In this document: positions 1-64,000 of the stretch, piece by piece
Layout of the letters: each line of letters opens with the position of its first letter
Position numbering within the stretch: position 1 is the first letter of the stretch
Source of the DNA: Eubacteriales bacterium
Lineage (GTDB): Bacteria > Bacillota > Clostridia > Lachnospirales > WRAX01
Assembly: GCA_031550435.1 (NCBI GenBank)
Contig: JAVBOO010000009.1
Coordinates: 39,202 to 103,201, forward strand
Reading direction: 5' to 3'
DNA: 64,000 nt
Notes under the pieces: generated by a model
What the model saw: only the letters and a program-made list of their open reading frames with translations
The model's database searches: none
What the model was told of the DNA's origin: nothing
Made by a program: the position numbers and the translations under genes

Positions 1-125
1 CATCTTTGGCTGTCGCCGAAGTATATAACTCAAGAGCAGGCGGACGCATTGAATGAGCTGATACCCGATTTGTCGATAATATTCTACGAAGAGTAGAAAA
101 TCGCCGCACCGCAGGAGAACTGTAT

Positions 126-1100
126 ATGAAGATAGGAAACATCGTAACGCCTAATAATGTCTTTCTCGCTCCGATGGCAGGTATAACCGACCTGCCGTTT
201 CGTATTATAGCCAAACGTCTCGGAGCAGGCATGACTTACTCGGAAATGGTCAGCGCGAAAGGGCTTTTTTATAAAAACGAGAATACAAACGCTCTGCTGT
301 CAACAAGGGGCGAACCCGGTCTTATTGGGGTACAAATTTTCGGTTCTGAGCCGGATGTAATAGCCGATACCGTAAAACGGCTGAACGAAACGGCTTTTTG
401 TCTGATCGATATAAACATGGGCTGCCCGGCTCCGAAAATCGTTAAAAACGGTGAGGGTTCAGCTCTTATGAAGGATTTGCCGCTTATGGGAGAAATAATT
501 TATGCCGCCGCGCGCGCGTCGGAAAAACCCGTAACCGTCAAAATACGAAGCGGGTTTAATTCTTCTTGCATAAACGCTGTTGAGGCCGCAAAAACGGCGG
601 AACAATCCGGAGCAGCGGCAATAACGGTTCACGGCAGAACGAGAGAACAGTATTATTCGGGGACGGCCGACTGGAACGTTATCGCGGAAGTAAAAGCAGC
701 TGTGTCGATACCTGTTATCGCAAACGGCGACATAAAGTCCGGCAGCGACGCAATCGCCTGTCTTAATCTTACGAAGGCGGACGGAGTTATGCTGGGCAGG
801 GCTGCGTACGGCGATCCTTGGGTGCTTCGTGAATGCGTCTGCGCTCTTGGAGGAGAGGCAATTCCCGAAAAATTGACTTTGGCACAAAAAGCCGAGACCG
901 CAAAAGAGCATTTTATGATGCTTGTAGAGGAAAAAGGCGGGCACATAGCCGTCAGAGAGTTTCGCAGACATCTTTCTTCTTATATAAAGGGCTTTGACGG
1001 CGCAAGCAGGCTGAGAGAAAAGGTAGTCTCTTGTGAAACAGTGGAAGAAACGGAAAAAATTATAGAAACAATCAAAAATTTAGGTAATGTTAAAATCTAG
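126..1100 (+). CDS. dusB: tRNA-dihydrouridine synthase (DusB-like)
   Basis: 324-aa ORF. It carries the Dus family blocks FLAPMAGITDLPFR, INMGCPAPKIV (catalytic Cys), VKIRSGF and TVHGRTREQ. An AGGAG RBS lies 8 nt upstream of the ATG. Confidence 0.9.
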   Translation: MKIGNIVTPNNVFLAPMAGITDLPFRIIAKRLGAGMTYSEMVSAKGLFYKNENTNALLSTRGEPGLIGVQIFGSEPDVIADTVKRLNETAFCLIDINMGCPAPKIVKNGEGSALMKDLPLMGEIIYAAARASEKPVTVKIRSGFNSSCINAVEAAKTAEQSGAAAITVHGRTREQYYSGTADWNVIAEVKAAVSIPVIANGDIKSGSDAIACLNLTKADGVMLGRAAYGDPWVLRECVCALGGEAIPEKLTLAQKAETAKEHFMMLVEEKGGHIAVREFRRHLSSYIKGFDGASRLREKVVSCETVEETEKIIETIKNLGNVKI

Positions 1101-1362
1101 TAACAAAGCTGTGAAACACGAATAAAACCCTCGCGTTTTACAAATATATATAGTCAGGAAACCGCGCTCAGCCAACACACGGCGCAGCATATAAGTTTTC
1201 CGTAATACTCCATTATTACGATGGCATGACAAATGCTTTACAAATCGCCCGTATGTATTGATTTGTAACAATTGCTGTGTTAGATTGTATTCAGAGTCAA
1301 TACCGAAGCAATTGCAGGACTTTCTTTAATGTTACAATACTATTACAAGTTGTCCTCCTGTG

Positions 1363-1391
1363 TTGACGGTATCGACAGTAAATGATATAAT
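1363..1391 (+). promoter_or_regulatory. sigma-A type promoter for the S-layer-like gene
   Basis: TTGACG (1363-1368), 17-nt spacer, extended -10 TGaTATAAT (1383-1391). It implies a ~110-nt 5'UTR before ATG 1501. Confidence 0.55.
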
Positions 1392-1500
1392 CCAACCTGT
1401 AAAATGCGGCGGAATAGGCATAACAGCCTGAACACAACGTTTTGCCGCATGGGGACGACGGTCCCTACAAAATTTAATCCTTGAAGGAGGAAATCAAAGA

Positions 1501-4347
1501 ATGAAGAAAAAGATCGCTTTACTCTTAGCAGCAGTTATGACGTTCGCTGCTGTGGTAGTGCCGTCGAATGTGTTTGCCAGCACATCGAATGCTATTACCA
1601 GAAACTACCCGAACGCGACCGAAGGCAGACTCGTAACAAACAACAGTGCTATCACATTGGCTGTTCAGAGTGGTGCCGGCACTGAACTTCTTATGAGATA
1701 TTCAGCAAATCCCAGCGGTTACAATCAGGCAATCAGTATCAACTTAGAAAATGCATACCTTTCGTATTTTAACGACAAGGATAATTACGAAGATTGGTCC
1801 GGATATTATATGCCGGTAGAAAACGCTACCGATGATTTTCCGACATATGATACTAGCAAAGGTATTGCTACACTTAATGATGATACAGAAATGGTTTACT
1901 ACACAAATGTTAGCTCATTCAAAGTAGCCGGAACTGCTGCCTATGACTTGGACGATGACTTTGCGAGCGGATGGCAGACTCTTATCAATCGCTCTTTAAG
2001 CAGAGAAGGTGCTTTCGCGGTAGTATCAGCGACTCCGGCCGATAACGAGCTTACCCTTCACGCTAACTCCGGTGATGTTCCTTACCTTCTTACAATTAAC
2101 CCGAATGATGGCGGTTCAGCTATTCTTACCGTTCTCAATGTTCCTGTAAATACTAACCTTATTAATGTTCCTCTTAACTTTGTTATAACTGCTGATGAAG
2201 CCGTAACATTAACAACAGACCTTCTTACAGGCAGTGATATTACAAAAATCAATACTCCGATAACCATAGTTAGCGGAGCCGGAGCTAGCAGCGTATCTTT
2301 CGCTAGCGTTAGCGAAGGAAGAGACACTATCAACCTTGCTCCTCTTACTTTCGTAGAAAAGGATCCCGGAACATTTGTAAGTGGTTTTGTTTTCTTAAGA
2401 GCTCCTTTTGGTTACAAATTTGAATCCACCAATATAACAGTTTCTCATGATCCTATGTCCGGAATCGCTTCTGCTACTGCAACTGTTGCAAATACAGCGA
2501 CTACGACTTCTATTGGTCTTGTCAGCGGCGGAGGATATAAAATAATCCCCAGCAGCACAGTTTATGGCAGTGCTGATTCTATCAGCAAACTTCCGTATAC
2601 AGCATTTGCAAAGGGAGAATTCGTTGCTATACCGGTGAATGTAACTTCTTCACAGAGCAGAGTCGGTCGTATTACGATTAGTGGCCTTCAGCTTAAAGCA
2701 GCTTCCAGCACAGCTTTTGGCGAGGTCGGACAAGTAACTCTTTACGGCGCAAAAAATATTCAGTTCGGTGGAATAACAACAGCGGCTGACGGAACACAAG
2801 TATATACTGCTTACAATAACACTGACTACAACAACATGTTTGGTACAGCAGCAGTAAACCTAAATTCTTTCTTTGGTTCTGACGTTACAAAGCCCAAAGA
2901 TGCAAACCTTGTGTCAACTTACGCAGCTAAGAGCATTGACGCTGTTAAACGCGTTGACTACGGTGTAGCTCTTACGACAACTACCGACCCCGTTACTTTC
3001 TATGCAGGCGTAGAATCCGCTAAAGTTGCTTCTGTAAAGCTTGCTGAGACAGCACCCCTTTCTATATGGAAAGCTAATGATACAACATTGTCACTTGTAG
3101 ACAAAGACGGAAATTCTCTTGCAGAAAGCGTTGTATTTGACACTATTACAACAGGAAATGTCAGCACGTTCAATCTTACAAACAACACAGCTTACACATT
3201 TAAAGACGCTGCCGACAAATACTTTAATGGCAATGGCTCAGTATTCACGATACCTCATATGGAAAAAGCTGAATCAGATGCTTCAAAGTCTGCTTCTCTG
3301 CCTTTGTCATTAAAGCTTACAGCTTCTGTAACATTTACAGGCGACATTTATGTTAAGGCCGGCGGAAGATCGCTTCTCGGCATGGAAGTTGCTCCTGTAC
3401 TTGTAGCAACAGTTCTTTCTCCTGTTGAAGCAATTGCCAACACTTCAAACGTAGAAATTGGTTACCAGAAGATAGCTATAGAAGACATCACTGTTAAAGA
3501 GACTAAGGCTGGACTTTGGACTCTCGGCTCGGTTTACTTTGACCTTGCAGCTTTCGGCGAGCTCTTCAATGATTTCTCATTCGTTGACGTAAACTCGGCA
3601 AAAGCTACGATGGTAGCAGGCGACGGATTAATCTCCGGAGTTACATTTTCCGGAAAAGGAAACGCAAACTTTGTTAACATCGCTGTTACAAGAGTAAGCT
3701 CCAAGACACCTTTTGAAATCAAATTGAGCGGCCTCTATTTAAGAACTGACCGTACAATACCTGAAGGAAACTATGACCTCTGGATAAAAGGAACCGCGTT
3801 TGACCATGTAAAGCATAAGGCTGTTGCAAATGGCCACTTTGAGCTTCCTAACTATATCAAAGTAAAAACTCCGGGCGCTAACAAGGCTCTTACAAAGAAC
3901 GTTGCTATCGATTTCACAAACCCCGGAACTGCTAAGGTTGAGGGTCAGGCGTTTGATATGACAGCAGCTCCTTCCTATATCGATGTTGATACCGGAAGAA
4001 CAATGCTTTCCATCAAATATATCGCTGTTGCTTTAGGAATTGAAGCTAAGAACGTTATGTGGGATGACACAACCAGAACGGTTACTATCATCACAACAGA
4101 AAGAACAGTAAGATTCTTCATCGGAAAGAACTACTACACCATCAACGGTGCAGAGCAATACATGAAGGATGCTAACGGCGTATTCTCTTACGCAGTAATC
4201 GTTAACGACAGATCTTTCGTTCCTCTTACCTACCTTGCTAAGGCTTTCGCAGTAGATACATGCTGGAACAGCCAGCTCAAGATAGCTTACTTCAACCCCA
4301 CTGACGCTCAGAAGGTTGAATGCTCTTTAGCTAACACAGCTGAATAG
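1501..4347 (+). CDS. secreted cell-surface protein, S-layer candidate, with a C-terminal Cu-amine-oxidase-N1-like domain
   Basis: 948-aa ORF with RBS GAAGGAGG and signal peptide MKKKIALLLAAVMTFAAVVVPSNVFA. The body is T/S/A/N/V-rich and nearly Cys-free. The C-terminal ~100 aa (IKYIAVALGIEAKNVMWDDTTRTVTII...NDRSFVPLTYLAKAFAV) matches the copper amine oxidase N-terminal-like fold. Strong promoter, long UTR and strong terminator. The S-layer role is inference. Confidence 0.8.
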   Translation: MKKKIALLLAAVMTFAAVVVPSNVFASTSNAITRNYPNATEGRLVTNNSAITLAVQSGAGTELLMRYSANPSGYNQAISINLENAYLSYFNDKDNYEDWSGYYMPVENATDDFPTYDTSKGIATLNDDTEMVYYTNVSSFKVAGTAAYDLDDDFASGWQTLINRSLSREGAFAVVSATPADNELTLHANSGDVPYLLTINPNDGGSAILTVLNVPVNTNLINVPLNFVITADEAVTLTTDLLTGSDITKINTPITIVSGAGASSVSFASVSEGRDTINLAPLTFVEKDPGTFVSGFVFLRAPFGYKFESTNITVSHDPMSGIASATATVANTATTTSIGLVSGGGYKIIPSSTVYGSADSISKLPYTAFAKGEFVAIPVNVTSSQSRVGRITISGLQLKAASSTAFGEVGQVTLYGAKNIQFGGITTAADGTQVYTAYNNTDYNNMFGTAAVNLNSFFGSDVTKPKDANLVSTYAAKSIDAVKRVDYGVALTTTTDPVTFYAGVESAKVASVKLAETAPLSIWKANDTTLSLVDKDGNSLAESVVFDTITTGNVSTFNLTNNTAYTFKDAADKYFNGNGSVFTIPHMEKAESDASKSASLPLSLKLTASVTFTGDIYVKAGGRSLLGMEVAPVLVATVLSPVEAIANTSNVEIGYQKIAIEDITVKETKAGLWTLGSVYFDLAAFGELFNDFSFVDVNSAKATMVAGDGLISGVTFSGKGNANFVNIAVTRVSSKTPFEIKLSGLYLRTDRTIPEGNYDLWIKGTAFDHVKHKAVANGHFELPNYIKVKTPGANKALTKNVAIDFTNPGTAKVEGQAFDMTAAPSYIDVDTGRTMLSIKYIAVALGIEAKNVMWDDTTRTVTIITTERTVRFFIGKNYYTINGAEQYMKDANGVFSYAVIVNDRSFVPLTYLAKAFAVDTCWNSQLKIAYFNPTDAQKVECSLANTAE

Positions 4348-4368
4348 TTTCTTTTGAAACTTTAACGG

Positions 4369-4392
4369 AAAACCCCCGCAAGGGGGTTTTTT
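4369..4392 (+). terminator. intrinsic terminator
   Basis: AAAACCCCC-GCAA-GGGGGTTTT hairpin followed by a T-run, 20 nt after the stop codon. Confidence 0.85.
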
Positions 4393-4402
4393 GCTGCAAA
4401 AA

Positions 4403-4432
4403 ATTGTTGAAATTATTGTAGTTGTGGTATAA
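4403..4432 (+). promoter_or_regulatory. candidate promoter for the 242-aa wall protein
   Basis: TTGAAA (4406-4411) or TTGTTG (4403-4408), then extended -10 TGgTATAAT (4424-4432). The spacer is 15 or 18 nt. Confidence 0.4.
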
Positions 4433-4513
4433 TAACTATGGTGTTCTTTTTATCGGGAACAATTTCCGGTTTGAGACGTAAATATCAATGACGAGAAAAT
4501 TAGGAGGGGAATA

Positions 4514-5242
4514 ATGAAAAATAAAAAAGTATTATTGTTAAGTTTTTTGGCGGGCGTGATGATTGCTACCGCAGTAAGTGTTTCTGCCGCAGGTGTCAAG
4601 CAAAAGGTTGAAGCTTATAAGAGCGCCGATGCCGTTATTACTCTTGACGGGAAAAAAATTAGCATGCCTTCCGACTATTCGGTTTTATTTTACAACGACA
4701 GAACCTATACTCCGGTGAGAACCGTTGCGGAAGCGCTTGGTGCGACTGTTACCTGGGATGAAGCGAATCAGACCGTAAAAATAGTGTCAGGTCCAACCGA
4801 AACTGCTTCTCCCTCTACCACAACTCCATCGGCGAGTTACTACGGTGATGGATATTTCTATCAGGGGTTGCCGCTCAAGAGTGTAAAGGACGGGATTACA
4901 GTTAATGTTTTCGGTTCTTATATCTATAACGACAATGTTTTGAGACTGGTATATGAGATTAAGAACAACAGAGACTATGATATATACCCAAAGTACGACA
5001 GCATTTATGTGAAGATAGACAATTCGGAGACGAAGAGCTATGATTTACCTTTATTATCTCAGGTGCCTGTTGCCGTAGGAGCTACTTATGAACTTAACTT
5101 TGATATAGAAGGTTACGAAAAGGATGATGCAAAAATTAAGCTTGTAATCCCCATTGTATATTATTCTATGGAGGCGGGCAAAGCTGTCGAAAAAAATGCG
5201 GAATTTACGTTTTACATTAATTTGGCTGAAACATTAAAATAG
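4514..5242 (+). CDS. secreted/anchored protein with an N-terminal Cu-amine-oxidase-N1-like domain, a P/T/S linker and a beta-rich C-terminal domain
   Basis: 242-aa ORF with RBS AGGAGGGG and signal/anchor MKNKKVLLLSFLAGVMIATAVSVSA. VITLDGKKISMP...YNDRTYTPVRTVAEALGATVTWDEANQTVKIV is a clear copper-amine-oxidase-N1-like repeat. The linker is GPTETASPSTTTPSAS. Confidence 0.8.
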   Translation: MKNKKVLLLSFLAGVMIATAVSVSAAGVKQKVEAYKSADAVITLDGKKISMPSDYSVLFYNDRTYTPVRTVAEALGATVTWDEANQTVKIVSGPTETASPSTTTPSASYYGDGYFYQGLPLKSVKDGITVNVFGSYIYNDNVLRLVYEIKNNRDYDIYPKYDSIYVKIDNSETKSYDLPLLSQVPVAVGATYELNFDIEGYEKDDAKIKLVIPIVYYSMEAGKAVEKNAEFTFYINLAETLK

Positions 5243-5279
5243 CAACAAAAAAGCAGGGGGTGCCCTGCTTTTTTGTTGC
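5242..5279. terminator. bidirectional-type intrinsic terminator
   Basis: Long perfect palindrome GCAACAAAAAAGCAGGG-GGTG-CCCTGCTTTTTTGTTGC immediately after the stop codon. Confidence 0.85.
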
Positions 5280-5328
5280 TTAAATATAAAAAAGTCGTAA
5301 AAAACCATAAAAAAACAGACAAACACCA

Positions 5329-5357
5329 TTGACAGGTAAAAAAACCTGTGTTAGAAT
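5329..5357 (+). promoter_or_regulatory. consensus sigma-A promoter for rpoBC with an A-rich UP-like region
   Basis: TTGACA (5329-5334), 17-nt spacer, TAGAAT (5352-5357). It is preceded by an A-rich tract (5281-5325) and implies a ~375-nt leader before rpoB. Confidence 0.6.
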
Positions 5358-5536
5358 ATTTGACTGTATCGGTAAAATGCCATATTTGGCATTCTAAAGA
5401 TTATAGCACATAATTATGCAATTTACAAGTGGTTTCGGCAATTTGGCAATCCGAAAGACGGATTTGCTTCTATAGTAATGAAGTTGAAGTAGCGGTGAAA
5501 AGCTTACTCTTTTACCTGTTTGACTTTATGAACCCC

Positions 5537-5566
5537 ATCGCTTAGGCCGATTTTGGCTTAAACGAT
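5537..5566 (+). repeat. hairpin repeat family E, copy 1 (GGCTTAAACG arm)
   Basis: ATCGCTTAGGCC-GATTTT-GGCTTAAACGAT. The 3' arm GGCTTAAACGRYTRT is shared with the hairpins at 13560-13595 and 58308-58348. Confidence 0.5.
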
Positions 5567-5735
5567 TATATCATTAATATCGTTCGGTTTTGGTTTTTTA
5601 TTCAGGTTTTATAAAAGGAAATTTTTATATAGTTTAAGTTCCGGCCGCTGCGCGATTTCTAAGCGCTGGCGGTTTTGTGCTGTCTTAAGTTAAGAAATCA
5701 GCGTCTACCTAAATTTTTAAGGAGTGTCCGAAGGC

Positions 5736-8700
5736 ATGAAAAAAAACAGAATTCATTCCGTTAAGCAGGGGAAAATCACGAGGGTCAGTTATTCAAAGAT
5801 TGAAGAAGTCCTTGAGATACCTAACCTGATTGAGGTTCAAAAGGACAGTTACCAATGGTTCCTGAGCGAGGGACTCAGAGAGGTCTTTTCCGACATTTCG
5901 TCTATTTCTGATTTTAACGGAAATCTGGTACTGGAGTTTGTGGATTTCACGCTTGATACGGAAGGCGAGTTGAAGTACACAATCGAAGAATGCAAGGAAC
6001 GAGACGCGACCTATGCCGCTCCTCTTAAAGTAAAGGCGAGACTGCGCAATAAACTTGCCGATGAAATAAAAGAGCAGGAAATCTTCATGGGGGATTTTCC
6101 GCTTATGACAAACAACGGAACGTTTATCATAAACGGTGCGGAAAGGGTCATAGTAAGCCAGCTTGTTCGTTCCCCCGGCGTATACTACTCCATGGACTAC
6201 GACAAAGCGGGAAAATTCCTTATTTCATCAACGGTTATCCCGAACAGGGGAGCTTGGCTTGAGTATGAAACCGACTCTAACGACGTTTTTTATGTCAGGG
6301 TCGACCGCAACAGAAAGGTGCCGGTGACCGTACTTATCCGTTCGCTCGGAATCGGCACGGATACCGAAATAATTGAATTATTCGGCGAGGAAGCAAAAAT
6401 TCTCGCGACGATAGAGAAGGACAGCTCTAAAACCTATCAGGAGGGTCTGATAGAGATGTATAAGAAGCTTCGTCCGGGAGAACCCGCTTCCGTTGACAAT
6501 TCGGAGAGCCTTTTGAGAGGTATGTTCTTCGATGCGAAGCGCTATGACCTCGCAAAGGTTGGAAGATATAAGTTCAACAAAAAGCTTGCACTGAGGAATC
6601 GAATCAGAGGTTTTAAGCTTGCAGAAAACGTTATTGACGGACTTAGCGGTGAAATTATCGCTGCAGAGGACGAAGTTGTCACGGCCGAGCTTGCGGACGC
6701 TATTCAGGACTGCGGAACGCCGTTTGTATGGGTTAAGACCGATGACGATAAAAAGACAAAGGTTCTTACAAACAACGCTGTCAACATAGATGCTTTTATA
6801 GCTCAATACGGGCTGAAGAAAGAAGACTTCGGCATAAGGGAAAGGGTTCATCTTCCCGTGCTTAAAAGCCTGCTTGACGCGCACACAAACGCGAAGGATT
6901 TGTCTCAGGCTATAAAAGATAATATTTCGAAGCTTATACCGAAACATATAACTGTCGACGATATTCTGGCTTCGATAAACTATGTCATCAATCTTGATTA
7001 CGGCATAGGACATAAAGACGATATCGACCATTTGGGAAACAGACGTATCAGAGCTGTCGGCGAGCTTTTGCAAAATCAGTTCAGAATCGGTCTTTCCAGA
7101 ATGGAGAGAGTCGTGAAAGAGCGCATGACGACTCAGGATACCGATGTTATAACTCCTCAGGCGCTCATCAACATCAGGCCGGTTACCGCCGCGATAAAAG
7201 AGTTTTTCGGCAGCTCGCAGCTTTCACAGTTCATGGAACAGACGAACCCTCTCGGTGAGCTTGCTCATAAGCGCCGTCTTTCCGCTCTCGGACCGGGCGG
7301 TCTCTCCAGAGACAGAGCCGGTTTCGAAGTCCGTGACGTACACAGCTCGCATTACGGCAGAATGTGCCCGATAGAAACACCGGAAGGCCCGAATATCGGC
7401 CTTATCAACTCTCTTGCGACTTATGCGAGAATCAACGAATACGGTTTTGTTGAAGCACCGTACAGAGTGGTTGACAATTCAAACGGTATTCCGAGAGTTA
7501 CAGACGAATTTATCTATGTTACAGCCGATGAGGAAGAAAACTATATTGTTGCTCAGGCTAACGCTCTGCTTGACGAAAACGGAGCTTTTGTTCATAAAAA
7601 GGTTGCCGGCCGTTACAGAGAAGATATTATCGAAATCGAGCGTGAAAAAGTAGACTTGATGGACGTTTCGCCCAAGCAGATAGTATCAGTTGCTACAGCT
7701 CTTATACCCTTCCTTGAAAACGATGACGTTACCAGAGCGCTCATGGGTTCGAACATGCAACGTCAGGCGGTTCCGCTGCTCAAAGCCGAAGCGCCGATAG
7801 TCGGAACGGGTATGGAATACAAGACCGCGAAAGACTCCGGCGTTGTTGTTATAACGAAGAATGCCGGTGTTGTCGAAAGAGTTTCGGCCGATCAGATTAT
7901 TGTCAGAAACGATAACGGGACCAAGGATGTTTACAAGCTTATCAAGTTTCTGAGGAGCAACCAGGGAACATGTATAAATCAACGACCGATAGTGAGCAAG
8001 GGTCAGAGAGTAGAGAAGAGCGAAGTCATTGCAGACGGCCCTTCGACTTGCGACGGCGAGCTTGCGCTCGGCAAAAACCCGCTTATCGGCTTTATGTCGT
8101 GGGAAGGTTACAACTATGAGGACGCGATACTTCTTAGCGAAAAACTCGTCGAAGAAGATGTGTATACGTCAATCCATATAGAAGAGTATCAGGCTGAAGC
8201 CAGAGACACAAAGCTGGGACCCGAGGAAATAACGAGGGATATCCCGAATATCGGCGACGATGCCTTGAAAGACCTCAACGAGTACGGCATTATAAGAATC
8301 GGTGCGGAAGTACAGCCGAACGATATACTTGTCGGTAAAGTTACGCCTAAGGGCGAAACTGAACTTACTGCCGAGGAAAGGCTGTTGCGCGCCATATTCG
8401 GCGAAAAGTCGAGAGAAGTCAGGGACACGTCTTTGAGAGTGCCTCACGGAGATTCCGGTATAGTCGTTGACGTCAAGGTATTCACAAGGGAAAACCGTGA
8501 TGAGCTTCCGCCGGGAGTTAATCAGGTTGTCAGAGTTTATATAGCTCAGAAACGTAAAATCTCGGTCGGAGATAAAATGGCGGGAAGACACGGAAATAAG
8601 GGTGTTATCTCCAGAGTTCTGCCTGTTGAAGATATGCCGTTTTTACCGAACGGCAGACCCCTTGATATAGTGCTTAACCCGCTGGGCGTTCCGTCTCGTA

Positions 8701-9755
8701 TGAATATCGGTCAGGTTCTTGAGGTTCACTTGGGACTCGCGTCGAAGGTTTTGAACTGGAAGGTGTCAACTCCGGTATTTGACGGAGCGAATGAAATAGA
8801 TATAATGGATACGCTTGAACTGGCTAACGACTTTGTTAATATGGAATGGTCGGATTTTGAGTTCAAGTGGAAGGAAATACTTGAGGAAGACATATTCGAA
8901 TCACTTGAGAAAAATAAGGATAACCGTGATGAGTGGAAGGGCGTTCCCATCACTCGTGACGGAAAGATAAGGCTGAGAGACGGAAGAAGCGGGGAATATT
9001 TCGACAATCCCGTCACAGTCGGATACATGCACTATTTGAAACTACACCACCTTGTTGACGACAAGATCCATGCGCGTTCTACAGGCCCGTACTCCCTTGT
9101 TACTCAGCAGCCGCTCGGCGGTAAGGCGCAGTTCGGCGGACAGCGCTTTGGTGAAATGGAAGTTTGGGCGCTCGAAGCTTACGGCGCGTCATACGCGCTG
9201 CAGGAGATATTGACGGTCAAGTCCGATGATATAGTCGGACGTGTTAAGACCTACGAAGCCATAGTCAAGGGTGAGAACATTCCCGAACCTGGGGTTCCCG
9301 AATCGTTCAAGGTCTTGCTGAAGGAACTTCAGGCCCTCGCTCTCGATGTGAAGATATTGCTTGAGGATCAGACGGAAGTCATTATTCGCGAGAACATTGA
9401 CGATTATGACGACCTTAACGTTAAGATCGACGGCTATGAGCCGGATGAGTATAACGATGCGAAGAGTTTCTTGAAAACGGGGAGAAAAGAGGATTTTGTC
9501 CCCGAAGAAAAGCATGCGCGTGCCGTCAAGAAGAAAGAACCCGCGGATGATGAGTTTGAGCAGGAAGATGATCGGGAAGACGAGCAGGAAGATGACCGGG
9601 AAGTCGTTACCGACAACTACACAGACGGTATCGAAGAAGAGGAAGTCGATGATTTTTCCGAGGACGATATTGCGATAACCGAACAGTTCCTCGATTCCGC
9701 TTTTGAGGATTTGCCCGGAGAGCTTGACATCTATTCTGATGAAGGCAATATGTAA
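5736..9755 (+). CDS. rpoB: DNA-directed RNA polymerase subunit beta, with an acidic C-terminal extension
   Basis: Unmistakable RpoB blocks: [89 protein letters not shown]. The ORF track starts at GTG 5724, which overlaps the RBS AAGGAG (5719-5724), so ATG 5736 is the more likely start. Confidence 0.97.
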
Positions 9756-9824
9756 GGCAAACGCTGATTGATTCACCGAATCTGCGTTTACTAGGAAAGT
9801 ACTATGAAGGGAGAAAACAAGTGC

Positions 9825-12800
9825 ATGGAAAACAATAACGAGCCTGCTATAGTATTTGACTCGATTAAGATAGGTCTTGCGCCTCCGGAAAAAATCAGGG
9901 AGTGGTCCCGCGGCGAGGTTAAAAAGCCGGAAACTATAAATTATAGAACACTTAAACCCGAGAAAGACGGTCTTTTCTGCGAAAGAATTTTCGGACCCGA
10001 CAAGGACTGGGAATGTCACTGCGGAAAATATAAGCGCATCAGATACAAGGGAATAGTTTGTGACAGATGCGGCGTCGAGGTAACAAAAAAGAAGGTAAGA
10101 AGAGAGCGTATGGGGCACATCGAGCTTGCGGCTCCCGTATCGCATATTTGGTATTTCAGAGGTATACCGAGCAGGATGGGCCTGATTTTGGCCGTTTCTC
10201 CGAGAAGCCTTGAGAAAGTGCTCTATTTCGCTTGTTATATAGTACTTGATCCCGGTACTTCCGGCTTACAGTACAAACAGCTGTTGACCGAGAAAGAATT
10301 CCACGAAGCCGAGGATAAATACGGCAAAAAGAGCTTCCGTGCCGGCATGGGTGCCGAAGCTGTTAAAGAACTGCTCGAGAGGATTAATCTCGAGAAAGAG
10401 GGCGAAGAGCTTAAAGCCGCTCTAAAAGACGCTTCCGGACAGAAGCGCGTAAGAATAATCAAAAAGCTTGAGGTTATAGAGTCGTTCAGAGCATCGGGAA
10501 ACAGACCGGAATGGATGATACTTGACGCGATACCTGTAATCCCCCCGGATTTAAGGCCGATGGTACAGCTGGACGGCGGTCGTTTTGCTACATCCGATCT
10601 TAACGACTTGTACCGCAGAGTCATAAACAGAAACAACAGACTGAAAAGGCTGCTCGATCTCGATGCACCCGATATCATTGTCAGAAACGAGAAGAGAATG
10701 CTTCAGGAGGCCGTTGACGCGCTTATAGACAACGGCAGAAGAGGCAGACCGGTTACCGGTGCAGGAAACCGCGCACTTAAGTCTCTTTCAGACCTGCTTA
10801 AAGGCAAGCAGGGCCGTTTCAGGCAGAACCTGCTCGGAAAACGCGTAGACTATTCCGGACGTTCCGTTATAGTCGTCGGGCCGAATCTTAAGATTTACCA
10901 GTGCGGTCTGCCTAAGGAAATGGCTATAGAATTATTTAAGCCGTTTGTTATGAAAAAACTTGTTCAAAGAGGAACGGCTCACAACATCAAATCGGCTAAG
11001 CGTATGGTTGAGAGACTCGAATCGCAGGTTTGGGATGTGCTTGAGGAAGTTATCAAAGAGCATCCCGTAATGCTCAATCGTGCACCTACATTGCACAGAC
11101 TCGGCATACAGGCGTTTGAGCCCGTTCTTGTCGAGGGAAGGGCATTAAAACTGCATCCGCTTGTTTGTACGGCGTATAACGCCGACTTTGACGGAGACCA
11201 GATGGCGGTTCACGTTCCGCTTTCGGTCGAAGCTCAGGCAGAATGCCGCTTTCTCATGCTTGCTCCGAACAACCTTTTGAAGCCTTCGGACGGTGCGCCT
11301 GTTACGGTTCCTACTCAGGATATGGTTTTGGGTATTTACTACCTGACGCTTGTAAAAGACGGCGAAAAAGGCGAGGGCAAGTATTTTTCGGACGAGAAGG
11401 AAGCGATACTCGCTTACGATAACTTCGAGATAACGTTGCACGCAAAAATCAGAGTAAGAAGAACAATCGAGGTTGATGGCGTTAAACATTCGCGCATAAT
11501 TGAAACCACGGTCGGCAAAATATTCCTTAACGAAGGCATACCTCAGGATTTGGGCTTTGTTGACAGAAGTGTTTTTGAGAATAAGTTTAATTTCGAGATA
11601 GATTTTCTTACCGACAAGAAAGCCCTCGGCAGAATTATTCATCGCTGTATCAACAAGCACGGAAACACAGATACCGCTGTTGTGCTTGATAAAATCAAGG
11701 ATCTCGGTTTTAAATATTCGACAAAGGGCGCGTTCACCGTTTCCGTATCGGACATGGTTATACCCGAATCCAAGAGCAGATATATCGAAGAGGCCGAAGA
11801 AATCGTCGAGAACATGACAAGAATGTTCCGCAGGGGTCTCATGACAGACGAAGAGCGCAAAGACAACGTTATTCAGGCCTGGACGGACGCTAACGAAAAA
11901 ATTACGAACGACCTGATGAAGAACCTTGATAAATACAACAATATCTACATGATGTCTGATTCCGGCGCGAGAGGTTCCAAAAACCAGATAAAACAGCTTG
12001 CCGGTATGCGCGGACTCGTTGCCAGCCCAACCGGCGGCGTTATCGAACTCCCGATCAAGTCAAACTATCGTGAAGGCCTTTCCGTGCTTGAGTATTTTAT
12101 CTCGGCGCACGGAGCAAGAAAAGGTCTTGCCGATACGGCGCTCAGAACAGCAGACTCCGGTTATCTTACGAGGCGTCTTGTCGACGTATCGCAGGATATT
12201 ATCATAAGAGAGTGGGATTGTTGCGAGGGTAAGGAAGAACAACACGGCATGTGGGTCTCCACATTTGTTGATAAAGGAATCGGCGATGACGGTATACAGG
12301 AGATTATCGAACCTTTGCAGGACAGAATCTCCGGCCGTTGGGCAATAGGCGAGGTTGTGCATCCCGAAACCGGCGAAGTTATCGTACCCGCCGACACGAT
12401 GATTTCTCCTTCGGCTGCCGAATATATTGAGAAAGCCGGCGTTGAGAAGGTATTTATACGCACGATACTGACATGCCGCTCAAGAATCGGTATCTGCTCC
12501 AAGTGCTACGGAGCCAACATGGCATCGGGCAGGGTGGTTCGTATCGGAGAATCCGTCGGTATCATTGCAGCGCAGTCAATCGGCGAGCCGGGTACTCAGC
12601 TTACAATGAGAACGTTCCATACGGGCGGTATTGCTTCAAACGAGGATATCACTCAGGGTCTTCCGCGTGTCGAGGAACTGTTTGAAGCCAGAAAACCCAA
12701 AGGTCTCGCAATCATTGCTGAGAACGGCGGAACGGTTGTTGTTAACAATACAAAGAAAAAGCGCGAAGTTCTTATTACAGATGAGACAGGTGCCGTCAAA

Positions 12801-13406
12801 GACTATGTTATACCTTACGGCTCCAGAATTCGTGTTTCGACCGGAGATATAGTCGAAGCGGGCGACGAGCTCACCGAAGGTTCGGTTTATCCGCATGACA
12901 TACTTAAAATCAAGGGCATCAGAGGCGTTCAGGACTATATGCTTCAAGAGGTTCAGCGCGTTTACCGTTTGCAGGGCGTTGACATTAACGACAAACATAT
13001 CGAGGTAATAGTTCGCCAGATGTTGAAGCGTGTTAAAGTAGAAGACAACGGCGACAGCGAATTGCTGCCGGCAAGCCTTGTGGATTGGCTCGAGTTTGAG
13101 GAGATAAACGAAAGATTGGTTGCCGAAGGTAAGCAGCCGGCTGTCGGGACAAGAGCGCTTCTGGGTATCACAAAAGCGTCTCTGGCGACAGATTCGTTCC
13201 TGTCTGCGGCTTCGTTCCAGGAAACAACGAGAGTACTGACCGAAGCTGCGATAAAGGGTAAGGAAGATCCGCTTATCGGGTTAAAAGAGAATGTTATTAT
13301 CGGTAAGTTGATTCCTGCCGGAACAGGTATGCCTGTTTACAGAAAGATCGGTATAGAGTCTAGGCGTGAAAATGATACTGCCGCCGAAGTTTTGGCGGCC
13401 GAATAA
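9825..13406 (+). CDS. rpoC: DNA-directed RNA polymerase subunit beta'
   Basis: Blocks [29 protein letters not shown], the Zn-finger [20 protein letters not shown], the catalytic NADFDGD and HTGG. The ORF opens at ATG 9804. ATG 9825, preceded by GAAGGGAG, gives an N-terminal length closer to other Firmicutes RpoC proteins. Confidence 0.97.
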
Positions 13407-13439
13407 TAAGTCGTTTAAGATCTATTCAAGGGCGCAATA

Positions 13440-13547
13440 TTGATCCCCGATTAAACCTTGCGGTTTATTCACCCCACTTTACCGGCCCTGCGGGCCTAAG
13501 GTGGATCTAGGCGACAAGTTTAGCGAATTGTTTGAGTGTCGCCTCAA
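13440..13547 (+). mobile_element. repeat family A, copy 1 (structured ~108-bp MITE-like element with TA flanks)
   Basis: TTGATCCCCGATTAAACC...GGCGACAAGTTTAGCGAA...TGTCGCCTCAA flanked by TA (13438-39) and TA (13548-49). Homologous to 33262-33369 and 38512-38619. It lies in the rpoC 3'UTR, upstream of the terminator. Confidence 0.7.
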
Positions 13548-13559
13548 TAGTATACGGTT

Positions 13560-13601
13560 ACAGCCGTTTATGCCATTATAGGCTTAAACGGCTGTATTTT
13601 T
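13560..13601 (+). terminator. rpoC intrinsic terminator (also hairpin family E, copy 2)
   Basis: ACAGCCGTTTATGCC-ATTATA-GGCTTAAACGGCTGT (14 of 15 bp paired) followed by ATTTTT. Confidence 0.75.
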
Positions 13602-13726
13602 AAGGCGAGCGCATCAAAGGCGGGGAGCCTGTGGCAATGCCCGCATTACTTGCATGTTTTTGCATTGCCTGCTAAGATATCCTGCAACGGCCGGGCTTGA
13701 TTGCTGAACAGAGCTTCGGTTCGGGC

Positions 13727-13755
13727 TTGACGTTTTTTCGCGTCTGTGGTATCTT
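13727..13755 (+). promoter_or_regulatory. candidate rnpB promoter
   Basis: TTGACG (13727-13732), 17-nt spacer, TATCTT (13750-13755). This places the TSS at about the first base of the P1 stem. Confidence 0.5.
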
Positions 13756-13760
13756 ATTAA

Positions 13761-14118
13761 TCGAGCAGACCGGACGGTCGCGTGCGCTTAGCCGCATGAG
13801 GAAAGTCCGGGCTTTGAAGGGCAGGGTGCCGGATAACGTCCGGCGGAGGCGACTTCAGGGACAGTGCAACAGAAATAAACCGCCGTTTTTAAAACGGTAA
13901 GGATGGAAAGGTGAGGTAAGAGCTCACCGGCGTCTTGGCGACAATACGCGCTATGTAAACCCCACCCGAAGCAAGGCCGAACAGAAGCACAGGCTCCGAT
14001 TTCGGAAGCCTAAAGATTGCCCAATCCGCTTCAGGTAGTGCCGCTCGAGGTCGCCGGCAACGGCGATCCCAGATAGATGACCGTTCAAGACAGAACCCGG
14101 CTTACAGGTCTGCTCACT
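13761..14118 (+). ncRNA. rnpB: RNase P RNA, bacterial type A
   Basis: Universal motifs GAGGAAAGTCCGGGC (about 13799-13813) and ACAGAACCCGGCTTA (about 14090-14104). The P1 stem pairs GAGCAGACC (13763-13771) with GGTCTGCTC (14107-14115). Length is ~355 nt. The ORFs predicted here are spurious. Confidence 0.93.
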
Positions 14119-14136
14119 ATTATAAACATACATGTT

Positions 14137-14167
14137 AAACAGGCAGAAGATGCCTGTTTCATTTTTT
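14137..14167 (+). terminator. rnpB intrinsic terminator
   Basis: AAACAGGCA-GAAG-ATGCCTGTTT hairpin followed by CATTTTTT. Confidence 0.8.
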
Positions 14168-14193
14168 AACTGCACTCACGGTATAGAATATGC

Positions 14194-14227
14194 AAAAAAA
14201 AGGTATAGCGATTTTTCTGCTATACCT
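14194..14227 (-). terminator. veg intrinsic terminator
   Basis: On the minus strand, AGGTATAGC-loop-GCTATACCT is followed by T8. It lies 18 nt after the veg stop. Confidence 0.8.
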
Positions 14228-14244
14228 TTTATAAATCATAAATA

Positions 14245-14496
14245 TTAATTAGTTTGTTCGCACACAGTGATTTCGATTGCTTTGGTGAGTACGTCTGCGT
14301 AACTGTATGATAACGTTCTTTTTGATTCGCCGCTGTCACAAAGAAGTATTGTAAAAATGCTGGGATAGGCCTTTTCGATTATGCCTCTGATTTTAGTGGA
14401 TTTTTGCTTGCCCTTTCCCGCTTCCAGCCATACTGAGCTTCCGATACAGTTGGTAATGTCCTTCTTAATCAAAGAAACATCATTTCTAATGCTCAT
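14245..14496 (-). CDS. veg: Veg (DUF1021) small protein
   Basis: IKKDITNCIGSSVWLEAGKGKQKSTKIRGIIEKAYPSIFTILL...RTLSYSYADVLTKAIEI parallels B. subtilis Veg (...ETYPSVFVIEL...SYSYADILTKTVEL). RBS GAGGTG lies 5 nt before ATG 14496. The ORF track extends to 14511. Confidence 0.85.
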   Translation of the reverse strand: MSIRNDVSLIKKDITNCIGSSVWLEAGKGKQKSTKIRGIIEKAYPSIFTILLCDSGESKRTLSYSYADVLTKAIEITVCEQTN

Positions 14497-14558
14497 TCCG
14501 ACACCTCGCAAAATTATTGCGGACTATACAACAAAGTATATAGTTACCCACATGTTAG

Positions 14559-14587
14559 AGTGTAACATTAATGGGAATGGAAGTCAA
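14559..14587 (-). promoter_or_regulatory. candidate veg promoter
   Basis: Minus strand: TTGACT (14587-14582), 17-nt spacer, TACACT (14564-14559). Confidence 0.45.
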
Positions 14588-14681
14588 TAAAATTTGAGAT
14601 TATATCATAATGCGTTAACTTTTGTCAACATAAATATTTTTTTGCACACAATTGCGCAAATATTTTGAATTTCAAAGGATT

Positions 14682-15662
14682 CTAGTGAATTTTGTACAAA
14701 ATCAACAACATATTATTAATATTTATAAGCTTTTTGACGGTTATGTTATTTAAAAACTTAATAACCCGTTCGCTTTGTTCTTCGCCGCAAAGCGAGCAGA
14801 TTTCGGCGAGAGCTTTGTTCTCCTCAGAAACTGCGGCTGCCAGGCTTTCTTTCAGTTCTCCCGGGAGCCTTATTTCTGTTTGCTCGATTTCGGGGTCCTT
14901 TGTTTTCAGTATTTTATAAAAATCGCTTAAACGCCTAAAGTTTTCGTCGTATTCGTGCTTTACGCCGTTAAAAAATCCCGAATGCTCGCCTGCGATTGCG
15001 CTGAGCTTCGCGTAGTATTGTGCGCCGTTTCTTTCGTTTTGTATAACTTCCAGCAATCTGTTTTCGCTGTTAGTATAAACAGGCATTTCCGGTATTGTAA
15101 GCTCCCGTGCGGCAGACGGGACGGCGCCGGGCTGCATACGGGGAGACATTTGCACACTTGCCTCGGGTCTGTTGTCTCCGTGCGGCAGGGCAAGACTTTT
15201 CTGTACAGCCTCAAACATTTTTTCGTCAAGCGGCTCAAATGTGACGGACGGGTCCGTATAAGGCTCTTTTGCCGGTTGGGTTTGATTTCTTGCCGGGGTG
15301 CGATTGTTTGAGATGAAGTTATTTTGGGGCTGATGTACACTGCCGGGGCTTTTGCCGAATCCTTGCTGAGACGGCGCTTGGCCGGGTTTGTTGTTACCGT
15401 TTCCGGAGAATTGTCCAAACGGTGAAAACTGGGCCCGATTAGGCTGCACGACCGCGTTTTGGTTTTGAGTATTGTTCGGCATGAAACCTTGACGGCTGCC
15501 TTGCGTGTTATTTCGGGGATATCTTTGATTAAAGCCCTGTCCGCCGTTTTGATTCGCAAAAGGACGGTTGAAGCCGTTTTGAGGAACGTTTGCGTAGTCC
15601 CGGCGGTTATAGTCCTGTCTTGAAAAGCCGAACGCGGGATTGGCGTTAAAAAAGCTGGCCAT
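14682..15662 (-). CDS. hypothetical protein with an N/Q/G/F/P-rich low-complexity N-terminal half and a helical C-terminal domain (possibly ferritin-like)
   Basis: 326-aa ORF with RBS GGAGG 5 nt before the ATG and no signal peptide. I count 24 N and 19 Q in the first ~132 residues. The C-terminal ~130 aa (LLEVIQNERNGAQYYAKLSAIAG...LAAAVSEENKALAEICSL) looks like a helical bundle. Function is unknown. Confidence 0.6.
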   Translation of the reverse strand: MASFFNANPAFGFSRQDYNRRDYANVPQNGFNRPFANQNGGQGFNQRYPRNNTQGSRQGFMPNNTQNQNAVVQPNRAQFSPFGQFSGNGNNKPGQAPSQQGFGKSPGSVHQPQNNFISNNRTPARNQTQPAKEPYTDPSVTFEPLDEKMFEAVQKSLALPHGDNRPEASVQMSPRMQPGAVPSAARELTIPEMPVYTNSENRLLEVIQNERNGAQYYAKLSAIAGEHSGFFNGVKHEYDENFRRLSDFYKILKTKDPEIEQTEIRLPGELKESLAAAVSEENKALAEICSLCGEEQSERVIKFLNNITVKKLININNMLLILYKIH

Positions 15663-15792
15663 GGCTGCCTCCGTATTAGCAATATATCCTATACTATTCT
15701 CTGCCGTCTTTTTAGTGCAAGTCTAAGCAATGCGAAAAGTACAAAGCGACCGGCAAGCCGGGGAATTGCGTTTACTTGTGCCGAAGTAATAG

Positions 15793-16653
15793 CTATATAA
15801 CCAATACAGTCGTTCCGGCAGGTATCGTATTATAAAACCACTCCGCATCATCAAGACCGAGCCTTATACAGCCGCTTGAGCGCTTTTCGCCCAAAATGCC
15901 GTCCACAACTTTCTTACTTTTATCCATTGCGACGGAATGAAAGAGGTAGGAACCGTAAAAGCGTACCCAGTACTTTGCTCCGCCTTGCAGGCGCTCGGAA
16001 TAAAACCATTCGCCCTTTGCACCTATAGTGAATTTGCCGCGTACTGTCGGAGATTCATTTTTGCCGGTTGAACAAACAAGGGTTTTTATATGCGACCATC
16101 CACTTTTTTCACCGCTGTAAATATATGTTCTCTGCCTGCCTATGTCAGTGATGATAAGGTATTTGGTTTTGCTTGAAATGGCGAGTGCGTTAGCGTATTC
16201 GTTTAAGTTTTCCTCGCTGAGAGTGGAAGTATCGACAGGGGCATCCGGCTCTATTTCGATAAATTCTGACTGTATCCAGCCTTTTCTGCTGCTGTCGGGT
16301 GTTTTAACCCTATACCACTCGGCTGAACTGTCCTGCAAAATCTCCACAGTCTCGCCCCGATTTAAAACAGCTATCCGCCCGGAAGTTTTGTCAGCGCTGA
16401 CGTGCAAAACCGCATTTGATTTAACCAATGCCTTAACGGGTGACGGCTTGATATAATCCAGTATTCGTTTCTGCTCAAGCGTGAAGATCTTGCCGTTTTG
16501 GTTAAATACGTCTGTGTCCCAGCTTTCGTCCAAATTATCGTCGCGGATAAGTATATCCGGGTTAAAAGTATCGGTATAGGCATTGCATTGATTTGTGAAA
16601 AGTATAGCCGTAAAAAACGCGGCGGCAATGTATTTAAGAGTGGTTTTTATCAT
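15793..16653 (-). CDS. L,D-transpeptidase (YkuD family) with an SH3b-like domain
   Basis: Signal peptide MIKTTLKYIAAAFFTAILFTNQCNA. SH3b-like segment VLNRGETVEILQDSSAEWYRVKT...GWIQSEFIE. Catalytic motif HSVAMD...RSSGCIRL (H...SxGCIR). Confidence 0.88.
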   Translation of the reverse strand: MIKTTLKYIAAAFFTAILFTNQCNAYTDTFNPDILIRDDNLDESWDTDVFNQNGKIFTLEQKRILDYIKPSPVKALVKSNAVLHVSADKTSGRIAVLNRGETVEILQDSSAEWYRVKTPDSSRKGWIQSEFIEIEPDAPVDTSTLSEENLNEYANALAISSKTKYLIITDIGRQRTYIYSGEKSGWSHIKTLVCSTGKNESPTVRGKFTIGAKGEWFYSERLQGGAKYWVRFYGSYLFHSVAMDKSKKVVDGILGEKRSSGCIRLGLDDAEWFYNTIPAGTTVLVI

Positions 16654-17083
16654 ATAGGATATCCTTTAATCGATAAAGTTTGATGTTGCGATTCTTGAGA
16701 AATACCATTAATTCGGTGCTTACTCTAGTTTGCTCTTTTAGAAAAATTTTATGCCGTGAGAATGATTAAGCCGCGAATTAAGTCGGCAAAAGGAGTATAA
16801 GTGGTGATTAGACCGCATGGTTTATCGGGGGATTAATAATTTCCGCGGCGGCACCGCATATAAAAGTATTGGTCAAAAATCACAAATTTTTTGGGGTTAA
16901 ACAGTGCATTTTTTTTTGCGCGTAGGATTTTTCGTGCAAAATGAAACGACGTTTCGTATATTAATGAGTTTTGTTGGTTTAAAATATCATTTATGTGAAA
17001 CTTGATGAAAAAACAAATGGAAGCGGGCTTATTATAGCTCAAAACGACGGAAGCACCCAAAACAATCGTTAAATCAGTTTAAC

Positions 17084-17111
17084 TTGATTGATTTTAGGGT
17101 TATGCTATAAT
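17084..17111 (+). promoter_or_regulatory. candidate promoter for the 1366-aa gene
   Basis: TTGATT (17084-17089), 16-nt spacer, extended -10 TGcTATAAT (17103-17111). Confidence 0.45.
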
Positions 17112-17199
17112 GATATTACATAAATTTCCATTTATGCGCGGCGGCATCGATGTATATTATGCATAGAAGCTGTGTTTTCAAACAAAAAGGAGAGAGGAT

Positions 17200-20100
17200 A
17201 TGAAGACCAAGAAGTTATTTGCAATATTGCTAACATTTGCAATGACCATGGGAGCGTTTTCGTTGCAGCAAGCAAAAGCTTCGTCAACCGTTACTGTAAC
17301 GGTTCACTATCACAATGACAACGGTAATTATGCCGAAACCGTAATCGATGTGTGGAATTTCTCTGATACGGCGGCTGAAGCCGGTACGGTGGCTATTGAC
17401 GAGTACGGCTGGAAAAACACGTTTACCGTAAACGGAGTAAACGAAAAGGAATATGTTAAGTTCAGGATCACAAGCGACAGCGTTTTCCCGACAGACGTTC
17501 GCTATCTTGACCCTGCCGGGTCTTCCTCGATAGAAGTTTGGCTTATCGACGGAGACGCAAAGGCTTACGGGCAGCCTGTCAAAATCGACCCGCAATATAC
17601 AACTGCCAAAGACGGCGTGAGGTATGTAGCAGTTCAGGCAATACCCCTGTACTTTAACACAGGTAACGTAAACAACTATACAATTACATACGGGGCTTCT
17701 AACGGCTATTATACACCGGGAACCGAATCCGGATCGGGCGTTGCCGCAAACCTCGGCGGAACGCCTCCTTCTCCGAAAGTAACCCTACTTCGCAACCTCA
17801 ATCGTTTCCGCGCTAATCAGCAGGACGATTGGTGGGAGATTTGCCCGGCTTCGAAGAGCGTACTCGTAAACTATTCTACAACAACGCAAACGGCGGAAAT
17901 GACGACAGGCTCACATGCCGCGGCTAACAACGGTCTTGGTTTTAACCTCAGAGAAGGCGACGTTTATCCTCTTTTCCTCGGGCTTGATCTGATTCAGGAA
18001 GGGCCTGTTTCCGCAGAAGGAAAGACCTTCCTTTCGCTTAAGTCTATCAGAGGAATGACTCAAACTTTGGGCGGAATTATTGCCGGAGCCGATACCTATC
18101 TTCTTCCCAACATGTTTGTCGGCTACGAAAAGGTGCTTGATTTTACAAGTAATCCGGAAGCTGTAGGCTTTTCTGGTGAAATGCTTAAGGCTTTCAAGCA
18201 GTTTATCGACCTTGAAGCTCAGTCAACGGACGGAATGCCTATTGCCTGCTCTATTACGCTTGACGGCAAAAAGGTATTCTCATACGCCGCGGGAACCGTG
18301 GCACAATTCAGAACAACCCCCAACGGAAGCGGCGGCTACAACGCCGCGATCCCGATACCGGTTTCCGAACAGGTTCCGGTTACGGCGGATTCGTTGTTTG
18401 ACCTGGCATCAAACAGTAAAATGTACTCCGGTATCTATGCTATGGAGAGACTTGTATCCCAAGGCCTTCTTGACCTAGACAAAAAGCTCAACGAATATCC
18501 GGGCTGGGAAAACTACAAGGACTCTTATATAGTTTATACCGGAAAAATGTCAGGCTCAAACTATGTAGGAAAGACCGGAAAAGACAATACAACAATCAGG
18601 CAGATACTCAGCCATTATGCAGGGCTCGAGGCAGACCCCGAGTACCAGAACAGGATACAGGCGGGGGAGCTTTGGTACCATACCGACAATCCTTATGACA
18701 GAACAGAGATAATCGACATGATTTGCAAGACACCGCTGAGATACAATGTCGGAACAACGTATAACTACAGCGACGTTGACTTTATGATAGTAGCTCTTCT
18801 GGCGGAAAGCATAACAGGCGTGCCGTTTGACGTTTATATGGAGCAAATATACAAAGAGGAGCTCGGCGTTCAAAATACGGCGTTTAATCCTCTTCTCAAG
18901 GGTTACGACCAAGATCAGCTCGTCGCGACATGCGAAATAAACGGAAACACCAGAGACGGAAACGTTATGTACGGCTTTATGGATGACGGTTACACTCCGG
19001 TTCCTGAAAGAAGCTATACAATTCAAGGTGAAGTTCACGATGAAAAGGCATATTACGCAATGGGCGGAATTTCCGGCCATGCGGGCCTGTTCTCGAGTGT
19101 GAACGATATGTCTGAGCTTATGCAGTTAGCGCTTAACTGCGGTAGCTATAACGGCTTCAACATGTTTGACAGGCAGACACACCAAATGTTTACGACTCCT
19201 TTCACTACAACGGCTACAGTCGGCTTGGGCTGGTGGATGAACAATACATCCGGCTCGATTATGTCATACTTCTCTTGGGGTCCAAGCATGCAGACTTACG
19301 GGCATCAGGGCTGGACAGGAACAATTTCCGTAATCGACCCGCTTAAGGGCATGTCTGTTACCTGCTTAACAAGTATGAAGCACGGCCCGACAATAAACGC
19401 TGCAAACACATTTACGAACACACAGGCCAGAATCGGCGGAAACGGCGAATATTCGGGCCCCGGAAACCTTGTGCTTCAAAACTGCTATGCTCAGGGTTCA
19501 ATGGACTTTATTGAACACGATACAGTATTATGGGGAGTAAGCTATAATCCCTTACCGGGCAGAGATCTCAAGGTCGAGCTGGTTTTGGACGGAAACTATG
19601 CAACCGGCACAAAGCCTGCAGGAGAGCCCGGTTATGTATTCGACGGCTGGTACAAAGACGAGGCTTTTACACAGCCTTGGAACTTTGATACTGACAAGGT
19701 AATGTGCGATGTATCGCTTTACTCAAAATGGGTTGAAGCTGAAAACGTACCGGCTGAGCCAACCGAGACCACTTGGAAGGTCAGATTTGTCAGAACGGGT
19801 ATAGCTACCCAGATTGTAGCGGACGGCGATACGGCAACTCCGGTTGCCGACCCGGCCAGAGCAGGCTATAAATTCGGCGGCTGGTTCACAAACGCGGATT
19901 GCACGGCTGTTTGGGATTTCGCAACCCCTGTTACCTCAAATATCAATTTGTACGCAAAATGGACTGAGCTTCACACCATAACCTTCGATACAAACGGCGG
20001 CTCAATCGTAAGGCCTCTTCAGGTTGCAGACGGAGAATATGCCGCGGGAGCGCGCTACAGTCCTTCAAAGGTTTCGTCGATTTCTATACCGGATTCGCTT

Positions 20101-21300
20101 CCCTTCCTCGGTTGGTTTACGGACAGCGAGATGACAACTCCCTGGGTTCCCTCGGCCGAACCGGTCACGGAAGATATGACCGTCTACGCTAAATGGGGAA
20201 TCAGAAACTACTATGTCAAGTTTGAGAGAAGAGGCGGTTCGGGAACAATCCCCAACCAGTCGGTTACTTACGGCGGAACAGCTACGCAGCCGACAGTAAC
20301 GCCGACAAAGGCAAACAGTGTGTTCGAGGGCTGGTATACAAATGCCGGACTTCTTACTCCTTACAATTTCTCTGCGCCTATTACGGCCAACACTGTTATT
20401 TACGCTAAGTTTACAACGGATTTGGGTAACACGACCGTTCCGCTAAAAGCCCCAGAATACAACCAAACTCCGCAGCCTAAAGTAGCGGGTGTTGGATACA
20501 CGGGCGATGTGGAATGGTTTAACGTAACGGACAATGTGCCGCTTTCGGGAACATTTGAAGCCGCAAAGGTTTATAGGGCGACGGTTACACTCGACTCTTG
20601 CGCTTATCCTCCACAGACTCCGCTTTCGTTCTACAGATGGCCCACAACCGCTCCCGCAGTGACGGTTGCCGGCCAGACTGTTCAAAACACGCAGGTTTCC
20701 GGAGGCTATGTAACAGGAAACAAGCTCACTTTTACGGTTGATTTCGCTCCTATACCGGATGAGCTTGTCAGCATCGGCACGATAGATCCGATAAGTGTTC
20801 CGAACAACAGGGTAACACTTGAACAGGCTAAGGCAATGCTCGGCAATACGGTATCCATCGTAACCGAAAAAGGCTCGGCAGATACCGCCGAAGTGGTTTG
20901 GAACGCGGATACAGTACCGGCTTACGATATGACTGTTGCCGGGGTATACGAGCTTACCGGTACAGTGACGCTTCCGCATGAGGTGACGAACCCCAACGGA
21001 GTTTCACTCACGGTTGTAACGACTGTCACAGTCGAAGACCCGATTTACGCAACAAAGGTAACAGTTAGCGCGCCTGCTCTTATGAACCTTAAAAAAGGCA
21101 CGACAGTTAATGTAGCGGCAACCGTTGAACCTGCTGATGTCTCGTACCCGGGAGTTGTATGGGTTTCGTCGAACCCGCTTATTGCAACTGTTGACAGTCA
21201 GGGCAATGTTAAGGGTATCACGGCGGGAACCGTAATAATAACGGTCACATCGACAGACGGAAAGGCTAAATGCGTTTTCGCGGTAAAAGTAACGAACTAA
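17200..21300 (+). CDS. secreted multidomain serine hydrolase (beta-lactamase/PBP-like core) with CBM-like, Listeria-Bacteroides repeat and Big_2 domains
   Basis: 1366 aa with a signal peptide. The N-terminal domain is pullulanase-associated-like (VTVHYHNDNGNY...VWNF). The hydrolase core carries SxxK (SNSK), YNYSD and GHAGLFSS. There are four Flg_new-type repeats (GWYKDEAFTQPWNFDT, GWFTNADCTAVWDF, GWFTDSEMTTPW, GWYTNAGLLTPYNF). The C-terminal domain is Big_2 (ITAGTVIITVTS...AVKVTN). Confidence 0.85.
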   Translation: MKTKKLFAILLTFAMTMGAFSLQQAKASSTVTVTVHYHNDNGNYAETVIDVWNFSDTAAEAGTVAIDEYGWKNTFTVNGVNEKEYVKFRITSDSVFPTDVRYLDPAGSSSIEVWLIDGDAKAYGQPVKIDPQYTTAKDGVRYVAVQAIPLYFNTGNVNNYTITYGASNGYYTPGTESGSGVAANLGGTPPSPKVTLLRNLNRFRANQQDDWWEICPASKSVLVNYSTTTQTAEMTTGSHAAANNGLGFNLREGDVYPLFLGLDLIQEGPVSAEGKTFLSLKSIRGMTQTLGGIIAGADTYLLPNMFVGYEKVLDFTSNPEAVGFSGEMLKAFKQFIDLEAQSTDGMPIACSITLDGKKVFSYAAGTVAQFRTTPNGSGGYNAAIPIPVSEQVPVTADSLFDLASNSKMYSGIYAMERLVSQGLLDLDKKLNEYPGWENYKDSYIVYTGKMSGSNYVGKTGKDNTTIRQILSHYAGLEADPEYQNRIQAGELWYHTDNPYDRTEIIDMICKTPLRYNVGTTYNYSDVDFMIVALLAESITGVPFDVYMEQIYKEELGVQNTAFNPLLKGYDQDQLVATCEINGNTRDGNVMYGFMDDGYTPVPERSYTIQGEVHDEKAYYAMGGISGHAGLFSSVNDMSELMQLALNCGSYNGFNMFDRQTHQMFTTPFTTTATVGLGWWMNNTSGSIMSYFSWGPSMQTYGHQGWTGTISVIDPLKGMSVTCLTSMKHGPTINAANTFTNTQARIGGNGEYSGPGNLVLQNCYAQGSMDFIEHDTVLWGVSYNPLPGRDLKVELVLDGNYATGTKPAGEPGYVFDGWYKDEAFTQPWNFDTDKVMCDVSLYSKWVEAENVPAEPTETTWKVRFVRTGIATQIVADGDTATPVADPARAGYKFGGWFTNADCTAVWDFATPVTSNINLYAKWTELHTITFDTNGGSIVRPLQVADGEYAAGARYSPSKVSSISIPDSLPFLGWFTDSEMTTPWVPSAEPVTEDMTVYAKWGIRNYYVKFERRGGSGTIPNQSVTYGGTATQPTVTPTKANSVFEGWYTNAGLLTPYNFSAPITANTVIYAKFTTDLGNTTVPLKAPEYNQTPQPKVAGVGYTGDVEWFNVTDNVPLSGTFEAAKVYRATVTLDSCAYPPQTPLSFYRWPTTAPAVTVAGQTVQNTQVSGGYVTGNKLTFTVDFAPIPDELVSIGTIDPISVPNNRVTLEQAKAMLGNTVSIVTEKGSADTAEVVWNADTVPAYDMTVAGVYELTGTVTLPHEVTNPNGVSLTVVTTVTVEDPIYATKVTVSAPALMNLKKGTTVNVAATVEPADVSYPGVVWVSSNPLIATVDSQGNVKGITAGTVIITVTSTDGKAKCVFAVKVTN

Positions 21301-21303
21301 CGA

Positions 21304-21425
21304 GGAAGTGTTGAAAATTGCGCACGAAACCCACTTTAGTGGGTTGAGCGAGCGGCGCTCTCCATTGAAAAATGGTGCCTTTCCATTTTCAATGGAAAGC
21401 CGCAAGGCGATTTTTCAACATGCCC
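21304..21425 (+). mobile_element. MITE family B, copy 1 (122 bp)
   Basis: GGAAGTGTTGAAAATTGCG...CGATTTTTCAACATGCCC with imperfect TIRs and a 5-bp TSD, AACGA at 21299-21303 and 21426-21430. It is inserted 3 nt after the stop codon of the 1366-aa gene. Confidence 0.8.
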
Positions 21426-21468
21426 AACGAACCATGAATCAACGCGCTGACTAAATGTCGGCAAACAA

Positions 21469-21501
21469 ATCAGGGCTTCCGCAATTTGCGGAAGCCCTGA
21501 T
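21469..21501. terminator. GC-rich hairpin between convergent genes
   Basis: ATCAGGGCTTCCGCA-loop-TGCGGAAGCCCTGAT, a perfect ~15-bp stem. The minus-strand reading is followed by TTTGTTTG. It probably terminates glsA and/or the 1366-aa gene. Confidence 0.55.
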
Positions 21502-21621
21502 CTTGTAGTAGGAATGCCCTTATACTGTTTTAATTCTAATGTTGGAATAGATTTTTCTAAAACCGCGACAGCTCAGGCTGCAACGAAAAATCTATTCCTG
21601 CAATTTATATTTATAACAGTA

Positions 21622-22563
21622 TTAGAACACACCTATATCCAGTTCGTTTCTTAGTTTCTTTAACAACTCGATTCCGGCGATACTGCTGCCCTTTTCGTTC
21701 AGTGCCGGGCCATAGATACCTACCCCGACTTTTCCGGGAGAGACAGACATGATGCCGCCGCCAACGCCGCTTTTTGACGGCAGACCGACTGATACGGCAA
21801 AGCTTCCGGATTCGTCATACATTCCGCAAAGCATCATCATTGCGTTAACGGTTTGAGCCGCTTCCGGAGAGAAAACGCGCTTGCCCGTCGAAACGGATAT
21901 ACCCCTGTTTGCAAGAGTTGCCGCAATTTGCGCAAGCTCCTTGACCGTAACCTTAATTGCGCAAATTTTGAAATACGCGTCTAAAACCTCTTCAACATCT
22001 CCGTCCAAAACGCCGACGCTCTTCATAAAATACGCCAAAGCGCGGTTTCTCGAGCCCGTCATCTTTTCCGACTTGTAAACACCTTCATGAATTCCTATGT
22101 TCTTGTTTCCCGTAATTTCATGGAGCAGCGACAGTATTCTGCAAAATTTATCTTCATAGGTTTTGCCGTTTGAAAAGCCGATACTCAGTATTGCTCCTGA
22201 GTTTATAAACGGATTAAGCGGTTTGTGCGAGTCTCTCGTTTCGAGGTTTACTATAGAGTTAAAACCGTCATGCGAAGGTTCGAAGCTGATTTTAGTTTTT
22301 ATTCTGTTCAAATCGGTGTCGATAAGAGCGGCAAGCAGTATGAGAACCTTTGATACGCTTTGCATAGTGAATTCGGCAGTGCTGTCTCCGGCAAAATGCT
22401 CTCTTAAATCCGTTCTTATGAGATAAATCCCCAGCAAATTTTTGTCATACGCTGAAAGCTCGGGTATATAAGAGGCGACTTTTCCGGTTTTACAGTACGG
22501 GCGGCATTCTTTGACCATTCTGGTTAATAAGTCGTTAATGGAAATCACTCTCCTCAAATGCAA
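21622..22563 (-). CDS. glsA: glutaminase
   Basis: 313 aa with GKVASYIPELS, the serine-lysine motif QSVSKV, and PSKSGVGGGIM. This is the typical glutaminase A family. Confidence 0.9.
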   Translation of the reverse strand: MHLRRVISINDLLTRMVKECRPYCKTGKVASYIPELSAYDKNLLGIYLIRTDLREHFAGDSTAEFTMQSVSKVLILLAALIDTDLNRIKTKISFEPSHDGFNSIVNLETRDSHKPLNPFINSGAILSIGFSNGKTYEDKFCRILSLLHEITGNKNIGIHEGVYKSEKMTGSRNRALAYFMKSVGVLDGDVEEVLDAYFKICAIKVTVKELAQIAATLANRGISVSTGKRVFSPEAAQTVNAMMMLCGMYDESGSFAVSVGLPSKSGVGGGIMSVSPGKVGVGIYGPALNEKGSSIAGIELLKKLRNELDIGVF

Positions 22564-22605
22564 TAACGTTTAATGATTGCCGGTGTTTTGCACGGAGCAA
22601 TCCGG

Positions 22606-23166
22606 CTACATGCACCTGTACTGTTCCGTGCCATCGCTGTAAAAATCGCTGCCTTTGCTGTCTATAGCAACGATAACGGGAAGTTTTTCGATTACGAGCC
22701 GTCTGACAGCCTCGGTTCCCAAATCGTCAAACGCGATAACTTCGGATAATTTAACGCATTTTGCCATAAGAGCGGCAGCTCCGCCGATTGCGGCAAAATA
22801 TACTCCTCCGTGGTCGATTATGGCCTGCTTAACTTCGGGAGAGCGGTAGCCTTTGCCTATCATGGCCTTTAGCCCGTGCGAAATCAAAAGCGGGGAGTAA
22901 GCATCCATTCTTCCGCTTGTCGTCGGGCCGACTGAGCCGATGGCTTGGCCCGGCTTCGCTGGGCAGGGACCCGCATAGTAAATGACTTTGCCGTTCAGCT
23001 CAAACGGCAGGGTTTCGCCTTTCTGTATCATCTCATAGAGCCGCTTGTGCGCGGCATCCCTGCCTGTGTAGATTTCACCGGAAAGGTACACCATTTCACC
23101 GGCTCTGAGCGAAAGCATGGCTTCGTCGGTTAACGGAACACTGACAATTTTTAAGGTATCGTTCAT
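22606..23166 (-). CDS. Fe-S type (class I) hydro-lyase beta subunit (fumarase/tartrate dehydratase family; probable mesaconase beta)
   Basis: GEIYTGRDAAHKRL, YYAGPCPAKPG, SVGPTTSGRMD and GKGYRS match the class I fumarase C-terminal domain. RBS TAGGAGG precedes ATG 23166. The ORF track extends to 23208. Confidence 0.85.
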   Translation of the reverse strand: MNDTLKIVSVPLTDEAMLSLRAGEMVYLSGEIYTGRDAAHKRLYEMIQKGETLPFELNGKVIYYAGPCPAKPGQAIGSVGPTTSGRMDAYSPLLISHGLKAMIGKGYRSPEVKQAIIDHGGVYFAAIGGAAALMAKCVKLSEVIAFDDLGTEAVRRLVIEKLPVIVAIDSKGSDFYSDGTEQYRCM

Positions 23167-23176
23167 GGCAAACCTC

Positions 23177-24019
23177 CTAAAGAGTGACTGTAGCATGTCT
23201 TGCGGCATGGCAGCATATGTTTATGGCTACCGGCAGACCTGCGATATGGGTCGGGTATGTTTCGATATTGACACCGAGGCAGGTCGTTGTTCCTCCAAAC
23301 CCTCCGGGCCCGAGGCCTGTTTTGTTTACAAGTTCCTTTAGCTCGCTTTCGATTCCCGCCCAATAATTATCCGGGTGAGACTCATCTATACTTCTTAGCA
23401 AAGCCTTTTTTGCTATAAGCGCCGCTTTTTCCATTGTGCCGCCGATACCGATACCTAGTATTATCGGCGGACAGGCGTTCGGGCCGGCTTTGAGAGCCGT
23501 TTCCGCAACAAAGTTCTTGATGCCTTCGATGCCCTCGGAAGGCTTAAGCATTTTGAGCGCGCTCATGTTCTCGCTGCCAAAGCCCTTTGGCGTGACAGTA
23601 ATCGTGAAACTGTCCCCCGGCACTATAGTATAATGTATGACGGCGGGAGTATTGTCATTTGTGTTTACACGAGCTATCGGGTCTCTTACAACCGATTTTC
23701 TGAGATAGCCTTTTTCATAGCCGTTTCTGACGCCTTCGTTTATTGCGTCTTCAAGTCCGCCGCCGACAACATGCACATCTTGGCCAACATCAACAAAGGC
23801 AACCAATACCCCGGTATCCTGGCACATGGGGCAGCTGTCGTTTGCGGCTATGTCTGCGTTTTTGATAAGCGTTTCTATAACGCTTTTACCCAGCGGAGAT
23901 TTTTCGGTCTCGAGTGACTTTTTGAACTCGTTTCTTATATCATCGGAAAGATAGTAATTAGCGTCAATGCAAAGCTTTTCGACAGCTTCGCTTATTTTAC
24001 TTACATGAATTTCCCTCAT
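23177..24019 (-). CDS. Fe-S type (class I) hydro-lyase alpha subunit (probable mesaconase alpha)
   Basis: 280 aa with the cluster-ligand region PMCQDTGVLVAFVDVG, GIGIGGTMEKAA and NICCHAARHA. These match the class I fumarase N-terminal domain. Confidence 0.85.
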   Translation of the reverse strand: MREIHVSKISEAVEKLCIDANYYLSDDIRNEFKKSLETEKSPLGKSVIETLIKNADIAANDSCPMCQDTGVLVAFVDVGQDVHVVGGGLEDAINEGVRNGYEKGYLRKSVVRDPIARVNTNDNTPAVIHYTIVPGDSFTITVTPKGFGSENMSALKMLKPSEGIEGIKNFVAETALKAGPNACPPIILGIGIGGTMEKAALIAKKALLRSIDESHPDNYWAGIESELKELVNKTGLGPGGFGGTTTCLGVNIETYPTHIAGLPVAINICCHAARHATVTL

Positions 24020-24068
24020 GTCCGCCTCCGGTTTATAAAAGTTGTTTCGGCTGTTTTTTATTACATCG

Positions 24069-24346
24069 GCAACAAAATATATGAAAACGCTATATGGAAG
24101 TGTTGAAAATTGCGTACGAAACCCACTTTAGTGGGTTGAGCGAGCGGCGCTCTCCATTGAAAAATGGTGTTTTTCCATTTTCAATGGAAAGCCGTAAGGC
24201 AATTTTTCAACATGCCCTATATTTTGTTGTTCCCTCGCTAAGACGCAGATGCGCCGCATTGGAGCGCTGCGGCATATCTAGACGCGTCTGCTCGGCACGA
24301 GTAACCGCGTAAGTATTTTATGCGGTATTTAACTTCCGCGGTAATA
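24069..24346 (+). repeat. repeat family C, copy 1, interrupted by MITE B2
   Basis: 24069-24095 plus 24223-24346 align without gaps to C2 (38364-38512) once B2 and one TSD copy are removed. Similarity may continue to about 24370. It lies between the DUF4387-like gene and the hydro-lyase alpha gene. Confidence 0.75.
24096..24217 (+). mobile_element. MITE family B, copy 2 (122 bp), nested in C1
   Basis: Same termini as B1, with about 5 mismatches to B1 by eye. The TSD is TATAT at 24091-24095 and 24218-24222. Confidence 0.85.
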
Positions 24347-24404
24347 TGAATTTCAGGTTTCAAAAATACACCGACAAAGTCAGACTTTGTCGGCATAAGT
24401 TTGA

Positions 24405-24722
24405 TTACATATTAAACTCAAATTTCATAAGCGGAGCATGCTGCTGCGCGCCGTACACATCGGTCTCTCCGAGATTTCCGGAACATATCGGACGGACTAT
24501 GGTTATTTTGATAGCCTTAGCAGGCTCAAAATTAACTATCTCCATCACATCGTTTTTATCGATGTTATAGAGCTTTGAAAACGATTCGGGCGTGAATACG
24601 TTCGCATCGGCGACCTGCCTGTACAGTTCGTGGGTCTTGAAAATTATATCAAACGTAAGCTCATACGGGCCCGAATTTTTGCTGCGGATTACGTCCGCAA
24701 GGTCAATCAGTCTGTAGTGCAT
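24405..24722 (-). CDS. DUF4387-like small protein (AtuA C-terminal-domain-like)
   Basis: 105 aa. The motifs IRSKNSGPYELTFDIIF and ETDVYGAQQHAPL are what I recognise as the DUF4387 signature. The family usually sits adjacent to, or fused with, DUF1446/AtuA. Confidence 0.65.
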   Translation of the reverse strand: MHYRLIDLADVIRSKNSGPYELTFDIIFKTHELYRQVADANVFTPESFSKLYNIDKNDVMEIVNFEPAKAIKITIVRPICSGNLGETDVYGAQQHAPLMKFEFNM

Positions 24723-24736
24723 ATGCTCGCCTCCCT

Positions 24737-26095
24737 CTACAGTTGTTTAATTTCGATTGGGAAAAATTCGCTCGGATCGTCAACTTCCATAAGGTGATAC
24801 AAGCTGAACTCGTAAACCTCGCCGACTTTGAAGTCCGAGGGCGAGAACGGGAATGCAAGGTTACCGGCTGTTGAAATTCTGCCTTCGTAGCCGTAGTGAA
24901 GCATTGTAGAGCGGGCAAAGCTGCAAATCGTGTTGGCAAGAGATTGTTCTGCCGCAACCGCCTCTATGACTATGCAAAGCTCGTGGCTCGTTTCCTTCTC
25001 CAGACCGTCAAATATGGCCATAACGCCGTTTTTGCCGTAAATCTTGAAATCAAGGAAAAAGTCTTTGATTCCGAAGCTTTCGAAGTTGTTTTTAACTCTT
25101 GCCTTAACGCCTTCGATAATCGAGTCGATCTTGTTAATCATAACCGGATCTTTTGTAGCGGCAATGGAAACCGTTCTGTAGCCGACGCGCTTGACGCCTT
25201 CCAGCTTGATGAAGAAGCCTTCGGTCGGGATAAATTTGCTTCCGGATACCTTAACGTACTGCTCGTCGAGCTGTTCGAATTTCGTGCTCTTAAGATCAAG
25301 TATTCCGCCGGGTCCGGGAAGTATATAGGGGTTGGTCTTCTCGTAAAGTGTGTGAGCCGCAACTGACAAAGTTGTACATTTTCTGGCGGGATTAAGAGTG
25401 CAAACCTTGAAATAGTCATCTCCAAGATAGCCCATCATGCAGTCGGAGCCGCTCCCGGGTGTCGAGGCGATAGCGGCGCATTCGAGTATCTTGCCAAGAT
25501 GGATTGCAAGACCCTTATCATAACCCTTCATTATAGCGAGCGAAGCGAAGTTTGCAGGGTCATAAGCGCGACCGGCAAGTATAACCTGCGCACCCATTTC
25601 GAGCGCTTTTATCATCGGCTCAAAGCCCATTTGCGCAACGGTTCTTACGGTATCTTCAATATCCTTTTCCGTTGCTTCGGGAGCCGGATGAAGAGGTTTA
25701 ACTTTTCCTTGCTTAAACTTCTTAAGTATAACGTCCTTAGATATATCGGCGGGGATGACCGCAAGCTTGAAATGAAGGTTCTTTTCTTTTGCGATTTCCT
25801 CGATTATTTCGAGGTTCCATTTCAAATGGGGTTCCGCTCCGCTTCCGCCCGCCGTACCGATAATAACGGGTATGTTATTATCAAGCCCCGCGGGTATCAT
25901 GTAGGAAAGGTCTCTTTTGACCGAATTTCTGTCCGTGAACGAGATTCCGGCTCCCAGGTAGTACGGGCCGGGGTCTGTCGAGCCCGCGTCAACCGCAATA
26001 ACATGCGGCTTTCTTTTCATGCCTTCTTTGAAAGATTCTTCGGGGAAGCCGTAGCCTAATATGGCCGTAGGCGAAAGTATTCTCATTTCTTCCAT
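24737..26095 (-). CDS. AtuA-like (DUF1446-like) protein of unknown function
   Basis: About 452 aa from ATG 26095 (RBS GGGAGG 7 nt upstream; the ORF track starts at TTG 26110). The assignment rests mainly on size and tight adjacency (15-nt gap) to the DUF4387-like gene. It needs HMM confirmation. Confidence 0.5.
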   Translation of the reverse strand: MEEMRILSPTAILGYGFPEESFKEGMKRKPHVIAVDAGSTDPGPYYLGAGISFTDRNSVKRDLSYMIPAGLDNNIPVIIGTAGGSGAEPHLKWNLEIIEEIAKEKNLHFKLAVIPADISKDVILKKFKQGKVKPLHPAPEATEKDIEDTVRTVAQMGFEPMIKALEMGAQVILAGRAYDPANFASLAIMKGYDKGLAIHLGKILECAAIASTPGSGSDCMMGYLGDDYFKVCTLNPARKCTTLSVAAHTLYEKTNPYILPGPGGILDLKSTKFEQLDEQYVKVSGSKFIPTEGFFIKLEGVKRVGYRTVSIAATKDPVMINKIDSIIEGVKARVKNNFESFGIKDFFLDFKIYGKNGVMAIFDGLEKETSHELCIVIEAVAAEQSLANTICSFARSTMLHYGYEGRISTAGNLAFPFSPSDFKVGEVYEFSLYHLMEVDDPSEFFPIEIKQL

Positions 26096-26122
26096 TACTT
26101 TTCCTCCCAACGTAAGCGCGCT

Positions 26123-27364
26123 TTACAGCACGTCTTTAAGTGCAAGTACTCTGCTCATTTCGTTGAAAACTATCATATAGCCCTCGTCAACGCCCATGCC
26201 GGGCTTTGCGAGTATTTGTACCGGCTGAGTAGCCATAGCGATCTGTGTACAAACCTGAGCCGAACGGTCAGTTTCGTTGCATGTTCCGCCCTGGTATGCG
26301 CCCATTCCGTTAGCCTTGCAATACAGAACGGCTTCGATTGTGTTGTTGACACCGCCCAAGTCAGGCGTTTTGATTTGGGCCATATGGCCGGCTTTAGCTT
26401 TTGTAAAATCTACAACGTCCTCGTAAGTGTTGCACCATTCGTCCGCTACGATTTCGACCTGAATGCCTTTCGCGTCTACAAGAGCTCTGATATCTCTCAA
26501 GGCGTTTATCTGAGCTTCGCGCTCTCCCATGTCAACGGGACCTTCAATGCGAAGTTTAAACGGTTTCGCGTTTTGCTCGAGCTTTCCGAGATAGTCGGCG
26601 ATTTTCTCGAAGTCAAAGTCGAATACCGGCCCGAGGTTTCCGTATACGTCTATATGGAATATAGGGTTGTAGCTTTCGGAAAAACGAAGTTTCGTCGTTC
26701 TTTCACTGAGCCATTTTACGTAATCCGCAAGCTTATCACCGTTTTTCCCTACCTTGTCTGTGTTGTTAAACAGAGCGTGAGGAAGTACGTCCGAGCCCTT
26801 GAGTATCATTTTGTCGGTGTTTGTGAATCTGTCGTCACCTGACTGGCTGAAAACGGGGATGTGTCTGTCCGCTATCTTAAGGCCGTATTCATCAGCGACA
26901 ATTTGAGCCATAAGCTTTTTCTTGGACTTTGCGACTGCGTCGAGACATGCCTGGGTTACGCCGTAACGTATAGCGGTGTGCATAAGCTTGCCTGTGACCG
27001 AGTCGATATGGCTGTCTGCAAGTTTTGCCATTTCTTTGAATGTAGTTATTTCCTTTCCCTTGAAGAGGGGAGCGATCTCTCTCTCTATGATAGGGATAAA
27101 ATCCTTTGCGAGGAAAAGAGGGTCTCTTCCGCCGGCACCGGAGTATTGAACGGCAGCGCAGTCGCCGTAGGCGATCTGCCCGTCCTCGAGTACAAACATA
27201 ACGGAAACGGATTCGCCTGCCTGGCGAACGGCCGAGAAGCCCTCAGTCGCGGGAGTGCCTATATAAGCGGCTCCGTCGGCAACCGCATTGAGCTTTATAG
27301 CTTTTTGGTCGTCGAAGAAGAAACCGGTTCTTCCCGCCGAGCATACTACATTTATAATCTTCAT
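26123..27364 (-). CDS. mal: 3-methylaspartate ammonia-lyase
   Basis: 413 aa, the length of clostridial MAL. The N-terminus MKIINVVCSAGRTGFFFDDQKAIK is nearly the canonical MAL start. The rest looks like an enolase-superfamily C-terminal barrel. Confidence 0.92.
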   Translation of the reverse strand: MKIINVVCSAGRTGFFFDDQKAIKLNAVADGAAYIGTPATEGFSAVRQAGESVSVMFVLEDGQIAYGDCAAVQYSGAGGRDPLFLAKDFIPIIEREIAPLFKGKEITTFKEMAKLADSHIDSVTGKLMHTAIRYGVTQACLDAVAKSKKKLMAQIVADEYGLKIADRHIPVFSQSGDDRFTNTDKMILKGSDVLPHALFNNTDKVGKNGDKLADYVKWLSERTTKLRFSESYNPIFHIDVYGNLGPVFDFDFEKIADYLGKLEQNAKPFKLRIEGPVDMGEREAQINALRDIRALVDAKGIQVEIVADEWCNTYEDVVDFTKAKAGHMAQIKTPDLGGVNNTIEAVLYCKANGMGAYQGGTCNETDRSAQVCTQIAMATQPVQILAKPGMGVDEGYMIVFNEMSRVLALKDVL

Positions 27365-27499
27365 AATATCCTCCGAATTGGTTCATTTGATTATCGCCGC
27401 GAAAGCGTCCCGCAGTGTTTGCGCTCTTGAAACTCAAAGACTGACTTTTGGGCAGTAAATTCTTATCAGCCGGCTTTTGCGCGGCCTTATAATCGCTCT

Positions 27500-28963
27500 C
27501 TAATTGTTACCGGGTCTTCCCACGAGGTGACCCTTTGATATAGCGTTAATATCGTCGATAACCATTTGGAAGCCGACAGCTCGTTTTTCGTATGCTGCTC
27601 TTTCTTCAAGACGCTTTTTGTGGAAATCCTTGATATCGTTTGTAAACGGAAGGTTAGCGCAGTCAAGGAAACGGACGGCACCGTTATTGTCTCTGGCAGG
27701 AAGCATTTTTCCGTAGTTGATCTTGCTCGGAGCAAACGGAACATCGATAACGCCGGCTTCAAAGGCTCTGACAGCTCCGATTGCGATATCTCCTTCGCCG
27801 AGTTCTATAACCTTTTTAAGCATACATCTTGTTTCGCGCTTAATGAGATCGGCTTCATCGACAACGCTTTGAATACCTACCATGTCGTGATCTTTAAGCA
27901 TGGTCACAAGCTGCTTTGTGGCACGGAGTCCGGCTGCGTTGGCTTCCATCGTCGGTATGCCCATGGCCTCGTGAGGCGTTTTGACTATAACTTTCGTAGC
28001 CTTCGAGAGCACGGCGGCTGCCGCTCCCCATGAAATAACGCCGAACGCTTTTGCTTCGTCCTGCGGGAAACCGCCCATCCACTGGTGGAATACTGTTGTA
28101 ACGCTGACATCCTTGTATCCGAATTTTTCGAGATACTCCTCAGTCAGACTGAGAAGGGATCTGACTGCGGCTATATCCTGAACAAGATTGCCGCACTGGC
28201 CGTAACCGACCGTTATGTCTTTGACGCCTTGTTCCGCCGCGAGCAGACTCTCTATAACTGCCACAGCATGAGAGATTGAGGGAGGAACGAGCGTTCCCGT
28301 GAGAGGGCCGAACGGTTCTCTGTTGATGGTAACGCCGGCATCGGCATAAATACCGATGAGCCTGTCTACGTATTGCCAGTCCTTGATTGTCTTTGCAAGA
28401 GAGTAGTTCTTCGAATAGGGTATGTTATAGGAAATTCCGCCGCCTTCATAAGAAGTGAAGCCGCCCGCCATAGTGATTTCTGCGAGCAGTCTAGCGTCCG
28501 GCGTTCCGTGGCGAACCTGCACGGGACTCTTGAGCGACATGTTTACCTGGCGGCAAACATCCACGCCGTAGTTGACCGCCGGGAAGCCGTTAAGCATTGA
28601 ACGGTCATACTTTCTGCTCTCCTCTATACCTTCTTGCGCCTCTTTGTATCTGTTGAGTCTCGTATAGGCGTCGATGGTCGAAGGGAGAAGGTCTACTTCG
28701 CCTTCCTGTTCGAGGTATTGCAGCAGTCTGATGTGTTTTTCGGGCAGCGCAACGCCTGCACGGGGCTGGGTCAGCGTTATGCCGTTTTGCTTAGCATATG
28801 CAAGCTTTTTTGAGAATATCCGTGAGTCGGGCAGGCTCCTGTGGTATTCAACCGCCTTTTCAAAATCAACGCCTTTACCTGTGGGCCATTGTTGAAGGAC
28901 ATCCTTTTGAATGCTGTAAAACTCATCATCGGAAAGCTTTTTGTTTTTGAAGCCTGTTTCCAT
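27500..28963 (-). CDS. glmE: glutamate mutase (methylaspartate mutase) epsilon/E subunit
   Basis: 487 aa with typical GlmE/MutE length and blocks ([37 protein letters not shown]). It lies between glmL and mal. Confidence 0.9.
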
Positions 28964-28975
28964 CGTTAACCTCCG

Positions 28976-30361
28976 TTAAACTTCAATGATTTCTTTGTTC
29001 ATAATCGTCAATGCCAACTCGGGATATTCTTTACCCACAAGGCCCATTGAAGCAAATATATATTTTTTGTCAATAAAGAACTTTGAACTTTCGGGTTTGA
29101 GAGTCATAGGACTTCTCGGGGAGGCCAAAGCGGCCTTTAACATTGCGGCTGGATCCGGGCTGTTGATTATCGGTCCGCCTATGCCGACAGTCGCTCTGAT
29201 TTTTCGCAAATCTTTGCCGGTCTGCATAAATGTTTCTCCAAACGGAGTAAAAACCGATTCGAGTGTTCCGCAGTGCCTGTCCGTTGCAATTTCGACAGCC
29301 AGTGCGCCCAGCTTTTCGTCTATAAGCTTTTCGGTGCTTCCCGGAGAGGATATAATGCTCGGATCTTTCCGACATTCTGCCGACCAATCATGCAAAACCT
29401 GTTCGGGAAGTCCGGTCTCGTAAGCGATTCTCTCGAAAGTAGCAGTTTCGCAAAGTGACGGCATGCTGTATCTCAGTCCCAAATCTCCTTCGACACTTCG
29501 TTTTGCAAACGGCTCGGGAAGACCCTTTTCCAGCGTGTTCGGATCTGTCGGCCGGCCCGCTGCCATTGAGTACACGTCCGTTGTCGCTCCGCCGACATCC
29601 ACAGCAAGAAATTCTCCCCAGCCCGGTAAAGATTCCGTTCCTCTCGAAAGCAGTTCGCAACCTTCCAAAACGGCCAGAGGAGTCGGGATTATTTGGGCAG
29701 TCATCATTTCCTGAGCTTTTGAAAGACCCTTCGCAACAATAATTTTTTTTATGAACAAGTCTCTGATAGCAGACTTTGCGGGCGCTATTTCGAGCCTGTT
29801 AAACACCGGCATAACGTTTTTACTGGGTATTACGAGCTTGCCGCTCGCACTCAGTATCTCGGCAACCTCTCTCATCGCGGATTTGTTCCCGGCAACGATT
29901 ACCGAAAGAGGAGCGTCAATCTCGGCAAGTTTTTTGGCGTTGTGGATAATAACTTCCTTGTTGCCGCCATCGGTTCCGCCCGATAAAAGTATTATGTCGG
30001 GGTTTATATCTTTGATTTCGTCTTGTTCCTCAGCGCTCAGCTCGTAGCTGTATGTTTTGACGACTTTCGCGCCGGCGCTGGAAGCGGCCATTCTTGAGGC
30101 CTTTGAGGTCAAATCCGGAACAAGCCCGACAGCTACCATTTTAAGACCGCCGCCGGCGCTCGAACAGGCAAGACGCTCGGAAAATTCAATTTTACCCGTC
30201 TGCTTGTATAGCAGCTGCATCGCGTTTTCAAAACCGATGCATATGTCGGTTTCTATGGTTGTGAAGGCTTTAGCCGTACCGATAACCGAACGAGTCTGCG
30301 TATCTATTGCCGTTACTTTGGTAAACGTACTGCCAAAGTCGGTAGTCAGTACATACATCAA
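28976..30361 (-). CDS. glmL: glutamate mutase accessory/reactivase protein GlmL (MutL)
   Basis: 461 aa. It has the ASKHA-like N-terminus [14 protein letters not shown] and a second phosphate motif [11 protein letters not shown]. It occupies the canonical position between glmS and glmE. Confidence 0.85.
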
Positions 30362-30771
30362 GCAACACCCAAATCGCTTTTAATATCGCCAATCGCTGTT
30401 TCCGGCGAAGTTCCGGGCGGGTAAACCCTTGTGAAGCCCATTTGCTTGAAACGAGCGGCGACGGCTGTGAAATCAGCCTTACCTACAACGAGGTTTCCTC
30501 CTACATAAAGAGGAATATTCTTTAAACCGGCCTCATCGCATTTTTCCCTCAGACCTCTGCAGTCGATTTCTCCGTGGCCGTAGAGCGAAGAAACCATAAT
30601 AGCCGAAGCGCTTGTCTCTATTGCCGCTTCAATGAATTCTTCCTGAGAAACCATAACTCCAAGGTTGATGATTTCGAATCCGGCCTGAGTGAAAGCATAG
30701 TCAAGAATTTTGTTTCCGACCGCATGAACATCCGCGCCGATTACTCCTAAAACGATTTTCTTCTTTTCCAT
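30358..30771 (-). CDS. glmS: glutamate mutase sigma/S subunit (B12-binding)
   Basis: 137 aa from ATG 30771 (RBS GAGGTAGG). Cobalamin-binding DxHxxG motif (GADVHAVGN) and SSLYGHG. A 4-nt overlap with glmL suggests translational coupling. The ORF track extends to 30822. Confidence 0.9.
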
Positions 30772-30784
30772 AGAACCTACCTCG

Positions 30785-31768
30785 TTAAATTTTTTTGGCA
30801 AAATTTTTTGCCTTTTCCTCAATATATATGAAAGAACCTCTTTCGATTGTGTAGTTAAAAATCACGACATTTCCGCCATGCCGGCAGTAATCCGATATTT
30901 GCTTGTTAATCGGGTACATGGGCATTAAAGCATATGCCGGAGGGATAATCAAGTAGGACTTTTCGTTATAAGCTTTAAATGCGTACGAGTCTGACTGCTC
31001 GGATATAACAAAGGTCTCTGTGGTAAAACCGCAGTTCAAATTTTTGAGATTACTTTCGATGATATGCGCAAACCTCGCGCTTTCTGTCACGATCCCAACG
31101 TTCGCATTCTTTGGGATAGCGTTAAGCCCTGCAATAGTATTTACATCCGGAGACAGCACGGTTTTGACTATCTTTTTCTCAAGCGGTGAAATGAGTTTTG
31201 CCAGGTCGTCGTAGTGAGTTGTTGTGGTAAGAATAAAGTCAAACGCATCTAATACGTTTGTCGGATAGGAATAACTTGTTATTTCGTGCAGCAAAAAACC
31301 CGCAAACCTGATATTTGCGAGTATTGCAACCTGATGTCTTATGATTTCCAGGGTTTCCGGGTTACAGTCAATAGCCGCAACCTGTATAATCCCGTCGCTG
31401 TTTTGTTTCTTTTCGGCAGCTGCCCTAAACATGACCGTAATTTCGGGTACGGTGTAGCCCTCGGATACAAAATCCGAAATAAAAGCGGAAATTTTATCTT
31501 GGCAGCTTCTGTCCGGTCCCGCCTCTTTTTTCGCGACATATGTTCCGCTTCCTCTGCCGACAGTTAAAAAACCGTCCTTAATAAGAAGCGTGTACGCGCG
31601 CTTGACAGTGCCCCTTGATATACCGAGCTGTGCCGATAAGCTGCGTTCGGAAGGAAGTTTATCGGAAGGACGCATGCTCTCTGCGGCAACGGCCTGAGCG
31701 ATATTAACGTAGAGCTGTTTGTATACGGGTACGCTGCTGTATTTATCAATGCTTATACCGTGTTCCAT
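30785..31768 (-). CDS. GntR-family transcriptional regulator with a C-terminal ligand-binding-type domain
   Basis: N-terminal winged HTH: [15 protein letters not shown]...[41 protein letters not shown]. It is the first gene of the methylaspartate operon. Confidence 0.85.
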
Positions 31769-31811
31769 TCTTCACTCCGAACAAAATATATCATATTTGC
31801 AATTGTAAACC

Positions 31812-31863
31812 GGTACAGTCACCGGTTCTGTACCATTATAGTTCTTCCGATGTTTTTTGTCAA
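31812..31863 (-). promoter_or_regulatory. consensus promoter plus inverted-repeat operator of the gntR-glm operon
   Basis: Minus strand: TTGACA (31863-31858), 17-nt spacer, TATAAT (31840-31835), immediately followed by GGTACAG-N9-CTGTACC (31834-31812). The operator spans the predicted TSS. Confidence 0.6.
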
Positions 31864-31961
31864 GGAAATGAGCCGAAAAACGCAGTGACTTTTTGTGGAA
31901 AAATTCAGGATCCGGCATGCCGGCGTTTTTACCGGGATGCTTTCGAGCGGAACGCAAAAGC

Positions 31962-31990
31962 TTGAAAAACGGGGTGTGCCGTATTATACT
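31962..31990 (+). promoter_or_regulatory. candidate tmcAL promoter
   Basis: TTGAAA (31962-31967), 17-nt spacer, TATACT (31985-31990). Confidence 0.45.
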
Positions 31991-32051
31991 TATTGAATCG
32001 AAGCTTCAAAACCGACAAAGCGTCGGACTAATTCCTGACAAGTGAGGTACC

Positions 32052-33284
32052 ATGAAAACTGCTGTTGTTATTGCCGAGTATAACCCGTTTCATAACGGAC
32101 ATAAGTATCATATCGAAAAGACGCGTGAGGTCACGCACGCCGAGAACGTAGTAGTTATTATGAGCGGCAACTATGTTCAGCGCGGCGAACCGGCCATATG
32201 CGACAAGTATGTCAGGACGCGCTGCGCCTTGGAAAACGGAGCCGATATGGTGATAGAACTTCCGTTTCCTTATGCTTGCGCAAGTTCGGAAATTTTCGCT
32301 TTCGGAGCGGTATCCCTCGCGCACGAAACGAGGATTGCGGACTGTATTTGCTTTGGCTCGGAGTGCGGAGATCTGCCGCTGCTTAACGGCATAGCTGACG
32401 CGGCCGCTAATGAGGGGGAGGTATTTCGGCGCGAACTTAAACGCTGTCTGGAGGACGGGGTCTCTTTTGCAAAAGCAAGAGCAAATGCCTTGAAATCGGT
32501 TTTGGGCAATGGGTTCGAACTGAGACTGTCCAACGATATACTTGCCGTTGATTACTTAAAAACGCTGAAAAACCTCGGGTCAGCGCTCATACCGTTTACG
32601 GTTAAAAGAACAAACGACTATAATTCGTGCGAAATTGAAGGAAGTGTGGCATCTGCCACGGCTATCAGAAAGGCTATTACAGACGGAGATTACGCTGCGG
32701 TTAAAATGACCGTTCCCCCGGGCTGTCTGAAACTCTTGGAGCAATGCTTGGAAGAAGGGTCTTATCCCGTAACATCGGATATGTTTTCGGACATATTGCG
32801 TTACAGGCTTATGGCTCTTTCAAACAGCGAATTGGCGGAGATTGCGGATATATCGGAAGGTATAGAGAACAGAATGACAAAGCTTTTGCCCTGCGCGGGT
32901 TCGTTTTCGGGGCTTGTTTCGGCCGTAAAAACCAAGCGTTATTCTCAGACGAGGATACAGCGTGCTCTAATGCATGTAATATTGGGGATAACCGACAGAG
33001 ATTTGCGTGAGTTCGCAAAAAAACGTCCGCCGTATATTCGCGTGCTGGGATTCAAAAAAACAGCTTCCAAGCTGCTTTCCGAGATGGAGAGACGGGCGGA
33101 ACTGCCTGTGATAACAAATATTCCGAAGCTTCCTGAATGTTTGGATGCTCGAGCAAGGGAGCTCTTGGACAAGGAGATTACCGCCACGGACATATACAAC
33201 TCCGTGCTCCCGAAAAAGGACAGAAAAAAAGGCTACGAGTATTCGCAGCCGCTTATCGTTATTGATCCCCCGATTAAACCATGA
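32052..33284 (+). CDS. tmcAL: tRNA(Met) cytidine acetate ligase (YlbM/UPF0348 nucleotidyltransferase)
   Basis: 410 aa. The N-terminus MKTAVVIAEYNPFHNGHKYH...VIMSGNYVQRGEPA...VIELPFPYA closely parallels B. subtilis YlbM/TmcAL. The last 8 codons and the stop lie inside repeat A2. Confidence 0.9.
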   Translation: MKTAVVIAEYNPFHNGHKYHIEKTREVTHAENVVVIMSGNYVQRGEPAICDKYVRTRCALENGADMVIELPFPYACASSEIFAFGAVSLAHETRIADCICFGSECGDLPLLNGIADAAANEGEVFRRELKRCLEDGVSFAKARANALKSVLGNGFELRLSNDILAVDYLKTLKNLGSALIPFTVKRTNDYNSCEIEGSVASATAIRKAITDGDYAAVKMTVPPGCLKLLEQCLEEGSYPVTSDMFSDILRYRLMALSNSELAEIADISEGIENRMTKLLPCAGSFSGLVSAVKTKRYSQTRIQRALMHVILGITDRDLREFAKKRPPYIRVLGFKKTASKLLSEMERRAELPVITNIPKLPECLDARARELLDKEITATDIYNSVLPKKDRKKGYEYSQPLIVIDPPIKP

Positions 33285-33369
33285 GGTTTAATCACCCCCT
33301 TACACCGGCTTGCGGGCCAAAGGGGGATTGAGGCGATAAATTTAGCGAACAGTTTAATTGTCGCCTCAA
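33262..33369 (+). mobile_element. repeat family A, copy 2
   Basis: TTGATCCCCCGATTAAACCATGAGGTTTAATC...ATTGAGGCGATAAATTTAGCGAACAGTTTAATTGTCGCCTCAA. The left flank is TA and the right flank is TT. It overlaps the 3' end of tmcAL. Confidence 0.7.
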
Positions 33370-33443
33370 TTTATATGTAAACGCTGATTACTTGACTTTG
33401 GACAGAAACACGGCGGATTAAATCAGCACTTACATAAAATCAT

Positions 33444-34325
33444 TTATTTTCTTATCTCGATAAAGCCTTCGCCGAGTACTTCGGCAACGTCGGTAACTAT
33501 CACAAAGGCGTTCCTGTCGATATCGACTACCGCATCTTTTACCAGAGGTATTTCCTTTCGGGAAACGACCGACAAAACAATGTTTTTTTCCATAAGGGTG
33601 TATCCGCCCTTTGCATGGATGATGCTCGTTCCTCTTCCGAGTTTGTCCATCAGCTTTTTGGCAACCTCTTCGGACTTTTCGGTTATGATGAACGCAGCTT
33701 TTGCAAAGTGAAGCCCTTCAAGTATAGAGTCGCAGACCTTTGATGTTACAAATACGGCGATAATCGCATAGAGCGATTTTTCATAGCCGAAGGTAAACAT
33801 ACCGAAGGCAATTATTATCACATCAAAGATCATCATGTGTGTGGCGATTGACATGCTTTTATTCATGCGGTTGGCGATCATGCCGAGCATATCAGTTCCG
33901 CCGGTTGTCGCCATGCAACGGAATATAACAGCGAGGGCTATGCCGCTCAGAAGGCCGCCGTATACTGAGATCAGTATTAAATCGTCTTGTTTCGGCAGAT
34001 AGCCCGTTATTTTTTCGGTAAAATACAGCGCAAACGAAAGGAAAAACGCCGCATAAATTGTTTTTGCCAGCTGCTTAACACCGAAAAGCTTTAGACCGAA
34101 CACAAAAAGCGGTATATTCAGTACGGTGTTTGTCAGCCAGAGCGGTATTTCAAAATTAAAAGCGCTGAGAGACAGGCTGCGTACTATTATCGCCAAGCCG
34201 GAAAATCCGCCGGTAACCAGATTTGCGGGCGAAAAAAACAGGCTTATCGCCAATGCGAGCAATGTGACGCCGACAGTCAGCACCGCGTATTCAAGAATCA
34301 CGTTCTTCTTCCCAAATATACTCAT
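33444..34325 (-). CDS. yitT: YitT-family membrane protein (DUF161/DUF2179)
   Basis: Multi-pass membrane N-terminus with the C-terminal DUF2179-like block KEIPLVKDAVVDIDRNAFVIVTDVAEVLGEGF. RBS GAGGT precedes ATG 34325. Confidence 0.8.
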   Translation of the reverse strand: MSIFGKKNVILEYAVLTVGVTLLALAISLFFSPANLVTGGFSGLAIIVRSLSLSAFNFEIPLWLTNTVLNIPLFVFGLKLFGVKQLAKTIYAAFFLSFALYFTEKITGYLPKQDDLILISVYGGLLSGIALAVIFRCMATTGGTDMLGMIANRMNKSMSIATHMMIFDVIIIAFGMFTFGYEKSLYAIIAVFVTSKVCDSILEGLHFAKAAFIITEKSEEVAKKLMDKLGRGTSIIHAKGGYTLMEKNIVLSVVSRKEIPLVKDAVVDIDRNAFVIVTDVAEVLGEGFIEIRK

Positions 34326-35061
34326 TTTCAACCTCGTTTAACCCGAGAAATTTTCTTTTCAATACTTTAAACACAAAAACAGGAATTGCAAGCTGACGTT
34401 TAAAGCGCTTAAGCTTCAGCATTCTGTACAGCCATTCCAGGCCTAGCCTCTGGAGCATTTTCGGAGCGCGTTTCGAATCGCCGCACAGCCCGTCAAGAAC
34501 TCCTCCGACTCCGATATAGACCTTGGCTCCGACTTTTTCCGCGTTATTGAAAATCCATTTTTCCTGCCGCTCCATGCCGAGCCCGACCAAAACTATATCG
34601 GGCTTTTTTTCCTGCATATCTTGTATTATCAGTTTTTCCTTGGCTTCGTCGAAGTAACCGTCGGCAACGCCCGAAATCCGAATGCCCGGGTATTGACTTT
34701 CGACGCTTTCTTTTGCTTTTTCGGCCACTCCCGGCTTTGAGCCGAAGAAATAAAACGAAGCGTTTGCGTTTTTCAGGCGCTCAAAAAGCTCACAGCACAA
34801 GTCGTAGCCCGTGACGCGCTCGCGTATTTTTACTTTGTTCAGCTTTGAAGCGAGCAGAACACCGATTCCGTCTGCGGTAAGCAAATCCGCGGAATTAAGT
34901 ATACTTCCGAACTCGGGTTTTTTGTCGGCGAGTACAAGCATTTCCGGATTGGGCGTAAAAATTATATGCGGCGCATCGTCGTAAAAAAAGTCAACTGCCT
35001 TGCAGACAGCATCGTTAAAGCTGATTACGTCTATTCTCGTTCCTAAAACATAAGTTTTCAA
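34291..35061 (-). CDS. tagA: WecB/TagA/CpsF-family glycosyltransferase (ManNAc transferase type)
   Basis: 256 aa with family blocks FTPNPEMLV, ADGIGVLLASKL, LVGLGMERQEKWI and GVGGVLD. The 3' end overlaps the yitT start by ~35 nt. Confidence 0.85.
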   Translation of the reverse strand: MKTYVLGTRIDVISFNDAVCKAVDFFYDDAPHIIFTPNPEMLVLADKKPEFGSILNSADLLTADGIGVLLASKLNKVKIRERVTGYDLCCELFERLKNANASFYFFGSKPGVAEKAKESVESQYPGIRISGVADGYFDEAKEKLIIQDMQEKKPDIVLVGLGMERQEKWIFNNAEKVGAKVYIGVGGVLDGLCGDSKRAPKMLQRLGLEWLYRMLKLKRFKRQLAIPVFVFKVLKRKFLGLNEVENEYIWEEERDS

Positions 35062-35089
35062 TGTGGATACCTCGTCAATTTACGCGGCA

Positions 35090-37318
35090 TCAAAACATGT
35101 CTTTTCCTGCCAGTTCGATTGCCAGCGCAGCTGTTTTTTTAGATTTTAGTCGCGCTTGATCGCTGATATTCATAAAATTTTCGTTAATTATATCTTTGTT
35201 AACGACGCAGTAGTCAGCGTATTTTTTAAGCGAGTCAAGTTCAATATTGTCAACACTGCAATAGTGCAGTAAACCGAAGCTGTTAAATACGGCTTCAATC
35301 TTTGGGTCGTATGCAAGCCCCAGTATCGGTATGCCGCATTTTAAGGCATAGATAACCGGGTAAAGCCTCATACCCAGCACGAATTCGGAACGGGCAATCA
35401 GCGAAATAATTTCATCGTTTGTTAGCTTTGATCCGGCACATATCCCGCGGGGCCTCAGTTGCGAAGCTGCCGCTTCCGATATGGCGGAATCGCTGTCCGG
35501 CTGTGTCGGAACGAAAAGTGCTGTATAGCCGTACCGAAGATAAATGTACTCGCAAAAAGCCTGTATACTGTTCAAAAATCCGTCCTGTATCGTTTTCCAT
35601 GTTCGAAGCGATACGACGAAATATTTCTTGTTTTTAAGGCCGAGCGACTCGAGCAGAGGAGAAACATCGGTTTCTTGCGGACTTAGGCTGAAAATCGGGT
35701 CTGCCGTTACAACAGCCTTTGATGTATCGGCGCCGATCTCATTAAGAAGCGCCAGCGATTCTTCATCTCTGAGAGTAATCAGATCCGTTTTGAGAAGTAC
35801 TTTTGCGGCATCTAAACGACTTTTCGGACGGTTAAGCGGACCGATTCCGTTTGCATACAGCATAGTGCGCGTGTGCAATTTTATTGCAGATTTTATCAAA
35901 AACAGATAATGCCAAAGCGAACGATTGCTCGTAACGTCCTGAATAAGGCTTCCGCCACCGGTTATAAGCAGCTTTGTGTTTTTTATTCTTTTTAGTATCT
36001 TAAGATAGCCGAATCTGTAAACAGACTCTACGTTATGCGCGGCTGCGGTTACTTCGGGATTGGAAGACAAAACGGTTATTTTCAAATCGGGTTGTATCTC
36101 GCGCAGGTCAAAAAGCATGGCCTTGAGCACGGTTTCGTCCCCGTGGTTGCCGGAACCATGGAAGCCGGAAATCATAATATCATATTTCCTGGAAGATTTG
36201 AGTAAACGCTGATAGGCGACGAGCGTATCATAAACGGTTCTGTCGACGCTGTAGTTGTCACTGACAAATTTTCTGCCGTATTCGCCGATGGCGTTAAGCT
36301 CAGAGATATCCGTTCTGAATACTTTTATCAGGTCGGCCTGTAATTTCTCGGCTGTTACCGGCTCGCAGCCCTTAAAACCGAAATCGGTATTTATTGCGGT
36401 TTCGGCAAGCTTTTCACCGAAAAGTCCGCCGTAGCCCTCGTCGCCGGCCATGATAACGGGTTTTTGAGAGGCAAGCGCCTCGATACCGGAGCGGCCCGAG
36501 CCTATAACTACATACGCTGAAGAAAGCAGTTCGTTTATGTTGGAACGGGCGCCGATGAAATACACAAGTTTCTTGCCGATTTTTCTGTTCAGCTCGTCGG
36601 CCTTGTTCTTTAGTTCCTCGTACTTTGTGCCGTTGCCGACTATGACAAACTCAATTTTTCTGTTAAGCGTATAAACGCCTTCAACGCAATCAAGCAGTTT
36701 TTCGGCGGCAAGGCTTTTTCCGGCATCAAGCCTGCTGATAAGCAAAACCCGCTTTTTTTCCTCACTTAGCCTGAAGTCTTTTATAACTCGGGAATAATCA
36801 ACCTGAGGTTTAAATTTATCAAGGTCGATGCCGCTCATGATTTCTATAATGTTATCCGGATTCAGTTTATAAGTTTTTATCAGATCGCTTCTGACAAAAT
36901 CGCCGGAGGCGAGTGTCAGTTCTCCCCAGTTGCTCAGCAATTTATATGGAAGCAGCTTTGAGTATACGTTATGAGCCGTCGTTACGAACCTGAAATCGAG
37001 AGAACCGTGAAGCAGGCCGCATATGAAAGCAGGTATGCGCGCGTGAGCATGCACGAGGTGTATGTCATTTTTGATGATGATGCTTCTGAGCGAGAAATAC
37101 GCGCTTATCATATCAAAAATGTTCTTTCCGGCAAGCGGAACCTTGAAATGCTTTATGCCGTGTGCATGAAGCTCCTGTTCGTATATTCCGCCGTTTGAGG
37201 CAACATACACGGTTACTCCGAGCTTTTGGAGGCCCTTGCAAAGCTCGAGAACACGGGTCTGAGCTCCGCCTATTTTCATATCCATTGCTGCCATGAGTAC
37301 TTTGAATTCGGTTTTCAT
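35090..37318 (-). CDS. csaB: fusion protein: GT4-type glycosyltransferase (N-terminal) plus polysaccharide pyruvyl transferase CsaB (C-terminal)
   Basis: 742 aa. The N-terminal ~370 aa is a GT-B/GT4 fold (MDMKIGGAQTRVLEL..., VIVGNGTKYEEL). The C-terminal ~370 aa starts with the CsaB signature ISGFHGSGNHGDETVL. Confidence 0.8.
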   Translation of the reverse strand: MKTEFKVLMAAMDMKIGGAQTRVLELCKGLQKLGVTVYVASNGGIYEQELHAHGIKHFKVPLAGKNIFDMISAYFSLRSIIIKNDIHLVHAHARIPAFICGLLHGSLDFRFVTTAHNVYSKLLPYKLLSNWGELTLASGDFVRSDLIKTYKLNPDNIIEIMSGIDLDKFKPQVDYSRVIKDFRLSEEKKRVLLISRLDAGKSLAAEKLLDCVEGVYTLNRKIEFVIVGNGTKYEELKNKADELNRKIGKKLVYFIGARSNINELLSSAYVVIGSGRSGIEALASQKPVIMAGDEGYGGLFGEKLAETAINTDFGFKGCEPVTAEKLQADLIKVFRTDISELNAIGEYGRKFVSDNYSVDRTVYDTLVAYQRLLKSSRKYDIMISGFHGSGNHGDETVLKAMLFDLREIQPDLKITVLSSNPEVTAAAHNVESVYRFGYLKILKRIKNTKLLITGGGSLIQDVTSNRSLWHYLFLIKSAIKLHTRTMLYANGIGPLNRPKSRLDAAKVLLKTDLITLRDEESLALLNEIGADTSKAVVTADPIFSLSPQETDVSPLLESLGLKNKKYFVVSLRTWKTIQDGFLNSIQAFCEYIYLRYGYTALFVPTQPDSDSAISEAAASQLRPRGICAGSKLTNDEIISLIARSEFVLGMRLYPVIYALKCGIPILGLAYDPKIEAVFNSFGLLHYCSVDNIELDSLKKYADYCVVNKDIINENFMNISDQARLKSKKTAALAIELAGKDMF

Positions 37319-37410
37319 GCTGCCTCCTTCCGGTAAAGTATTTGCGGTTTTGCCGGTGTCTGTTTTGTTCGAGCCTTGAAATTTAATAATTTCGTAACTA
37401 TTATGTAATG

Positions 37411-37438
37411 ATTATAACAAGCTTCGCGCAAAAATCAA
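37411..37438 (-). promoter_or_regulatory. candidate promoter for the GT4::csaB-tagA-yitT unit
   Basis: Minus strand: TTGATT (37438-37433), 16-nt spacer, extended -10 TGtTATAAT (37419-37411). Confidence 0.45.
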
Positions 37439-37452
37439 GTATTGCGGTAATT

Positions 37453-38337
37453 TTATGATTTTCGCCTGTTTACAAGATTGCTGTACACCATTCCGCCGAT
37501 AATCACGATTCCGCCGGCAAACGATATCACCGGCATATGTTCACCCAGCCATAAATAAGAGAGCAGTACGGAAGAAAACGGACTCAGGAAAAGAAAATTG
37601 GTAACATGCACTGTCTTTTCGGCCTTGGAAAGGGCAAAGCTCCATAAAAAATATGAAACCGCCGCCGGAAAAACTCCGAGGTAAACTATAGTCAGGTTAA
37701 CGCCGAGCGGCTTCCCGGGGAACTCCGCTGCGAGTTTTGGCAGAAAAACGAGCATAAACATTGTTGCGAACCATACACAGTAAGATATCGCCTCCGTCGG
37801 GCTGTAGCGCTTGAGAAGCTGACGCTGGAGTATGTTATATGCCGCAGTGCAAAATGCGGCCCCGGTCAAAATGACTATTCCGAGGTTGAGTTCAAATTTT
37901 GCGCTCTTGCCGTATGCTACTATAACGAGTCCGGTACAGCTTATCGCGACACCGAGCCATGTGTTAAACCCCGCTTTTTCCTTTAGAATTAATATCGACA
38001 GCACAAGTGTAATCGCCGGGGCAAACGCTATAATAAAGCTGGATATGCCCGAGCTAACAAGGCTTGTACCGGTGTTAAACGCCCACATATACAGAAAAAT
38101 TCCGACAAAACCGCACGAAGCAAAAAGCAAAATGTCCTTTTTACGGGGAGGTTTTATTCCTTTGAAAAGCGCAAAAACAGCAAGCGTTGCGGATGCGACG
38201 AGAAAACGGAACAGCATAATCGATTCCGGGCTGTAGCTGTCCAGGCAGTACTTAACCGCGGGAAAGGCGGATGACCAGAATAGTATAGCAAAAAGTGCCG
38301 CTGCGTATGATTTTTGTTTATCATTTACATTTGTCAA
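37453..38337 (-). CDS. DMT-superfamily (EamA) transporter
   Basis: Ten-TM-like hydrophobic profile with two EamA halves (LFWSSAFPAVK...). The ORF is open to 38427, but that extension runs into repeat C2. GGAG 8 nt before TTG 38337 gives a conventional N-terminus (M)TNVNDKQKSYAAALFAILFW. The start is uncertain. Confidence 0.75.
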   Translation of the reverse strand: MTNVNDKQKSYAAALFAILFWSSAFPAVKYCLDSYSPESIMLFRFLVASATLAVFALFKGIKPPRKKDILLFASCGFVGIFLYMWAFNTGTSLVSSGISSFIIAFAPAITLVLSILILKEKAGFNTWLGVAISCTGLVIVAYGKSAKFELNLGIVILTGAAFCTAAYNILQRQLLKRYSPTEAISYCVWFATMFMLVFLPKLAAEFPGKPLGVNLTIVYLGVFPAAVSYFLWSFALSKAEKTVHVTNFLFLSPFSSVLLSYLWLGEHMPVISFAGGIVIIGGMVYSNLVNRRKS

Positions 38338-38363
38338 AATAACAACTCCAAATAATATACTTC

Positions 38364-38511
38364 GCAACAAAATATAGTAAAACGCTATGTTTTGCTGTAC
38401 CCTAACTAAGACGCAGATACGCCGCATTTGACCGCTGCGGCGTATCTAAGCGTGTCTGCAAGACTCAAGTAACCGTGTAAGTATTTTATTCGGTGTTTAA
38501 CTTCCGCGGTA
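38364..38511 (+). repeat. repeat family C, copy 2 (uninterrupted on its left side)
   Basis: GCAACAAAATATAGTAAAACGCTATGTTTTGCTG...GATACGCCGCA-TTTGACCGC-TGCGGCGTATC...AACTTCCGCGGTA. It serves as the empty-site paralog for the B2 insertion. Its right end is interrupted by A3, and homology to C1 resumes at 38620. Confidence 0.75.
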
Positions 38512-38619
38512 TTGATCCCCTGATTAAACATGCGGTTTAATCATCCCCTTATACCGGCCCTTCGGGCCTAAGGGGGATTGAGGCGACAAGTTTAGCGAAT
38601 ATTTTAATTGTCGCCGCAA
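38512..38619 (+). mobile_element. repeat family A, copy 3, inserted in the right end of C2
   Basis: TTGATCCCCTGATTAAAC...GGCCCTTCGGGCC...ATTGAGGCGACAAGTTTAGCGAATATTTTAATTGTCGCCGCAA flanked by TA (38510-11) and TA (38620-21). Removing it restores CCGCGGTAATAATTTCAG, compared with C1 CCGCGGTAATATGAATTTCAG. Confidence 0.75.
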
Positions 38620-38719
38620 TAATAATTTCAGAGCAAAATGATATCACTTTTAACGCAAGGTTACAAACGTTTTTTTGAAGAATAATTTAAACGGGCAAAA
38701 TGAATGGGGTATAAAACAG

Positions 38720-38749
38720 TTGACTTTGTTTAATGATAGGGCATATAAT
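38720..38749 (+). promoter_or_regulatory. orphan near-consensus promoter upstream of the mgtE leader
   Basis: TTGACT (38720-38725), 18-nt spacer, TATAAT (38744-38749). No convincing CDS follows for ~500 nt. Confidence 0.45.
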
Positions 38750-39059
38750 TGGACAAGCGCCGAATAATCTGTCTGATGCATTACTTCGGTGTGTATAATT
38801 CCGGATATTACAGAGGAGGGGAAAAAGTGGAACTTATAGGTCGAAGTACGAAGGCAGACGATACTGTACCGCTTAGGCCGGCACTTTGGCATAAGTTTGC
38901 TTTGCGCCCTTAAGAGTCTTTGAGACGGTACGTCTGCATTCGTATATACGGTTGAGAGGTATATCGGGATATAATAGCGGAACGGGAGTTTCGCGGTTTT
39001 CCTGTGCTTTTGTTAACCGTTGACGGAGCAGGCTTTTTTGTTGCCTTCATACCCGATTT

Positions 39060-39181
39060 GGGCATGTTGAAAAATCGCCTTGCGGCTTTCCATTGAAAAT
39101 GGAAAAGCACCATTTTTCAATGGAGAGTGCCGCTCGCTCAACCCACTACAGTGGGTTTCGTGCGCAATTTTCAACACTTCC
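39060..39181 (-). mobile_element. MITE family B, copy 3 (inverted orientation)
   Basis: Reverse complement of B1 with about 3 mismatches by eye. The flanks are GATTT (39055-39059) and GATTA (39182-39186). It lies ~95 nt upstream of the mgtE start. Confidence 0.8.
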
Positions 39182-39276
39182 GATTAAAGCGGTGTTCGGC
39201 CTGTGTTCGGCCGTTCGCCCGGCAATTACTCCATCAGGGAGGACTTTGCCTGAAATTACTTTTAGGAGGTATGAAA

Positions 39277-40617
39277 GTGGAGAACGAGAGATATCTTGAA
39301 CTAGTTAACGAAAAGAAATTCAGACAGCTTAAGCATGAAATAACGGAAGAAAACGAAGTCGATATCGCGTCGTTTTTAGAGGAGCTTCCTCTGGAAAAAG
39401 CAGCCCTGACATTCAGAATGCTTCCGAAAGAGCTTGCGGCCCAAGTGTTCGCCCATCTATCGCTTGAGTTTCAACAGTATATAGTCGAGGCGGTAACGGA
39501 TAAAGAACTCAGCGCAATTGTTGAGGATCTGTTTATTGACGATATGGTAGACTTTCTTGAGGAAGTGCCGTCAATAGTTGTAAAGAGAGTTCTCAGGAAC
39601 GCGAAGGAAGATACCCGCCATCTTATTAACCAGTTTTTGCAGTATCCCGAAAACTCTGCCGGCAGTGTCATGACTGCCGAATATGTGGGTATTAAAAAAA
39701 GCATAACCGTAAAGCAAGCATTCGAACAGATACGAAAATACGGCGTTGATAAAGAAACTATATATACTTGCTACGTGACCGACCCAAATCGTATACTTGA
39801 AGGTATCGTGTCGGTTAAGACATTGCTGCTGTCAGACGAAGATACCGGGATACAAGATATAATGGACGAAAACATTATATCGGTTACAACTACGGACGAC
39901 AGGGAAGAGGCGGCGCATGTTTTCAGCCGTTACGGATTACTGTCGCTGCCGGTAGTCGATCATGAGAACAGGCTGTGCGGTATCATCACGATAGATGATA
40001 TCGTCGAGGTTATCGAAGAAGAGGCCACAGAAGACTTCCAAAAAATGGCCGGCTTGACGCCTTCGGAAAAGCCGTATCTCAAAACGGGAGTGTTCTCGTT
40101 AGCGGGCAACCGGATAGTCTGGCTGCTTGTACTAATGTTTTCCGCTATGATAACCGGTGGGATACTCGAGAGCTTTCAGGATGCTTTTGTGGCTATGCCG
40201 CTCTTGGTAGCGTTTATACCGATGCTTACCGATACAGGAGGGAACGCGGGTTCGCAATCATCGACACTTGTGATAAGAGGTATGGCGGTCGGGGAGATAC
40301 AGCTTCGCGATGCGTTTAAGGTTCTGCGCAAAGAACTTGGCGTCAGCGTGCTGGTAGGTATTGTGCTTGCCGCCGCGAATTTTATAAGACTGTATTTTTT
40401 CCAATATCCCGGAAATATGATGGTTGCTTTAACAATCGCCCTGAGTCTTATAGTGACGGTTATAATCGCGAAGGCGATAGGTGGATTGCTTCCTCTCGGG
40501 GCAAAGCTTGTCAGGGTTGATCCTGCGATTATGGCAGCTCCGATAATCACGACGATAGTGGACGCGTTTGCATTGATAGTATATCTGATGATTGCAAAGG
40601 CATTGCTTAAGCTATAG
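39277..40617 (+). CDS. mgtE: magnesium transporter MgtE
   Basis: MgtE N-domain, CBS pair (ILEGIVSVKTLL..., LCGIITIDDIVEVIEEE) and a TM domain with DTGGNAGSQSSTLVIRG. AGGAGG (39264-69) is 7 nt before GTG 39277, and ATG 39271 is too close to it. The ORF-track start at 39127 reads through MITE B3 and is spurious. Confidence 0.9.
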   Translation: MENERYLELVNEKKFRQLKHEITEENEVDIASFLEELPLEKAALTFRMLPKELAAQVFAHLSLEFQQYIVEAVTDKELSAIVEDLFIDDMVDFLEEVPSIVVKRVLRNAKEDTRHLINQFLQYPENSAGSVMTAEYVGIKKSITVKQAFEQIRKYGVDKETIYTCYVTDPNRILEGIVSVKTLLLSDEDTGIQDIMDENIISVTTTDDREEAAHVFSRYGLLSLPVVDHENRLCGIITIDDIVEVIEEEATEDFQKMAGLTPSEKPYLKTGVFSLAGNRIVWLLVLMFSAMITGGILESFQDAFVAMPLLVAFIPMLTDTGGNAGSQSSTLVIRGMAVGEIQLRDAFKVLRKELGVSVLVGIVLAAANFIRLYFFQYPGNMMVALTIALSLIVTVIIAKAIGGLLPLGAKLVRVDPAIMAAPIITTIVDAFALIVYLMIAKALLKL

Positions 40618-40833
40618 CGTTGGCTTCGCAAAACCCTCTAAATAGAGGAAAAAATATGACAGAGGATTTTGAAAAATCAAGGATGACGCATAAGGACTTT
40701 TATAGGGTTCAAAGCTCAGGCTCCGAAGTGATCGGGACGGATGCCGGGCGAGTGGTTCCGCGAAGTTGTCGATTACACGGCGGGAAAATATTTTTCGGTA
40801 TATGCCGGAGCTTGGCTTGTAGGTAATGTGAAT

Positions 40834-40887
40834 AAAAAAAGGGCTGTATCGGTGATTCGCGAGAATCATCCGATACGCCCTTTTTTT
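40834..40887. terminator. bidirectional intrinsic terminator
   Basis: A ~19-bp interrupted stem GGGCTGTATCGGTGATTC-GCGA-GAATCATCCGATACGCCC, flanked by A7 and T7. Confidence 0.85.
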
Positions 40888-40927
40888 ATTCACAACTTAC
40901 GCGGAGATTAACATCCCCGTTGTTTTA

Positions 40928-42019
40928 CTAATTCGTTACTTTTACTGCCGTTGTTGCTTTGAGTGTTTTTGTCGGAGTCGTAAGAGTGCAGGTAATAATA
41001 ACGGTTCCGGCAGTTTTTGCGGTTACGAGTCCGGTAACGGGATCAACCTGAGCCACAGCGGGGTTAGACGATGTCCAAACAAGCGTAGCGTTAGGATCTT
41101 CCAGAGCGCGTTCCGGTGTTACGATTGCGTTAAGCTGCAATGTTTTGCCCTTTGCAAGCGATGAAAGAGCGGGGCCGGAAATCTTTAAGCTCGTCGGTTC
41201 CGGAGCGGTTACGTTAAGCACAAAGCTGTGTGTGAATTCAGCGCCCAGTTCATCTCTGAATTTGAGAGTGATGGTAGCGGGGCCGACGTTAAACGTTGTG
41301 ATTATTCCTGCCGGGCTTACTTTGGCAATGTTCTTGTTAGAAGAAGACCAGCTTATTACTTCTCCTTTGGCTGCCGCGTCGGCAGGCTCTGTCACGGGAT
41401 AAGCCTCAAGGACTGTTCCGACTAATACCGATGTGCCGCTCTCGATATTGGCTCTGACGGTTTTCGCTCCGCTTTGTGAGCCGGTTAACTGAGTTACAGC
41501 GGTTTGGGACTCTCCGCCGTTTGAGACTGCGGCTACGGTTGTGTTGGTCTTATCTTTTGCGAATGAGCCGAAGAGCAGAACAGAAACTTCTTCCGCTGAC
41601 TTGTCGAGGAGCTTGAATGTAACTCTTGCCACGGTTGAGGCAGTGTTACTGTCAAGCGGGTTCGACGGTTTTGAAGCTAAAAGTACTGAGTTAGTCGCTG
41701 TACCTTCGGGGTAGGTGAACATTTTCGAAAGGTAGCTTCCGACTGTAAAAAGCTTATCGTTAAGTGCTTTTGTGGTGACATACTCAAGTTTGCTTTTGTC
41801 ATATTGCAATCTGAAAATAAGCATGTAAACGTTTGTCGCGTTTTCAACCACCACATCGTAGTTCAGGTAATATGTTCCTGTGCTGTCTCTGTCGATGTAC
41901 ACCGGACTTGCGACAGGCTGTAATTTAATATTAACTGTCTCCGCCGCCGATACTGTTGCAGGCATAAACATTGCGAAGGCAATTATGAATGTAAGCATTA
42001 TGCTTATAATGCGTTTCAT
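40928..42019 (-). CDS. secreted protein with an N-terminal cohesin-like beta domain and two C-terminal Big_2 Ig-like domains
   Basis: RBS TAGGAGGA precedes ATG 42019, followed by signal peptide MKRIISIMLTFIIAFAMFMPATVSA. The N-terminal ~170 aa (NIKLQPV...YMLIFRLQYDKSKLEYV...ARVTFKLL) resembles the cohesin fold (low confidence). There are two Big_2 units (ISWSSSNKNIAKVSPAGIITT..., VWTSSNPAVAQVDPVTGLVTAKTAGTVIITC). Confidence 0.75.
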   Translation of the reverse strand: MKRIISIMLTFIIAFAMFMPATVSAAETVNIKLQPVASPVYIDRDSTGTYYLNYDVVVENATNVYMLIFRLQYDKSKLEYVTTKALNDKLFTVGSYLSKMFTYPEGTATNSVLLASKPSNPLDSNTASTVARVTFKLLDKSAEEVSVLLFGSFAKDKTNTTVAAVSNGGESQTAVTQLTGSQSGAKTVRANIESGTSVLVGTVLEAYPVTEPADAAAKGEVISWSSSNKNIAKVSPAGIITTFNVGPATITLKFRDELGAEFTHSFVLNVTAPEPTSLKISGPALSSLAKGKTLQLNAIVTPERALEDPNATLVWTSSNPAVAQVDPVTGLVTAKTAGTVIITCTLTTPTKTLKATTAVKVTN

Positions 42020-42053
42020 TTGCAATCCTCCTATCTCAGACAATCGTCCGGTT

Positions 42054-45000
42054 TTAGTAATTAAGCGATGGTATCTCTTGAAGGACAAACGTCATTTCAA
42101 AAGTATACAGGAAGAAATCCTGGAAGTACTTCAGCTTGTGTATTCTCAAAGTTTCTCCGGGAATATACGGCTGTTCGATATACGTGAAACCATGCGGGCT
42201 GGCAAGCGAAGGATAATCTTCACCGAGGTATGAGAATACCGGTCTTTCGTCTATAGCCGGAGACAAATCGGTAGGTACCTTAAAGGATACATAGCCTTCA
42301 TCCTCGGCAAACGCCTCAGCTTTTTCCCAAAGGTCAAGCGTCCAAGGTTTAGTCGAAATGGTTGTTCTTCTGTACGTAGTTTGGCCCTCTATTCTGAGAT
42401 CCCAGAATACAACATGCTGCGGAGTTGCGGGAACCTCGGGAATATATATTCTGTTTGCGCCGAATTTTATCGGGACTTCGATTACTCCGGGAACAGGAAC
42501 GATTTTGCCGTTAACAAAACTCATAAGTGTTGCATACATCGTTTTGTCTTCGATATTTGTTCCGGTAACGATATTGACGTTAGCTTCAAACGGAACTCCT
42601 TCCGTAAGGTAAGTTGTAACAGAGGAGATGCCGATTGCCGGAGTAAGGCCGGAATTGTCCGGTTTCTCCAGGAACTCGCTGACTCTGTTTTCGGCATAGT
42701 CCGCAAGTCCTACGGTAACGTTTTTCTTTATGTTTTCAATACCGAATTCTTCAACCGCTCTTGTTATATTGAATGTAAAGCTGTAATCCGTAACGTTCGG
42801 GGACTGAACTCCGTCGCCGCCTACTGCGTTAGCGGTGACCCAAATGGTTCTAAGTTTATGGTTGTCGTGCGCGTCTACGCGGATGAACCATTCGCTGCCT
42901 TCCTGGTAAATTTCATAGTTGTAGGTGGGGTATGTGTTGTCGATAGCGACCGGGCATTCCCAGGACTGCGGATTGCCGTATATATCAATACATGTCAGCA
43001 CATAGTTATATTGCCCGTCGGGAAGAACTGCTCCCGAGTCATCGGTACCGTCCCAAGCGACGCTTCCGAATGTATATCCGACAAGCTGGCCTGCGGGGTT
43101 TGTAAACGTTTTCGGACGCATATTGTCGTACTGGCTTCCGTCAATATGTTTTACTTTTTGACCTTCAGAGTCGTATACTTCTGCATATGCGTTTGTAGTA
43201 CTCCTCATCATAGCGAGCATCGGAGCTGCTATGTCATATTCGTTGTTGCCGTTAGGCGAGATGGCTATCAGGTCCTTCGAATATATCGTTGCGTTGTAGG
43301 GGTTATAGCCGAGAATCTGAGACTCGCACACCATTCTGTCTACAGCGTAGAACGGGTAACTCTCAAGCGACTCGATTTCGTCGTACATCGTGCTCTTGTC
43401 AAAGATAGGAGTTGCGCTCCAATCGCCTACAAAACCGAGGAAGGGGATTGAAAGTTCATAAAGTTCTCCCACCGGTTTAGCGAATACAAAGCCGTTTACG
43501 AAGTAGCCGTTCTTGAATTTATAGCTTAAATTCTCGCGCATAGCATCCGTAACCGTAAACGTAACGGTTATCTTAGCCTTCGCAAGAGGCGTAAGCGTTA
43601 AAGTCTTGCCGGAAATGATCGCATTGTTCGATGTAAATACGACATTTTCGGAAATGATTTGCTCAAGCGTCGTGTTCAAGTGAAGTGTATCGCTCGAGTC
43701 ATCTGTATTAACAAGAGTCAAGGTGTTATCGGCAAGCAACGTGCCGCTCAGCTCAAATTTCTTTGTTGTAATTCCGATATTCTCAATGTAGACATCGAAC
43801 TTCACGGTCTTGGAGTCGACATGGTCGCCGAGCTCGATTTTTGTTCTGTTATCTTTTGCGTACATAACAGCCGCAGTCTCTAATGCTCCGTACATGTCGA
43901 TAAGTCCGGCGCCTTGAGCCTGAGCCGAATAGTAGATTCCCTTCTCGTCTTTAATAGGACGAGCTGAGGACATGAGCAGGTTCTCGATAAGCTGTTCCTG
44001 CTGTTTTCTGGGCATATTCGGGAATTTTTTCTCTACATATTCTCTTACTAGTACTGCGGCTCCGGCAACCTGAGGAGTAGCCATTGACGTTCCGCTTTTG
44101 TAATTGTACTTCTCGGGGGTTATAACAGTCGAGTAAATCATACCGCCCACACCGGTAAGGTCGGGCTTAAGCTGAAGGCTCGGAGTAACGCCGCGGGAAG
44201 AGAACGTAGAAATGCCTTCCGCACCGGATTCCGCCAGTATCACATTGCCCTTATCGAAGGTAACGGAGCCTCCGCCTGCAGCCGCAAGTATTTCTCCGTT
44301 CGCTTTCTCAATAGCGATTACGGGTATAGCGGTATTGGCATCCGTACCAACCATAATAATGCCTTCAACGTTGTTACGGATTATAACACCTGCCGCTCCG
44401 CGGGATCTGGCATTATTAACCTTTGTTGCGAACGCGGATATAGTTGAATCTCCGCCGCGGGAGACAAGAACTATTTTCCCATTTACGTCAAGTCCGGCAT
44501 AGTCAGAAATTGCGCCGAAACCGGGTATGTTTACATACTGCATTGTTTTCCCATGGAAAACTTCACTTGCCGGATGTTTTGTTCCTGTATCCGTGAATCT
44601 GATATTCTGTCCGTTGTATACAAAATATCTGAGCGTAAGATTCGCGTTTTCGGCAGACGCTACGGTGTTAGCGGAAGCGAATGTACCGGGCGCACCTACT
44701 GTACCGTAATCCGGGAACTCTGCGTAAGGATAGTAGCCCGCGATGCTTCCTGTTCTGTGCAGAAGGCTGTTCTGTCCGACCCACGAGCTGTTACCGGCGG
44801 AAGAGGCAACATAGGTTCCGCCCAAATCGCAGGTGTTAAAGGCATTTTCGAGGTTGAACATTCCGTAATTTCCGGGATAAGAATCAAATCCGCACGGAGT
44901 GCCGAGCGAAAGGTTGATTGAGTCTGCTCCGAGCTTAAAAGCGTCTTCAACGCCGGCAAGGATAGCCGCGTCACTGGAGCTTCCGTCTGCGGATGAGAAG

Positions 45001-46052
45001 ACTTTCATCGCCATGAGCTGTGCTTTGGGAGCCATACCGATAACTACGCCTTCATCGGTTGCGTTAGCGGCGGTGATACCGGCAACGTGAGTTCCGTGGC
45101 CGACAAGGTCGTCCATGGGGTCTCTGTCTTTATCCCTGTAGTCATAGCCGAAAATTACCTTATCGTTAAAATAATACTGAAGTTTGGAGTCAACACGTGC
45201 GGTAAGGCCGACTGTGTTCTTAACTTCTTCGACGCGGGCGATAAAATCATTCTTCATGATTCTTCCGGGGGCATCGAGGTTGTTGAGGAGTTCGTGGTCG
45301 TATTTAATGCCTGTATCAACGATGGCAATAAGCTTGCCTTCTCCCTGATATCCGCTTGTCCATGCGTAGTTGGCCGAAACCATCTTTGTTGCCGACAAGT
45401 CATCGGGTGTAACGGGAGCTTCGTAAGTATTTGATATGTAAACATCTTTTACGAGGGGGTTTTCCCTGAGAGCAAGCATATCCTTGTATGAGAGATTTGC
45501 CGCAAAGCCGTTGATTATTGTCGTGTAATTGCAGATAATCTCTGCGTCGGCATCCATAGAGACGATATCGTTGATTACCGCTTCTTGTTCGCTGATAATC
45601 GTTTCGGCTCTAAGCTGCACTTCTTTTACTTTCAGAGCTTCAGCCTGTCTTGCCTGAGCCTCTTCAAGCTTTGAAGCTGTTCTTGAGGAACTTTCTTGAA
45701 ATTCGGGTTTGTGGTAAGCGCTTAATTTCTGTATATCTGTTCCTATCGGCTCGCTTTTAAGCTCAACTATAACTTCAAAACGAGCGTTCTCGTCGACTAC
45801 GTCGTTTACGGCCAGTGTATCGACGTCAATCTTTTTACCGTTATCGTGCTCGATATTGGTAAAATTGACATCTTTCACTGCCTCGTCGTAGTCCACTTTT
45901 CTTGATGCGGCATCGGTTCCGTCAGCTTGGCTGAAATCCTGGTACACAACATATTCGCCGTCCTCAAGCACCGGCTCGGACGCGAATACCGTTGTATGGA
46001 TTGAAGTGACCAGCATGGTTGAAACCAGCAATGTTGCTAACAGCCTTTTCAT
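42054..46052 (-). CDS. secreted subtilisin-family (S8) serine protease with a PA-domain insertion, cell-envelope proteinase type
   Basis: 1332 aa with a signal peptide. Catalytic blocks are VDTGIKYDH, HGTHVAGI and SGTSMATPQVAG. PA domain GKIVLVSRGG...AAGVIIRNN. The C-terminal regions are Fn3/FlgD-Ig-like (WDGTDDSGAVLPDGQYNY). Confidence 0.9.
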   Translation of the reverse strand: MKRLLATLLVSTMLVTSIHTTVFASEPVLEDGEYVVYQDFSQADGTDAASRKVDYDEAVKDVNFTNIEHDNGKKIDVDTLAVNDVVDENARFEVIVELKSEPIGTDIQKLSAYHKPEFQESSSRTASKLEEAQARQAEALKVKEVQLRAETIISEQEAVINDIVSMDADAEIICNYTTIINGFAANLSYKDMLALRENPLVKDVYISNTYEAPVTPDDLSATKMVSANYAWTSGYQGEGKLIAIVDTGIKYDHELLNNLDAPGRIMKNDFIARVEEVKNTVGLTARVDSKLQYYFNDKVIFGYDYRDKDRDPMDDLVGHGTHVAGITAANATDEGVVIGMAPKAQLMAMKVFSSADGSSSDAAILAGVEDAFKLGADSINLSLGTPCGFDSYPGNYGMFNLENAFNTCDLGGTYVASSAGNSSWVGQNSLLHRTGSIAGYYPYAEFPDYGTVGAPGTFASANTVASAENANLTLRYFVYNGQNIRFTDTGTKHPASEVFHGKTMQYVNIPGFGAISDYAGLDVNGKIVLVSRGGDSTISAFATKVNNARSRGAAGVIIRNNVEGIIMVGTDANTAIPVIAIEKANGEILAAAGGGSVTFDKGNVILAESGAEGISTFSSRGVTPSLQLKPDLTGVGGMIYSTVITPEKYNYKSGTSMATPQVAGAAVLVREYVEKKFPNMPRKQQEQLIENLLMSSARPIKDEKGIYYSAQAQGAGLIDMYGALETAAVMYAKDNRTKIELGDHVDSKTVKFDVYIENIGITTKKFELSGTLLADNTLTLVNTDDSSDTLHLNTTLEQIISENVVFTSNNAIISGKTLTLTPLAKAKITVTFTVTDAMRENLSYKFKNGYFVNGFVFAKPVGELYELSIPFLGFVGDWSATPIFDKSTMYDEIESLESYPFYAVDRMVCESQILGYNPYNATIYSKDLIAISPNGNNEYDIAAPMLAMMRSTTNAYAEVYDSEGQKVKHIDGSQYDNMRPKTFTNPAGQLVGYTFGSVAWDGTDDSGAVLPDGQYNYVLTCIDIYGNPQSWECPVAIDNTYPTYNYEIYQEGSEWFIRVDAHDNHKLRTIWVTANAVGGDGVQSPNVTDYSFTFNITRAVEEFGIENIKKNVTVGLADYAENRVSEFLEKPDNSGLTPAIGISSVTTYLTEGVPFEANVNIVTGTNIEDKTMYATLMSFVNGKIVPVPGVIEVPIKFGANRIYIPEVPATPQHVVFWDLRIEGQTTYRRTTISTKPWTLDLWEKAEAFAEDEGYVSFKVPTDLSPAIDERPVFSYLGEDYPSLASPHGFTYIEQPYIPGETLRIHKLKYFQDFFLYTFEMTFVLQEIPSLNY

Positions 46053-46093
46053 TCCTTAAACTCCTCCTCAAAAGTATTTTCAGGTTCGACTTG

Positions 46094-46122
46094 AGGATAA
46101 TTCAAATTGAAAAAAATGTCAA
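46094..46122 (-). promoter_or_regulatory. candidate promoter of the protease operon
   Basis: Minus strand: TTGACA (46122-46117), 17-nt spacer, TATCCT (46099-46094). Confidence 0.4.
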
Positions 46123-46385
46123 TACTAGAAAAATATACAATATATCATAAGAAATGGTAATATTATGCACTGCTTACATTGATTTCGTCAAACATGCACA
46201 GTTTCCGAGTAATATGGCAATTGATAATTAGGGATTTTTAACTATTGCGGTGCATAACACAAGGTTAAAAAAAATAATGGAAAAGTTTGGGACTGGTGTC
46301 GTAATTCTTAAAGGTCACAAAGTTGTTATATATGAAAGCATTAAATAAGCTCAAAATATGGCGTGCTGTCCCGTACGTCTACTAA

Positions 46386-47270
46386 CTATAGCCTCAGTTC
46401 ATCCAAGAATGTCGCAACTGTTTTGCTTTTAGGCAGTCTTTCGAGAGATACGGCTCCGAGCATATGAGTGAGCGGTTCCTTATCAAGTTCTGCCTTTATC
46501 AACCCTTCGAAGCCCTTAAGGCAAAAATCGGGCGCAAATCCGACGCCGAGCCCTGCCTTCGCCGTTTCGATAAGCAGGTCAACGCTGCCCATTTCGATTT
46601 CCGGAACAACGTTAATACCGTTGTCGGTCATGAGTTTGTCAAAATAAAAACGGGTGACGGTTTGCCTGTCCAGCACTATAAGAGGAAGTTTAGAAATTTC
46701 GGCAAGCGTATTCGGGATATGCTTGCCCTCCCAAATTTCTTTTGATAGAATAAAACAGTCGCGAACGGCGATTTGCTGTTCGAGCCTAAACACATTTTCG
46801 GGCAGGTTTTGAGGAATATTGACGACTGCGATATCAACATCGCCGTTTTGTAGCAGTCTGAGACAATCCGGAGACGTGCGGTTTACGATCGTGATTTTTA
46901 TGCCCGGATGAAGAACTCGGAATGTTTTTATCCTGGGAAGAAGAAAGTATTTGCATATGGTGTCGGTTGACGCGAGGCGTATTTCTCCGGATTCAAGATT
47001 CTGTCGCTCCAACAACATCCTTTCGCCTGCGTTTATCAGGGTAACGGCTTTTTTGACATAGTCGAACAGCATTTTACCGTCTTCTGTCATCCTGACCTGC
47101 TTGGTTCCCCTGTAAAACAACGGACAGCCGAGTTTCAGCTCCAGCTGCTTTATACCCTGGCTGACAGCCGACTGCGAAAGATAGAGCTCTTGCGCTCCTA
47201 TCGTAAAGCTTAGATTTTTTGCGACATGGTAAAACAGTTTATACAGTTCATAGCTCACATCAGCCTGCAT
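46386..47270 (-). CDS. LysR-family transcriptional regulator
   Basis: HTH region FTIGAQELYLSQSAVSQGIKQLELKLGCPLFYR followed by a LysR substrate-binding domain. RBS AAAGGAG precedes ATG 47270. It is divergent from the pur operon. Confidence 0.88.
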   Translation of the reverse strand: MQADVSYELYKLFYHVAKNLSFTIGAQELYLSQSAVSQGIKQLELKLGCPLFYRGTKQVRMTEDGKMLFDYVKKAVTLINAGERMLLERQNLESGEIRLASTDTICKYFLLPRIKTFRVLHPGIKITIVNRTSPDCLRLLQNGDVDIAVVNIPQNLPENVFRLEQQIAVRDCFILSKEIWEGKHIPNTLAEISKLPLIVLDRQTVTRFYFDKLMTDNGINVVPEIEMGSVDLLIETAKAGLGVGFAPDFCLKGFEGLIKAELDKEPLTHMLGAVSLERLPKSKTVATFLDELRL

Positions 47271-47427
47271 GGTTGCTCCTTTCATAAGCTGCGCTAATAA
47301 ATCGCAGTAGAAACATTAATTATGCTTCTTCATCTTACTATGCTAGAATGGAAAAGTACAGTCGTGTTTCGCAAAAACAGTCAAAAATCGGAACCGGTCG
47401 TAACTGTAAAGATTTTGGGAGGTAAAT

Positions 47428-50400
47428 ATGAACAGAGTTTATGTTGAGAAGAAAAAAGGTTTTGATTTGGGAGCTCTCGAAATTCAAAACGAAATTAACT
47501 CGTTCCTTAAAGTCGAAAGCGTAAAAAACACCCGCTTGCTTGTCCGCTATGACGCGGAGGGCTTTACGGACGAAGAGTTCGGCAGAGCGGTTAATGAACT
47601 GTTTTCTCAGAGTGTGACCGAAAACGTGTATGCTGCCGATTACAAACCGGAAGCGGGACGAGTTTTGGCGACGGAATATCTGCCCGGACAGTACGATCAG
47701 CGCAGTGATTTTGCTACGCAAAACGCGAAACTTCTGCTTGGGAAAGAAGAGTTGGCAGTTAAATGCAGCATAGTTATGCTTTTTGACGGCCAAATTTCCG
47801 ATGAAGATTTCGAAAAAATAAAAGGTTATTTCATTAATCGTGTCGAAAGTATGGAGAGCTCGCTCGACCTTCCAAAGACACTGCACATTAACTATAAAGA
47901 AATTGAAACAATCGAGACGCTCACGGGTTTTTGCGACCTCGACAAAGAGGGACTTTTGAAACTCCGCGGAGAAAAGGGCATTAACATGGATATCGAAGAT
48001 CTTCTGTTCTGCCAAGAGTATTTCCGCAAGGAGAAAAAAGACCCGACAATCACGGAAATACGCGCTTTTGATACGTACTGGTCCGACCATTGCCGTCACA
48101 GTACGTTTATGACGATTATCGACGAAATAAACGTTGAAGACAGTATTTACAAGCCCGCCATTCTCGACGCGCTCAACAGGTATTATTCGGCAAAGAAGCA
48201 GATGAACTCCGATAAACCGACTTGCCTGATGGACCTGGCAACAATCGGCATGAGACAGATGCGCCAAGTGGGAACTCTTTCGGACATGGAGGTTTCAGAC
48301 GAGGTTAACGCCTGCAGTATTTACGCTGATGTTGTTGTTGACGGCAAGCCCGAAGAATGGCTTTTTATGTTCAAGAACGAAACACATAACCATCCGACTG
48401 AAATCGAACCGTTCGGAGGGGCTTCAACCTGTCTCGGCGGCGGGATCAGAGATCCGCTTTCGGGCCGTTCGTATGTTCACGGCGCGATACGTCTGACAGG
48501 CTGCGGAAATCCGCTCACTCCTTATAAGGACACACTTTCCGGCAAGCTTCCTCAGCGCAAACTGACACGCACGGCTGCCGAGGGGTATTCGTCCTATTCG
48601 AACCAAATCGGCCTCGCTTCGGGTCATCTTATGGAAATTTATGACGACGGTTTTGTCGCGAAGCGCATGGAATGCGGAGCGCTCGTTGCGGGAGCCCGCA
48701 AAGAGGATGTTGTGCGCCTTGCTCCCATCAAAGGCGATGTTATTGTCCTTCTCGGAGGAAATACGGGAAGAGACGGTTGCGGCGGCGCGACGGGCTCTTC
48801 AAGGGAACACGACGAAAATTCTCTCGAAAACGGAGGAGCGGAGGTTCAAAAGGGCAACCCGGCTATAGAGAGAAATATAGTTCGCCTGTTCAGAGACCCC
48901 GTTGCTTCACGAATGATAAAAAAATGTAACGACTTCGGTGCCGGCGGCGTATCCGTAGCGGTATGCGAGCTTGCCGAAAGCCTTGATATTGACCTCAATA
49001 AAGTTCCTCTTAAATACGGCGGGTTGGACGGAACCGAAATAGCGATTTCCGAGTCTCAGGAGCGCATGGCGTGTATGCTTGCGGCCGCTGATCTTGACGC
49101 GTTTGTCGAAATGGCAAACAAAGAGAATCTTAACTGCGTAAAAATCGCGGAAGTAACCGACACGGGCAGAGTAATAATGAAATGGAACGGTAAAGTTATA
49201 GTCGACATTTCTGCCGAAATGCTTGGAAGCGGCGGAGTTCGCTCGCATACAAAAATCAATGTCGGTGCGCCGGCAGACGAAAAACTCGGCGGCATAAAAG
49301 TAAAGGGACTTGATGAAAAGAAAACGCTCAGGGAGAAATGGCTGCACAACATGTCGGATTTGAATGTCTGTTCGAAGGCTGAGATTGCGAATCGTTTTGA
49401 CACAACGGCTTCGGCGGGAACTGTATTCTTGCCTTACGGCGGAGCAAACCAAAAAACACCCGAGCTTGGGCTCTGTATGAAATTTCCCGCTCGTCTCGGA
49501 AAATGCGATACCGCTACACTCATGACGGTCGGGTATAATCCGAAACTGGGCTATTTCAGCCCGTTCCACCAGGGAATGTACGCAGTGCTCGAATCCGTTC
49601 ATAAAATCGTTGCCATGGGCGGAGATCTATCAAAAATAAAGCTTACGTTCCAGGAGTATTATGAAAAGCTCGGAACCGACGCAACACGCTGGGGCAAACC
49701 TTTTGCTGCCCTTCTCGGGGCATACAGGGCTGAGGACGAGCTTAAAATACCTTCAATCGGCGGCAAAGACAGCATGTCCGGTACGTTTACCGATATAGAC
49801 GTTCCGCCGTCGCTGATATCGTTTGCCGTAACCACAGGCGATGTTAACCGCGTTGTATCTTCGGCATTTAAGAAAGCCGGCAGTCGCGTTATACTTGTCA
49901 GCGCGGACAAAGGAAGCGACCTTGTTCCCGATTTTGACCAGATCAGAGGAAATCTCCGAGCGGTCAGCGAACTTTGCATGACCGGTCAAGTACTCGCTTC
50001 CGGCACCGCAGGCTTCGGCGGAGTTGCTGCCGCTGTTTCGAACATGTGCTTCGGAAACGGCATCGGCTTTGAGTTTGCGGACGGTGAACACAACTATTTT
50101 GAACCGGATTATACGGCAATTATTCTTGAGGTAACCGAGACAGCGGATTTAAGCGGTCTGAATTACAAAGAACTCGGAATAACAACATCAAGCGGTGTTA
50201 TATCGGCGGGGTCGGAGAAAATCTGCCTCAGCGAAGTGCTTCAGGCTTCCGAAAGCGCTCTTGAGCCGGTATTCTCGTCTGCCCCGCTTGTAAAGCCCGA
50301 ATACGAGTTTATACCCTTGGCGGACTTTGCGGGGAAAACAAACGCGGTTTCGTCTAAAAAAGTTAACCCGGTCGTTTTGATACCGATCTTCCCCGGAACA

Positions 50401-51672
50401 AACGGAGAATACGAGTTACAGGACGGCTTCACAAAAACCGGCGCCTGCGTCAAGACTTACTTGTTCTGTAACCGCACACCTGCGCTTAGAGAGAAAAGTT
50501 ACTCGGAACTTGCAGCGGAAATCGGCAAGGCAGACATTTTTGCGATACCTTCCGGCATGAGCGCCGGCAGCGAACCGGGCGGAAGTGCAAAGCTTATAGC
50601 GGTTATACTCAATGCCGCGCCGGTAAGAGAAGCTCTGACGGCTCTTATCGGAAGAGGCGGGCTTGTACTGGGAATAGGCGAGGGCTTCCATGCTCTTGTT
50701 AAAGTCGGGCTCCTGCCTTACGGAAAATTTTCGGAAAACACGGAAATTGCTCTTGAAAAGAACACACGCAACAAATATATCTGCCAGACCGGACGTATAC
50801 GAATCACAAGTACGAACACTCCTTGGCTGGCATCTCGTTCTGTCGGCGAAACGGGCCTTGTTCCTGTTTCGATACAGGAGGGCAGAGTCGTAATCGGCAA
50901 GGAAACGTTTGAGAGACTCAGCGCGAACGGACAAATTACGGCTCAGTATGTCGATAAACACGGAAACCCGACTATGTGTAAAACTTGCAACCCGACAGGC
51001 GCGGATTATGCAGTTGAAAGCATGACAGATCCGACGGGACGCATATTCGGCTGCACTTCATCTTTCGAAAGAACGGGCGTTGACGTTTACAAGAACGTAC
51101 CGGGAATAATGACACTTGATATACTTGAAAACGGCGTAAACTTCTTTGCGCAAAAACAGCCGCAGGTCGCAGTACTTATGGGAAGCGATTCCGACTGGAA
51201 GATCGTTAAGCCTGCGTGCGATATACTGAACAAATTCGGCGTGGACTTTGAAGTTAACGTACTTTCGGCGCACCGGACACCGGAGCGGACAGCCGAGTAT
51301 GTCAAAGCTCTGTACGGCAGGGGCTTTAAGGCAGTTATCGGAGCGGCGGGAAAAGCTGCGCACCTTGCCGGAGTTATCGCGGCCCATACGACGCTTCCCG
51401 TTATCGGCCTGCCGGTCGCAGGTTCCTCCGCAACGGCGGGCGGAATGGACGCTTTGCTGGCAACGGTTCAAATGCCGCCGGGCATACCCGTTGCGACGGT
51501 TGCTATAGACGGAGCGCAAAATGCGGCTCTTCTCGCACTTTCGATAATTGCCAACAACAATTTGAACATCCACAATAAGCTCGAACAGTACCGAAGAGAT
51601 ATGGAAGTAGCCGTAAACAACAAGCACTTAAGCCTTCAAAACGAGGTGAAAAACGCTTATGGAAAGCACTAA
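47428..51672 (+). CDS. purL: phosphoribosylformylglycinamidine synthase (single-chain large PurL) fused in frame to a PurE domain (class I-like N5-CAIR mutase)
   Basis: 1414 aa. PurL blocks include FKNETHNHPTEIEPFGGASTCLGGGIRD, and a C-terminal glutaminase domain is present. The last ~160 aa (VAVLMGSDSDWKIV...VLSAHRTPERT...AAGKAAHLAGVIAAHTTLPVIGLPV) are an unmistakable PurE. There is no stop codon between the two parts. Confidence 0.9.
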   Translation: MNRVYVEKKKGFDLGALEIQNEINSFLKVESVKNTRLLVRYDAEGFTDEEFGRAVNELFSQSVTENVYAADYKPEAGRVLATEYLPGQYDQRSDFATQNAKLLLGKEELAVKCSIVMLFDGQISDEDFEKIKGYFINRVESMESSLDLPKTLHINYKEIETIETLTGFCDLDKEGLLKLRGEKGINMDIEDLLFCQEYFRKEKKDPTITEIRAFDTYWSDHCRHSTFMTIIDEINVEDSIYKPAILDALNRYYSAKKQMNSDKPTCLMDLATIGMRQMRQVGTLSDMEVSDEVNACSIYADVVVDGKPEEWLFMFKNETHNHPTEIEPFGGASTCLGGGIRDPLSGRSYVHGAIRLTGCGNPLTPYKDTLSGKLPQRKLTRTAAEGYSSYSNQIGLASGHLMEIYDDGFVAKRMECGALVAGARKEDVVRLAPIKGDVIVLLGGNTGRDGCGGATGSSREHDENSLENGGAEVQKGNPAIERNIVRLFRDPVASRMIKKCNDFGAGGVSVAVCELAESLDIDLNKVPLKYGGLDGTEIAISESQERMACMLAAADLDAFVEMANKENLNCVKIAEVTDTGRVIMKWNGKVIVDISAEMLGSGGVRSHTKINVGAPADEKLGGIKVKGLDEKKTLREKWLHNMSDLNVCSKAEIANRFDTTASAGTVFLPYGGANQKTPELGLCMKFPARLGKCDTATLMTVGYNPKLGYFSPFHQGMYAVLESVHKIVAMGGDLSKIKLTFQEYYEKLGTDATRWGKPFAALLGAYRAEDELKIPSIGGKDSMSGTFTDIDVPPSLISFAVTTGDVNRVVSSAFKKAGSRVILVSADKGSDLVPDFDQIRGNLRAVSELCMTGQVLASGTAGFGGVAAAVSNMCFGNGIGFEFADGEHNYFEPDYTAIILEVTETADLSGLNYKELGITTSSGVISAGSEKICLSEVLQASESALEPVFSSAPLVKPEYEFIPLADFAGKTNAVSSKKVNPVVLIPIFPGTNGEYELQDGFTKTGACVKTYLFCNRTPALREKSYSELAAEIGKADIFAIPSGMSAGSEPGGSAKLIAVILNAAPVREALTALIGRGGLVLGIGEGFHALVKVGLLPYGKFSENTEIALEKNTRNKYICQTGRIRITSTNTPWLASRSVGETGLVPVSIQEGRVVIGKETFERLSANGQITAQYVDKHGNPTMCKTCNPTGADYAVESMTDPTGRIFGCTSSFERTGVDVYKNVPGIMTLDILENGVNFFAQKQPQVAVLMGSDSDWKIVKPACDILNKFGVDFEVNVLSAHRTPERTAEYVKALYGRGFKAVIGAAGKAAHLAGVIAAHTTLPVIGLPVAGSSATAGGMDALLATVQMPPGIPVATVAIDGAQNAALLALSIIANNNLNIHNKLEQYRRDMEVAVNNKHLSLQNEVKNAYGKH

Positions 51673-53041
51673 GTTCCGGGACGCTTGCGGAGTATTCGGC
51701 ATATACGACAGAAACAACAACGACAGCGCCGATTTAACATATTTCGCACTCATGTCCCTGCAGCACAGAGGGCAGGAAAGCGCAGGCATTGCGGTCAGCA
51801 ATGAAGGCGCGGTAACGTGCTATAAAGATTCGGGGCTTGTACAGGAAAGTTTGAACGATAAAATACTGAGCATACTCAGGAGTGACATGTCCATCGGGCA
51901 TGTTCGCTACGGGCTTCGAAAGGAAAACGGGCCGCAGTACGCTCAGCCGCACGTTGCCGGATACAAGCACGGTAATATGGCCGTGGCTCTAAACGGAGCA
52001 CTGACGAACAACGCGGTGCTGCGAAAAAAGCTTGAGGAAGAGGGCGCGGTGTTCACGACCAACAGCGACTGCGAAGTAATATCCGCGCTTATCGCAAAGC
52101 ACTTCAAGGCGAGCGTGACAGAAGCGGTGAAACTTGCGGTCAGAGAGCTCGAAGGCGGTTTTTCTCTTGTTATATTAATGGGTGGCAAAATTTTGGGTGC
52201 GCGCGATCGTTACGGCATACGTCCGCTTTCGATCGGAAAGCTGCTTAACGGTTATGCGATTTCGTCGGAAAGCTGCGCTTTTGACATAATCGGGGCTGAG
52301 CTTGTTTGCGACGTTAATCCGGGAGAAATCGTTGTTATTGATTCGACAGCTCCGGGCATACACTTCGTAAACACGCTTGACAAGCCTCAGCAAGTTAAGG
52401 CAATGTGCGCGTTCGAGTTCGTGTATTTTGCCAGACCCGACTCGGTTATGAACGGAATCAGCGTACATGCATCCAGAGAGAGGGCCGGAAGGCAGCTCGC
52501 GAGGGAATATCCGGCCGATGCGGATTGCGTTATCGGCGTTCCGGATTCGGGAATCGCCGCCGCCGTTGGTTATGCCGCGGAAAGCGGTTTGCCGTATTCT
52601 CTGGGCTTTGTAAAAAACCGTTATGTCGGGCGAACGTTCATTAAACCGACACAGGCTCAAAGGGAGCTCGCGGTCAAGCTTAAGCTTAACCCGATACGGG
52701 AAGTAGTCGAAGGCAAACGAATCGTACTTGTGGACGACAGCATAGTCAGAGGAACAACCAGCCTGCAAATCATCGAATCTTTGAGAAATGCGGGAGCTAA
52801 GGAAGTGCATGTGCGCATACCAACGCCCGAGGTAAAAAATATTTGTCCGTTCGGAATCGATATACCCGATAAAGGAGAATTAATCTCGGCAAAACATTCT
52901 ACACTGGAAATATGCAAGATGATAACTGCCGATTCTCTCGGGTTTTTGAGCAGCGAAGGCATACTTGCCGCACTCGAGAGCGATTGCGGTGGATATTGCA
53001 GCGGCTGTTTAACGGGTAACTGGCCCGGCATAAATATGTAG
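51659..53041 (+). CDS. purF: amidophosphoribosyltransferase
   Basis: N-terminal nucleophile CGVFGI and PRPP-binding motif VLVDDSIVRGTT. It overlaps the purL::purE end by 14 nt. Confidence 0.93.
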   Translation: MESTKFRDACGVFGIYDRNNNDSADLTYFALMSLQHRGQESAGIAVSNEGAVTCYKDSGLVQESLNDKILSILRSDMSIGHVRYGLRKENGPQYAQPHVAGYKHGNMAVALNGALTNNAVLRKKLEEEGAVFTTNSDCEVISALIAKHFKASVTEAVKLAVRELEGGFSLVILMGGKILGARDRYGIRPLSIGKLLNGYAISSESCAFDIIGAELVCDVNPGEIVVIDSTAPGIHFVNTLDKPQQVKAMCAFEFVYFARPDSVMNGISVHASRERAGRQLAREYPADADCVIGVPDSGIAAAVGYAAESGLPYSLGFVKNRYVGRTFIKPTQAQRELAVKLKLNPIREVVEGKRIVLVDDSIVRGTTSLQIIESLRNAGAKEVHVRIPTPEVKNICPFGIDIPDKGELISAKHSTLEICKMITADSLGFLSSEGILAALESDCGGYCSGCLTGNWPGINM

Positions 53042-53064
53042 AACTACGAGCCTTGGAGGTAATT

Positions 53065-54105
53065 ATGGAAGAGAGAATGACATACAAGTCCGCGGGGGTA
53101 GACGTAACGGCAGGTTATGATGCCGTTGCCAGGATGAAAAAGCATGTAGCGCGCACAAAAATACCCGGCCTTCTGGGCGGACTCGGCGACTTTGGCGGCA
53201 TGTTCGAACTGCCGCAGGGATACAAGCAGCCCGTGCTCGTTTCCGGAACGGACGGTGTCGGAACGAAGCTTCAGCTCGCGTTCATGACCGGCATACACAA
53301 CACAATAGGAATCGACTGTGTCGCGATGTGTGCAAACGACATAGTCTGCCAAGGCGCAAAACCGCTCGTTTTTCTGGACTATATAGGCTGCGGGGTTCTA
53401 CGTCCGGAGTTGGTCGAAGCAATAGTCGAAGGTGTTTCGGAAGGCTGCGTACAGGCAGGTTGTGCGCTTGTCGGCGGTGAAACGGCGGAGATGCCGGGAT
53501 TCTACAAGGACGACGAATATGATGTTGCGGGTTTTTGCGTCGGCATAGCGGAAAAGGACAGGCTGATTACAAAGTCAAACGTGAAAAAGGGCGATGTATT
53601 GATAGGTCTGCCGTCTTCGGGAGTTCATTCAAACGGTTTTTCTCTTGTTCGCAGACTATTTTTTCAAAAGCTTAACTATACTGCGGATACAAAAATACCC
53701 GAGCTCTCAAAGACTCTCGGCGAAACGCTGCTGACACCGACAAAGATATACGTCAAATCGGTGCTCGCCGCTCTTGAAATAGCCGAAATACACGGAATCG
53801 CGCATATTACCGGCGGCGGTTTTATCGAGAACATACCGAGAATTATCCCAGAGCATCTCGAAGCGAGAGTAAACATAAACTCTGTTCCCAAGCAGGCAAT
53901 ATTCGAACTTATAGAGAAGCTCGGAAACATTGAAAAGCGTGAACTTTATAACACGTTTAACATGGGCATAGGCCTTGTGCTCGCGGTTCCCGAGAAGGAT
54001 TGCGATGCCGCGGTGCAGGCGCTGAAGGGCGAAAATCCCGTTATAATCGGCGAGGTGGCCGAGAGAACGGGGCAAAGCGAGGGGATAGTATTAGCCGGAA
54101 TATAG
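53065..54105 (+). CDS. purM: phosphoribosylformylglycinamidine cyclo-ligase (AIR synthetase)
   Basis: YKSAGVDV, LGDFGGMF, SGTDGVGTKL and GGETAEMPG. RBS GGAGGT lies 4 nt before ATG 53065. The ORF track starts at TTG 53053. Confidence 0.93.
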   Translation: MEERMTYKSAGVDVTAGYDAVARMKKHVARTKIPGLLGGLGDFGGMFELPQGYKQPVLVSGTDGVGTKLQLAFMTGIHNTIGIDCVAMCANDIVCQGAKPLVFLDYIGCGVLRPELVEAIVEGVSEGCVQAGCALVGGETAEMPGFYKDDEYDVAGFCVGIAEKDRLITKSNVKKGDVLIGLPSSGVHSNGFSLVRRLFFQKLNYTADTKIPELSKTLGETLLTPTKIYVKSVLAALEIAEIHGIAHITGGGFIENIPRIIPEHLEARVNINSVPKQAIFELIEKLGNIEKRELYNTFNMGIGLVLAVPEKDCDAAVQALKGENPVIIGEVAERTGQSEGIVLAGI

Positions 54106-54680
54106 TAGTTTTGGTATCGGGCGGCGGCTCGAACCTGCAAAGTATTATCGACGGGATAGCGGACGGACGCATTCAAAACGGCAGAATTGCCGCGGTTATA
54201 AGCGACACACCGGGAGCATATGCGCTCAAACGCGCCGAACATGCGGGGATTGACGCTATCTTGCTTGATAAGAAGTCTTTCCCCGACAGAAAATCGTTTA
54301 ATCAAAAACTTTCGGAGACGATAGACGGCTACAAACCGGATTTAATCGTTCTCGCCGGTTATTTAAGCATAATCGCGAAATCGCTAACCGAGCGTTACGA
54401 AAACAGAATAATCAACATACATCCGGCTCTCATACCGGCATTTTGCGGAAAAGGCTTTTACGGGCATAGGGTGCATGACGCGGTTATTGCGGCAGGAGTT
54501 AAAGAATCCGGCGCTACGGTACATTACGTTGACGGCGGAGTAGATACGGGTCCTATAATAATCCGTGAGACGGTACCGGTACCGGACGGGGATACCGCAG
54601 AAACACTCGCGGAAAGGGTGCTGAAAGTTGAGCACAAAATAATAGTGCAGGCTGTAAACAAAGTCTTAAACGAGGGGTAG
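54090..54680 (+). CDS. purN: phosphoribosylglycinamide formyltransferase
   Basis: VLVSGGGSNLQSIID, INIHPALIP and HYVDGGVDTGPII. The start is uncertain. The only in-frame candidates near the conserved N-terminus are ATT 54090 (GAGGGG 5 nt upstream), ATA 54102 and TTG 54111. TTG 54000 would add 30 non-conserved residues overlapping purM. Confidence 0.85.
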   Translation: MSRNIVVLVSGGGSNLQSIIDGIADGRIQNGRIAAVISDTPGAYALKRAEHAGIDAILLDKKSFPDRKSFNQKLSETIDGYKPDLIVLAGYLSIIAKSLTERYENRIINIHPALIPAFCGKGFYGHRVHDAVIAAGVKESGATVHYVDGGVDTGPIIIRETVPVPDGDTAETLAERVLKVEHKIIVQAVNKVLNEG

Positions 54681-54685
54681 GCATT

Positions 54686-56221
54686 ATGAAACGAGCTGTA
54701 ATCAGCGTAAGCGACAAATCCGGAATAGTCGAATTTGCGGCGGCTCTTGCGGCAAAAGGCTATGAAATTATTTCAACGGGCGGCACGGCCTCGGTTTTGA
54801 GACAGGCAGGAATCAATGTAATCGAGATTGAAGACGTTACGGGCTTTCCGGAATGTTTCGACGGGCGGGTGAAAACTTTGCACCCGCTCATACACGGCGG
54901 CGTTTTATATCTTCGGGACAACGCGGAGCATGTTGCTACTGCCGAAAAATACGGAATGCATTCAATCGACCTGATTTGCGTTAACCTGTACCCGTTTAAA
55001 AAGACGGTTGCAAAGCAGGATCACAGCCTTGCCGAAGCCATCGAAAACATCGATATCGGCGGCCCTTCTCTGATAAGGTCTGGTTCAAAGAACTACCGTT
55101 TTGTCACGGTTGTAACCGATACGGAGGATTACTCGAGCGTAATAGAAAACATGGATTCGCAAGGCAATGTATCAGCCGAACTGCGCTTTAAGCTCTCGGC
55201 AAAGGCATTTGCACATACCGCGGCTTACGATGCTTTTATTGCGGAATATCTCGCAAAGGCAGCCGGTACGGAGAAATTTCCGAAGCAGCTTACGCTTACG
55301 TTTGAGAAAAAGCAGGAACTGCGCTACGGCGAAAACTCTCACCAGCAGGCTGCATACTACACAAAGCCGGATATTGATACGAGCTGCATAACTGCCGCGA
55401 AATTTTTGCACGGTAAAGAGCTTTCGTATAATAATATAGGCGATGCAGACGGAGCGGTCGCGATTGTTAAAGAGTTTGACAAGCCGGTTTGTGTTGCGGT
55501 CAAACATGCTACACCCTGCGCGGTTTCACTCGGAAGCGATTCGTGCCAGGCTTTTATACGTGCGTATAACGCCGACCCGGTTTCGATTTACGGCGGAATA
55601 ATCGCTTTTAATACAATAGTAACGGAAGAATGCGCCGCTGAGATAAACAAGATTTTTGCCGAGATAGTAATTGCTCCTTCTTTCACGGACACAGCGCTCG
55701 CGATACTGGCAAAAAAGAAAAACCTGAGAATACTGGAGCTTCCCGAAATAGCCGAGAGAGTAAAAAGCGATACCGAATTCAAATTTATCTCAAACGGTCT
55801 GCTTGTTCAGGATAAAGACTCGGGCGGTGGTTTTTCGGATAAAACATGCGTGACGGAGGTTCAGCCCGCGCCCGAATCCGTCGAGGATTTGGAATTTGCG
55901 ATGCTTGTGTGCAAGCATGTTAAATCAAACGCCATTGTAATTGCAAAAAACGGTTGCACGCTGGGAATCGGCGGGGGTTCGGTCAGCAGGGTTTGGGCTG
56001 CGGAAAGCGCTGTGCTTCGCGCAGGCGAGTACACAAGGGGCGCAGTCTTGGCTTCCGATGCATTCTTTCCGTTCGACGATGTCGTCAAGCTCTGCGCAAA
56101 GGCAGGAATTTCGGCGATCATTCAACCCGGAGGCTCAATTAACGACAACGTGTCGATTGCTGCGTGCGACGAAGCGGGAATAGCAATGGTGTTTACGGGC
56201 ATAAGGCATTTCAAACACTAA
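54686..56221 (+). CDS. purH: bifunctional AICAR transformylase / IMP cyclohydrolase
   Basis: 511 aa. It has the MGS-like N-terminus MKRAVISVSDKSGIVEFA...STGGTA and the AICARFT domain (GGIIAFN, IIQPGGSINDN). Confidence 0.93.
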   Translation: MKRAVISVSDKSGIVEFAAALAAKGYEIISTGGTASVLRQAGINVIEIEDVTGFPECFDGRVKTLHPLIHGGVLYLRDNAEHVATAEKYGMHSIDLICVNLYPFKKTVAKQDHSLAEAIENIDIGGPSLIRSGSKNYRFVTVVTDTEDYSSVIENMDSQGNVSAELRFKLSAKAFAHTAAYDAFIAEYLAKAAGTEKFPKQLTLTFEKKQELRYGENSHQQAAYYTKPDIDTSCITAAKFLHGKELSYNNIGDADGAVAIVKEFDKPVCVAVKHATPCAVSLGSDSCQAFIRAYNADPVSIYGGIIAFNTIVTEECAAEINKIFAEIVIAPSFTDTALAILAKKKNLRILELPEIAERVKSDTEFKFISNGLLVQDKDSGGGFSDKTCVTEVQPAPESVEDLEFAMLVCKHVKSNAIVIAKNGCTLGIGGGSVSRVWAAESAVLRAGEYTRGAVLASDAFFPFDDVVKLCAKAGISAIIQPGGSINDNVSIAACDEAGIAMVFTGIRHFKH

Positions 56222-56232
56222 CGGAGGCCTAA

Positions 56233-57480
56233 ATGAATATACTTGTTATCGGCGGCGGAGGCCGTGAACACGCTGTCGGCCTTAGTCTAAGGGCGGATGA
56301 CCGCGTCAAAAAGCTGTATTTCGCTCCGGGTAACGGCGGAACATCGGAAATAGGCGAAAATATCCTAATCGGCGTTAGCGAGACGGACAAGCTTCTCGAT
56401 TTTGCCCTGCAAAACAATATAGATATAACTATAGTCGGGCCTGAATTGCCGCTTTCTTTGGGTATTTCCGACATTTTCCGCGAAAAAGGTCTTGTGGTAT
56501 TCGGACCATCGGCGCATGCGGCCAAACTCGAGACATCAAAGACTTTTTCGAAAGATTTTATGAAAAAATACGGCCTGCCGACAGCGGACTATTCAGTATA
56601 CAGTGATGCGGCTGAAGCAATCAGGGCTTGTGAGGCTTCCGAGTATCCTGTCGTTATAAAGGCCGACGGACTCGCGGCGGGGAAGGGCGTTGTAATCTGC
56701 GAAAGCTTTGAACACGCGAAGAAAGAACTAGAGGCGATAATGATCGGCAAATGCTTTGGAGCTTCGGGTGATACGATTGTAATAGAGCGCTTTTTAAGCG
56801 GAAAAGAAGCCACGGTGCTTTGCTTTACCGATGGAGTCAGTATTGTTCCAACGGTGAGCTCTATGGACCACAAACGCGTGTTTGACGGGGATATGGGGCC
56901 GAATACCGGCGGTATGGGCGCGGTTTCTCCCGCGAGGTATTACACGGAAAAACACGCGGCCGCATTTGAGGCTGTGATGCAAAAAACGCTTGCAGCCATA
57001 CAAAGCGAAGGAATGGATTACAGGGGAGTGCTGTATTTCGGACTCATGCTCAGCGGAGACGAAATCAATATAATCGAGTTTAACGCAAGGTTCGGCGATC
57101 CCGAAACGGAAGCTGTGCTCGCTCGGCTTGAAACCCCGCTTGTTGACATAGTACGAGCCGTATGCGATAAAAAGCTAGGCAGTATAAAAATCGACTGGAA
57201 GAAACAAGCTTCGGCTTGTGTCGTAATCGCATCCGACGGTTACCCGGGGTCTTATAAGACGGGCCTCGACATAGACCTGCCGAAAACGCCCGAAAACGTT
57301 CGGATATTTCATGCGGGAACGGACATAAAGAACGGAAAGCTTGTGACTAGCGGCGGCAGAGTACTTGCGGTAACGGCGCTCGGCGATGATCCGGAAGCCG
57401 CGAGAAAAAGTGCTTACGACGTTTGCGAAAAAATAAAGTTCCAAGGCGCTCGGTACCGCAAAGATATCGGGCAATGTTAA
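56233..57480 (+). CDS. purD: phosphoribosylamine-glycine ligase
   Basis: MNILVIGGGGREHA, the ATP-grasp core (VIKADGLAAGKGV) and EFNARFGDPE. Confidence 0.93.
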   Translation: MNILVIGGGGREHAVGLSLRADDRVKKLYFAPGNGGTSEIGENILIGVSETDKLLDFALQNNIDITIVGPELPLSLGISDIFREKGLVVFGPSAHAAKLETSKTFSKDFMKKYGLPTADYSVYSDAAEAIRACEASEYPVVIKADGLAAGKGVVICESFEHAKKELEAIMIGKCFGASGDTIVIERFLSGKEATVLCFTDGVSIVPTVSSMDHKRVFDGDMGPNTGGMGAVSPARYYTEKHAAAFEAVMQKTLAAIQSEGMDYRGVLYFGLMLSGDEINIIEFNARFGDPETEAVLARLETPLVDIVRAVCDKKLGSIKIDWKKQASACVVIASDGYPGSYKTGLDIDLPKTPENVRIFHAGTDIKNGKLVTSGGRVLAVTALGDDPEAARKSAYDVCEKIKFQGARYRKDIGQC

Positions 57481-57597
57481 AAGGCGCCGGCTTTGGCTGC
57501 GGATAAGTATTCTGAGTAAGCGCTGATTGTTTGCGCGGAGCAAAACTCTTGCGGCTTGGCAGCCTTACCCGTGATTGTATTTTAGGAGGGTATTATT

Positions 57598-58284
57598 ATG
57601 ATTAACGGTAAACTGATATATAAGGGAAAGACAAAGGACGTTTACGAGCTTGACAACGGTAATTGTTTATTGTTCTTCAAAGACGACATGACGGGCGAGA
57701 ACGGCAAGTTCGATCCCGGCGCGAACACAATAGGGCTCTCGATCGGCGGTATCGGAAGAGAATGGCTGCGTATGACGAAATATTTCTTTGAGAAAATCGA
57801 AGCAGCCGGTTTCCCGACGCATTTCGTAAGCGCTGATTTAGAAAACGGCACTATGGAGGTTCTCAAAGCGAAGACGTTTGGAAAGGGCTTAGAGGCAATA
57901 TGCCGTTTTAAGTCAACAGGCAGTTTTATGCGCCGCTACGGTGATTACGCAAAAGAGGGACAGGATCTCGATGCGATTGTAGAGTTCACGCTCAAAGACG
58001 ACGGGAGAGGGGACCCTGTAATTTCCGCCGATACACTTAACGCGTTAAACATTATGACTTTAGAGACACACGACCAACTTAAAAAGCTCACGGCAGATAT
58101 TTGCAGGTTTATCAGGGATGAGCTTGCCAAGCTCGGTATCACGCTTTATGACATCAAGCTCGAGTATGGAATGTATAACGGTAACGTAATACTTATAGAC
58201 GAGATTGCCGGCGGAAATATGAGGGTTTACAAAGACGAGCAAAAGCTCGAACCGCTTGAAATTGCAAAGATAATCGCCAAGTAA
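57598..58284 (+). CDS. purC: SAICAR synthetase
   Basis: LIYKGKTKDVYEL and a SAICAR synthetase fold. RBS TAGGAGGG. It is separated from purD by a 117-nt spacer. Confidence 0.9.
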   Translation: MINGKLIYKGKTKDVYELDNGNCLLFFKDDMTGENGKFDPGANTIGLSIGGIGREWLRMTKYFFEKIEAAGFPTHFVSADLENGTMEVLKAKTFGKGLEAICRFKSTGSFMRRYGDYAKEGQDLDAIVEFTLKDDGRGDPVISADTLNALNIMTLETHDQLKKLTADICRFIRDELAKLGITLYDIKLEYGMYNGNVILIDEIAGGNMRVYKDEQKLEPLEIAKIIAK

Positions 58285-58307
58285 GCGTTGAATCGATGAG
58301 ATTTCAA

Positions 58308-58348
58308 CTATAGTTGTTTAAGACCGTTTTTGGCTTAAACGACTGTAG
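58308..58348 (+). repeat. hairpin repeat family E, copy 3
   Basis: CTATAGTTGTTTAAGACC-GTTTTT-GGCTTAAACGACTGTAG, a 17-bp stem with one bulge and two G-U pairs. No T-run follows. It lies 24 nt after the purC stop. Confidence 0.5.
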
Positions 58349-58370
58349 ACCGCACATATCCTATGATTGT

Positions 58371-58404
58371 AAAAAGCCGGCCCCCGCGTTTGCGGGAGCC
58401 GGCT
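58371..58404 (-). terminator. intrinsic terminator of the SNase-like/HhH gene (may also stop purC)
   Basis: AGCCGGCCCCCGC-GTTT-GCGGGAGCCGGCT. The minus-strand reading is followed by TTTTT. It starts 5 nt after the minus-strand stop codon. Confidence 0.8.
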
Positions 58405-58408
58405 GTCT

Positions 58409-60055
58409 TTATCTGAAAACTATAACATCTTTTATTTCTCCGTAAACGGCTTCTTTGCCGAATCCCACGCATAACTCAGCGATTTCATCCAAATAAGCGT
58501 AAGGCCTGATGTTTCTTTGCATCATTATTGCGGTCGCCATAGCCGAGGTTATCGACGGGCTGAGACTCAAAAGCTCATCATAACTTGCGCTGTTAATGTC
58601 TGTAAACAGGGTTATCCTGTCTCTGTAGGGAACAAGTGAGGCCGGAAGTTCCGCAGGGGTACGATATATTCTGCTTCCGGTTATAATTGACTGAGCAAGC
58701 GAAACCGGTATCCCTGCCGCCTCAAGCTGTGTTCTTGTCGCGGTCTTGATATTAACGCGCTTTTGAACATCCTTTTCGAGTGAAGTCGATGACGGCTCGG
58801 CATATGATATAAACTCGTCAATCTTGCTAACTGCCGTGGTCGATATATAGCCCGCAAGGGCGTATTTGTTCGTAATCGGGCGGTTATTCATTATCAAATC
58901 AACGGGAGCTTTTCCGTCCCTGTCGCCTCCGAACAGGCTAAGCAGTTCGTCGCGGTCGGCGGTATTGATATTGGTTATTACGCTGAAATTGTCTTCGAAT
59001 GTGTTGAAATACTTCTGCGGAAGCTGCAATTCGTACATAATCTCGGTTTTAGTCTTATAGCTGTGCAGACCCCGCGCTTCGACAATGCTTTTCGCCATAT
59101 CCTGAGATATGCCTGTTTTCAGCAGTTGGTCGTAGCCGGCCGTATTTATGTTTATACGATACGCGTTTTTTGTAAGAGCTATAGTCTCGGTAGGTTTGAC
59201 TGACATGAAACTTAAATTACTCGTATACGCAAGGCCGCTTATCGTTCTGCTTGTGTTCAAACTCGACAGTGAAGCTATTGTTCCTTTGCTTGAACGATAA
59301 GTCATAACGCTGTCGGCATCGTCGCTTGTAAAGTTGGCAAGTGAAAGCAGCTCAGCTTCCGAAGCCGTGTTAACATCGGTGCAGACAGTCATGGACGAGC
59401 TGTTTTTCTCAAAGTCTTCGCGGCCAAAGAGCGGCACAAAGCGAATTTCATTAATATCATTAAACGGATTGGTGCTTCTGTATGTTACTATATTAGAAGC
59501 AACTGATTTCGCTATGCCGAAACGCTCGGCAAGCATGTCCGCTCCGGCGGTGTTGATGTTTGTCATAACGGCGGATGAAGTACCGGGAACCAAAGCTTCG
59601 CCCCAAATACCCAGCCCTTGCCGCTTGGCATCTTTTTCAAGAGTAAGGAAATAATTAAAATAACTCAGCTTGCTTTGGCTTATATCAGTCTTGGCATAAC
59701 CGAGTATCAACATAAGGCTGTTTATCATGCTTCCTTGATAATCAACATAGGCATAATTCCAACGCCCGTCGTTTAACGCGTTTGAGTCGGTTCGAACCGT
59801 GACATGCTTTCCGGTAATTACGGCGCAAAGGTATTCGTAAGCGGGAGTATAACCGTTAGAGTTTATACCGGCAAAACGAACAAGGGCGTATTGCCCCGAA
59901 GAATCTGAGCGCACGACAATTGAATCACCGTCGATAACTTCGACGACAACCGCTTCTGTTATACCCGGCAGCAGTACATAGCGCGACGCGGAAACCGGAC
60001 AAACGGGGGTGAGAGTAAAAAGCAGCGCCAAAAACACGGTAAAGAGTTTTTTCAT
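58409..60055 (-). CDS. secreted protein with an N-terminal SNase-like (thermonuclease fold, apparently degenerate active site) domain and six ComEA-type helix-hairpin-helix repeats
   Basis: RBS AAGGGGGGG precedes ATG 60055, followed by signal peptide MKKLFTVFLALLFTLTPVCPVSA. SNase-like blocks are VIDGDSIVV...VRFAGINSNG...DGRWNYAYV...GLGIWGE. The six repeats begin NINTAGADML, VNTASEAELL, NINTAGYDQL, NINTADRDEL, NIKTATRTQL and DINSASYDEL. Confidence 0.8.
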   Translation of the reverse strand: MKKLFTVFLALLFTLTPVCPVSASRYVLLPGITEAVVVEVIDGDSIVVRSDSSGQYALVRFAGINSNGYTPAYEYLCAVITGKHVTVRTDSNALNDGRWNYAYVDYQGSMINSLMLILGYAKTDISQSKLSYFNYFLTLEKDAKRQGLGIWGEALVPGTSSAVMTNINTAGADMLAERFGIAKSVASNIVTYRSTNPFNDINEIRFVPLFGREDFEKNSSSMTVCTDVNTASEAELLSLANFTSDDADSVMTYRSSKGTIASLSSLNTSRTISGLAYTSNLSFMSVKPTETIALTKNAYRININTAGYDQLLKTGISQDMAKSIVEARGLHSYKTKTEIMYELQLPQKYFNTFEDNFSVITNINTADRDELLSLFGGDRDGKAPVDLIMNNRPITNKYALAGYISTTAVSKIDEFISYAEPSSTSLEKDVQKRVNIKTATRTQLEAAGIPVSLAQSIITGSRIYRTPAELPASLVPYRDRITLFTDINSASYDELLSLSPSITSAMATAIMMQRNIRPYAYLDEIAELCVGFGKEAVYGEIKDVIVFR

Positions 60056-60074
60056 ATAGCCCCCCCTTGGTTTT

Positions 60075-60371
60075 TTACTTGCAGCCACTCATATCAATTA
60101 TCGGCTTCTTTTTCGACTTACGGTAGAACACAATTTTACTGCCTATAACAAGAATGATTTCGGAATGGGTTCTTTCCTTTATCCTTTCGGCCATTTCTCT
60201 TATATCTTCGTCGCAGTTGTTAAGAACCGAAACTTTTATAAGCTCTCTGGCTTCAAGCGCTTCGTCAACAGCCGCTGTTATATCCGGTGTTAAACCCTGC
60301 TTGCCGATTTGTACGATGCTCGTCAGCTTTGAAGCGAGCCCTTTCAGGTAAGATCTTTCTTTGCTCGTCAT
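60075..60371 (-). CDS. yhbY: YhbY-like CRM-domain RNA-binding protein (ribosome assembly)
   Basis: 98 aa. MTSKERSYLKGLASKLTSIVQIGKQGLTPDITAAVDEALEARELIKVSVL matches the YhbY/CRS1 family. It occupies the conserved position after obg. Confidence 0.88.
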   Translation of the reverse strand: MTSKERSYLKGLASKLTSIVQIGKQGLTPDITAAVDEALEARELIKVSVLNNCDEDIREMAERIKERTHSEIILVIGSKIVFYRKSKKKPIIDMSGCK

Positions 60372-60380
60372 TTTGTACTC

Positions 60381-61685
<1,305 letters not shown>

Positions 61686-61701
61686 TTAACAAAGCGTGGG
61701 C

Positions 61702-62769
61702 TTATTTGCCGTCCGCGAAGAATGTATTAATCAGTTTGGCGTGCACTACCAATCTTTCGTCGTCCCTGACGTTTGTGCACGTGGAAAGCGTCAGGATATA
61801 ATCGTCGGGTGATACGGGAAGCTGAGATGTCACATAAGACTTTTTGTTGATGACTTTTAAAAGGGTTTCATATTCCGAGATTGAGTTAAACTTAACCTGA
61901 GTATAACTAAAACCGACATTAGTCTGATACGCTGAAAAAACTTCCCAAACCGCGGTCCTGTCCTCGTATTTTATTACGATGTACCGGTGATTGTCATAGT
62001 ATTCGCGTTCGATATAAAAACGCAAATCGTGGAACATCGAGTTGTCTTTCATGTTGTGCCCGTATATTACCGTGTTGGCCGAACCGTGGCCTTCGCCGGG
62101 TGCTCCGAGATTTACTTCGCTGTCTGCGAATATTGCTCCCGTAGAGCTTTTATTTTTTTTGACTGAGCGGGTCAGATAGTACTCGTTGTCAGAAGCTTGA
62201 ACAATAGGGTAGGCTATGTGCGTACCCTGAATATAAATATAGGCTCTGATATCGTCGTTTTTGAACTGTTGTCTGAGTGCCTCAAGCATCTCGGCGTTAC
62301 GGGACGCGTCGAAGTAAGGCTTAATACGTTCGATTTGCTGTTCCGGGCTGAGATTTTCGTCCGGTGAAGGCTGATTCGGATCAAGCGTATTGTTGGGAGT
62401 CGGGATGCCCAATGTGCTTGAGCCGCTTGTCTCTCCTGTGGTTTCGGGAGCGGCGCTCTCGGTCGGGCTTGAATAAACAAACTCGTTAACGATAGTCAGC
62501 GCTTCTTGGTTGCTCTTGTCATTCTGAGATATATCGCGGTAGTAAAGCGCCAAAAGAACAATCTGGTTAACGATAACACATACAAGCGCAATCGTAAGCA
62601 AGTTAAGCAATATGACTTTCGCTTTCACGCCCTGTTTTTTCCGCGAGACCTTTATTTTTTTGGCGGAGCCGCTTGCCGCGGTTGCGTCTTTGCGAACGTT
62701 TTCCGGGCGGACTTGCCTCAAATCTCCGTTTTTTGCTGTGTCACCCGGTTTATTATTTTTATTTTCCAT
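61702..62769 (-). CDS. srtB: class B sortase with an extended N-terminal region
   Basis: Catalytic blocks TVIYGHNMKDNSMFHDL and LTLSTCT (TLxTC). The N-terminus has a basic cytoplasmic tail, one TM helix (ILLNLLTIALVCVIVNQIVLLALYY) and a ~60-aa S/T/P/N-rich linker. This gives 355 aa against ~250 typical. Confidence 0.85.
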   Translation of the reverse strand: MENKNNKPGDTAKNGDLRQVRPENVRKDATAASGSAKKIKVSRKKQGVKAKVILLNLLTIALVCVIVNQIVLLALYYRDISQNDKSNQEALTIVNEFVYSSPTESAAPETTGETSGSSTLGIPTPNNTLDPNQPSPDENLSPEQQIERIKPYFDASRNAEMLEALRQQFKNDDIRAYIYIQGTHIAYPIVQASDNEYYLTRSVKKNKSSTGAIFADSEVNLGAPGEGHGSANTVIYGHNMKDNSMFHDLRFYIEREYYDNHRYIVIKYEDRTAVWEVFSAYQTNVGFSYTQVKFNSISEYETLLKVINKKSYVTSQLPVSPDDYILTLSTCTNVRDDERLVVHAKLINTFFADGK

Positions 62770-63020
62770 GCTTTCCTCCGTTTTGAATAACCTTTATATT
62801 ATACCACACTAAACGGGGAAATGGAATAGAAGTAACCGATAAACACCGGAAATAATGCAGAAATTTGCCAAAAACCTTCCGGGGGCGAAGTTGGGCGGGA
62901 AAGGGCTCTTATTTTAATACCGCAAAGCGCGAAAGATGCAAGGTTTGGTCTTGCCGGTTAAACAAATCAGCGTCTACCGAAGTAAACGCTAAATAAATGT
63001 AGCTATGAATATCCGTATGC

Positions 63021-63122
63021 TATTACCACGGAAGTTAAAAACCGCATAAAATACTTACGCGGTACTTGAGCCGAGCAGACGCGCTAAGGTGCGCCGCAGC
63101 GCGAATTATCACCGCTCAAGAC
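63021..63122 (-). repeat. repeat family C, copy 3 (5'-truncated, inverted)
   Basis: The reverse complement aligns with the right ~95 nt of C1/C2 (GCGCTGCGGC...GTCTGCTCGG...ACCGCGTAAGTATTTTATGCGGT.TTTAACTTCCGTGGTAATA). It abuts the stop codon of the U32-like gene. Confidence 0.65.
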
Positions 63123-64000
63123 TTACAGGGTGCCCTTAAAATAGTGCCCGTAGGTTATCCCGCTTTCCGCGATGTTGTCAATTTCCGAATTTTGTGGCGG
63201 ATAGCCTTTTGCAATGCAATCTACGGCATACTCGGTTAAAAGCTTTACATATTCGCCGCTTTCATCCGTGAACATCAGCCTGTAGCTGCCGGCGTTAAGA
63301 CAGTCAAGCTTACCCAGTTTTTTTATCATAAACAGCGGGCGGTCACCGAGAAGCTGAGCATAGCATTCCTCGCATTCAGTTACTATCGGCAAGAGCATGT
63401 TCATTCTGTCTCTCAGCTTAAACTGTTTGTCTGAGTTTTTATAGCGGCAGTAGCGGCCTTCGCCTTTCTCTCCTACATAAACGCCTATCGGGCAGTTGGC
63501 CGTTGTCATAACCGGTATGCGTCCGTAAATCAAAAGCTCGTTCTCGGGAACGCAGAACGACAGGTCGTCTATGGCGAGCTCGGTCGAAGGAATTACCGTG
63601 TCTGCATATTTTAGGAAAAATTCGTTCGAAAGCCTGTTAAAATCGTTTAAAGTAAAATCTAAAACCGTCTTTTTGACCGTATTCTTCAAAAGTTCGAGTT
63701 GCCCGATGGTTCTGACAAGATAACCGTCTATGCCGGAGTTTTCGTAAAAAGCAATCTTTTCTGTATAGTCGAGCCTGTTTATTGTCAAGAGGCAGACATA
63801 AATATCTACATTTCGGCTATGACATTTTGCGGCGAGCCTGTCGATGTTTTCTTCAAGGCCTTCAAATGACTCGCAGTATATGCGATTAAGCCCGGTGACT
63901 TCAAGCGCAGCGTTAAACTGTTCTTTTGTACGCACAGAAACGGCGACCTCTTTGCTTGTTCTGCCGGAAAAAGGCTTAAACACGGGCAAGGGAGGCTCGA
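63123..64000 (-). CDS. U32-family peptidase-like protein, C-terminal part (partial; open to the window edge)
   Basis: The reading frame is open to position 64000. The Cys-rich segment LLIYGRIPVMTTANCPIG...GRYCRYKN...FKLRDRMNMLLPIVTECEECYAQLL resembles the U32 peptidase core. The family assignment is moderate. Confidence 0.55.
   Translation of the reverse strand, partial: EPPLPVFKPFSGRTSKEVAVSVRTKEQFNAALEVTGLNRIYCESFEGLEENIDRLAAKCHSRNVDIYVCLLTINRLDYTEKIAFYENSGIDGYLVRTIGQLELLKNTVKKTVLDFTLNDFNRLSNEFFLKYADTVIPSTELAIDDLSFCVPENELLIYGRIPVMTTANCPIGVYVGEKGEGRYCRYKNSDKQFKLRDRMNMLLPIVTECEECYAQLLGDRPLFMIKKLGKLDCLNAGSYRLMFTDESGEYVKLLTEYAVDCIAKGYPPQNSEIDNIAESGITYGHYFKGTL

Follow-up and report, generated by a model that had tools for sequence, protein, structure and literature searches.

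Several short repeats with TA at their termini have been described from bacteria, and their inverted ends comprise 9 contiguous bp in RUP (PMC2229807, PMC10969869), 7 bp in ERIC, 4 bp in RU-3 and none in CIR (PMC2229807, Table 1). For ISY100, inverted repeats of 24 bp, which are imperfect, are likely the sole requirement in cis, and in vitro two out of 39 insertions occurred into AA/TT, which was duplicated (PMC2170065).

Here we analyse a repeat of 108 nt, called family A, in a 64-kb stretch of chromosomal DNA from an uncultured member of the Clostridia (the window, by which we mean the whole stretch). By its size, its TA termini, its non-coding nature, its nesting and its structured transcripts, family A fits the class reviewed in PMC2229807 and PMC10969869. 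It is probably, in our judgement, a non-autonomous, MITE-like 'small mobile sequence' which inserts at TA and duplicates it, served in trans by a transposase that is most likely of the IS630/Tc1-mariner type.

Copies, boundaries and insertion sites

Three intact copies of family A and one degenerate copy are found in the 64 kb:

13440..13547, + strand: copy 1, 108 nt, covariance model 104.1 bits; flanked by TA (13438-13439) and TA (13548-13549)
33262..33369, + strand: copy 2, 108 nt, covariance model 129.2 bits; flanked by TA (33260-33261) and TT (33370-33371)
38512..38619, + strand: copy 3, 108 nt, covariance model 119 bits; flanked by TA (38510-38511) and TA (38620-38621)
16749..16836, - strand: copy 4, degenerate; nhmmer E 2.6e-4 (5' 40 nt), covariance model 14.7 bits

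The covariance model separates the intact copies (104-129 bits) from the next-best matches, which reach at most 20 bits, and a 19-nt core pattern occurs three times in the window against 0.08 occurrences expected by chance. An initial annotation, made from the letters alone, had placed three copies on the plus strand, exactly where we find the intact ones, and had read the flanks as TA/TA for copies 1 and 3 and as TA/TT for copy 2, which is what the sequence holds. Its statement that all copies lie on the plus strand stands for the intact ones, but the fourth, degenerate copy on the minus strand had been missed. The identity of 75-85% that it had estimated by eye is slightly too low, as the measured pairwise values for the intact copies are 82.7-87.3%. 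Homology between the copies breaks off abruptly at two fixed positions, and their flanks are unrelated. Stop codons are present in most frames; family A has no coding capacity.

The contexts of the copies are likewise unrelated: a 3' UTR, the 3' end of a gene, a region between divergent promoters and a region upstream of a gene. The rpoC stop codon (13404-13406) precedes copy 1, and the rpoC terminator hairpin with its U-run (13559-13596) follows it. Because a stop codon stands 5' and a strong hairpin with a U-run 3' of it, copy 1 is probably part of the rpoC 3' UTR, as had already been proposed. Beyond this terminator follow a promoter-like site (13727-13755) and a class A RNase P RNA (13762-14120, + strand, 297 bits). 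Copy 2 is located between the convergent genes tmcAL and yitT. The tmcAL-like ORF (32052-33284) has its last 23 nt within this copy, and its stop codon, a TGA, falls in the hairpin-1 loop. A terminator-like hairpin with a T-run (33231-33250, - strand), apparently serving yitT, is also found inside the 3' end of tmcAL, so the yitT transcript would cross copy 2 in antisense before terminating. Copy 3 sits inside the second copy of another repeat, family C, at the 3' end of that copy and between the divergent genes eamA and mgtE, and the best promoter-like site of mgtE (38720-38749) is downstream of it. Copy 4 is found upstream of the YkuD gene; its 5' part of about 46 nt (TTAATCCCCCGATAAACCATGCGGTCTAATCACCACTTATAC) is still recognisable and the remainder eroded, with a TA 5' of the copy on its own strand.

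The ends of the element are best seen in copy 2:

33262..33279, + strand: left inverted-repeat end of copy 2, TTGATCCCCCGATTAAAC, imperfect
33352-33369: right end of copy 2, reverse complement TTGAGGCGACAATTAAAC

With its flanks the element begins with TA followed by TTGATCCCCCGATTAAAC and closes with GTTTAATTGTCGCCTCAA followed by TA. The left end of copy 2 can be written as TTGA-TCCCCC-GATTAAAC and the reverse-complemented right end as TTGA-GGCGAC-AATTAAAC. Over all instances the ends make up an inverted repeat of about 18-24 bp, imperfect and of the form TTGA-N6-RATTAAAC, matching at 10-15 out of 24 positions, and the consensus between the two flanking TA reads TTGA-N6-RATTAAAC ... GTTTAATY-N6-TCAA. 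Left and reverse-complemented right ends agree at 10-13 out of 20 positions, with the best values in copy 2 (13/20, 15/24) and only 11 matches out of 24 in copies 1 and 3. Measured against random 20-mers of the window, this corresponds to P = 2.6e-4 for copy 2 and P = 1.2e-3 for the metagenome variant described below, with values per copy of 2.6e-4 to 0.017. Contiguous inverted bases are restricted to TTGA/TCAA, and the 6-nt block differs between the ends; the TTGA/TCAA repeat noted in the initial annotation is thus correct for the contiguous part, while the repeat as a whole appears to be longer and imperfect.

The data set comprises five instances (three intact copies, one degenerate copy and one metagenome variant), and the preference for TA is based on five left flanks, four right flanks and one nested site. 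The left flank is TA in all five instances and the right flank in three out of four, in a window where TA accounts for 6% of the dinucleotides. Extended by one base the left flanks are ATA, TTA, GTA, TTA and TTA, so only the TA is conserved, and a three-base target duplication of the Tourist/IS5 type was rejected since the flanks disagree beyond TA. The TA/TT flanks of copy 2 match the occasional AA/TT targets of the IS630/Tc1-mariner-type family (PMC2170065).

The nested position of copy 3 allows a comparison of a filled site with paralogous empty ones:

38375..38511, + strand: family C copy 2 (C2), host of copy 3, end ...CCGCGGTA
24331..24347, + strand: empty site in family C copy 1 (C1), CCGCGGTAATATGAATT, paralogous
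63021..63040, - strand: empty site in family C copy 3 (C3), ...CCGTGGTAATA, paralogous

C1 ends in ...CCGCGGTAATA and C3 in ...CCGTGGTAATA, and the interrupted C2 reads CCGCGGTA, then 108 nt, then TAATA. Excision of copy 3 together with one TA turns the end of C2 into ...CCGCGGTAATA, with GGTAATA exactly as in C1 and C3, and the ATTTCAG downstream then aligns with C1. The filled site has therefore gained 110 nt at a TA, which would equally fit a 110-nt element carrying one TA. This empty-site argument had been put forward from C1 and C2; it is correct, and the third copy of the host repeat strengthens it.

Family C itself (24080-24095 plus 24218-24343, + strand; 38375-38511, + strand; 63021-63102, - strand) is about 130-145 nt long and about 84% identical between copies, with an RNA fold z of only -1.5. 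Two out of its three copies carry nested insertions, C2 that of family A copy 3 and C1 that of a second repeat family of about 122 nt, at TATAT. This 122-nt family (21304-21425, + strand; 24096-24217, + strand; 39058-39181, - strand) is 96-98% identical and much younger. Its inverted ends of about 15-20 bp (GTGTTGAAAATTGCG ... CGATTTTTCAACATG) close a branched fold (RNA z = -6.8), and its copies are bordered by the 5-bp direct repeats AACGA/AACGA, TATAT/TATAT and (T)AATC/(A)AATC. With its target duplication of 5 bp it belongs to the classical MITEs.

Hairpins, variation and a metagenome relative

Each intact copy contains three local hairpins on the plus strand, given here for copy 2:

33272..33293, + strand: hairpin 1, GATTAAACC / GGTTTAATC, 9 bp; 97% of cells paired
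33295..33326, + strand: hairpin 2, CCCCCTT / AAGGGGG around a short GC hairpin
33328..33369, + strand: hairpin 3, TTGAGGCGATAA / TTGTCGCCTCAA, 12 bp, 18-nt loop

The RNA folds of the intact copies have z-scores of -3.8 to -5.2, and none out of 200 shuffles was as good, so the conserved modules and hairpins recognised in the initial annotation are real. The stem of hairpin 3 is generally TTGAGGCGACAA/TTGTCGCCTCAA, and its terminus coincides exactly with the element boundary. An alternative fold, in which the G-run of hairpin 2 pairs with the 5' GATCCCCC (the 5'-terminal GAUCCCC), had also been foreseen and is confirmed: across the four sequences its distance from the best fold is 0.4-1.3 kcal/mol, and RNAalifold even favours it. 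The plus strand shows three G-U wobbles versus one C-A, and the DNA fold energies of both strands are nearly equal. The 7-mer ATTAAAC/GTTTAAT is present three times per element.

Among the window copies, 13 out of 66 paired columns and 13 out of 43 unpaired columns are variable (Fisher P = 0.25). Stems and loops thus change at similar rates within the window, with no sign of constraint on the inserted copies. Where stems have changed, the outcome is mostly a one-sided mismatch or a wobble; hairpin 2 of copy 1 is the exception, with a register-shifted A..U compensation. The divergence of 13-17% between the copies, together with the one eroded copy, indicates old insertions.

The only relative found is a variant of 95 nt on a 10,966-bp metagenome contig, upstream of clpS, which was detected by a scan with the 5' end and the hairpin-1 pattern. 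Its boundaries are the same, TA flanks it on both sides, and its identity to the copies of the window is 63-68%. It has no inner GC hairpin, but hairpin 1 is kept with one C-G to G-C swap and hairpin 3 with three double changes. In the structure comparison 93.6% of cells are paired and four pairs have changed on both sides, while slid controls give 29-53% and 0-1 pairs; all double changes counted come from this one variant. Between the end of the variant and the conserved -35 box of clpS lie 10 nt. Two related metagenome organisms have a conserved clpS promoter region (ACTTGATT ... TGATAAAATCAAA) in common, and all sequence upstream differs (577-674 of the contig with the variant compared with 4490-4565 of the contig of its relative).

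This pattern is expected if the structure matters for the transposing element, or if the palindrome arms are mutually homogenised, and inserted copies drift. Between the lineages the stems are maintained, and within the window they are unprotected. Such variation speaks against a functional RNA in each copy.

The RpoC protein has one match of 100% identity in the protein collection; the next relatives are 83% identical and are labelled Clostridiales, Defluviitaleaceae or Anaeropeptidivorans. Family A is absent 3' of rpoC in two relatives with this RpoC identity (covariance model, filters off), and no copy lies upstream of clpS at the eight clpS loci from relatives of the second host. Altogether the rpoC and clpS loci of relatives, about 150 kb, contain no copy (covariance model, filters off). 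A weak match in one relative contig is situated inside eutA and represents a chance hairpin.

Candidate mobilisers and rival explanations

To find a mobiliser we looked at the genes of the window and of the metagenome contig. No transposase, recombinase or HUH protein is encoded among the 37 ORFs of at least 100 aa (the longest non-overlapping set of the 64-kb window), and the window contains no IS630, tnpA/tnpB or RAYT-like gene; the search for IS630 or IS200/IS605 (tnpA/tnpB) genes with matching ends, proposed in the initial annotation as a check, gave none in the window. The 11-kb metagenome contig has no transposase gene either. All 37 ORFs are housekeeping or have no Pfam match. The genes include dus, rpoBC, veg, YkuD, a glutamate fermentation cluster, tmcAL, yitT, glycosyltransferases, eamA and mgtE, and further the pur operon, obg and a sortase. 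ORFs without a Pfam match at the thresholds used are 14682-15662 (- strand, 326 aa), 63123-63989 (- strand, 288 aa) and 38650-38892 (- strand, 80 aa). The glutamate fermentation cluster (21.6-31.8 kb, - strand) looks like a complete methylaspartate pathway, with glutaminase, fumarate hydratase alpha/beta, methylaspartate ammonia-lyase, mutase E/S, a MutL-like chaperone and a GntR regulator.

Pattern and database searches added no further relative. A scan of the genome contigs with the core of hairpin 3 (AGGCGAYAARTTTAGCGAA) gave 19 matches, each of only 19-20 nt and attributed to chance, and a metagenome scan with the hairpin-3 pattern gave nothing. Three scans of viral contigs yielded two chance matches in coding sequence and otherwise nothing, a distant blastn search found one chance match of 33 nt in plasmids and nothing in phages, and the scans of the collections revealed no longer element. 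The concatenated six-frame peptides of four elements had no real match in the protein database. With Rfam 15 at the gathering threshold the sole match in the window is the RNase P RNA (13762-14120) and family A has none; in E-value mode (E <= 10) copies 2 and 3 reach best values of 0.09-5 with unrelated families, far below threshold.

Other classes of small repeats were compared as well. No promoter-like or terminator-like site is found inside any copy on either strand, and in place of the T-run of a terminator-like repeat (SPRITE type) hairpin 3 is followed by TA(G/A/T)TAT. A tRNA-like or SINE-like origin was rejected, as ARAGORN finds nothing in the window. REP and REPIN elements consist of palindromic units of 20-40 nt, often in inverted doublets, with a conserved tetranucleotide head such as GTAG. 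A RAYT-mobilised REP/REPIN was rejected because the three hairpins of family A differ from each other, and both a repeated REP unit and a GTAG/CGTC head are missing.

The most parsimonious explanation is a MITE moved in trans by a DDE transposase of the IS630/Tc1-mariner type, because TA is present at both flanks, the nested site has gained 2 bp, the ends are imperfectly inverted and the element is small and non-coding. A MITE of this type should be multi-copy, non-coding and shorter than 300 bp, with terminal inverted repeats of about 12-30 bp, imperfect ones included, and with ends like those of a full-length IS630-family IS of the same genome. According to this model the two imperfectly inverted ends would be the signals in cis, and a transposase encoded elsewhere in the genome would act by cut-and-paste, inserting the element at TA dinucleotides with duplication of the TA. 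The transposing lineage would keep the three local hairpins and the inserted copies would drift neutrally, presumably without function for the host. Effects on host genes would be by-products, namely a structured block in the rpoC 3' UTR, a spacer beside the clpS and mgtE promoters and, in copy 2, a replaced C-terminus and stop codon of tmcAL. The initial annotation had offered three readings; the mobile, non-coding repeat inserting at TA is borne out and the IS630/Tc1-type MITE is favoured among them, while the PATE is weakened and the RNA module is the weakest. Against the IS630-type model it must be said that cut-and-paste by a DDE enzyme gives no reason for retaining hairpins 1 and 3 through four compensatory changes and leaves the two conserved, near-isoenergetic folds unexplained, and that the inverted ends are weak and a cognate IS with such ends is missing from both the window and the 11-kb contig. 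The conserved hairpins and folds would suit an undescribed, structure-dependent class of TA-inserting elements, the ends of which a mobiliser not of the IS630 type would read in the form of hairpins, or of a bistable fold of single-stranded DNA or RNA, and not as inverted duplex repeats; there the two-state fold, the G-run pairing with either C-run, may belong to the mechanism of transposition or of regulation. We regard such a class as very unlikely. The end hairpins, each local and both kept by compensatory changes between the lineages, would also suit a derivative of a single-strand transposon (an IS200/IS605-type PATE or another HUH-mobilised element), in which the left subterminal and the right terminal hairpin are recognised on one strand and insertion takes place 3' of NNTA without duplication, the element ending in ...CAATA. 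A gain of 110 nt at the nested site would result just as well without duplication, positive cumulative GC skew marks the strand of all three intact copies, and the right end, a hairpin plus TCAA, presumably resembles the right-end cleavage site of IS608. However, the hairpins which one TnpA recognises at the two ends are similar, and those of family A are unrelated in sequence (GATTAAACC versus TTGAGGCGACAA), with hairpin 3 terminal and not subterminal. The strand bias, with three out of three, reaches only P = 0.125 and the degenerate copy is on the opposite strand; moreover, the left flank is conserved at TA only and not as a 4-5-nt target, the right flank, which a PATE would leave unconstrained, is TA as well in three out of four instances, and the window has no tnpA or tnpB. 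A pre-existing IS605-type target TTGA or TTGAT was also considered for the nested site and rejected as less parsimonious, because it breaks the GGTAATA end common to C1 and C3. Taken together, a single-strand origin appears unlikely.

The same structural evidence could be explained by a functional structured RNA module, either cis-acting, as a stabiliser of mRNA 3' ends or as a conformational switch, or a small RNA, which was spread by transposition and is kept for the benefit of the host. The strong fold of the plus strand, its excess of G-U wobbles, the four compensatory pairs and the two mutually exclusive folds, about 1 kcal/mol apart in all four sequences, speak for it, as do copies 1 and 2 at the 3' ends of genes in sense orientation. 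We nevertheless consider this decidedly unlikely: there is no Rfam match even at E <= 10 and no promoter-like or terminator-like site inside the element, promoter-like sites stand downstream of copy 3 and of the clpS copy, which so are probably outside a defined transcript, and the inner GC hairpin is dispensable in the metagenome variant. Furthermore, stems are about as variable as loops within the genome with most stem changes uncompensated, and the fold energies of the two DNA strands hardly differ. Finally, the repeats might not be mobile at all, but remnants of segmental duplications or a conserved intergenic regulatory motif, such as an array of protein-binding sites, under neutral decay. 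The thrice-repeated 7-mer could be a protein-binding motif and the copy number in the accessible sequence is low, but the homology ends sharply at the same two nucleotides between unrelated flanks, the element interrupts family C precisely at a TA and overlaps the 3' end of a coding region, and it recurs in a second, distinct organism, where the locus is unrelated and the boundaries and TA flanks agree. Judged from the nested filled and empty sites, this reading is largely refuted, and we find it scarcely credible.

Family A among known elements

If family A is indeed a MITE, it represents a new family in a poorly sampled lineage of uncultured Clostridia, although the kind of element is already well known. 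It would also show how such elements reshape gene ends and intergenic regions, as with the C-terminus and stop codon of tmcAL and the insert in the rpoC 3' UTR. The three hairpins and the two-state fold, retained across two lineages, are the one feature which ordinary DDE cut-and-paste leaves unexplained. For annotation, hairpin-rich repeats of this kind should not be called small-RNA genes or riboswitch-like, as the family A copies look like decaying relics and not like working RNA genes.

Several known groups share part of these properties. PATEs (palindrome-associated transposable elements) derived from IS200/IS605 are likewise non-coding, have hairpins at or near both ends instead of classical inverted ends and may show a strand bias. 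Family A differs from them by its unlike end hairpins, TA at both flanks, a conserved left flank of only 2 nt and no tnpA/tnpB nearby. The Correia/NEMIS elements of Neisseria resemble family A in the duplication of TA, the size of about 100-150 bp, the frequent position near promoters and the structured blocks that are co-transcribed into mRNAs (PMC10969869, PMC2229807). In contrast, Correia elements possess near-perfect inverted ends of 24-26 bp, an IHF site and built-in promoters, none of which we see in family A.

CIR and RU-3/ERIC have TA at the termini, a length below 200 bp and very short or no inverted ends (PMC2229807), and in CIR of Caulobacter and Brucella the 5' and 3' sections form independent stem-loops (PMC2229807), which is similar to the separate hairpins of family A. 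However, the hosts of CIR, RU-3 and ERIC are proteobacteria and the sequences are unrelated, and CIR has a motif with a methyltransferase site. ERIC and RU-3 contain open reading frames and occur inside genes, whereas family A touches a gene in one case only, at its extreme 3' end.

RUP (repeat unit of pneumococcus), the IS630-Spn1-dependent MITE of S. pneumoniae, is the closest analogue described. With 107 bp compared to 108 bp it has almost the same length, the host is also a Firmicute, and it is non-coding, intergenic, inserted at TA and frequently nested in other repeats or IS (PMC2229807, PMC10969869). Differences concern the ends and the fold, RUP being compared here by description only: the contiguous inverted ends of family A are 4 bases long (10-15 out of 24 positions in the imperfect repeat), the ends of RUP match IS630-Spn1 while family A is without a matched IS in the data searched, and RUP forms one long end-to-end stem-loop where family A forms three separate local hairpins.

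Follow-up and report, generated by a model that had tools for sequence, protein, structure and literature searches.

A probable 122-bp MITE with 5-bp flanking duplications in three intergenic copies of a clostridial genome

Introduction

Bacterial MITEs such as the Correia/nemis elements of Neisseria and the RUP elements of Streptococcus pneumoniae are shorter than 200 bp, carry terminal inverted repeats within direct target repeats, occur in multiple intergenic copies without a transposase gene and fold as RNA into a long stem-loop, and in all of these respects they resemble the 122-nt repeat described here. The target duplication of Correia and RUP is TA, whereas that of the 122-nt element is 5 bp of variable sequence, and the element itself is unrelated to them in sequence. 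Miniature elements of the TIME/IMU type are derivatives of the Tn3 family, whose ends are inverted repeats of ~38 bp starting with GGGG; with repeats of this kind, TIMEs, IMU and NFM2-MITE usually measure 200–440 bp, unlike the 122-nt element, whose ends span ~19 bp. Movement of the IS26 type proceeds via cointegrates, and simple insertions of 122 bp are not its natural outcome.

The definition of bacterial MITEs given by Delihas 2011 (PMC3184786) includes a long stem-loop fold at the RNA level as a classic feature. The Tn3-derived TIMEs, IMU and NFM2-MITE are non-autonomous and have a 5-bp target duplication (PMC3184786), properties that they share with the 122-nt element. Another comparison is with bcr1 (group A repeats) of the Bacillus cereus group, which is ~155 bp long, is flanked by 5-bp direct repeats, adopts a cruciform-like fold with independent internal stem-loops and has no known transposase partner (PMC3184786). 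Likened by description only, bcr1 and the 122-nt element are both Firmicutes repeats of similar size with 5-bp flanks and internal stem-loops. However, bcr1 is tied to the specific motif TTTAT, and a mechanism resembling site-specific recombination has been suggested for it (PMC6542083), whereas the pentamers duplicated by the 122-nt element and by its relative in Oscillospiraceae bacterium Mx356_bin55 differ from one another (AACGA, TATAT, TAATC/AAATC and ATGAA), as expected for a staggered-cut transposase, and none of them is TTTAT.

For the IS6/IS26 group, the sections of Harmer & Hall 2019 (PMC6807381) drawn on here give the terminal consensus GGTTCTGTTGCAAA, in which GG and G7 are near-invariant, and the entries covered from their table that have a recorded target-site duplication, clostridial long forms included, all have one of 8 bp. 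Set against these parts of the source, the termini of the 122-nt element follow the pattern GGnnnTGTTGnAAA and match the consensus at 10 of 14 positions, the near-invariant ones included, whereas its duplications are of 5 bp rather than 8 bp and its insertions are simple.

Results

Three copies of the element were found in the window, that is, the whole stretch of 64,000 nucleotides of DNA analysed from an uncultured Clostridia bacterium, precisely where and on the strands where an earlier sequence-only reading had placed them (Table 1). They are dispersed in these 64 kb, intergenic and set in unrelated flanks, and the homology between copies ends exactly at GG...CCC. Their gene contexts (one 3' end and the leaders of two unrelated genes) are unrelated. 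Copies 2 and 3 have the same orientation relative to their downstream genes. Pairwise identity is 117/122, 119/122 and 116/122 (95–98%), with seven variable columns in all across the three copies; the near-identity claimed earlier thus stands, while the accompanying range of ~3–5 differences has to be corrected to 3–6 per pair. No further copies, degenerate ones included, were detected in the window by profile search (nhmmer).

The same reading had denied the element any coding capacity and the window any transposase, and we arrived at both conclusions as well. The only ORF that touches the element (24094-24312) depends on an ATG made by the flank and is absent from the other copies. When all 39 window ORFs of at least 90 aa and one of 80 aa were screened against Pfam, none of the 40 matched a transposase, an integrase or another mobile-element gene, and four had no Pfam match at all.

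Table 1. Copies of the 122-nt element, their flanking pentamers and the filled and empty D3 sites (window coordinates)
Feature	Position	Strand	Description
MITE copy 1	21304-21425	+	122 nt; starts 3 nt past the stop of a 1366-aa surface-protein ORF (17200-21300), in the convergent spacer ahead of a glutaminase gene (21622-22563, -)
Copy 1 duplication AACGA	left 21299-21303, right 21426-21430		5/5 match
MITE copy 2	24096-24217	+	122 nt; inside repeat D3a, 76 nt upstream of the start codon of the class-I fumarate hydratase/mesaconase alpha-subunit gene (23177-24019, -)
Copy 2 duplication TATAT	left 24091-24095, right 24218-24222		5/5 match
MITE copy 3	39060-39181	-	122 nt; 89 nt upstream of the mgtE start codon (39271)
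Copy 3 pentamers GATTT/GATTA	left 39055-39059, right 39182-39186		4/5 match
D3a	24062-24343	+	different repeat family, ~155 nt without the insertion; host of copy 2 (filled site)
D3b	38357-38511	+	uninterrupted paralogue of D3a (empty site); single target pentamer TATGT at 38386-38390

The ends of the element are imperfect inverted repeats (GGAAGTGTTGAAAATTGCG and GGGCATGTTGAAAAATCGCC) in which GG is followed by TGTTGAAAA and this in turn by (A)T(T/C)GC. They begin GGAAG and GGGCA, agree at ~14–15 of 19 positions once a 1-nt indel is allowed for, and cease to be alike after ~19–20 bp. The local end-to-end score is 10, compared with 4.7 ± 1.2 in random 122-nt windows, 0.2% of which score as high. 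The TGTTGAAAA core occurs six times in the window, always at an element end, where 1.2 occurrences are expected and none of 100 shuffles reaches six. With a score so seldom matched and a core so enriched, the inverted-repeat termini described previously are well founded, and both of the further interior hairpins described with them (AACCCAC-TTTA-GTGGGTT and CCATTGAAAAATGG/CCATTTTCAATGG) are present. Folded as RNA, the two strands of the element have an MFE of -52.8 and -50.8 kcal/mol (z = -5.5 and -5.9).

The direct 5-bp repeats noted beside each copy are also as first described. In the orientation of the element, the pentamers of copy 3 read TAATC/AAATC. In the window, flanks match by chance at 5/5 positions with a probability of 0.0012 and at 4/5 or more with a probability of 0.017, giving a joint chance for the three copies of ~7e-8. 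Copy 2 and its host repeat further provide a filled site with an empty counterpart: after in-silico excision of copy 2 together with one TATAT, the remainder of D3a forms a 155-nt alignment to D3b that is ungapped across the junction, its sole gap being a 1-nt indel 27 nt to the left.

Beyond the window, we scanned 185,579 GTDB species representatives, a set that does not contain the source genome, for the exact left end. Of its 17 matches, 15 were chance or coding occurrences (e.g., peptidase-like ORFs reading ...EVLKIA...), and the related ones comprised only two loci, both in one Oscillospiraceae MAG. Comparison covers the three copies in the window, one full relative and one truncated relative. 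The full relative is a 171-nt element in Oscillospiraceae bacterium Mx356_bin55 (JAISVY010000035.1; locus L014, 4146-4316). Its first 19 nt are identical to those of the 122-nt element and are directly followed by a hairpin and then by a GA(G/A)CGAGCG motif; it has the same right end, TTTTCAACATGCCC, and its own 5-bp duplication, ATGAA/ATGAA (5/5). However, it exceeds the 122-nt element by 49 nt, its G+C-rich interior bears no relation to that of the 122-nt element, and its host belongs to a different order of Clostridia. Its hairpin, although at the same position beside the left end, is built from an entirely different stem sequence. The 171-nt element thus represents a sister family with the same ends and not a copy of the 122-nt element. 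The ORF toward which the truncated copy (L011) runs resembled a resolvase/transposase HTH at first sight; this candidate was dropped, and the ORF is read as whiA, and hence not as a mobile-element gene, on the basis of its sequence and its yvcK/rapZ/murB-like neighbours.

The parent insertion sequence had been left unnamed, and an insertion sequence with these termini was likewise not found in the window, the GTDB representatives, JGI metagenomes, IMG/VR or PLSDB, the collection scans requiring the exact 19-mer. All 16 matches of the left-end 19-mer in JGI metagenomes were due to chance; IMG/VR contained none, and a gapped two-end pattern gave 11 matches there, none with GG...CCC ends. Searched against PLSDB plasmids (blastn, E <= 10), the element returned three chance fragments only. 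Inspection of each fetched locus for a right end downstream of the left end revealed no full-length parent, and the terminal sequences as strings in the full text of papers matched only unrelated primers. Apart from the source MgtE itself, the closest homologues in the searched collections reach at most 67% for MgtE and at most 81% for RpoB (75–78% for Anaerotignum RpoB), and no closely related strain is among them.

The sole match to Rfam (Rfam 15) in the window was RNase P RNA at 13762-14120, with none on the element; permissive searches over copies 1 and 3 gave only sub-threshold noise (E > 0.3), and at copy 3, considered as a possible replacement of an M-box riboswitch upstream of mgtE, there was no M-box signal even at E <= 5. 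No promoter- or terminator-like consensus site was found inside the element, and a role for it as a promoter or terminator source was rejected on this ground. By reading of the sequence, the TTGAAA hexamers point inward, and the outward TTTCAA is a poor -35.

Discussion

We consider it highly probable that the element is a MITE of 122 bp, non-coding and non-autonomous, which derives from an insertion sequence of the cut-and-paste type (DDE transposase). A non-autonomous MITE had already been proposed in the sequence-only reading, and our results bear this out in size, terminal inverted repeats, target-site duplications, lack of coding content, dispersal of copies and strength of the fold, to which the filled/empty pair and the sister element of Mx356_bin55 are now added. 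The element had further been called recently active. With 95–98% identity between copies this is a reasonable inference, to which no date is attached, and the element appears to have been amplified recently in this lineage. Since the searches turned up no autonomous partner that shares these ends, the transposition chemistry is drawn from the footprint only: a transposase encoded elsewhere in the genome, or since lost, would bind both ends of the element; the target, A/T-rich pentamers such as AACGA, TATAT and TAATC/AAATC, would be cut with a 5-bp stagger and joined to the element ends; and gap repair would then yield the 5-bp duplication. An Oscillospiraceae element with an unrelated interior uses the same ends, so members of the cognate transposase family probably occur across Clostridia.

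Other accounts of these repeats have to explain both their structure and their boundaries. A functional structured RNA or regulatory repeat kept by selection on its fold, as has been proposed for B. cereus bcr1, with the mobile features being historical or secondary, would suit the strong folding of both strands (z about -5.5), yet any palindromic DNA folds equally on both strands. Of the seven variable sites, five are among the 38 unpaired positions, and at the remaining two the pairing is preserved (U-G to U-A, G-C to G-U), but with seven substitutions this enrichment is weak (binomial estimate ~0.03), and compensatory double changes are absent among the variable sites. The Mx356_bin55 element holds a hairpin at the same position with a different stem, and copies 2 and 3 lie 76 and 89 nt upstream of start codons in the same relative orientation; nonetheless, the gene contexts are unrelated, no Rfam match, promoter or terminator signal accompanies them, and the sequence is conserved in no relative among the GTDB representatives and JGI metagenomes. 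A conserved RNA gene at syntenic positions, the case named in advance as one that would count against mobility, is unsupported, given that the left end has only chance or coding matches beyond one MAG and that Rfam is empty for the element. Selection on the fold also leaves the duplications and the clean insertion into D3a unexplained. We regard it as a very unlikely account, which at best supplements the MITE reading and does not replace it.

Among mobile-element families, Tn3 deserves attention as the best-known source of 5-bp duplications. A Tn3-family derivative of the TIME/IMU type, moved by a Tn3-type transposase, would match the length of the target duplication and a right end that starts GGGC, but ends that start GGAAG/GGGCA and are alike for ~19–20 bp only make this origin very improbable. 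Derivation from an IS6/IS26-like insertion sequence is suggested by both ends, each of which matches the 14-bp consensus, as given in the sections of the source covered here, at 10/14 positions (PMC6807381); GG and G7, which are near-invariant, and the highly conserved G10 are among the matched positions, and positions 3 and 4, the most variable in the family, account for two of the four mismatches. Only 61 of the 127,972 14-mers of the window match as well (~5e-4), six of them being the element ends themselves. However, the likeness was spotted post hoc among many IS families, and the duplication is 5 bp, not 8, in four independent insertions (the three window copies and that of Mx356_bin55), which renders such a derivation quite improbable. 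Spread without transposition, whether as a REP/RAYT-type repeat, as an IS200/IS605-derived palindrome or as copies made by recombination or gene conversion, would be in keeping with a hairpin-rich, strictly intergenic sequence. However, the REP/RAYT and IS200/IS605-derived classes are not known to have target-site duplications or transposon-type terminal inverted repeats, whereas here terminal inverted repeats are present, homology between copies stops at GG...CCC within duplicated pentamers, and excision of copy 2 restores its target precisely. We therefore give this explanation almost no weight.

The IS6/IS26-like ends, GGnnnTGTTGnAAA, combined with simple insertions and 5-bp instead of 8-bp duplications also allow a bolder conjecture, which we hold to be doubtful: that the 122-nt element and its Oscillospiraceae sister are the footprints of an undescribed clostridial IS group or family, for which the left-end hairpin could form part of the recognition site. 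Such a new IS group or family, if real, could be discovered with these termini as bait. In any event, the conserved 19-nt terminus offers a specific means of probing for an insertion sequence not yet identified in Clostridia; as a MITE, the element is otherwise ordinary and opens no new question.

Taken as a MITE, the element accounts for three intergenic insertions, beside mgtE, the mesaconase/fumarate hydratase gene and a large surface-protein gene. Since the element as a whole folds into a long stem containing two hairpins, we speculate that copies transcribed together with adjacent genes (at the 3' end of the surface-protein gene and in the mgtE and fumarate hydratase leaders) may affect how stable the mRNA is or how it is translated. 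The MITE also accounts for the fragmentation of short-read assemblies at the insertion points: Logan short-read contigs of the same organism (SRR23967707 and SRR23967709) are short and stop inside or beside the repeats, which is the usual behaviour of multi-copy sequence. Small repeats are unusually dense in the window, with nine copies from three families, two of them nested in a third, and the source organism is a convenient natural case for MITE-into-MITE insertion.

Structure of the 122-nt element

The three 122-nt elements lie exactly at the positions and on the strands proposed in a sequence-only reading, and align without gaps over their full length; beyond a left boundary of GGAAG... 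and a right boundary of ...ATGCCC, similarity ends sharply. The copies agree pairwise at 117/122, 119/122, and 116/122 positions, and seven alignment columns vary. A repeat finder run on the window recovered these three copies, and a profile built from them found no others in the 64 kb, degenerate copies included. The inverted repeat at the ends is imperfect (GG, three unmatched bases, the core TGTTGAAAA, a one-base indel, and T(T/C)GC); among random 122-nt windows of the same sequence, only 0.2% reach its score. The 9-base core occurs six times in the window, always at an element end, compared with a mean of 1.2 in shuffled windows (0/100 shuffles reached six). Both internal hairpins described earlier exist and are recovered in the predicted fold, and RNA folding of the element strands gave z = -5.5 and -5.9.

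Bacterial MITEs are small, dispersed, and transposase-less, with terminal inverted repeats, flanking direct repeats, and a stable long stem-loop (Delihas 2011, PMC3184786), and the 122-nt element shows every one of these features that can be tested. Its size, ends, flanks, dispersed copies, and fold all fit, supporting the earlier interpretation as a MITE; the element is genuine and belongs to a well-known kind. Each copy carries the terminal-repeat motif TTGAAAA four times, twice at the ends and twice within the central hairpin arms (CCATTGAAAAATGG / CCATTTTCAATGG), with one pair per orientation. The internal pair could bind the transposase or be a remnant of an older nested element.

Repeats and other features in the window and in MAG Mx356_bin55
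Feature	Location	Strand	Remarks
MITE copy 1	21304-21425	+	starts 3 bases past stop codon of 1366-aa surface protein
MITE copy 2	24096-24217	+	76 nt upstream of class-I fumarate hydratase alpha subunit
MITE copy 3	39060-39181	-	89 nt upstream of mgtE
D1 family	13433-13552, 33255-33374, 38505-38624		~115-120 nt, 65-81% identical
D3 family	24062-24343		~155 nt; D3a, interrupted by MITE copy 2
D3 family	38357-38511		D3b
D3 family	63021-63102	-	partial
Sister element	L014 4146-4316	-	Mx356_bin55; complete, 171 nt
Left-end copy	L011 1712-~1775	+	Mx356_bin55; truncated, just downstream of ORF read as whiA
RNase P RNA	13762-14120	+	bacterial class A, 297 bits
Glutamate fermentation cluster	22606-31768	-	methylaspartate pathway, complete
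1414-aa ORF	47428-51672	+	FGAR amidotransferase-PurE

Insertion and target-site duplication

The plus-strand pentamers flanking copies 1, 2, and 3 are AACGA/AACGA, TATAT/TATAT, and GATTT/GATTA. Across window positions, flanks 122 nt apart match by chance at 5/5 bases in 0.12% of cases and at least 4/5 in 1.7%, and all three copies together have a chance of ~7e-8. The strongest evidence for insertion comes from copy 2, which is located within a D3-family repeat. With the element and one TATAT excised in silico, D3a aligned with its paralogue D3b over 155 nt (34 nt on the left side of the insertion and 121 nt on the right) with no gap at the junction, where D3b has a single TATGT (38386-38390). 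The pair represents a filled and an empty site in one window and shows clean insertion with a five-base duplication; this nested arrangement is of mild interest in that it provides its own empty-site control.

Behind this footprint we infer a DDE-type transposase, which would mobilize the element in trans by recognizing its ~19-bp ends and cutting the target with a 5-bp stagger, gap repair of which would leave the duplication. A site-specific, TTTAT-associated mechanism has been suggested for Bacillus cereus bcr1 (PMC6542083); the target pentamers here are A/T-rich without a fixed sequence, which argues against a mechanism of that type.

Two further repeat families accompany the element. D1 ends in TTGATCCCC...ATTAAAC on the left and in the reverse complement TTGAGGCGACAATTAAAC on the right, has TA on both flanks in two of three copies, and resembles an independent MITE of a type that duplicates TA. 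Its third copy, D1c, is inserted at the right end of D3b, and because both other families have inserted into D3 copies, D3 acts as a landing pad. D3 sequence also opens Logan contig L046, over its first 26 nt. A hairpin and then a T-rich run (ACCGCGTAAGTATTTTATGCGGT ATTTAAC) occur in this family, and a terminator scan detected them at 24304-24326. D3b, D1c, and MITE copy 3 lie consecutively in the 840-nt spacer upstream of mgtE (38428-39270), together with an 80-aa ORF (38650-38892) lacking a Pfam match; a search for an M-box riboswitch ahead of mgtE gave no signal, even at a permissive threshold.

Related termini and candidate parent families

Scanning the exact 19-nt left end across 185,579 species-representative genomes returned 17 matches, 15 of them chance or coding and two in loci of one MAG, Oscillospiraceae bacterium Mx356_bin55. 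The complete sister element there, flanked by perfect ATGAA/ATGAA, shares with the window element its first 19 nt, an immediately following stem-loop, the motif GA(G/A)CGAGCG, and the right end (TTTTCAACATGCCC), whereas its interior is unrelated and G+C-rich. It also lacks the internal TTGAAAA pair. Two distinct interiors with identical ends and equal duplication length are expected if a single transposase family serves separate deletion derivatives or captured sequences, and it is mildly interesting that these termini extend to a different Clostridia order. No related sequence was found by scans of JGI metagenomes, IMG/VR, and PLSDB, and none of the fetched loci had a matching right end further downstream, the mark of a full-length parent. 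Short-read Logan contigs of the source organism (SRR23967707 and SRR23967709) stop inside copy 3 or at adjoining repeats, as fits multi-copy sequence.

Tn3-type derivatives likewise leave 5-bp duplications but need ~38-bp GGGG-initiated repeats, which are absent from the 122-nt element. Other ISfinder families duplicating 5 bp are IS1380, ISLbi1, the IS1202 group, and IS1634. Against the IS6/IS26 terminal consensus GGTTCTGTTGCAAA (Harmer & Hall 2019, PMC6807381), each end agrees at 10/14 positions, including the near-invariant GG and G7, a likeness spotted post hoc and therefore a lead rather than a classification. Among the IS table entries examined from that source, all IS6/IS26 members with a recorded duplication have 8 bp, in contrast to the 5 bp here; a parent with IS26-like ends and so ill-fitting a duplication length would be mildly interesting.

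A functional RNA is an unlikely alternative reading of the 122-nt element, which may nonetheless have a secondary effect on neighboring transcripts. Of the seven substitutions, five are at unpaired positions (38 in all) and the two paired-site changes preserve pairing, a weak signal (rough binomial estimate ~0.03) given that the fold was predicted from one of these sequences, and none of the seven forms a compensatory double change. Suggestive too is the 7-9-bp hairpin directly after the left terminal repeat, present in both MAG copies and the window family and conserved in position, although not in stem sequence, across only these two families. However, no Rfam family matches the element, no promoter- or terminator-like site lies within it, and its sequence is not conserved in other genomes.

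Gene neighborhood and host

All three MITE copies are intergenic, beside mutually unrelated genes. Copy 1 occupies a convergent spacer between the surface protein (beta-lactamase-like, Listeria-Bacteroides repeat, and Big_2 domains) and a gene read from its translation as glutaminase, while the fumarate hydratase alpha gene next to copy 2 belongs to the methylaspartate-pathway cluster. A Pfam screen of all 39 window ORFs of at least 90 aa and the 80-aa ORF revealed housekeeping or cell-surface genes (rpoB, rpoC, purine operon, obg, and others), with no match to transposase, integrase, or recombinase families among the 40 and no Pfam match of any kind for 4/40. A member of the Clostridia, the host has no close relative among the collections searched: identity of its RpoB peaks at 81% with MAGs and lies at 75-78% with Anaerotignum, and its MgtE is at most 67% identical to anything except itself.

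The glutamate fermentation cluster encodes B12-binding MutS, MutL, MutE, methylaspartate ammonia-lyase, AtuA/DUF4387, a GntR regulator, and a two-subunit class-I fumarate hydratase (mesaconase), the genes of which are separated from the remaining cluster by MITE copy 2 and D3a. The RNase P RNA gene follows immediately after rpoC and repeat D1a. In the purine operon, a single ORF joins FGAR amidotransferase parts (linker, AIRS_C, and GATase_5) to a C-terminal AIR carboxylase domain (PurE, residues 1246-1393), an uncommon fusion.

Follow-up and report, generated by a model that had tools for sequence, protein, structure and literature searches.

Filled and empty sites of small repeats within copies of an older dispersed repeat in an uncultured Clostridia-like genome

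In the 64-kb window, by which we mean the whole stretch of DNA that was analysed, a small element that is presumably mobilised in trans (B, a MITE) has very probably inserted into one copy (C1) of a dispersed repeat termed C. A second small element (D1c) would have inserted independently into another copy (C2), and the empty targets of both have been kept. Two filled/empty comparisons, the target duplications, the identities between copies and the relative ages can be read directly from the window.

Results

Removal of B2 from C1

The composite locus lies on the plus strand. It starts with the C1 left fragment (24069..24095), which carries the 5' arm and the loop of the first hairpin of C, and whose last 5 nt are the left copy of the target duplication, TATAT (24091-24095). 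The 122-bp B2 follows (24096..24217), with the termini GGAAGTGTTGAAAATTGC...GCAATTTTTCAACATGCCC and three internal hairpins. The right TATAT copy (24218..24222) forms the top of the 3' arm of hairpin 1, and the C1 right fragment (24223..24346) contains the remainder of that arm together with hairpins 2 and 3 and ends in ...CTTCCGCGGTAATA. The main body of C2 (38364..38511, plus strand) has hairpin 1 intact and represents the empty site for B.

According to a preliminary description of this DNA, deletion of 24096-24222 leaves a gapless alignment to C2 with 7 mismatches in 53 positions, and we reproduced this result exactly. The deletion of these 127 bp (the 122-bp B2 plus one TATAT) made C1 collinear with C2, and 24069-24095 joined to 24223-24248 gave precisely the 53-mer quoted earlier, which aligned ungapped against 38364-38416 with 7/53 mismatches. 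The ungapped homology carried on to 24346 in C1 and 38511 in C2; the left fragment was identical to C2 38364-38390 at 24 of 27 positions, and the right fragment was approximately 84% identical to C2 38391-38511. When the reconstructed C1 was submitted to blastn against the window, 148 nt were aligned with 85.1% identity (E = 1e-44). The pairwise alignment of the flanks, proposed in the same description as a check, was also run; with both guest elements removed, C1 and C2 are each 151 nt long and match without gaps at 129/151 positions.

As a control, the deletion length was varied from 100 to 155 bp, and the left 27-mer was scored against C2. A length of 127 bp was the only one that placed the 27-mer in register (24/27), the next best score being 15/27. 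The probability of at least 24 matches in 27 at that fixed position is 5e-12 for the left 27-mer, and its best match elsewhere in the window, on both strands, reached 19/27.

The insertion had also been said to split a 12-bp inverted repeat at the left end of C. Both arms were indeed exact, with CAACAAAATATA at 24070-24081 and TATATTTTGTTG at 24218-24229, and hairpin 1 of C was restored once B2 and one TATAT were removed. At the position of the TATAT of C1, C2 harbors a single copy of TATGT. In the single-strand fold of C1/B2, both arms of hairpin 1 still pair around the B2 stem. Since the removal of B2 with one TATAT restores both the collinearity with C2 and the hairpin, the sequence comparison supports B2 as an insertion into a pre-existing C copy.

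The reverse history, in which B was part of the ancestral C and was cut out precisely from C2, leaving a "healed" site, would leave a similar trace. A precise excision that removes one duplication copy looks the same in sequence as a site that was never filled, and the TATGT of C2 could be either. However, C1 and C2 differ by approximately 15%, whereas B2 differs from B1 and B3 by only 4-5%; this three-fold difference indicates that B2 arrived long after the C1/C2 split. In addition, B1 and B3 lie in unrelated flanks with 5-bp duplications of their own, which argues against an ancestral B within C. The third copy, C3, is no test of this history, as the region of the B site is absent from it. 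Taken together, we regard the loss of B from C2 as extremely improbable and retain the insertion of B2 into C1.

Assembly support for the junctions

The nested arrangement might also be an assembly artefact, that is, a MAG contig mis-joined through the repeats. The source is the assembly of an uncultured organism, represented by a single 113-kb NCBI contig, and short-read graphs break at exactly such repeats. For comparison, contigs L028, L029, and L030 of the Logan assembly, from the runs SRR23967707 and SRR23967709, were used. Contig L030 (SRR23967709) was 100% identical to window 24125-21399; it covers 30 nt of B2, the left part of C1 and the fumarate hydratase gene fumA, and its other end lies 27 nt into B1. 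Contigs L028 and L029 correspond to the window from 26207/26209 to 24316/24318, likewise with 100% identity, and end approximately 30 nt inside the right end of C1. Of the two junctions of B2, the Logan assembly, therefore, covers the left one, between the left part of C1 and B2; it gives this junction at 100% identity and independently confirms it.

A random mis-join would not give the base-exact fit that is seen for the two halves of C1, for the TATAT duplication, and for the 12-bp palindrome after its restoration. Due to this base-perfect duplication and the restored palindrome, a mis-join at the right junction (24217/24218) is very unlikely, and for the locus as a whole we give an artefact hardly any weight. 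The Logan contigs break 27-30 nt (about one k-mer) inside B1, B2, and C1, as expected at multi-copy repeats, which suggests that the genome contains additional copies with the same ends outside the window.

Element B

The window contains three copies of B, each of 122 bp, with pairwise identities of 95.1-97.5%; B2 shares 96% identity with B1 and 95% with B3. B1 (21304-21425, plus strand) is located 3 nt past the stop of the gene at 17200-21300, and B3 (39060-39181, minus strand) is located upstream of an mgtE-like gene. The ends of B are GGnnnTGTTGAAAA...TTTTCAACnnnCC. Its terminal inverted repeats, GGAAGTGTTGAAAA versus GGGCATGTTGAAAA, match at 11/14 positions, and a weaker similarity extends to approximately 25 nt. 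Folded as single-stranded DNA, B reached -33.3 kcal/mol (z = -7.1), and its terminal repeats pair with each other in this structure.

The 5-bp duplications were perfect at B1 (AACGA/AACGA) and B2 (TATAT) and imperfect at B3 (TAATC/AAATC, 4/5 matching). The sole ORF across B2 (24094-24312) extends into C1 and is absent from B1 and B3. No C sequence was found around either of these two copies, whose flanks are unrelated, which indicates that B moves on its own.

A relative of B was found in the MAG Oscillospiraceae bacterium Mx356_bin55 (JAISVY010000035.1, locus L014), as a 171-bp element on the reverse strand from locus position 4316. It has the same 14-nt termini as B, a different interior, and the flanks ATGAA/ATGAA. 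A second relative in the same MAG (locus L011, 1712-1790) is shorter and apparently truncated, and lies between an SGNH-type hydrolase gene and whiA. With these relatives, the B-type ends mark a MITE group that is wider than B itself.

By its structure, B is a MITE with a 5-bp, A+T-rich target duplication, and every structural feature of such elements was found: small size without coding capacity, terminal inverted repeats, a duplication of fixed length, and dispersed similar copies. The earlier proposal that B transposes with a 5-bp duplication agrees with TATAT at B2, AACGA at B1, four matching positions of five at B3, and ATGAA at the relative.

For the partner of B, the terminal 19-20-mers were scanned against 185,579 species genomes (one per species), the JGI metagenomes, and IMG/VR. 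The terminal 19-mer gave 17 matches in the species genomes, of which 15 were chance matches in unrelated taxa and two were real short relatives, both in one MAG. The metagenome scan with the terminal sequence resulted in nine matches, all due to chance, and the scan of viral contigs resulted in none. B had no blastn match among plasmids, and a literature search with the terminal sequence strings returned nothing relevant. Among the ORFs of the window, neither a transposase nor a cognate autonomous IS or transposon with B ends was found. As the genome, metagenome, viral, and plasmid searches yielded no autonomous partner, the mobilisation of B in trans is something that we only infer. The nhmmer profiles of B, C, and D1 detected no further copies within the window.

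Around B3, two side observations were made. The element lies approximately 90 nt upstream of the probable start of the mgtE-like magnesium transporter gene (39060-39300), and the ORF listed from 39127 looks artificially extended through it. An Rfam search of this leader for an M-box riboswitch was negative, even at E <= 1.

Element D1 and the second nesting

C2 had been described as the uninterrupted paralog of C1. This stands for the B site, which is empty, and fails for the copy as a whole, as C2 is interrupted by D1c at 5 nt from its right end. D1c is a 108-bp MITE (38512..38619, plus strand; TTGATCCCC...GCCGCAA) with TA on both sides. The left TA copy (38510-38511, plus strand) is the end of the C2 main body, and the right TA copy (38620-38621) is followed by the last three nucleotides of C2 (ATA), so that 38620..38624 on the plus strand completes the repeat.

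Two other copies are present on the plus strand: D1a (13440..13547), flanked by TA/TA and located between rpoC and the RNase P RNA gene, and D1b (33262..33369), flanked by TA/TT. The flanks are, thus, TA on both sides in two of the three copies and TA/TT in the third. The D1 cores are 82-87% identical and end in TTGATCCCC...(T/G)CAA. Read by eye, the ends TTGATCCCC...ATTAAAC and their imperfect inverse match at approximately 12 of 20 positions.

The filled site in C2 reads GG-TA-[108 bp]-TA-ATA, and the empty site in C1 and C3 reads GGTAATA with a single TA. When 38512-38621 was removed, the end of C2 became ...CGCGGTAATA, as in C1 and C3. This empty-site case is based on five restored nucleotides plus a short, gapped similarity beyond them. 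D1 accordingly duplicates TA, and the case is less strong than that of B because of the few restored bases. The apparent continuation of the C1-C2 homology past GGTAATA (ATTTCAG...CAAAA) was discarded, as it is too short and gapped to rely on.

Additionally, a 42-nt partial D1 copy was noted at 16797-16838 on the minus strand. D1a itself is situated between the rpoC stop codon and the class A RNase P RNA gene (13762-14120, 297 bits), in the region 13407-14120.

Repeat C

C occurs three times in the window: C1, C2, and the partial C3 (63021..63102, minus strand). C3 is reduced to the right ~83 nt, so that 40-70 nt of C are missing on the left, and it contains the empty site for D1. It was 85-87% identical to C1 and C2 by blastn, and the profile match by nhmmer had E = 9.5e-31 with a weak extension to 63121. 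The right end of C is sharp and common to all three copies, ...TTTAACTTCCG(C/T)GGTAATA. Only two left ends are available, TTAC-ATCG|GCAAC and ATAC-TTC|GCAAC. The sequences of the left end (GCAACAAAA) and of the right end (CGCGGTAATA) show no relation to each other, and neither terminal inverted repeats nor a flanking duplication were found. The flanks of C1 and C2 share no homology, which argues against a segmental duplication.

It was also observed that C3 starts at or next to the stop codon of a gene (63123-63989, minus strand) that has no Pfam match. The last codons of this gene may overlap the C3 remnant, given the weak profile extension to 63121.

C folds into three hairpins with -50.4 kcal/mol (z = -4.5 versus shuffled sequence, for C2). 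Among the three C copies, compensatory changes were found at 0 of 35 predicted pairs. With thresholds relaxed to E <= 10 or E <= 1, the Rfam search of C2, C1/B2, and the B3/mgtE leader returned only noise, with no family covering B or C; the sole Rfam match above the gathering score in the window was RNase P. Plasmids gave no blastn match to C. The exact/IUPAC pattern AAGTATTTTATNCGGTNTTTAACTTCC had 0 matches in genome contigs, and the shorter pattern TATTTTATNCGGTNTTTAACTTCC had 0 matches in metagenome and viral contigs; these patterns require 22-25 exact bases, and copies with approximately 15% divergence could escape them.

Gene neighbourhood of C1/B2

The window belongs to the core chromosome, with rpoB/rpoC, the RNase P RNA, the pur operon, obg, and a methylaspartate-pathway cluster. 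A suspected absence of purN in the 54106-54685 gap was dismissed, as the gene is present. C1/B2 is placed within what appears to be the glutamate-fermentation (methylaspartate pathway) gene cluster, at 22606-31768. By Pfam, the cluster includes the fumarate hydratase alpha and beta subunits (PF05681, PF05683), AtuA (PF07287), and DUF4387 (PF14330), and a glutaminase gene (PF04960) is found just beyond it, at 21622-22563. The methylaspartate ammonia-lyase, glutamate mutase, and GntR-like genes are putative assignments read from the translations only.

The nearest gene, fumA (23177..24019, minus strand), encodes a class I fumarate hydratase / mesaconase alpha subunit, as assigned from its translation, and its homologues carry PF05681. 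From the start codon, the distance is 49 nt to the left end of C1 and 76 nt to B2. The FumA protein had no relative above 71% identity and, as the relatives are at most 71% identical, no orthologous empty site from close relatives was available.

On the other side, a terminator-like hairpin (24367..24397, minus strand) with a 14-pair stem and then TTTTT (TTTTTGAAAC tail) closely follows the DUF4387 gene and directly flanks C1 at its right end. The C1/B2 composite fills the 385-bp gap between the DUF4387 gene, with this intrinsic terminator at 24397-24367(-), and the fumarate hydratase/mesaconase genes. Because the DUF4387 gene ends with a good intrinsic terminator, the promoter of the fumarate hydratase/mesaconase genes presumably lies in or beside C1/B2.

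This setting bears on the nature of C, which could be a functional module and not a mobile one: regulatory DNA (with a palindromic operator and an outward promoter) or a small structured RNA upstream of fumA and of an EamA transporter gene, so that B2 and D1c would be insertions into regulatory DNA. The left ends of C1 and C2 lie 30-50 nt upstream of minus-strand start codons, those of the fumarate hydratase alpha gene and the EamA permease gene. Both copies have a weak promoter-like geometry, with a -35 element in the loop of hairpin 1 (TTTTCA in C1, TTTACT in C2), a 16-nt spacer, and a -10 element in the flank (TGTAAT in C1, TATATT in C2); that of C2 was found by scan and that of C1 was read by eye. 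Additionally, C folds better than shuffled sequence, and hairpin 3 is followed by a short T run with a terminator-like score.

However, the two downstream genes are unrelated, and the promoter scan of C1 found nothing. C3 has the opposite arrangement: it comes right behind a stop codon and is oriented like the gene that ends there, with the left 40-70 nt missing, so the orientation of C to genes is inconsistent. The Rfam result at E <= 10 and the lack of compensatory changes described above also weigh against a functional RNA. A functional module is, in our assessment, improbable.

The hairpin of C as a repeated operator was also rejected, as the window holds no other copy of the palindrome; the near-match to a single arm at 31779 is probably due to chance. 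This match, GAACAAAATATA at 31779-31790, agrees with the C hairpin arm at 11/12 positions, and 11 nt separate it from the downstream start of the GntR-like gene; random sequence would give approximately 0.3 such matches, and A+T-rich spacers would give more.

Our preferred reading is that C is an old, decaying dispersed repeat without terminal inverted repeats, similar to REP/BIME, BOX, or IS200/IS605 derivatives. What its copies establish is that C is an older dispersed repeat; it may once have spread by transposition. Among the ORFs of the window, no Y1 transposase (TnpA or RAYT) was found.

Discussion

Order of events

The nesting gives the order directly: C1 was present before B2, and C2 was present before D1c. 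The C copies are approximately 85% identical, the B copies 95-97.5%, and the D1 copies 82-87%, which makes D1 about as diverged as C. The greater divergence of C and the nesting at the locus both indicate that C is older than B, and the preliminary description had drawn the same order.

In the sequence of events that we propose, B, as a non-autonomous DNA transposon of 122 bp, would depend on a transposase supplied in trans, presumably of the DDE type, that makes 5-bp staggered cuts and prefers A+T-rich pentamers. B2 would have landed at the junction of the loop and the 3' arm of the first hairpin of C1, duplicating TATAT. C2 would never have been struck at the B site, and the empty target would have been preserved in this way. 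Independently, D1 (108 bp, TA duplication, IS630/RUP-like behaviour) would have entered C2 within its last 5 nt, with the empty D1 target preserved in C1 and C3. If C is mobile, the absence of terminal inverted repeats and of target duplications points to a REP/BIME-like, IS200/IS605-like, or similar mechanism.

A more far-reaching reading is unlikely when taken as a whole. It proposes that B and the Oscillospiraceae relative form an undescribed MITE/IS lineage (GGnnnTGTTGAAAA ends, 5-bp duplication, no known transposase), that C is a structured mobile element or RNA that is likewise undescribed, restricted to its lineage, and devoid of terminal inverted repeats, that the hairpins of C are preferred landing pads for other MITEs, and that B2 may rewire the expression of the mesaconase/fumarate hydratase genes, which are situated downstream of a terminator. 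Both complete C copies in the window were struck, each at a hairpin or terminal position.

The locus shows base by base, within one genome, that B is or recently was mobile, with a duplication of 5 bp for B and of TA for D1, and it orders three repeat families in time. These data aid the annotation of an uncultured Clostridia-like genome in which small repeats are densely spaced (approximately 10 copies in 64 kb), and they narrow the search for the transposases responsible.

Comparison with known systems

The nesting of small repeats has been documented for the pneumococcal BOX, RUP, and SPRITE elements, where it was found by re-aligning one repeat with the other removed (Croucher et al. 2011, PMC3049150). 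RUP measures approximately 107 bp and is linked to an IS630-type element, and D1 is likewise of about that size, with 108 bp. The elements described here differ from BOX, RUP, and SPRITE: they have no sequence similarity to them, the host is an uncultured Clostridia-like organism, and the nested B duplicates 5 bp and not TA.

A second comparison concerns the TIMEs, which are non-autonomous, Tn3-derived elements with 5-bp A+T-rich direct repeats such as AAATT and AACAT (2014, PMC4133298). The duplications of B and its relative are also of 5 bp (TATAT, AACGA, (T/A)AATC, ATGAA). However, TIMEs have Tn3-type inverted repeats of approximately 40 bp, whereas the B ends agree over approximately 14 nt (GGnnnTGTTGAAAA) and more weakly to approximately 25 nt. 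The ends of B start with GGA/GGG and not with the Tn3 consensus, and no Tn3-family transposase was found in the window. Any resemblance of the left end of B to the inner part of a Tn3 repeat would be one-sided. B was, thus, not classified as a TIME, due to inverted repeats that are much shorter than the ~40-bp repeats of TIMEs.

REP/BIME and IS200/IS605-derived elements are structured intergenic repeats, rich in hairpins, that have neither terminal inverted repeats nor target duplications and often occur as old, diverged copies. Some IS elements, of the IS1397 type, are known to insert into REP hairpins. C resembles these groups in having neither terminal inverted repeats nor a duplication, in its hairpins near both ends, and in that hairpin 1 received B2. 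Unlike REP, which is a palindrome of approximately 35 nt, C forms one unit of 151 nt whose three hairpins differ from each other. With a single insertion observed in hairpin 1 of C, and with B1 and B3 located outside hairpins, the data do not show a targeting of hairpins.

For plant MITEs, the related-to-empty-site (RESite) approach is standard: a paralog of the host repeat supplies the empty site, which proves the insertion and defines the duplication. Both the nesting and the empty-site reasoning are, thus, already established, and the present case is correct and clean but ordinary, with no new mechanism. Compared with plant RESites, it is bacterial and reciprocal: C2 is empty for B, and C1 and C3 are empty for D1.
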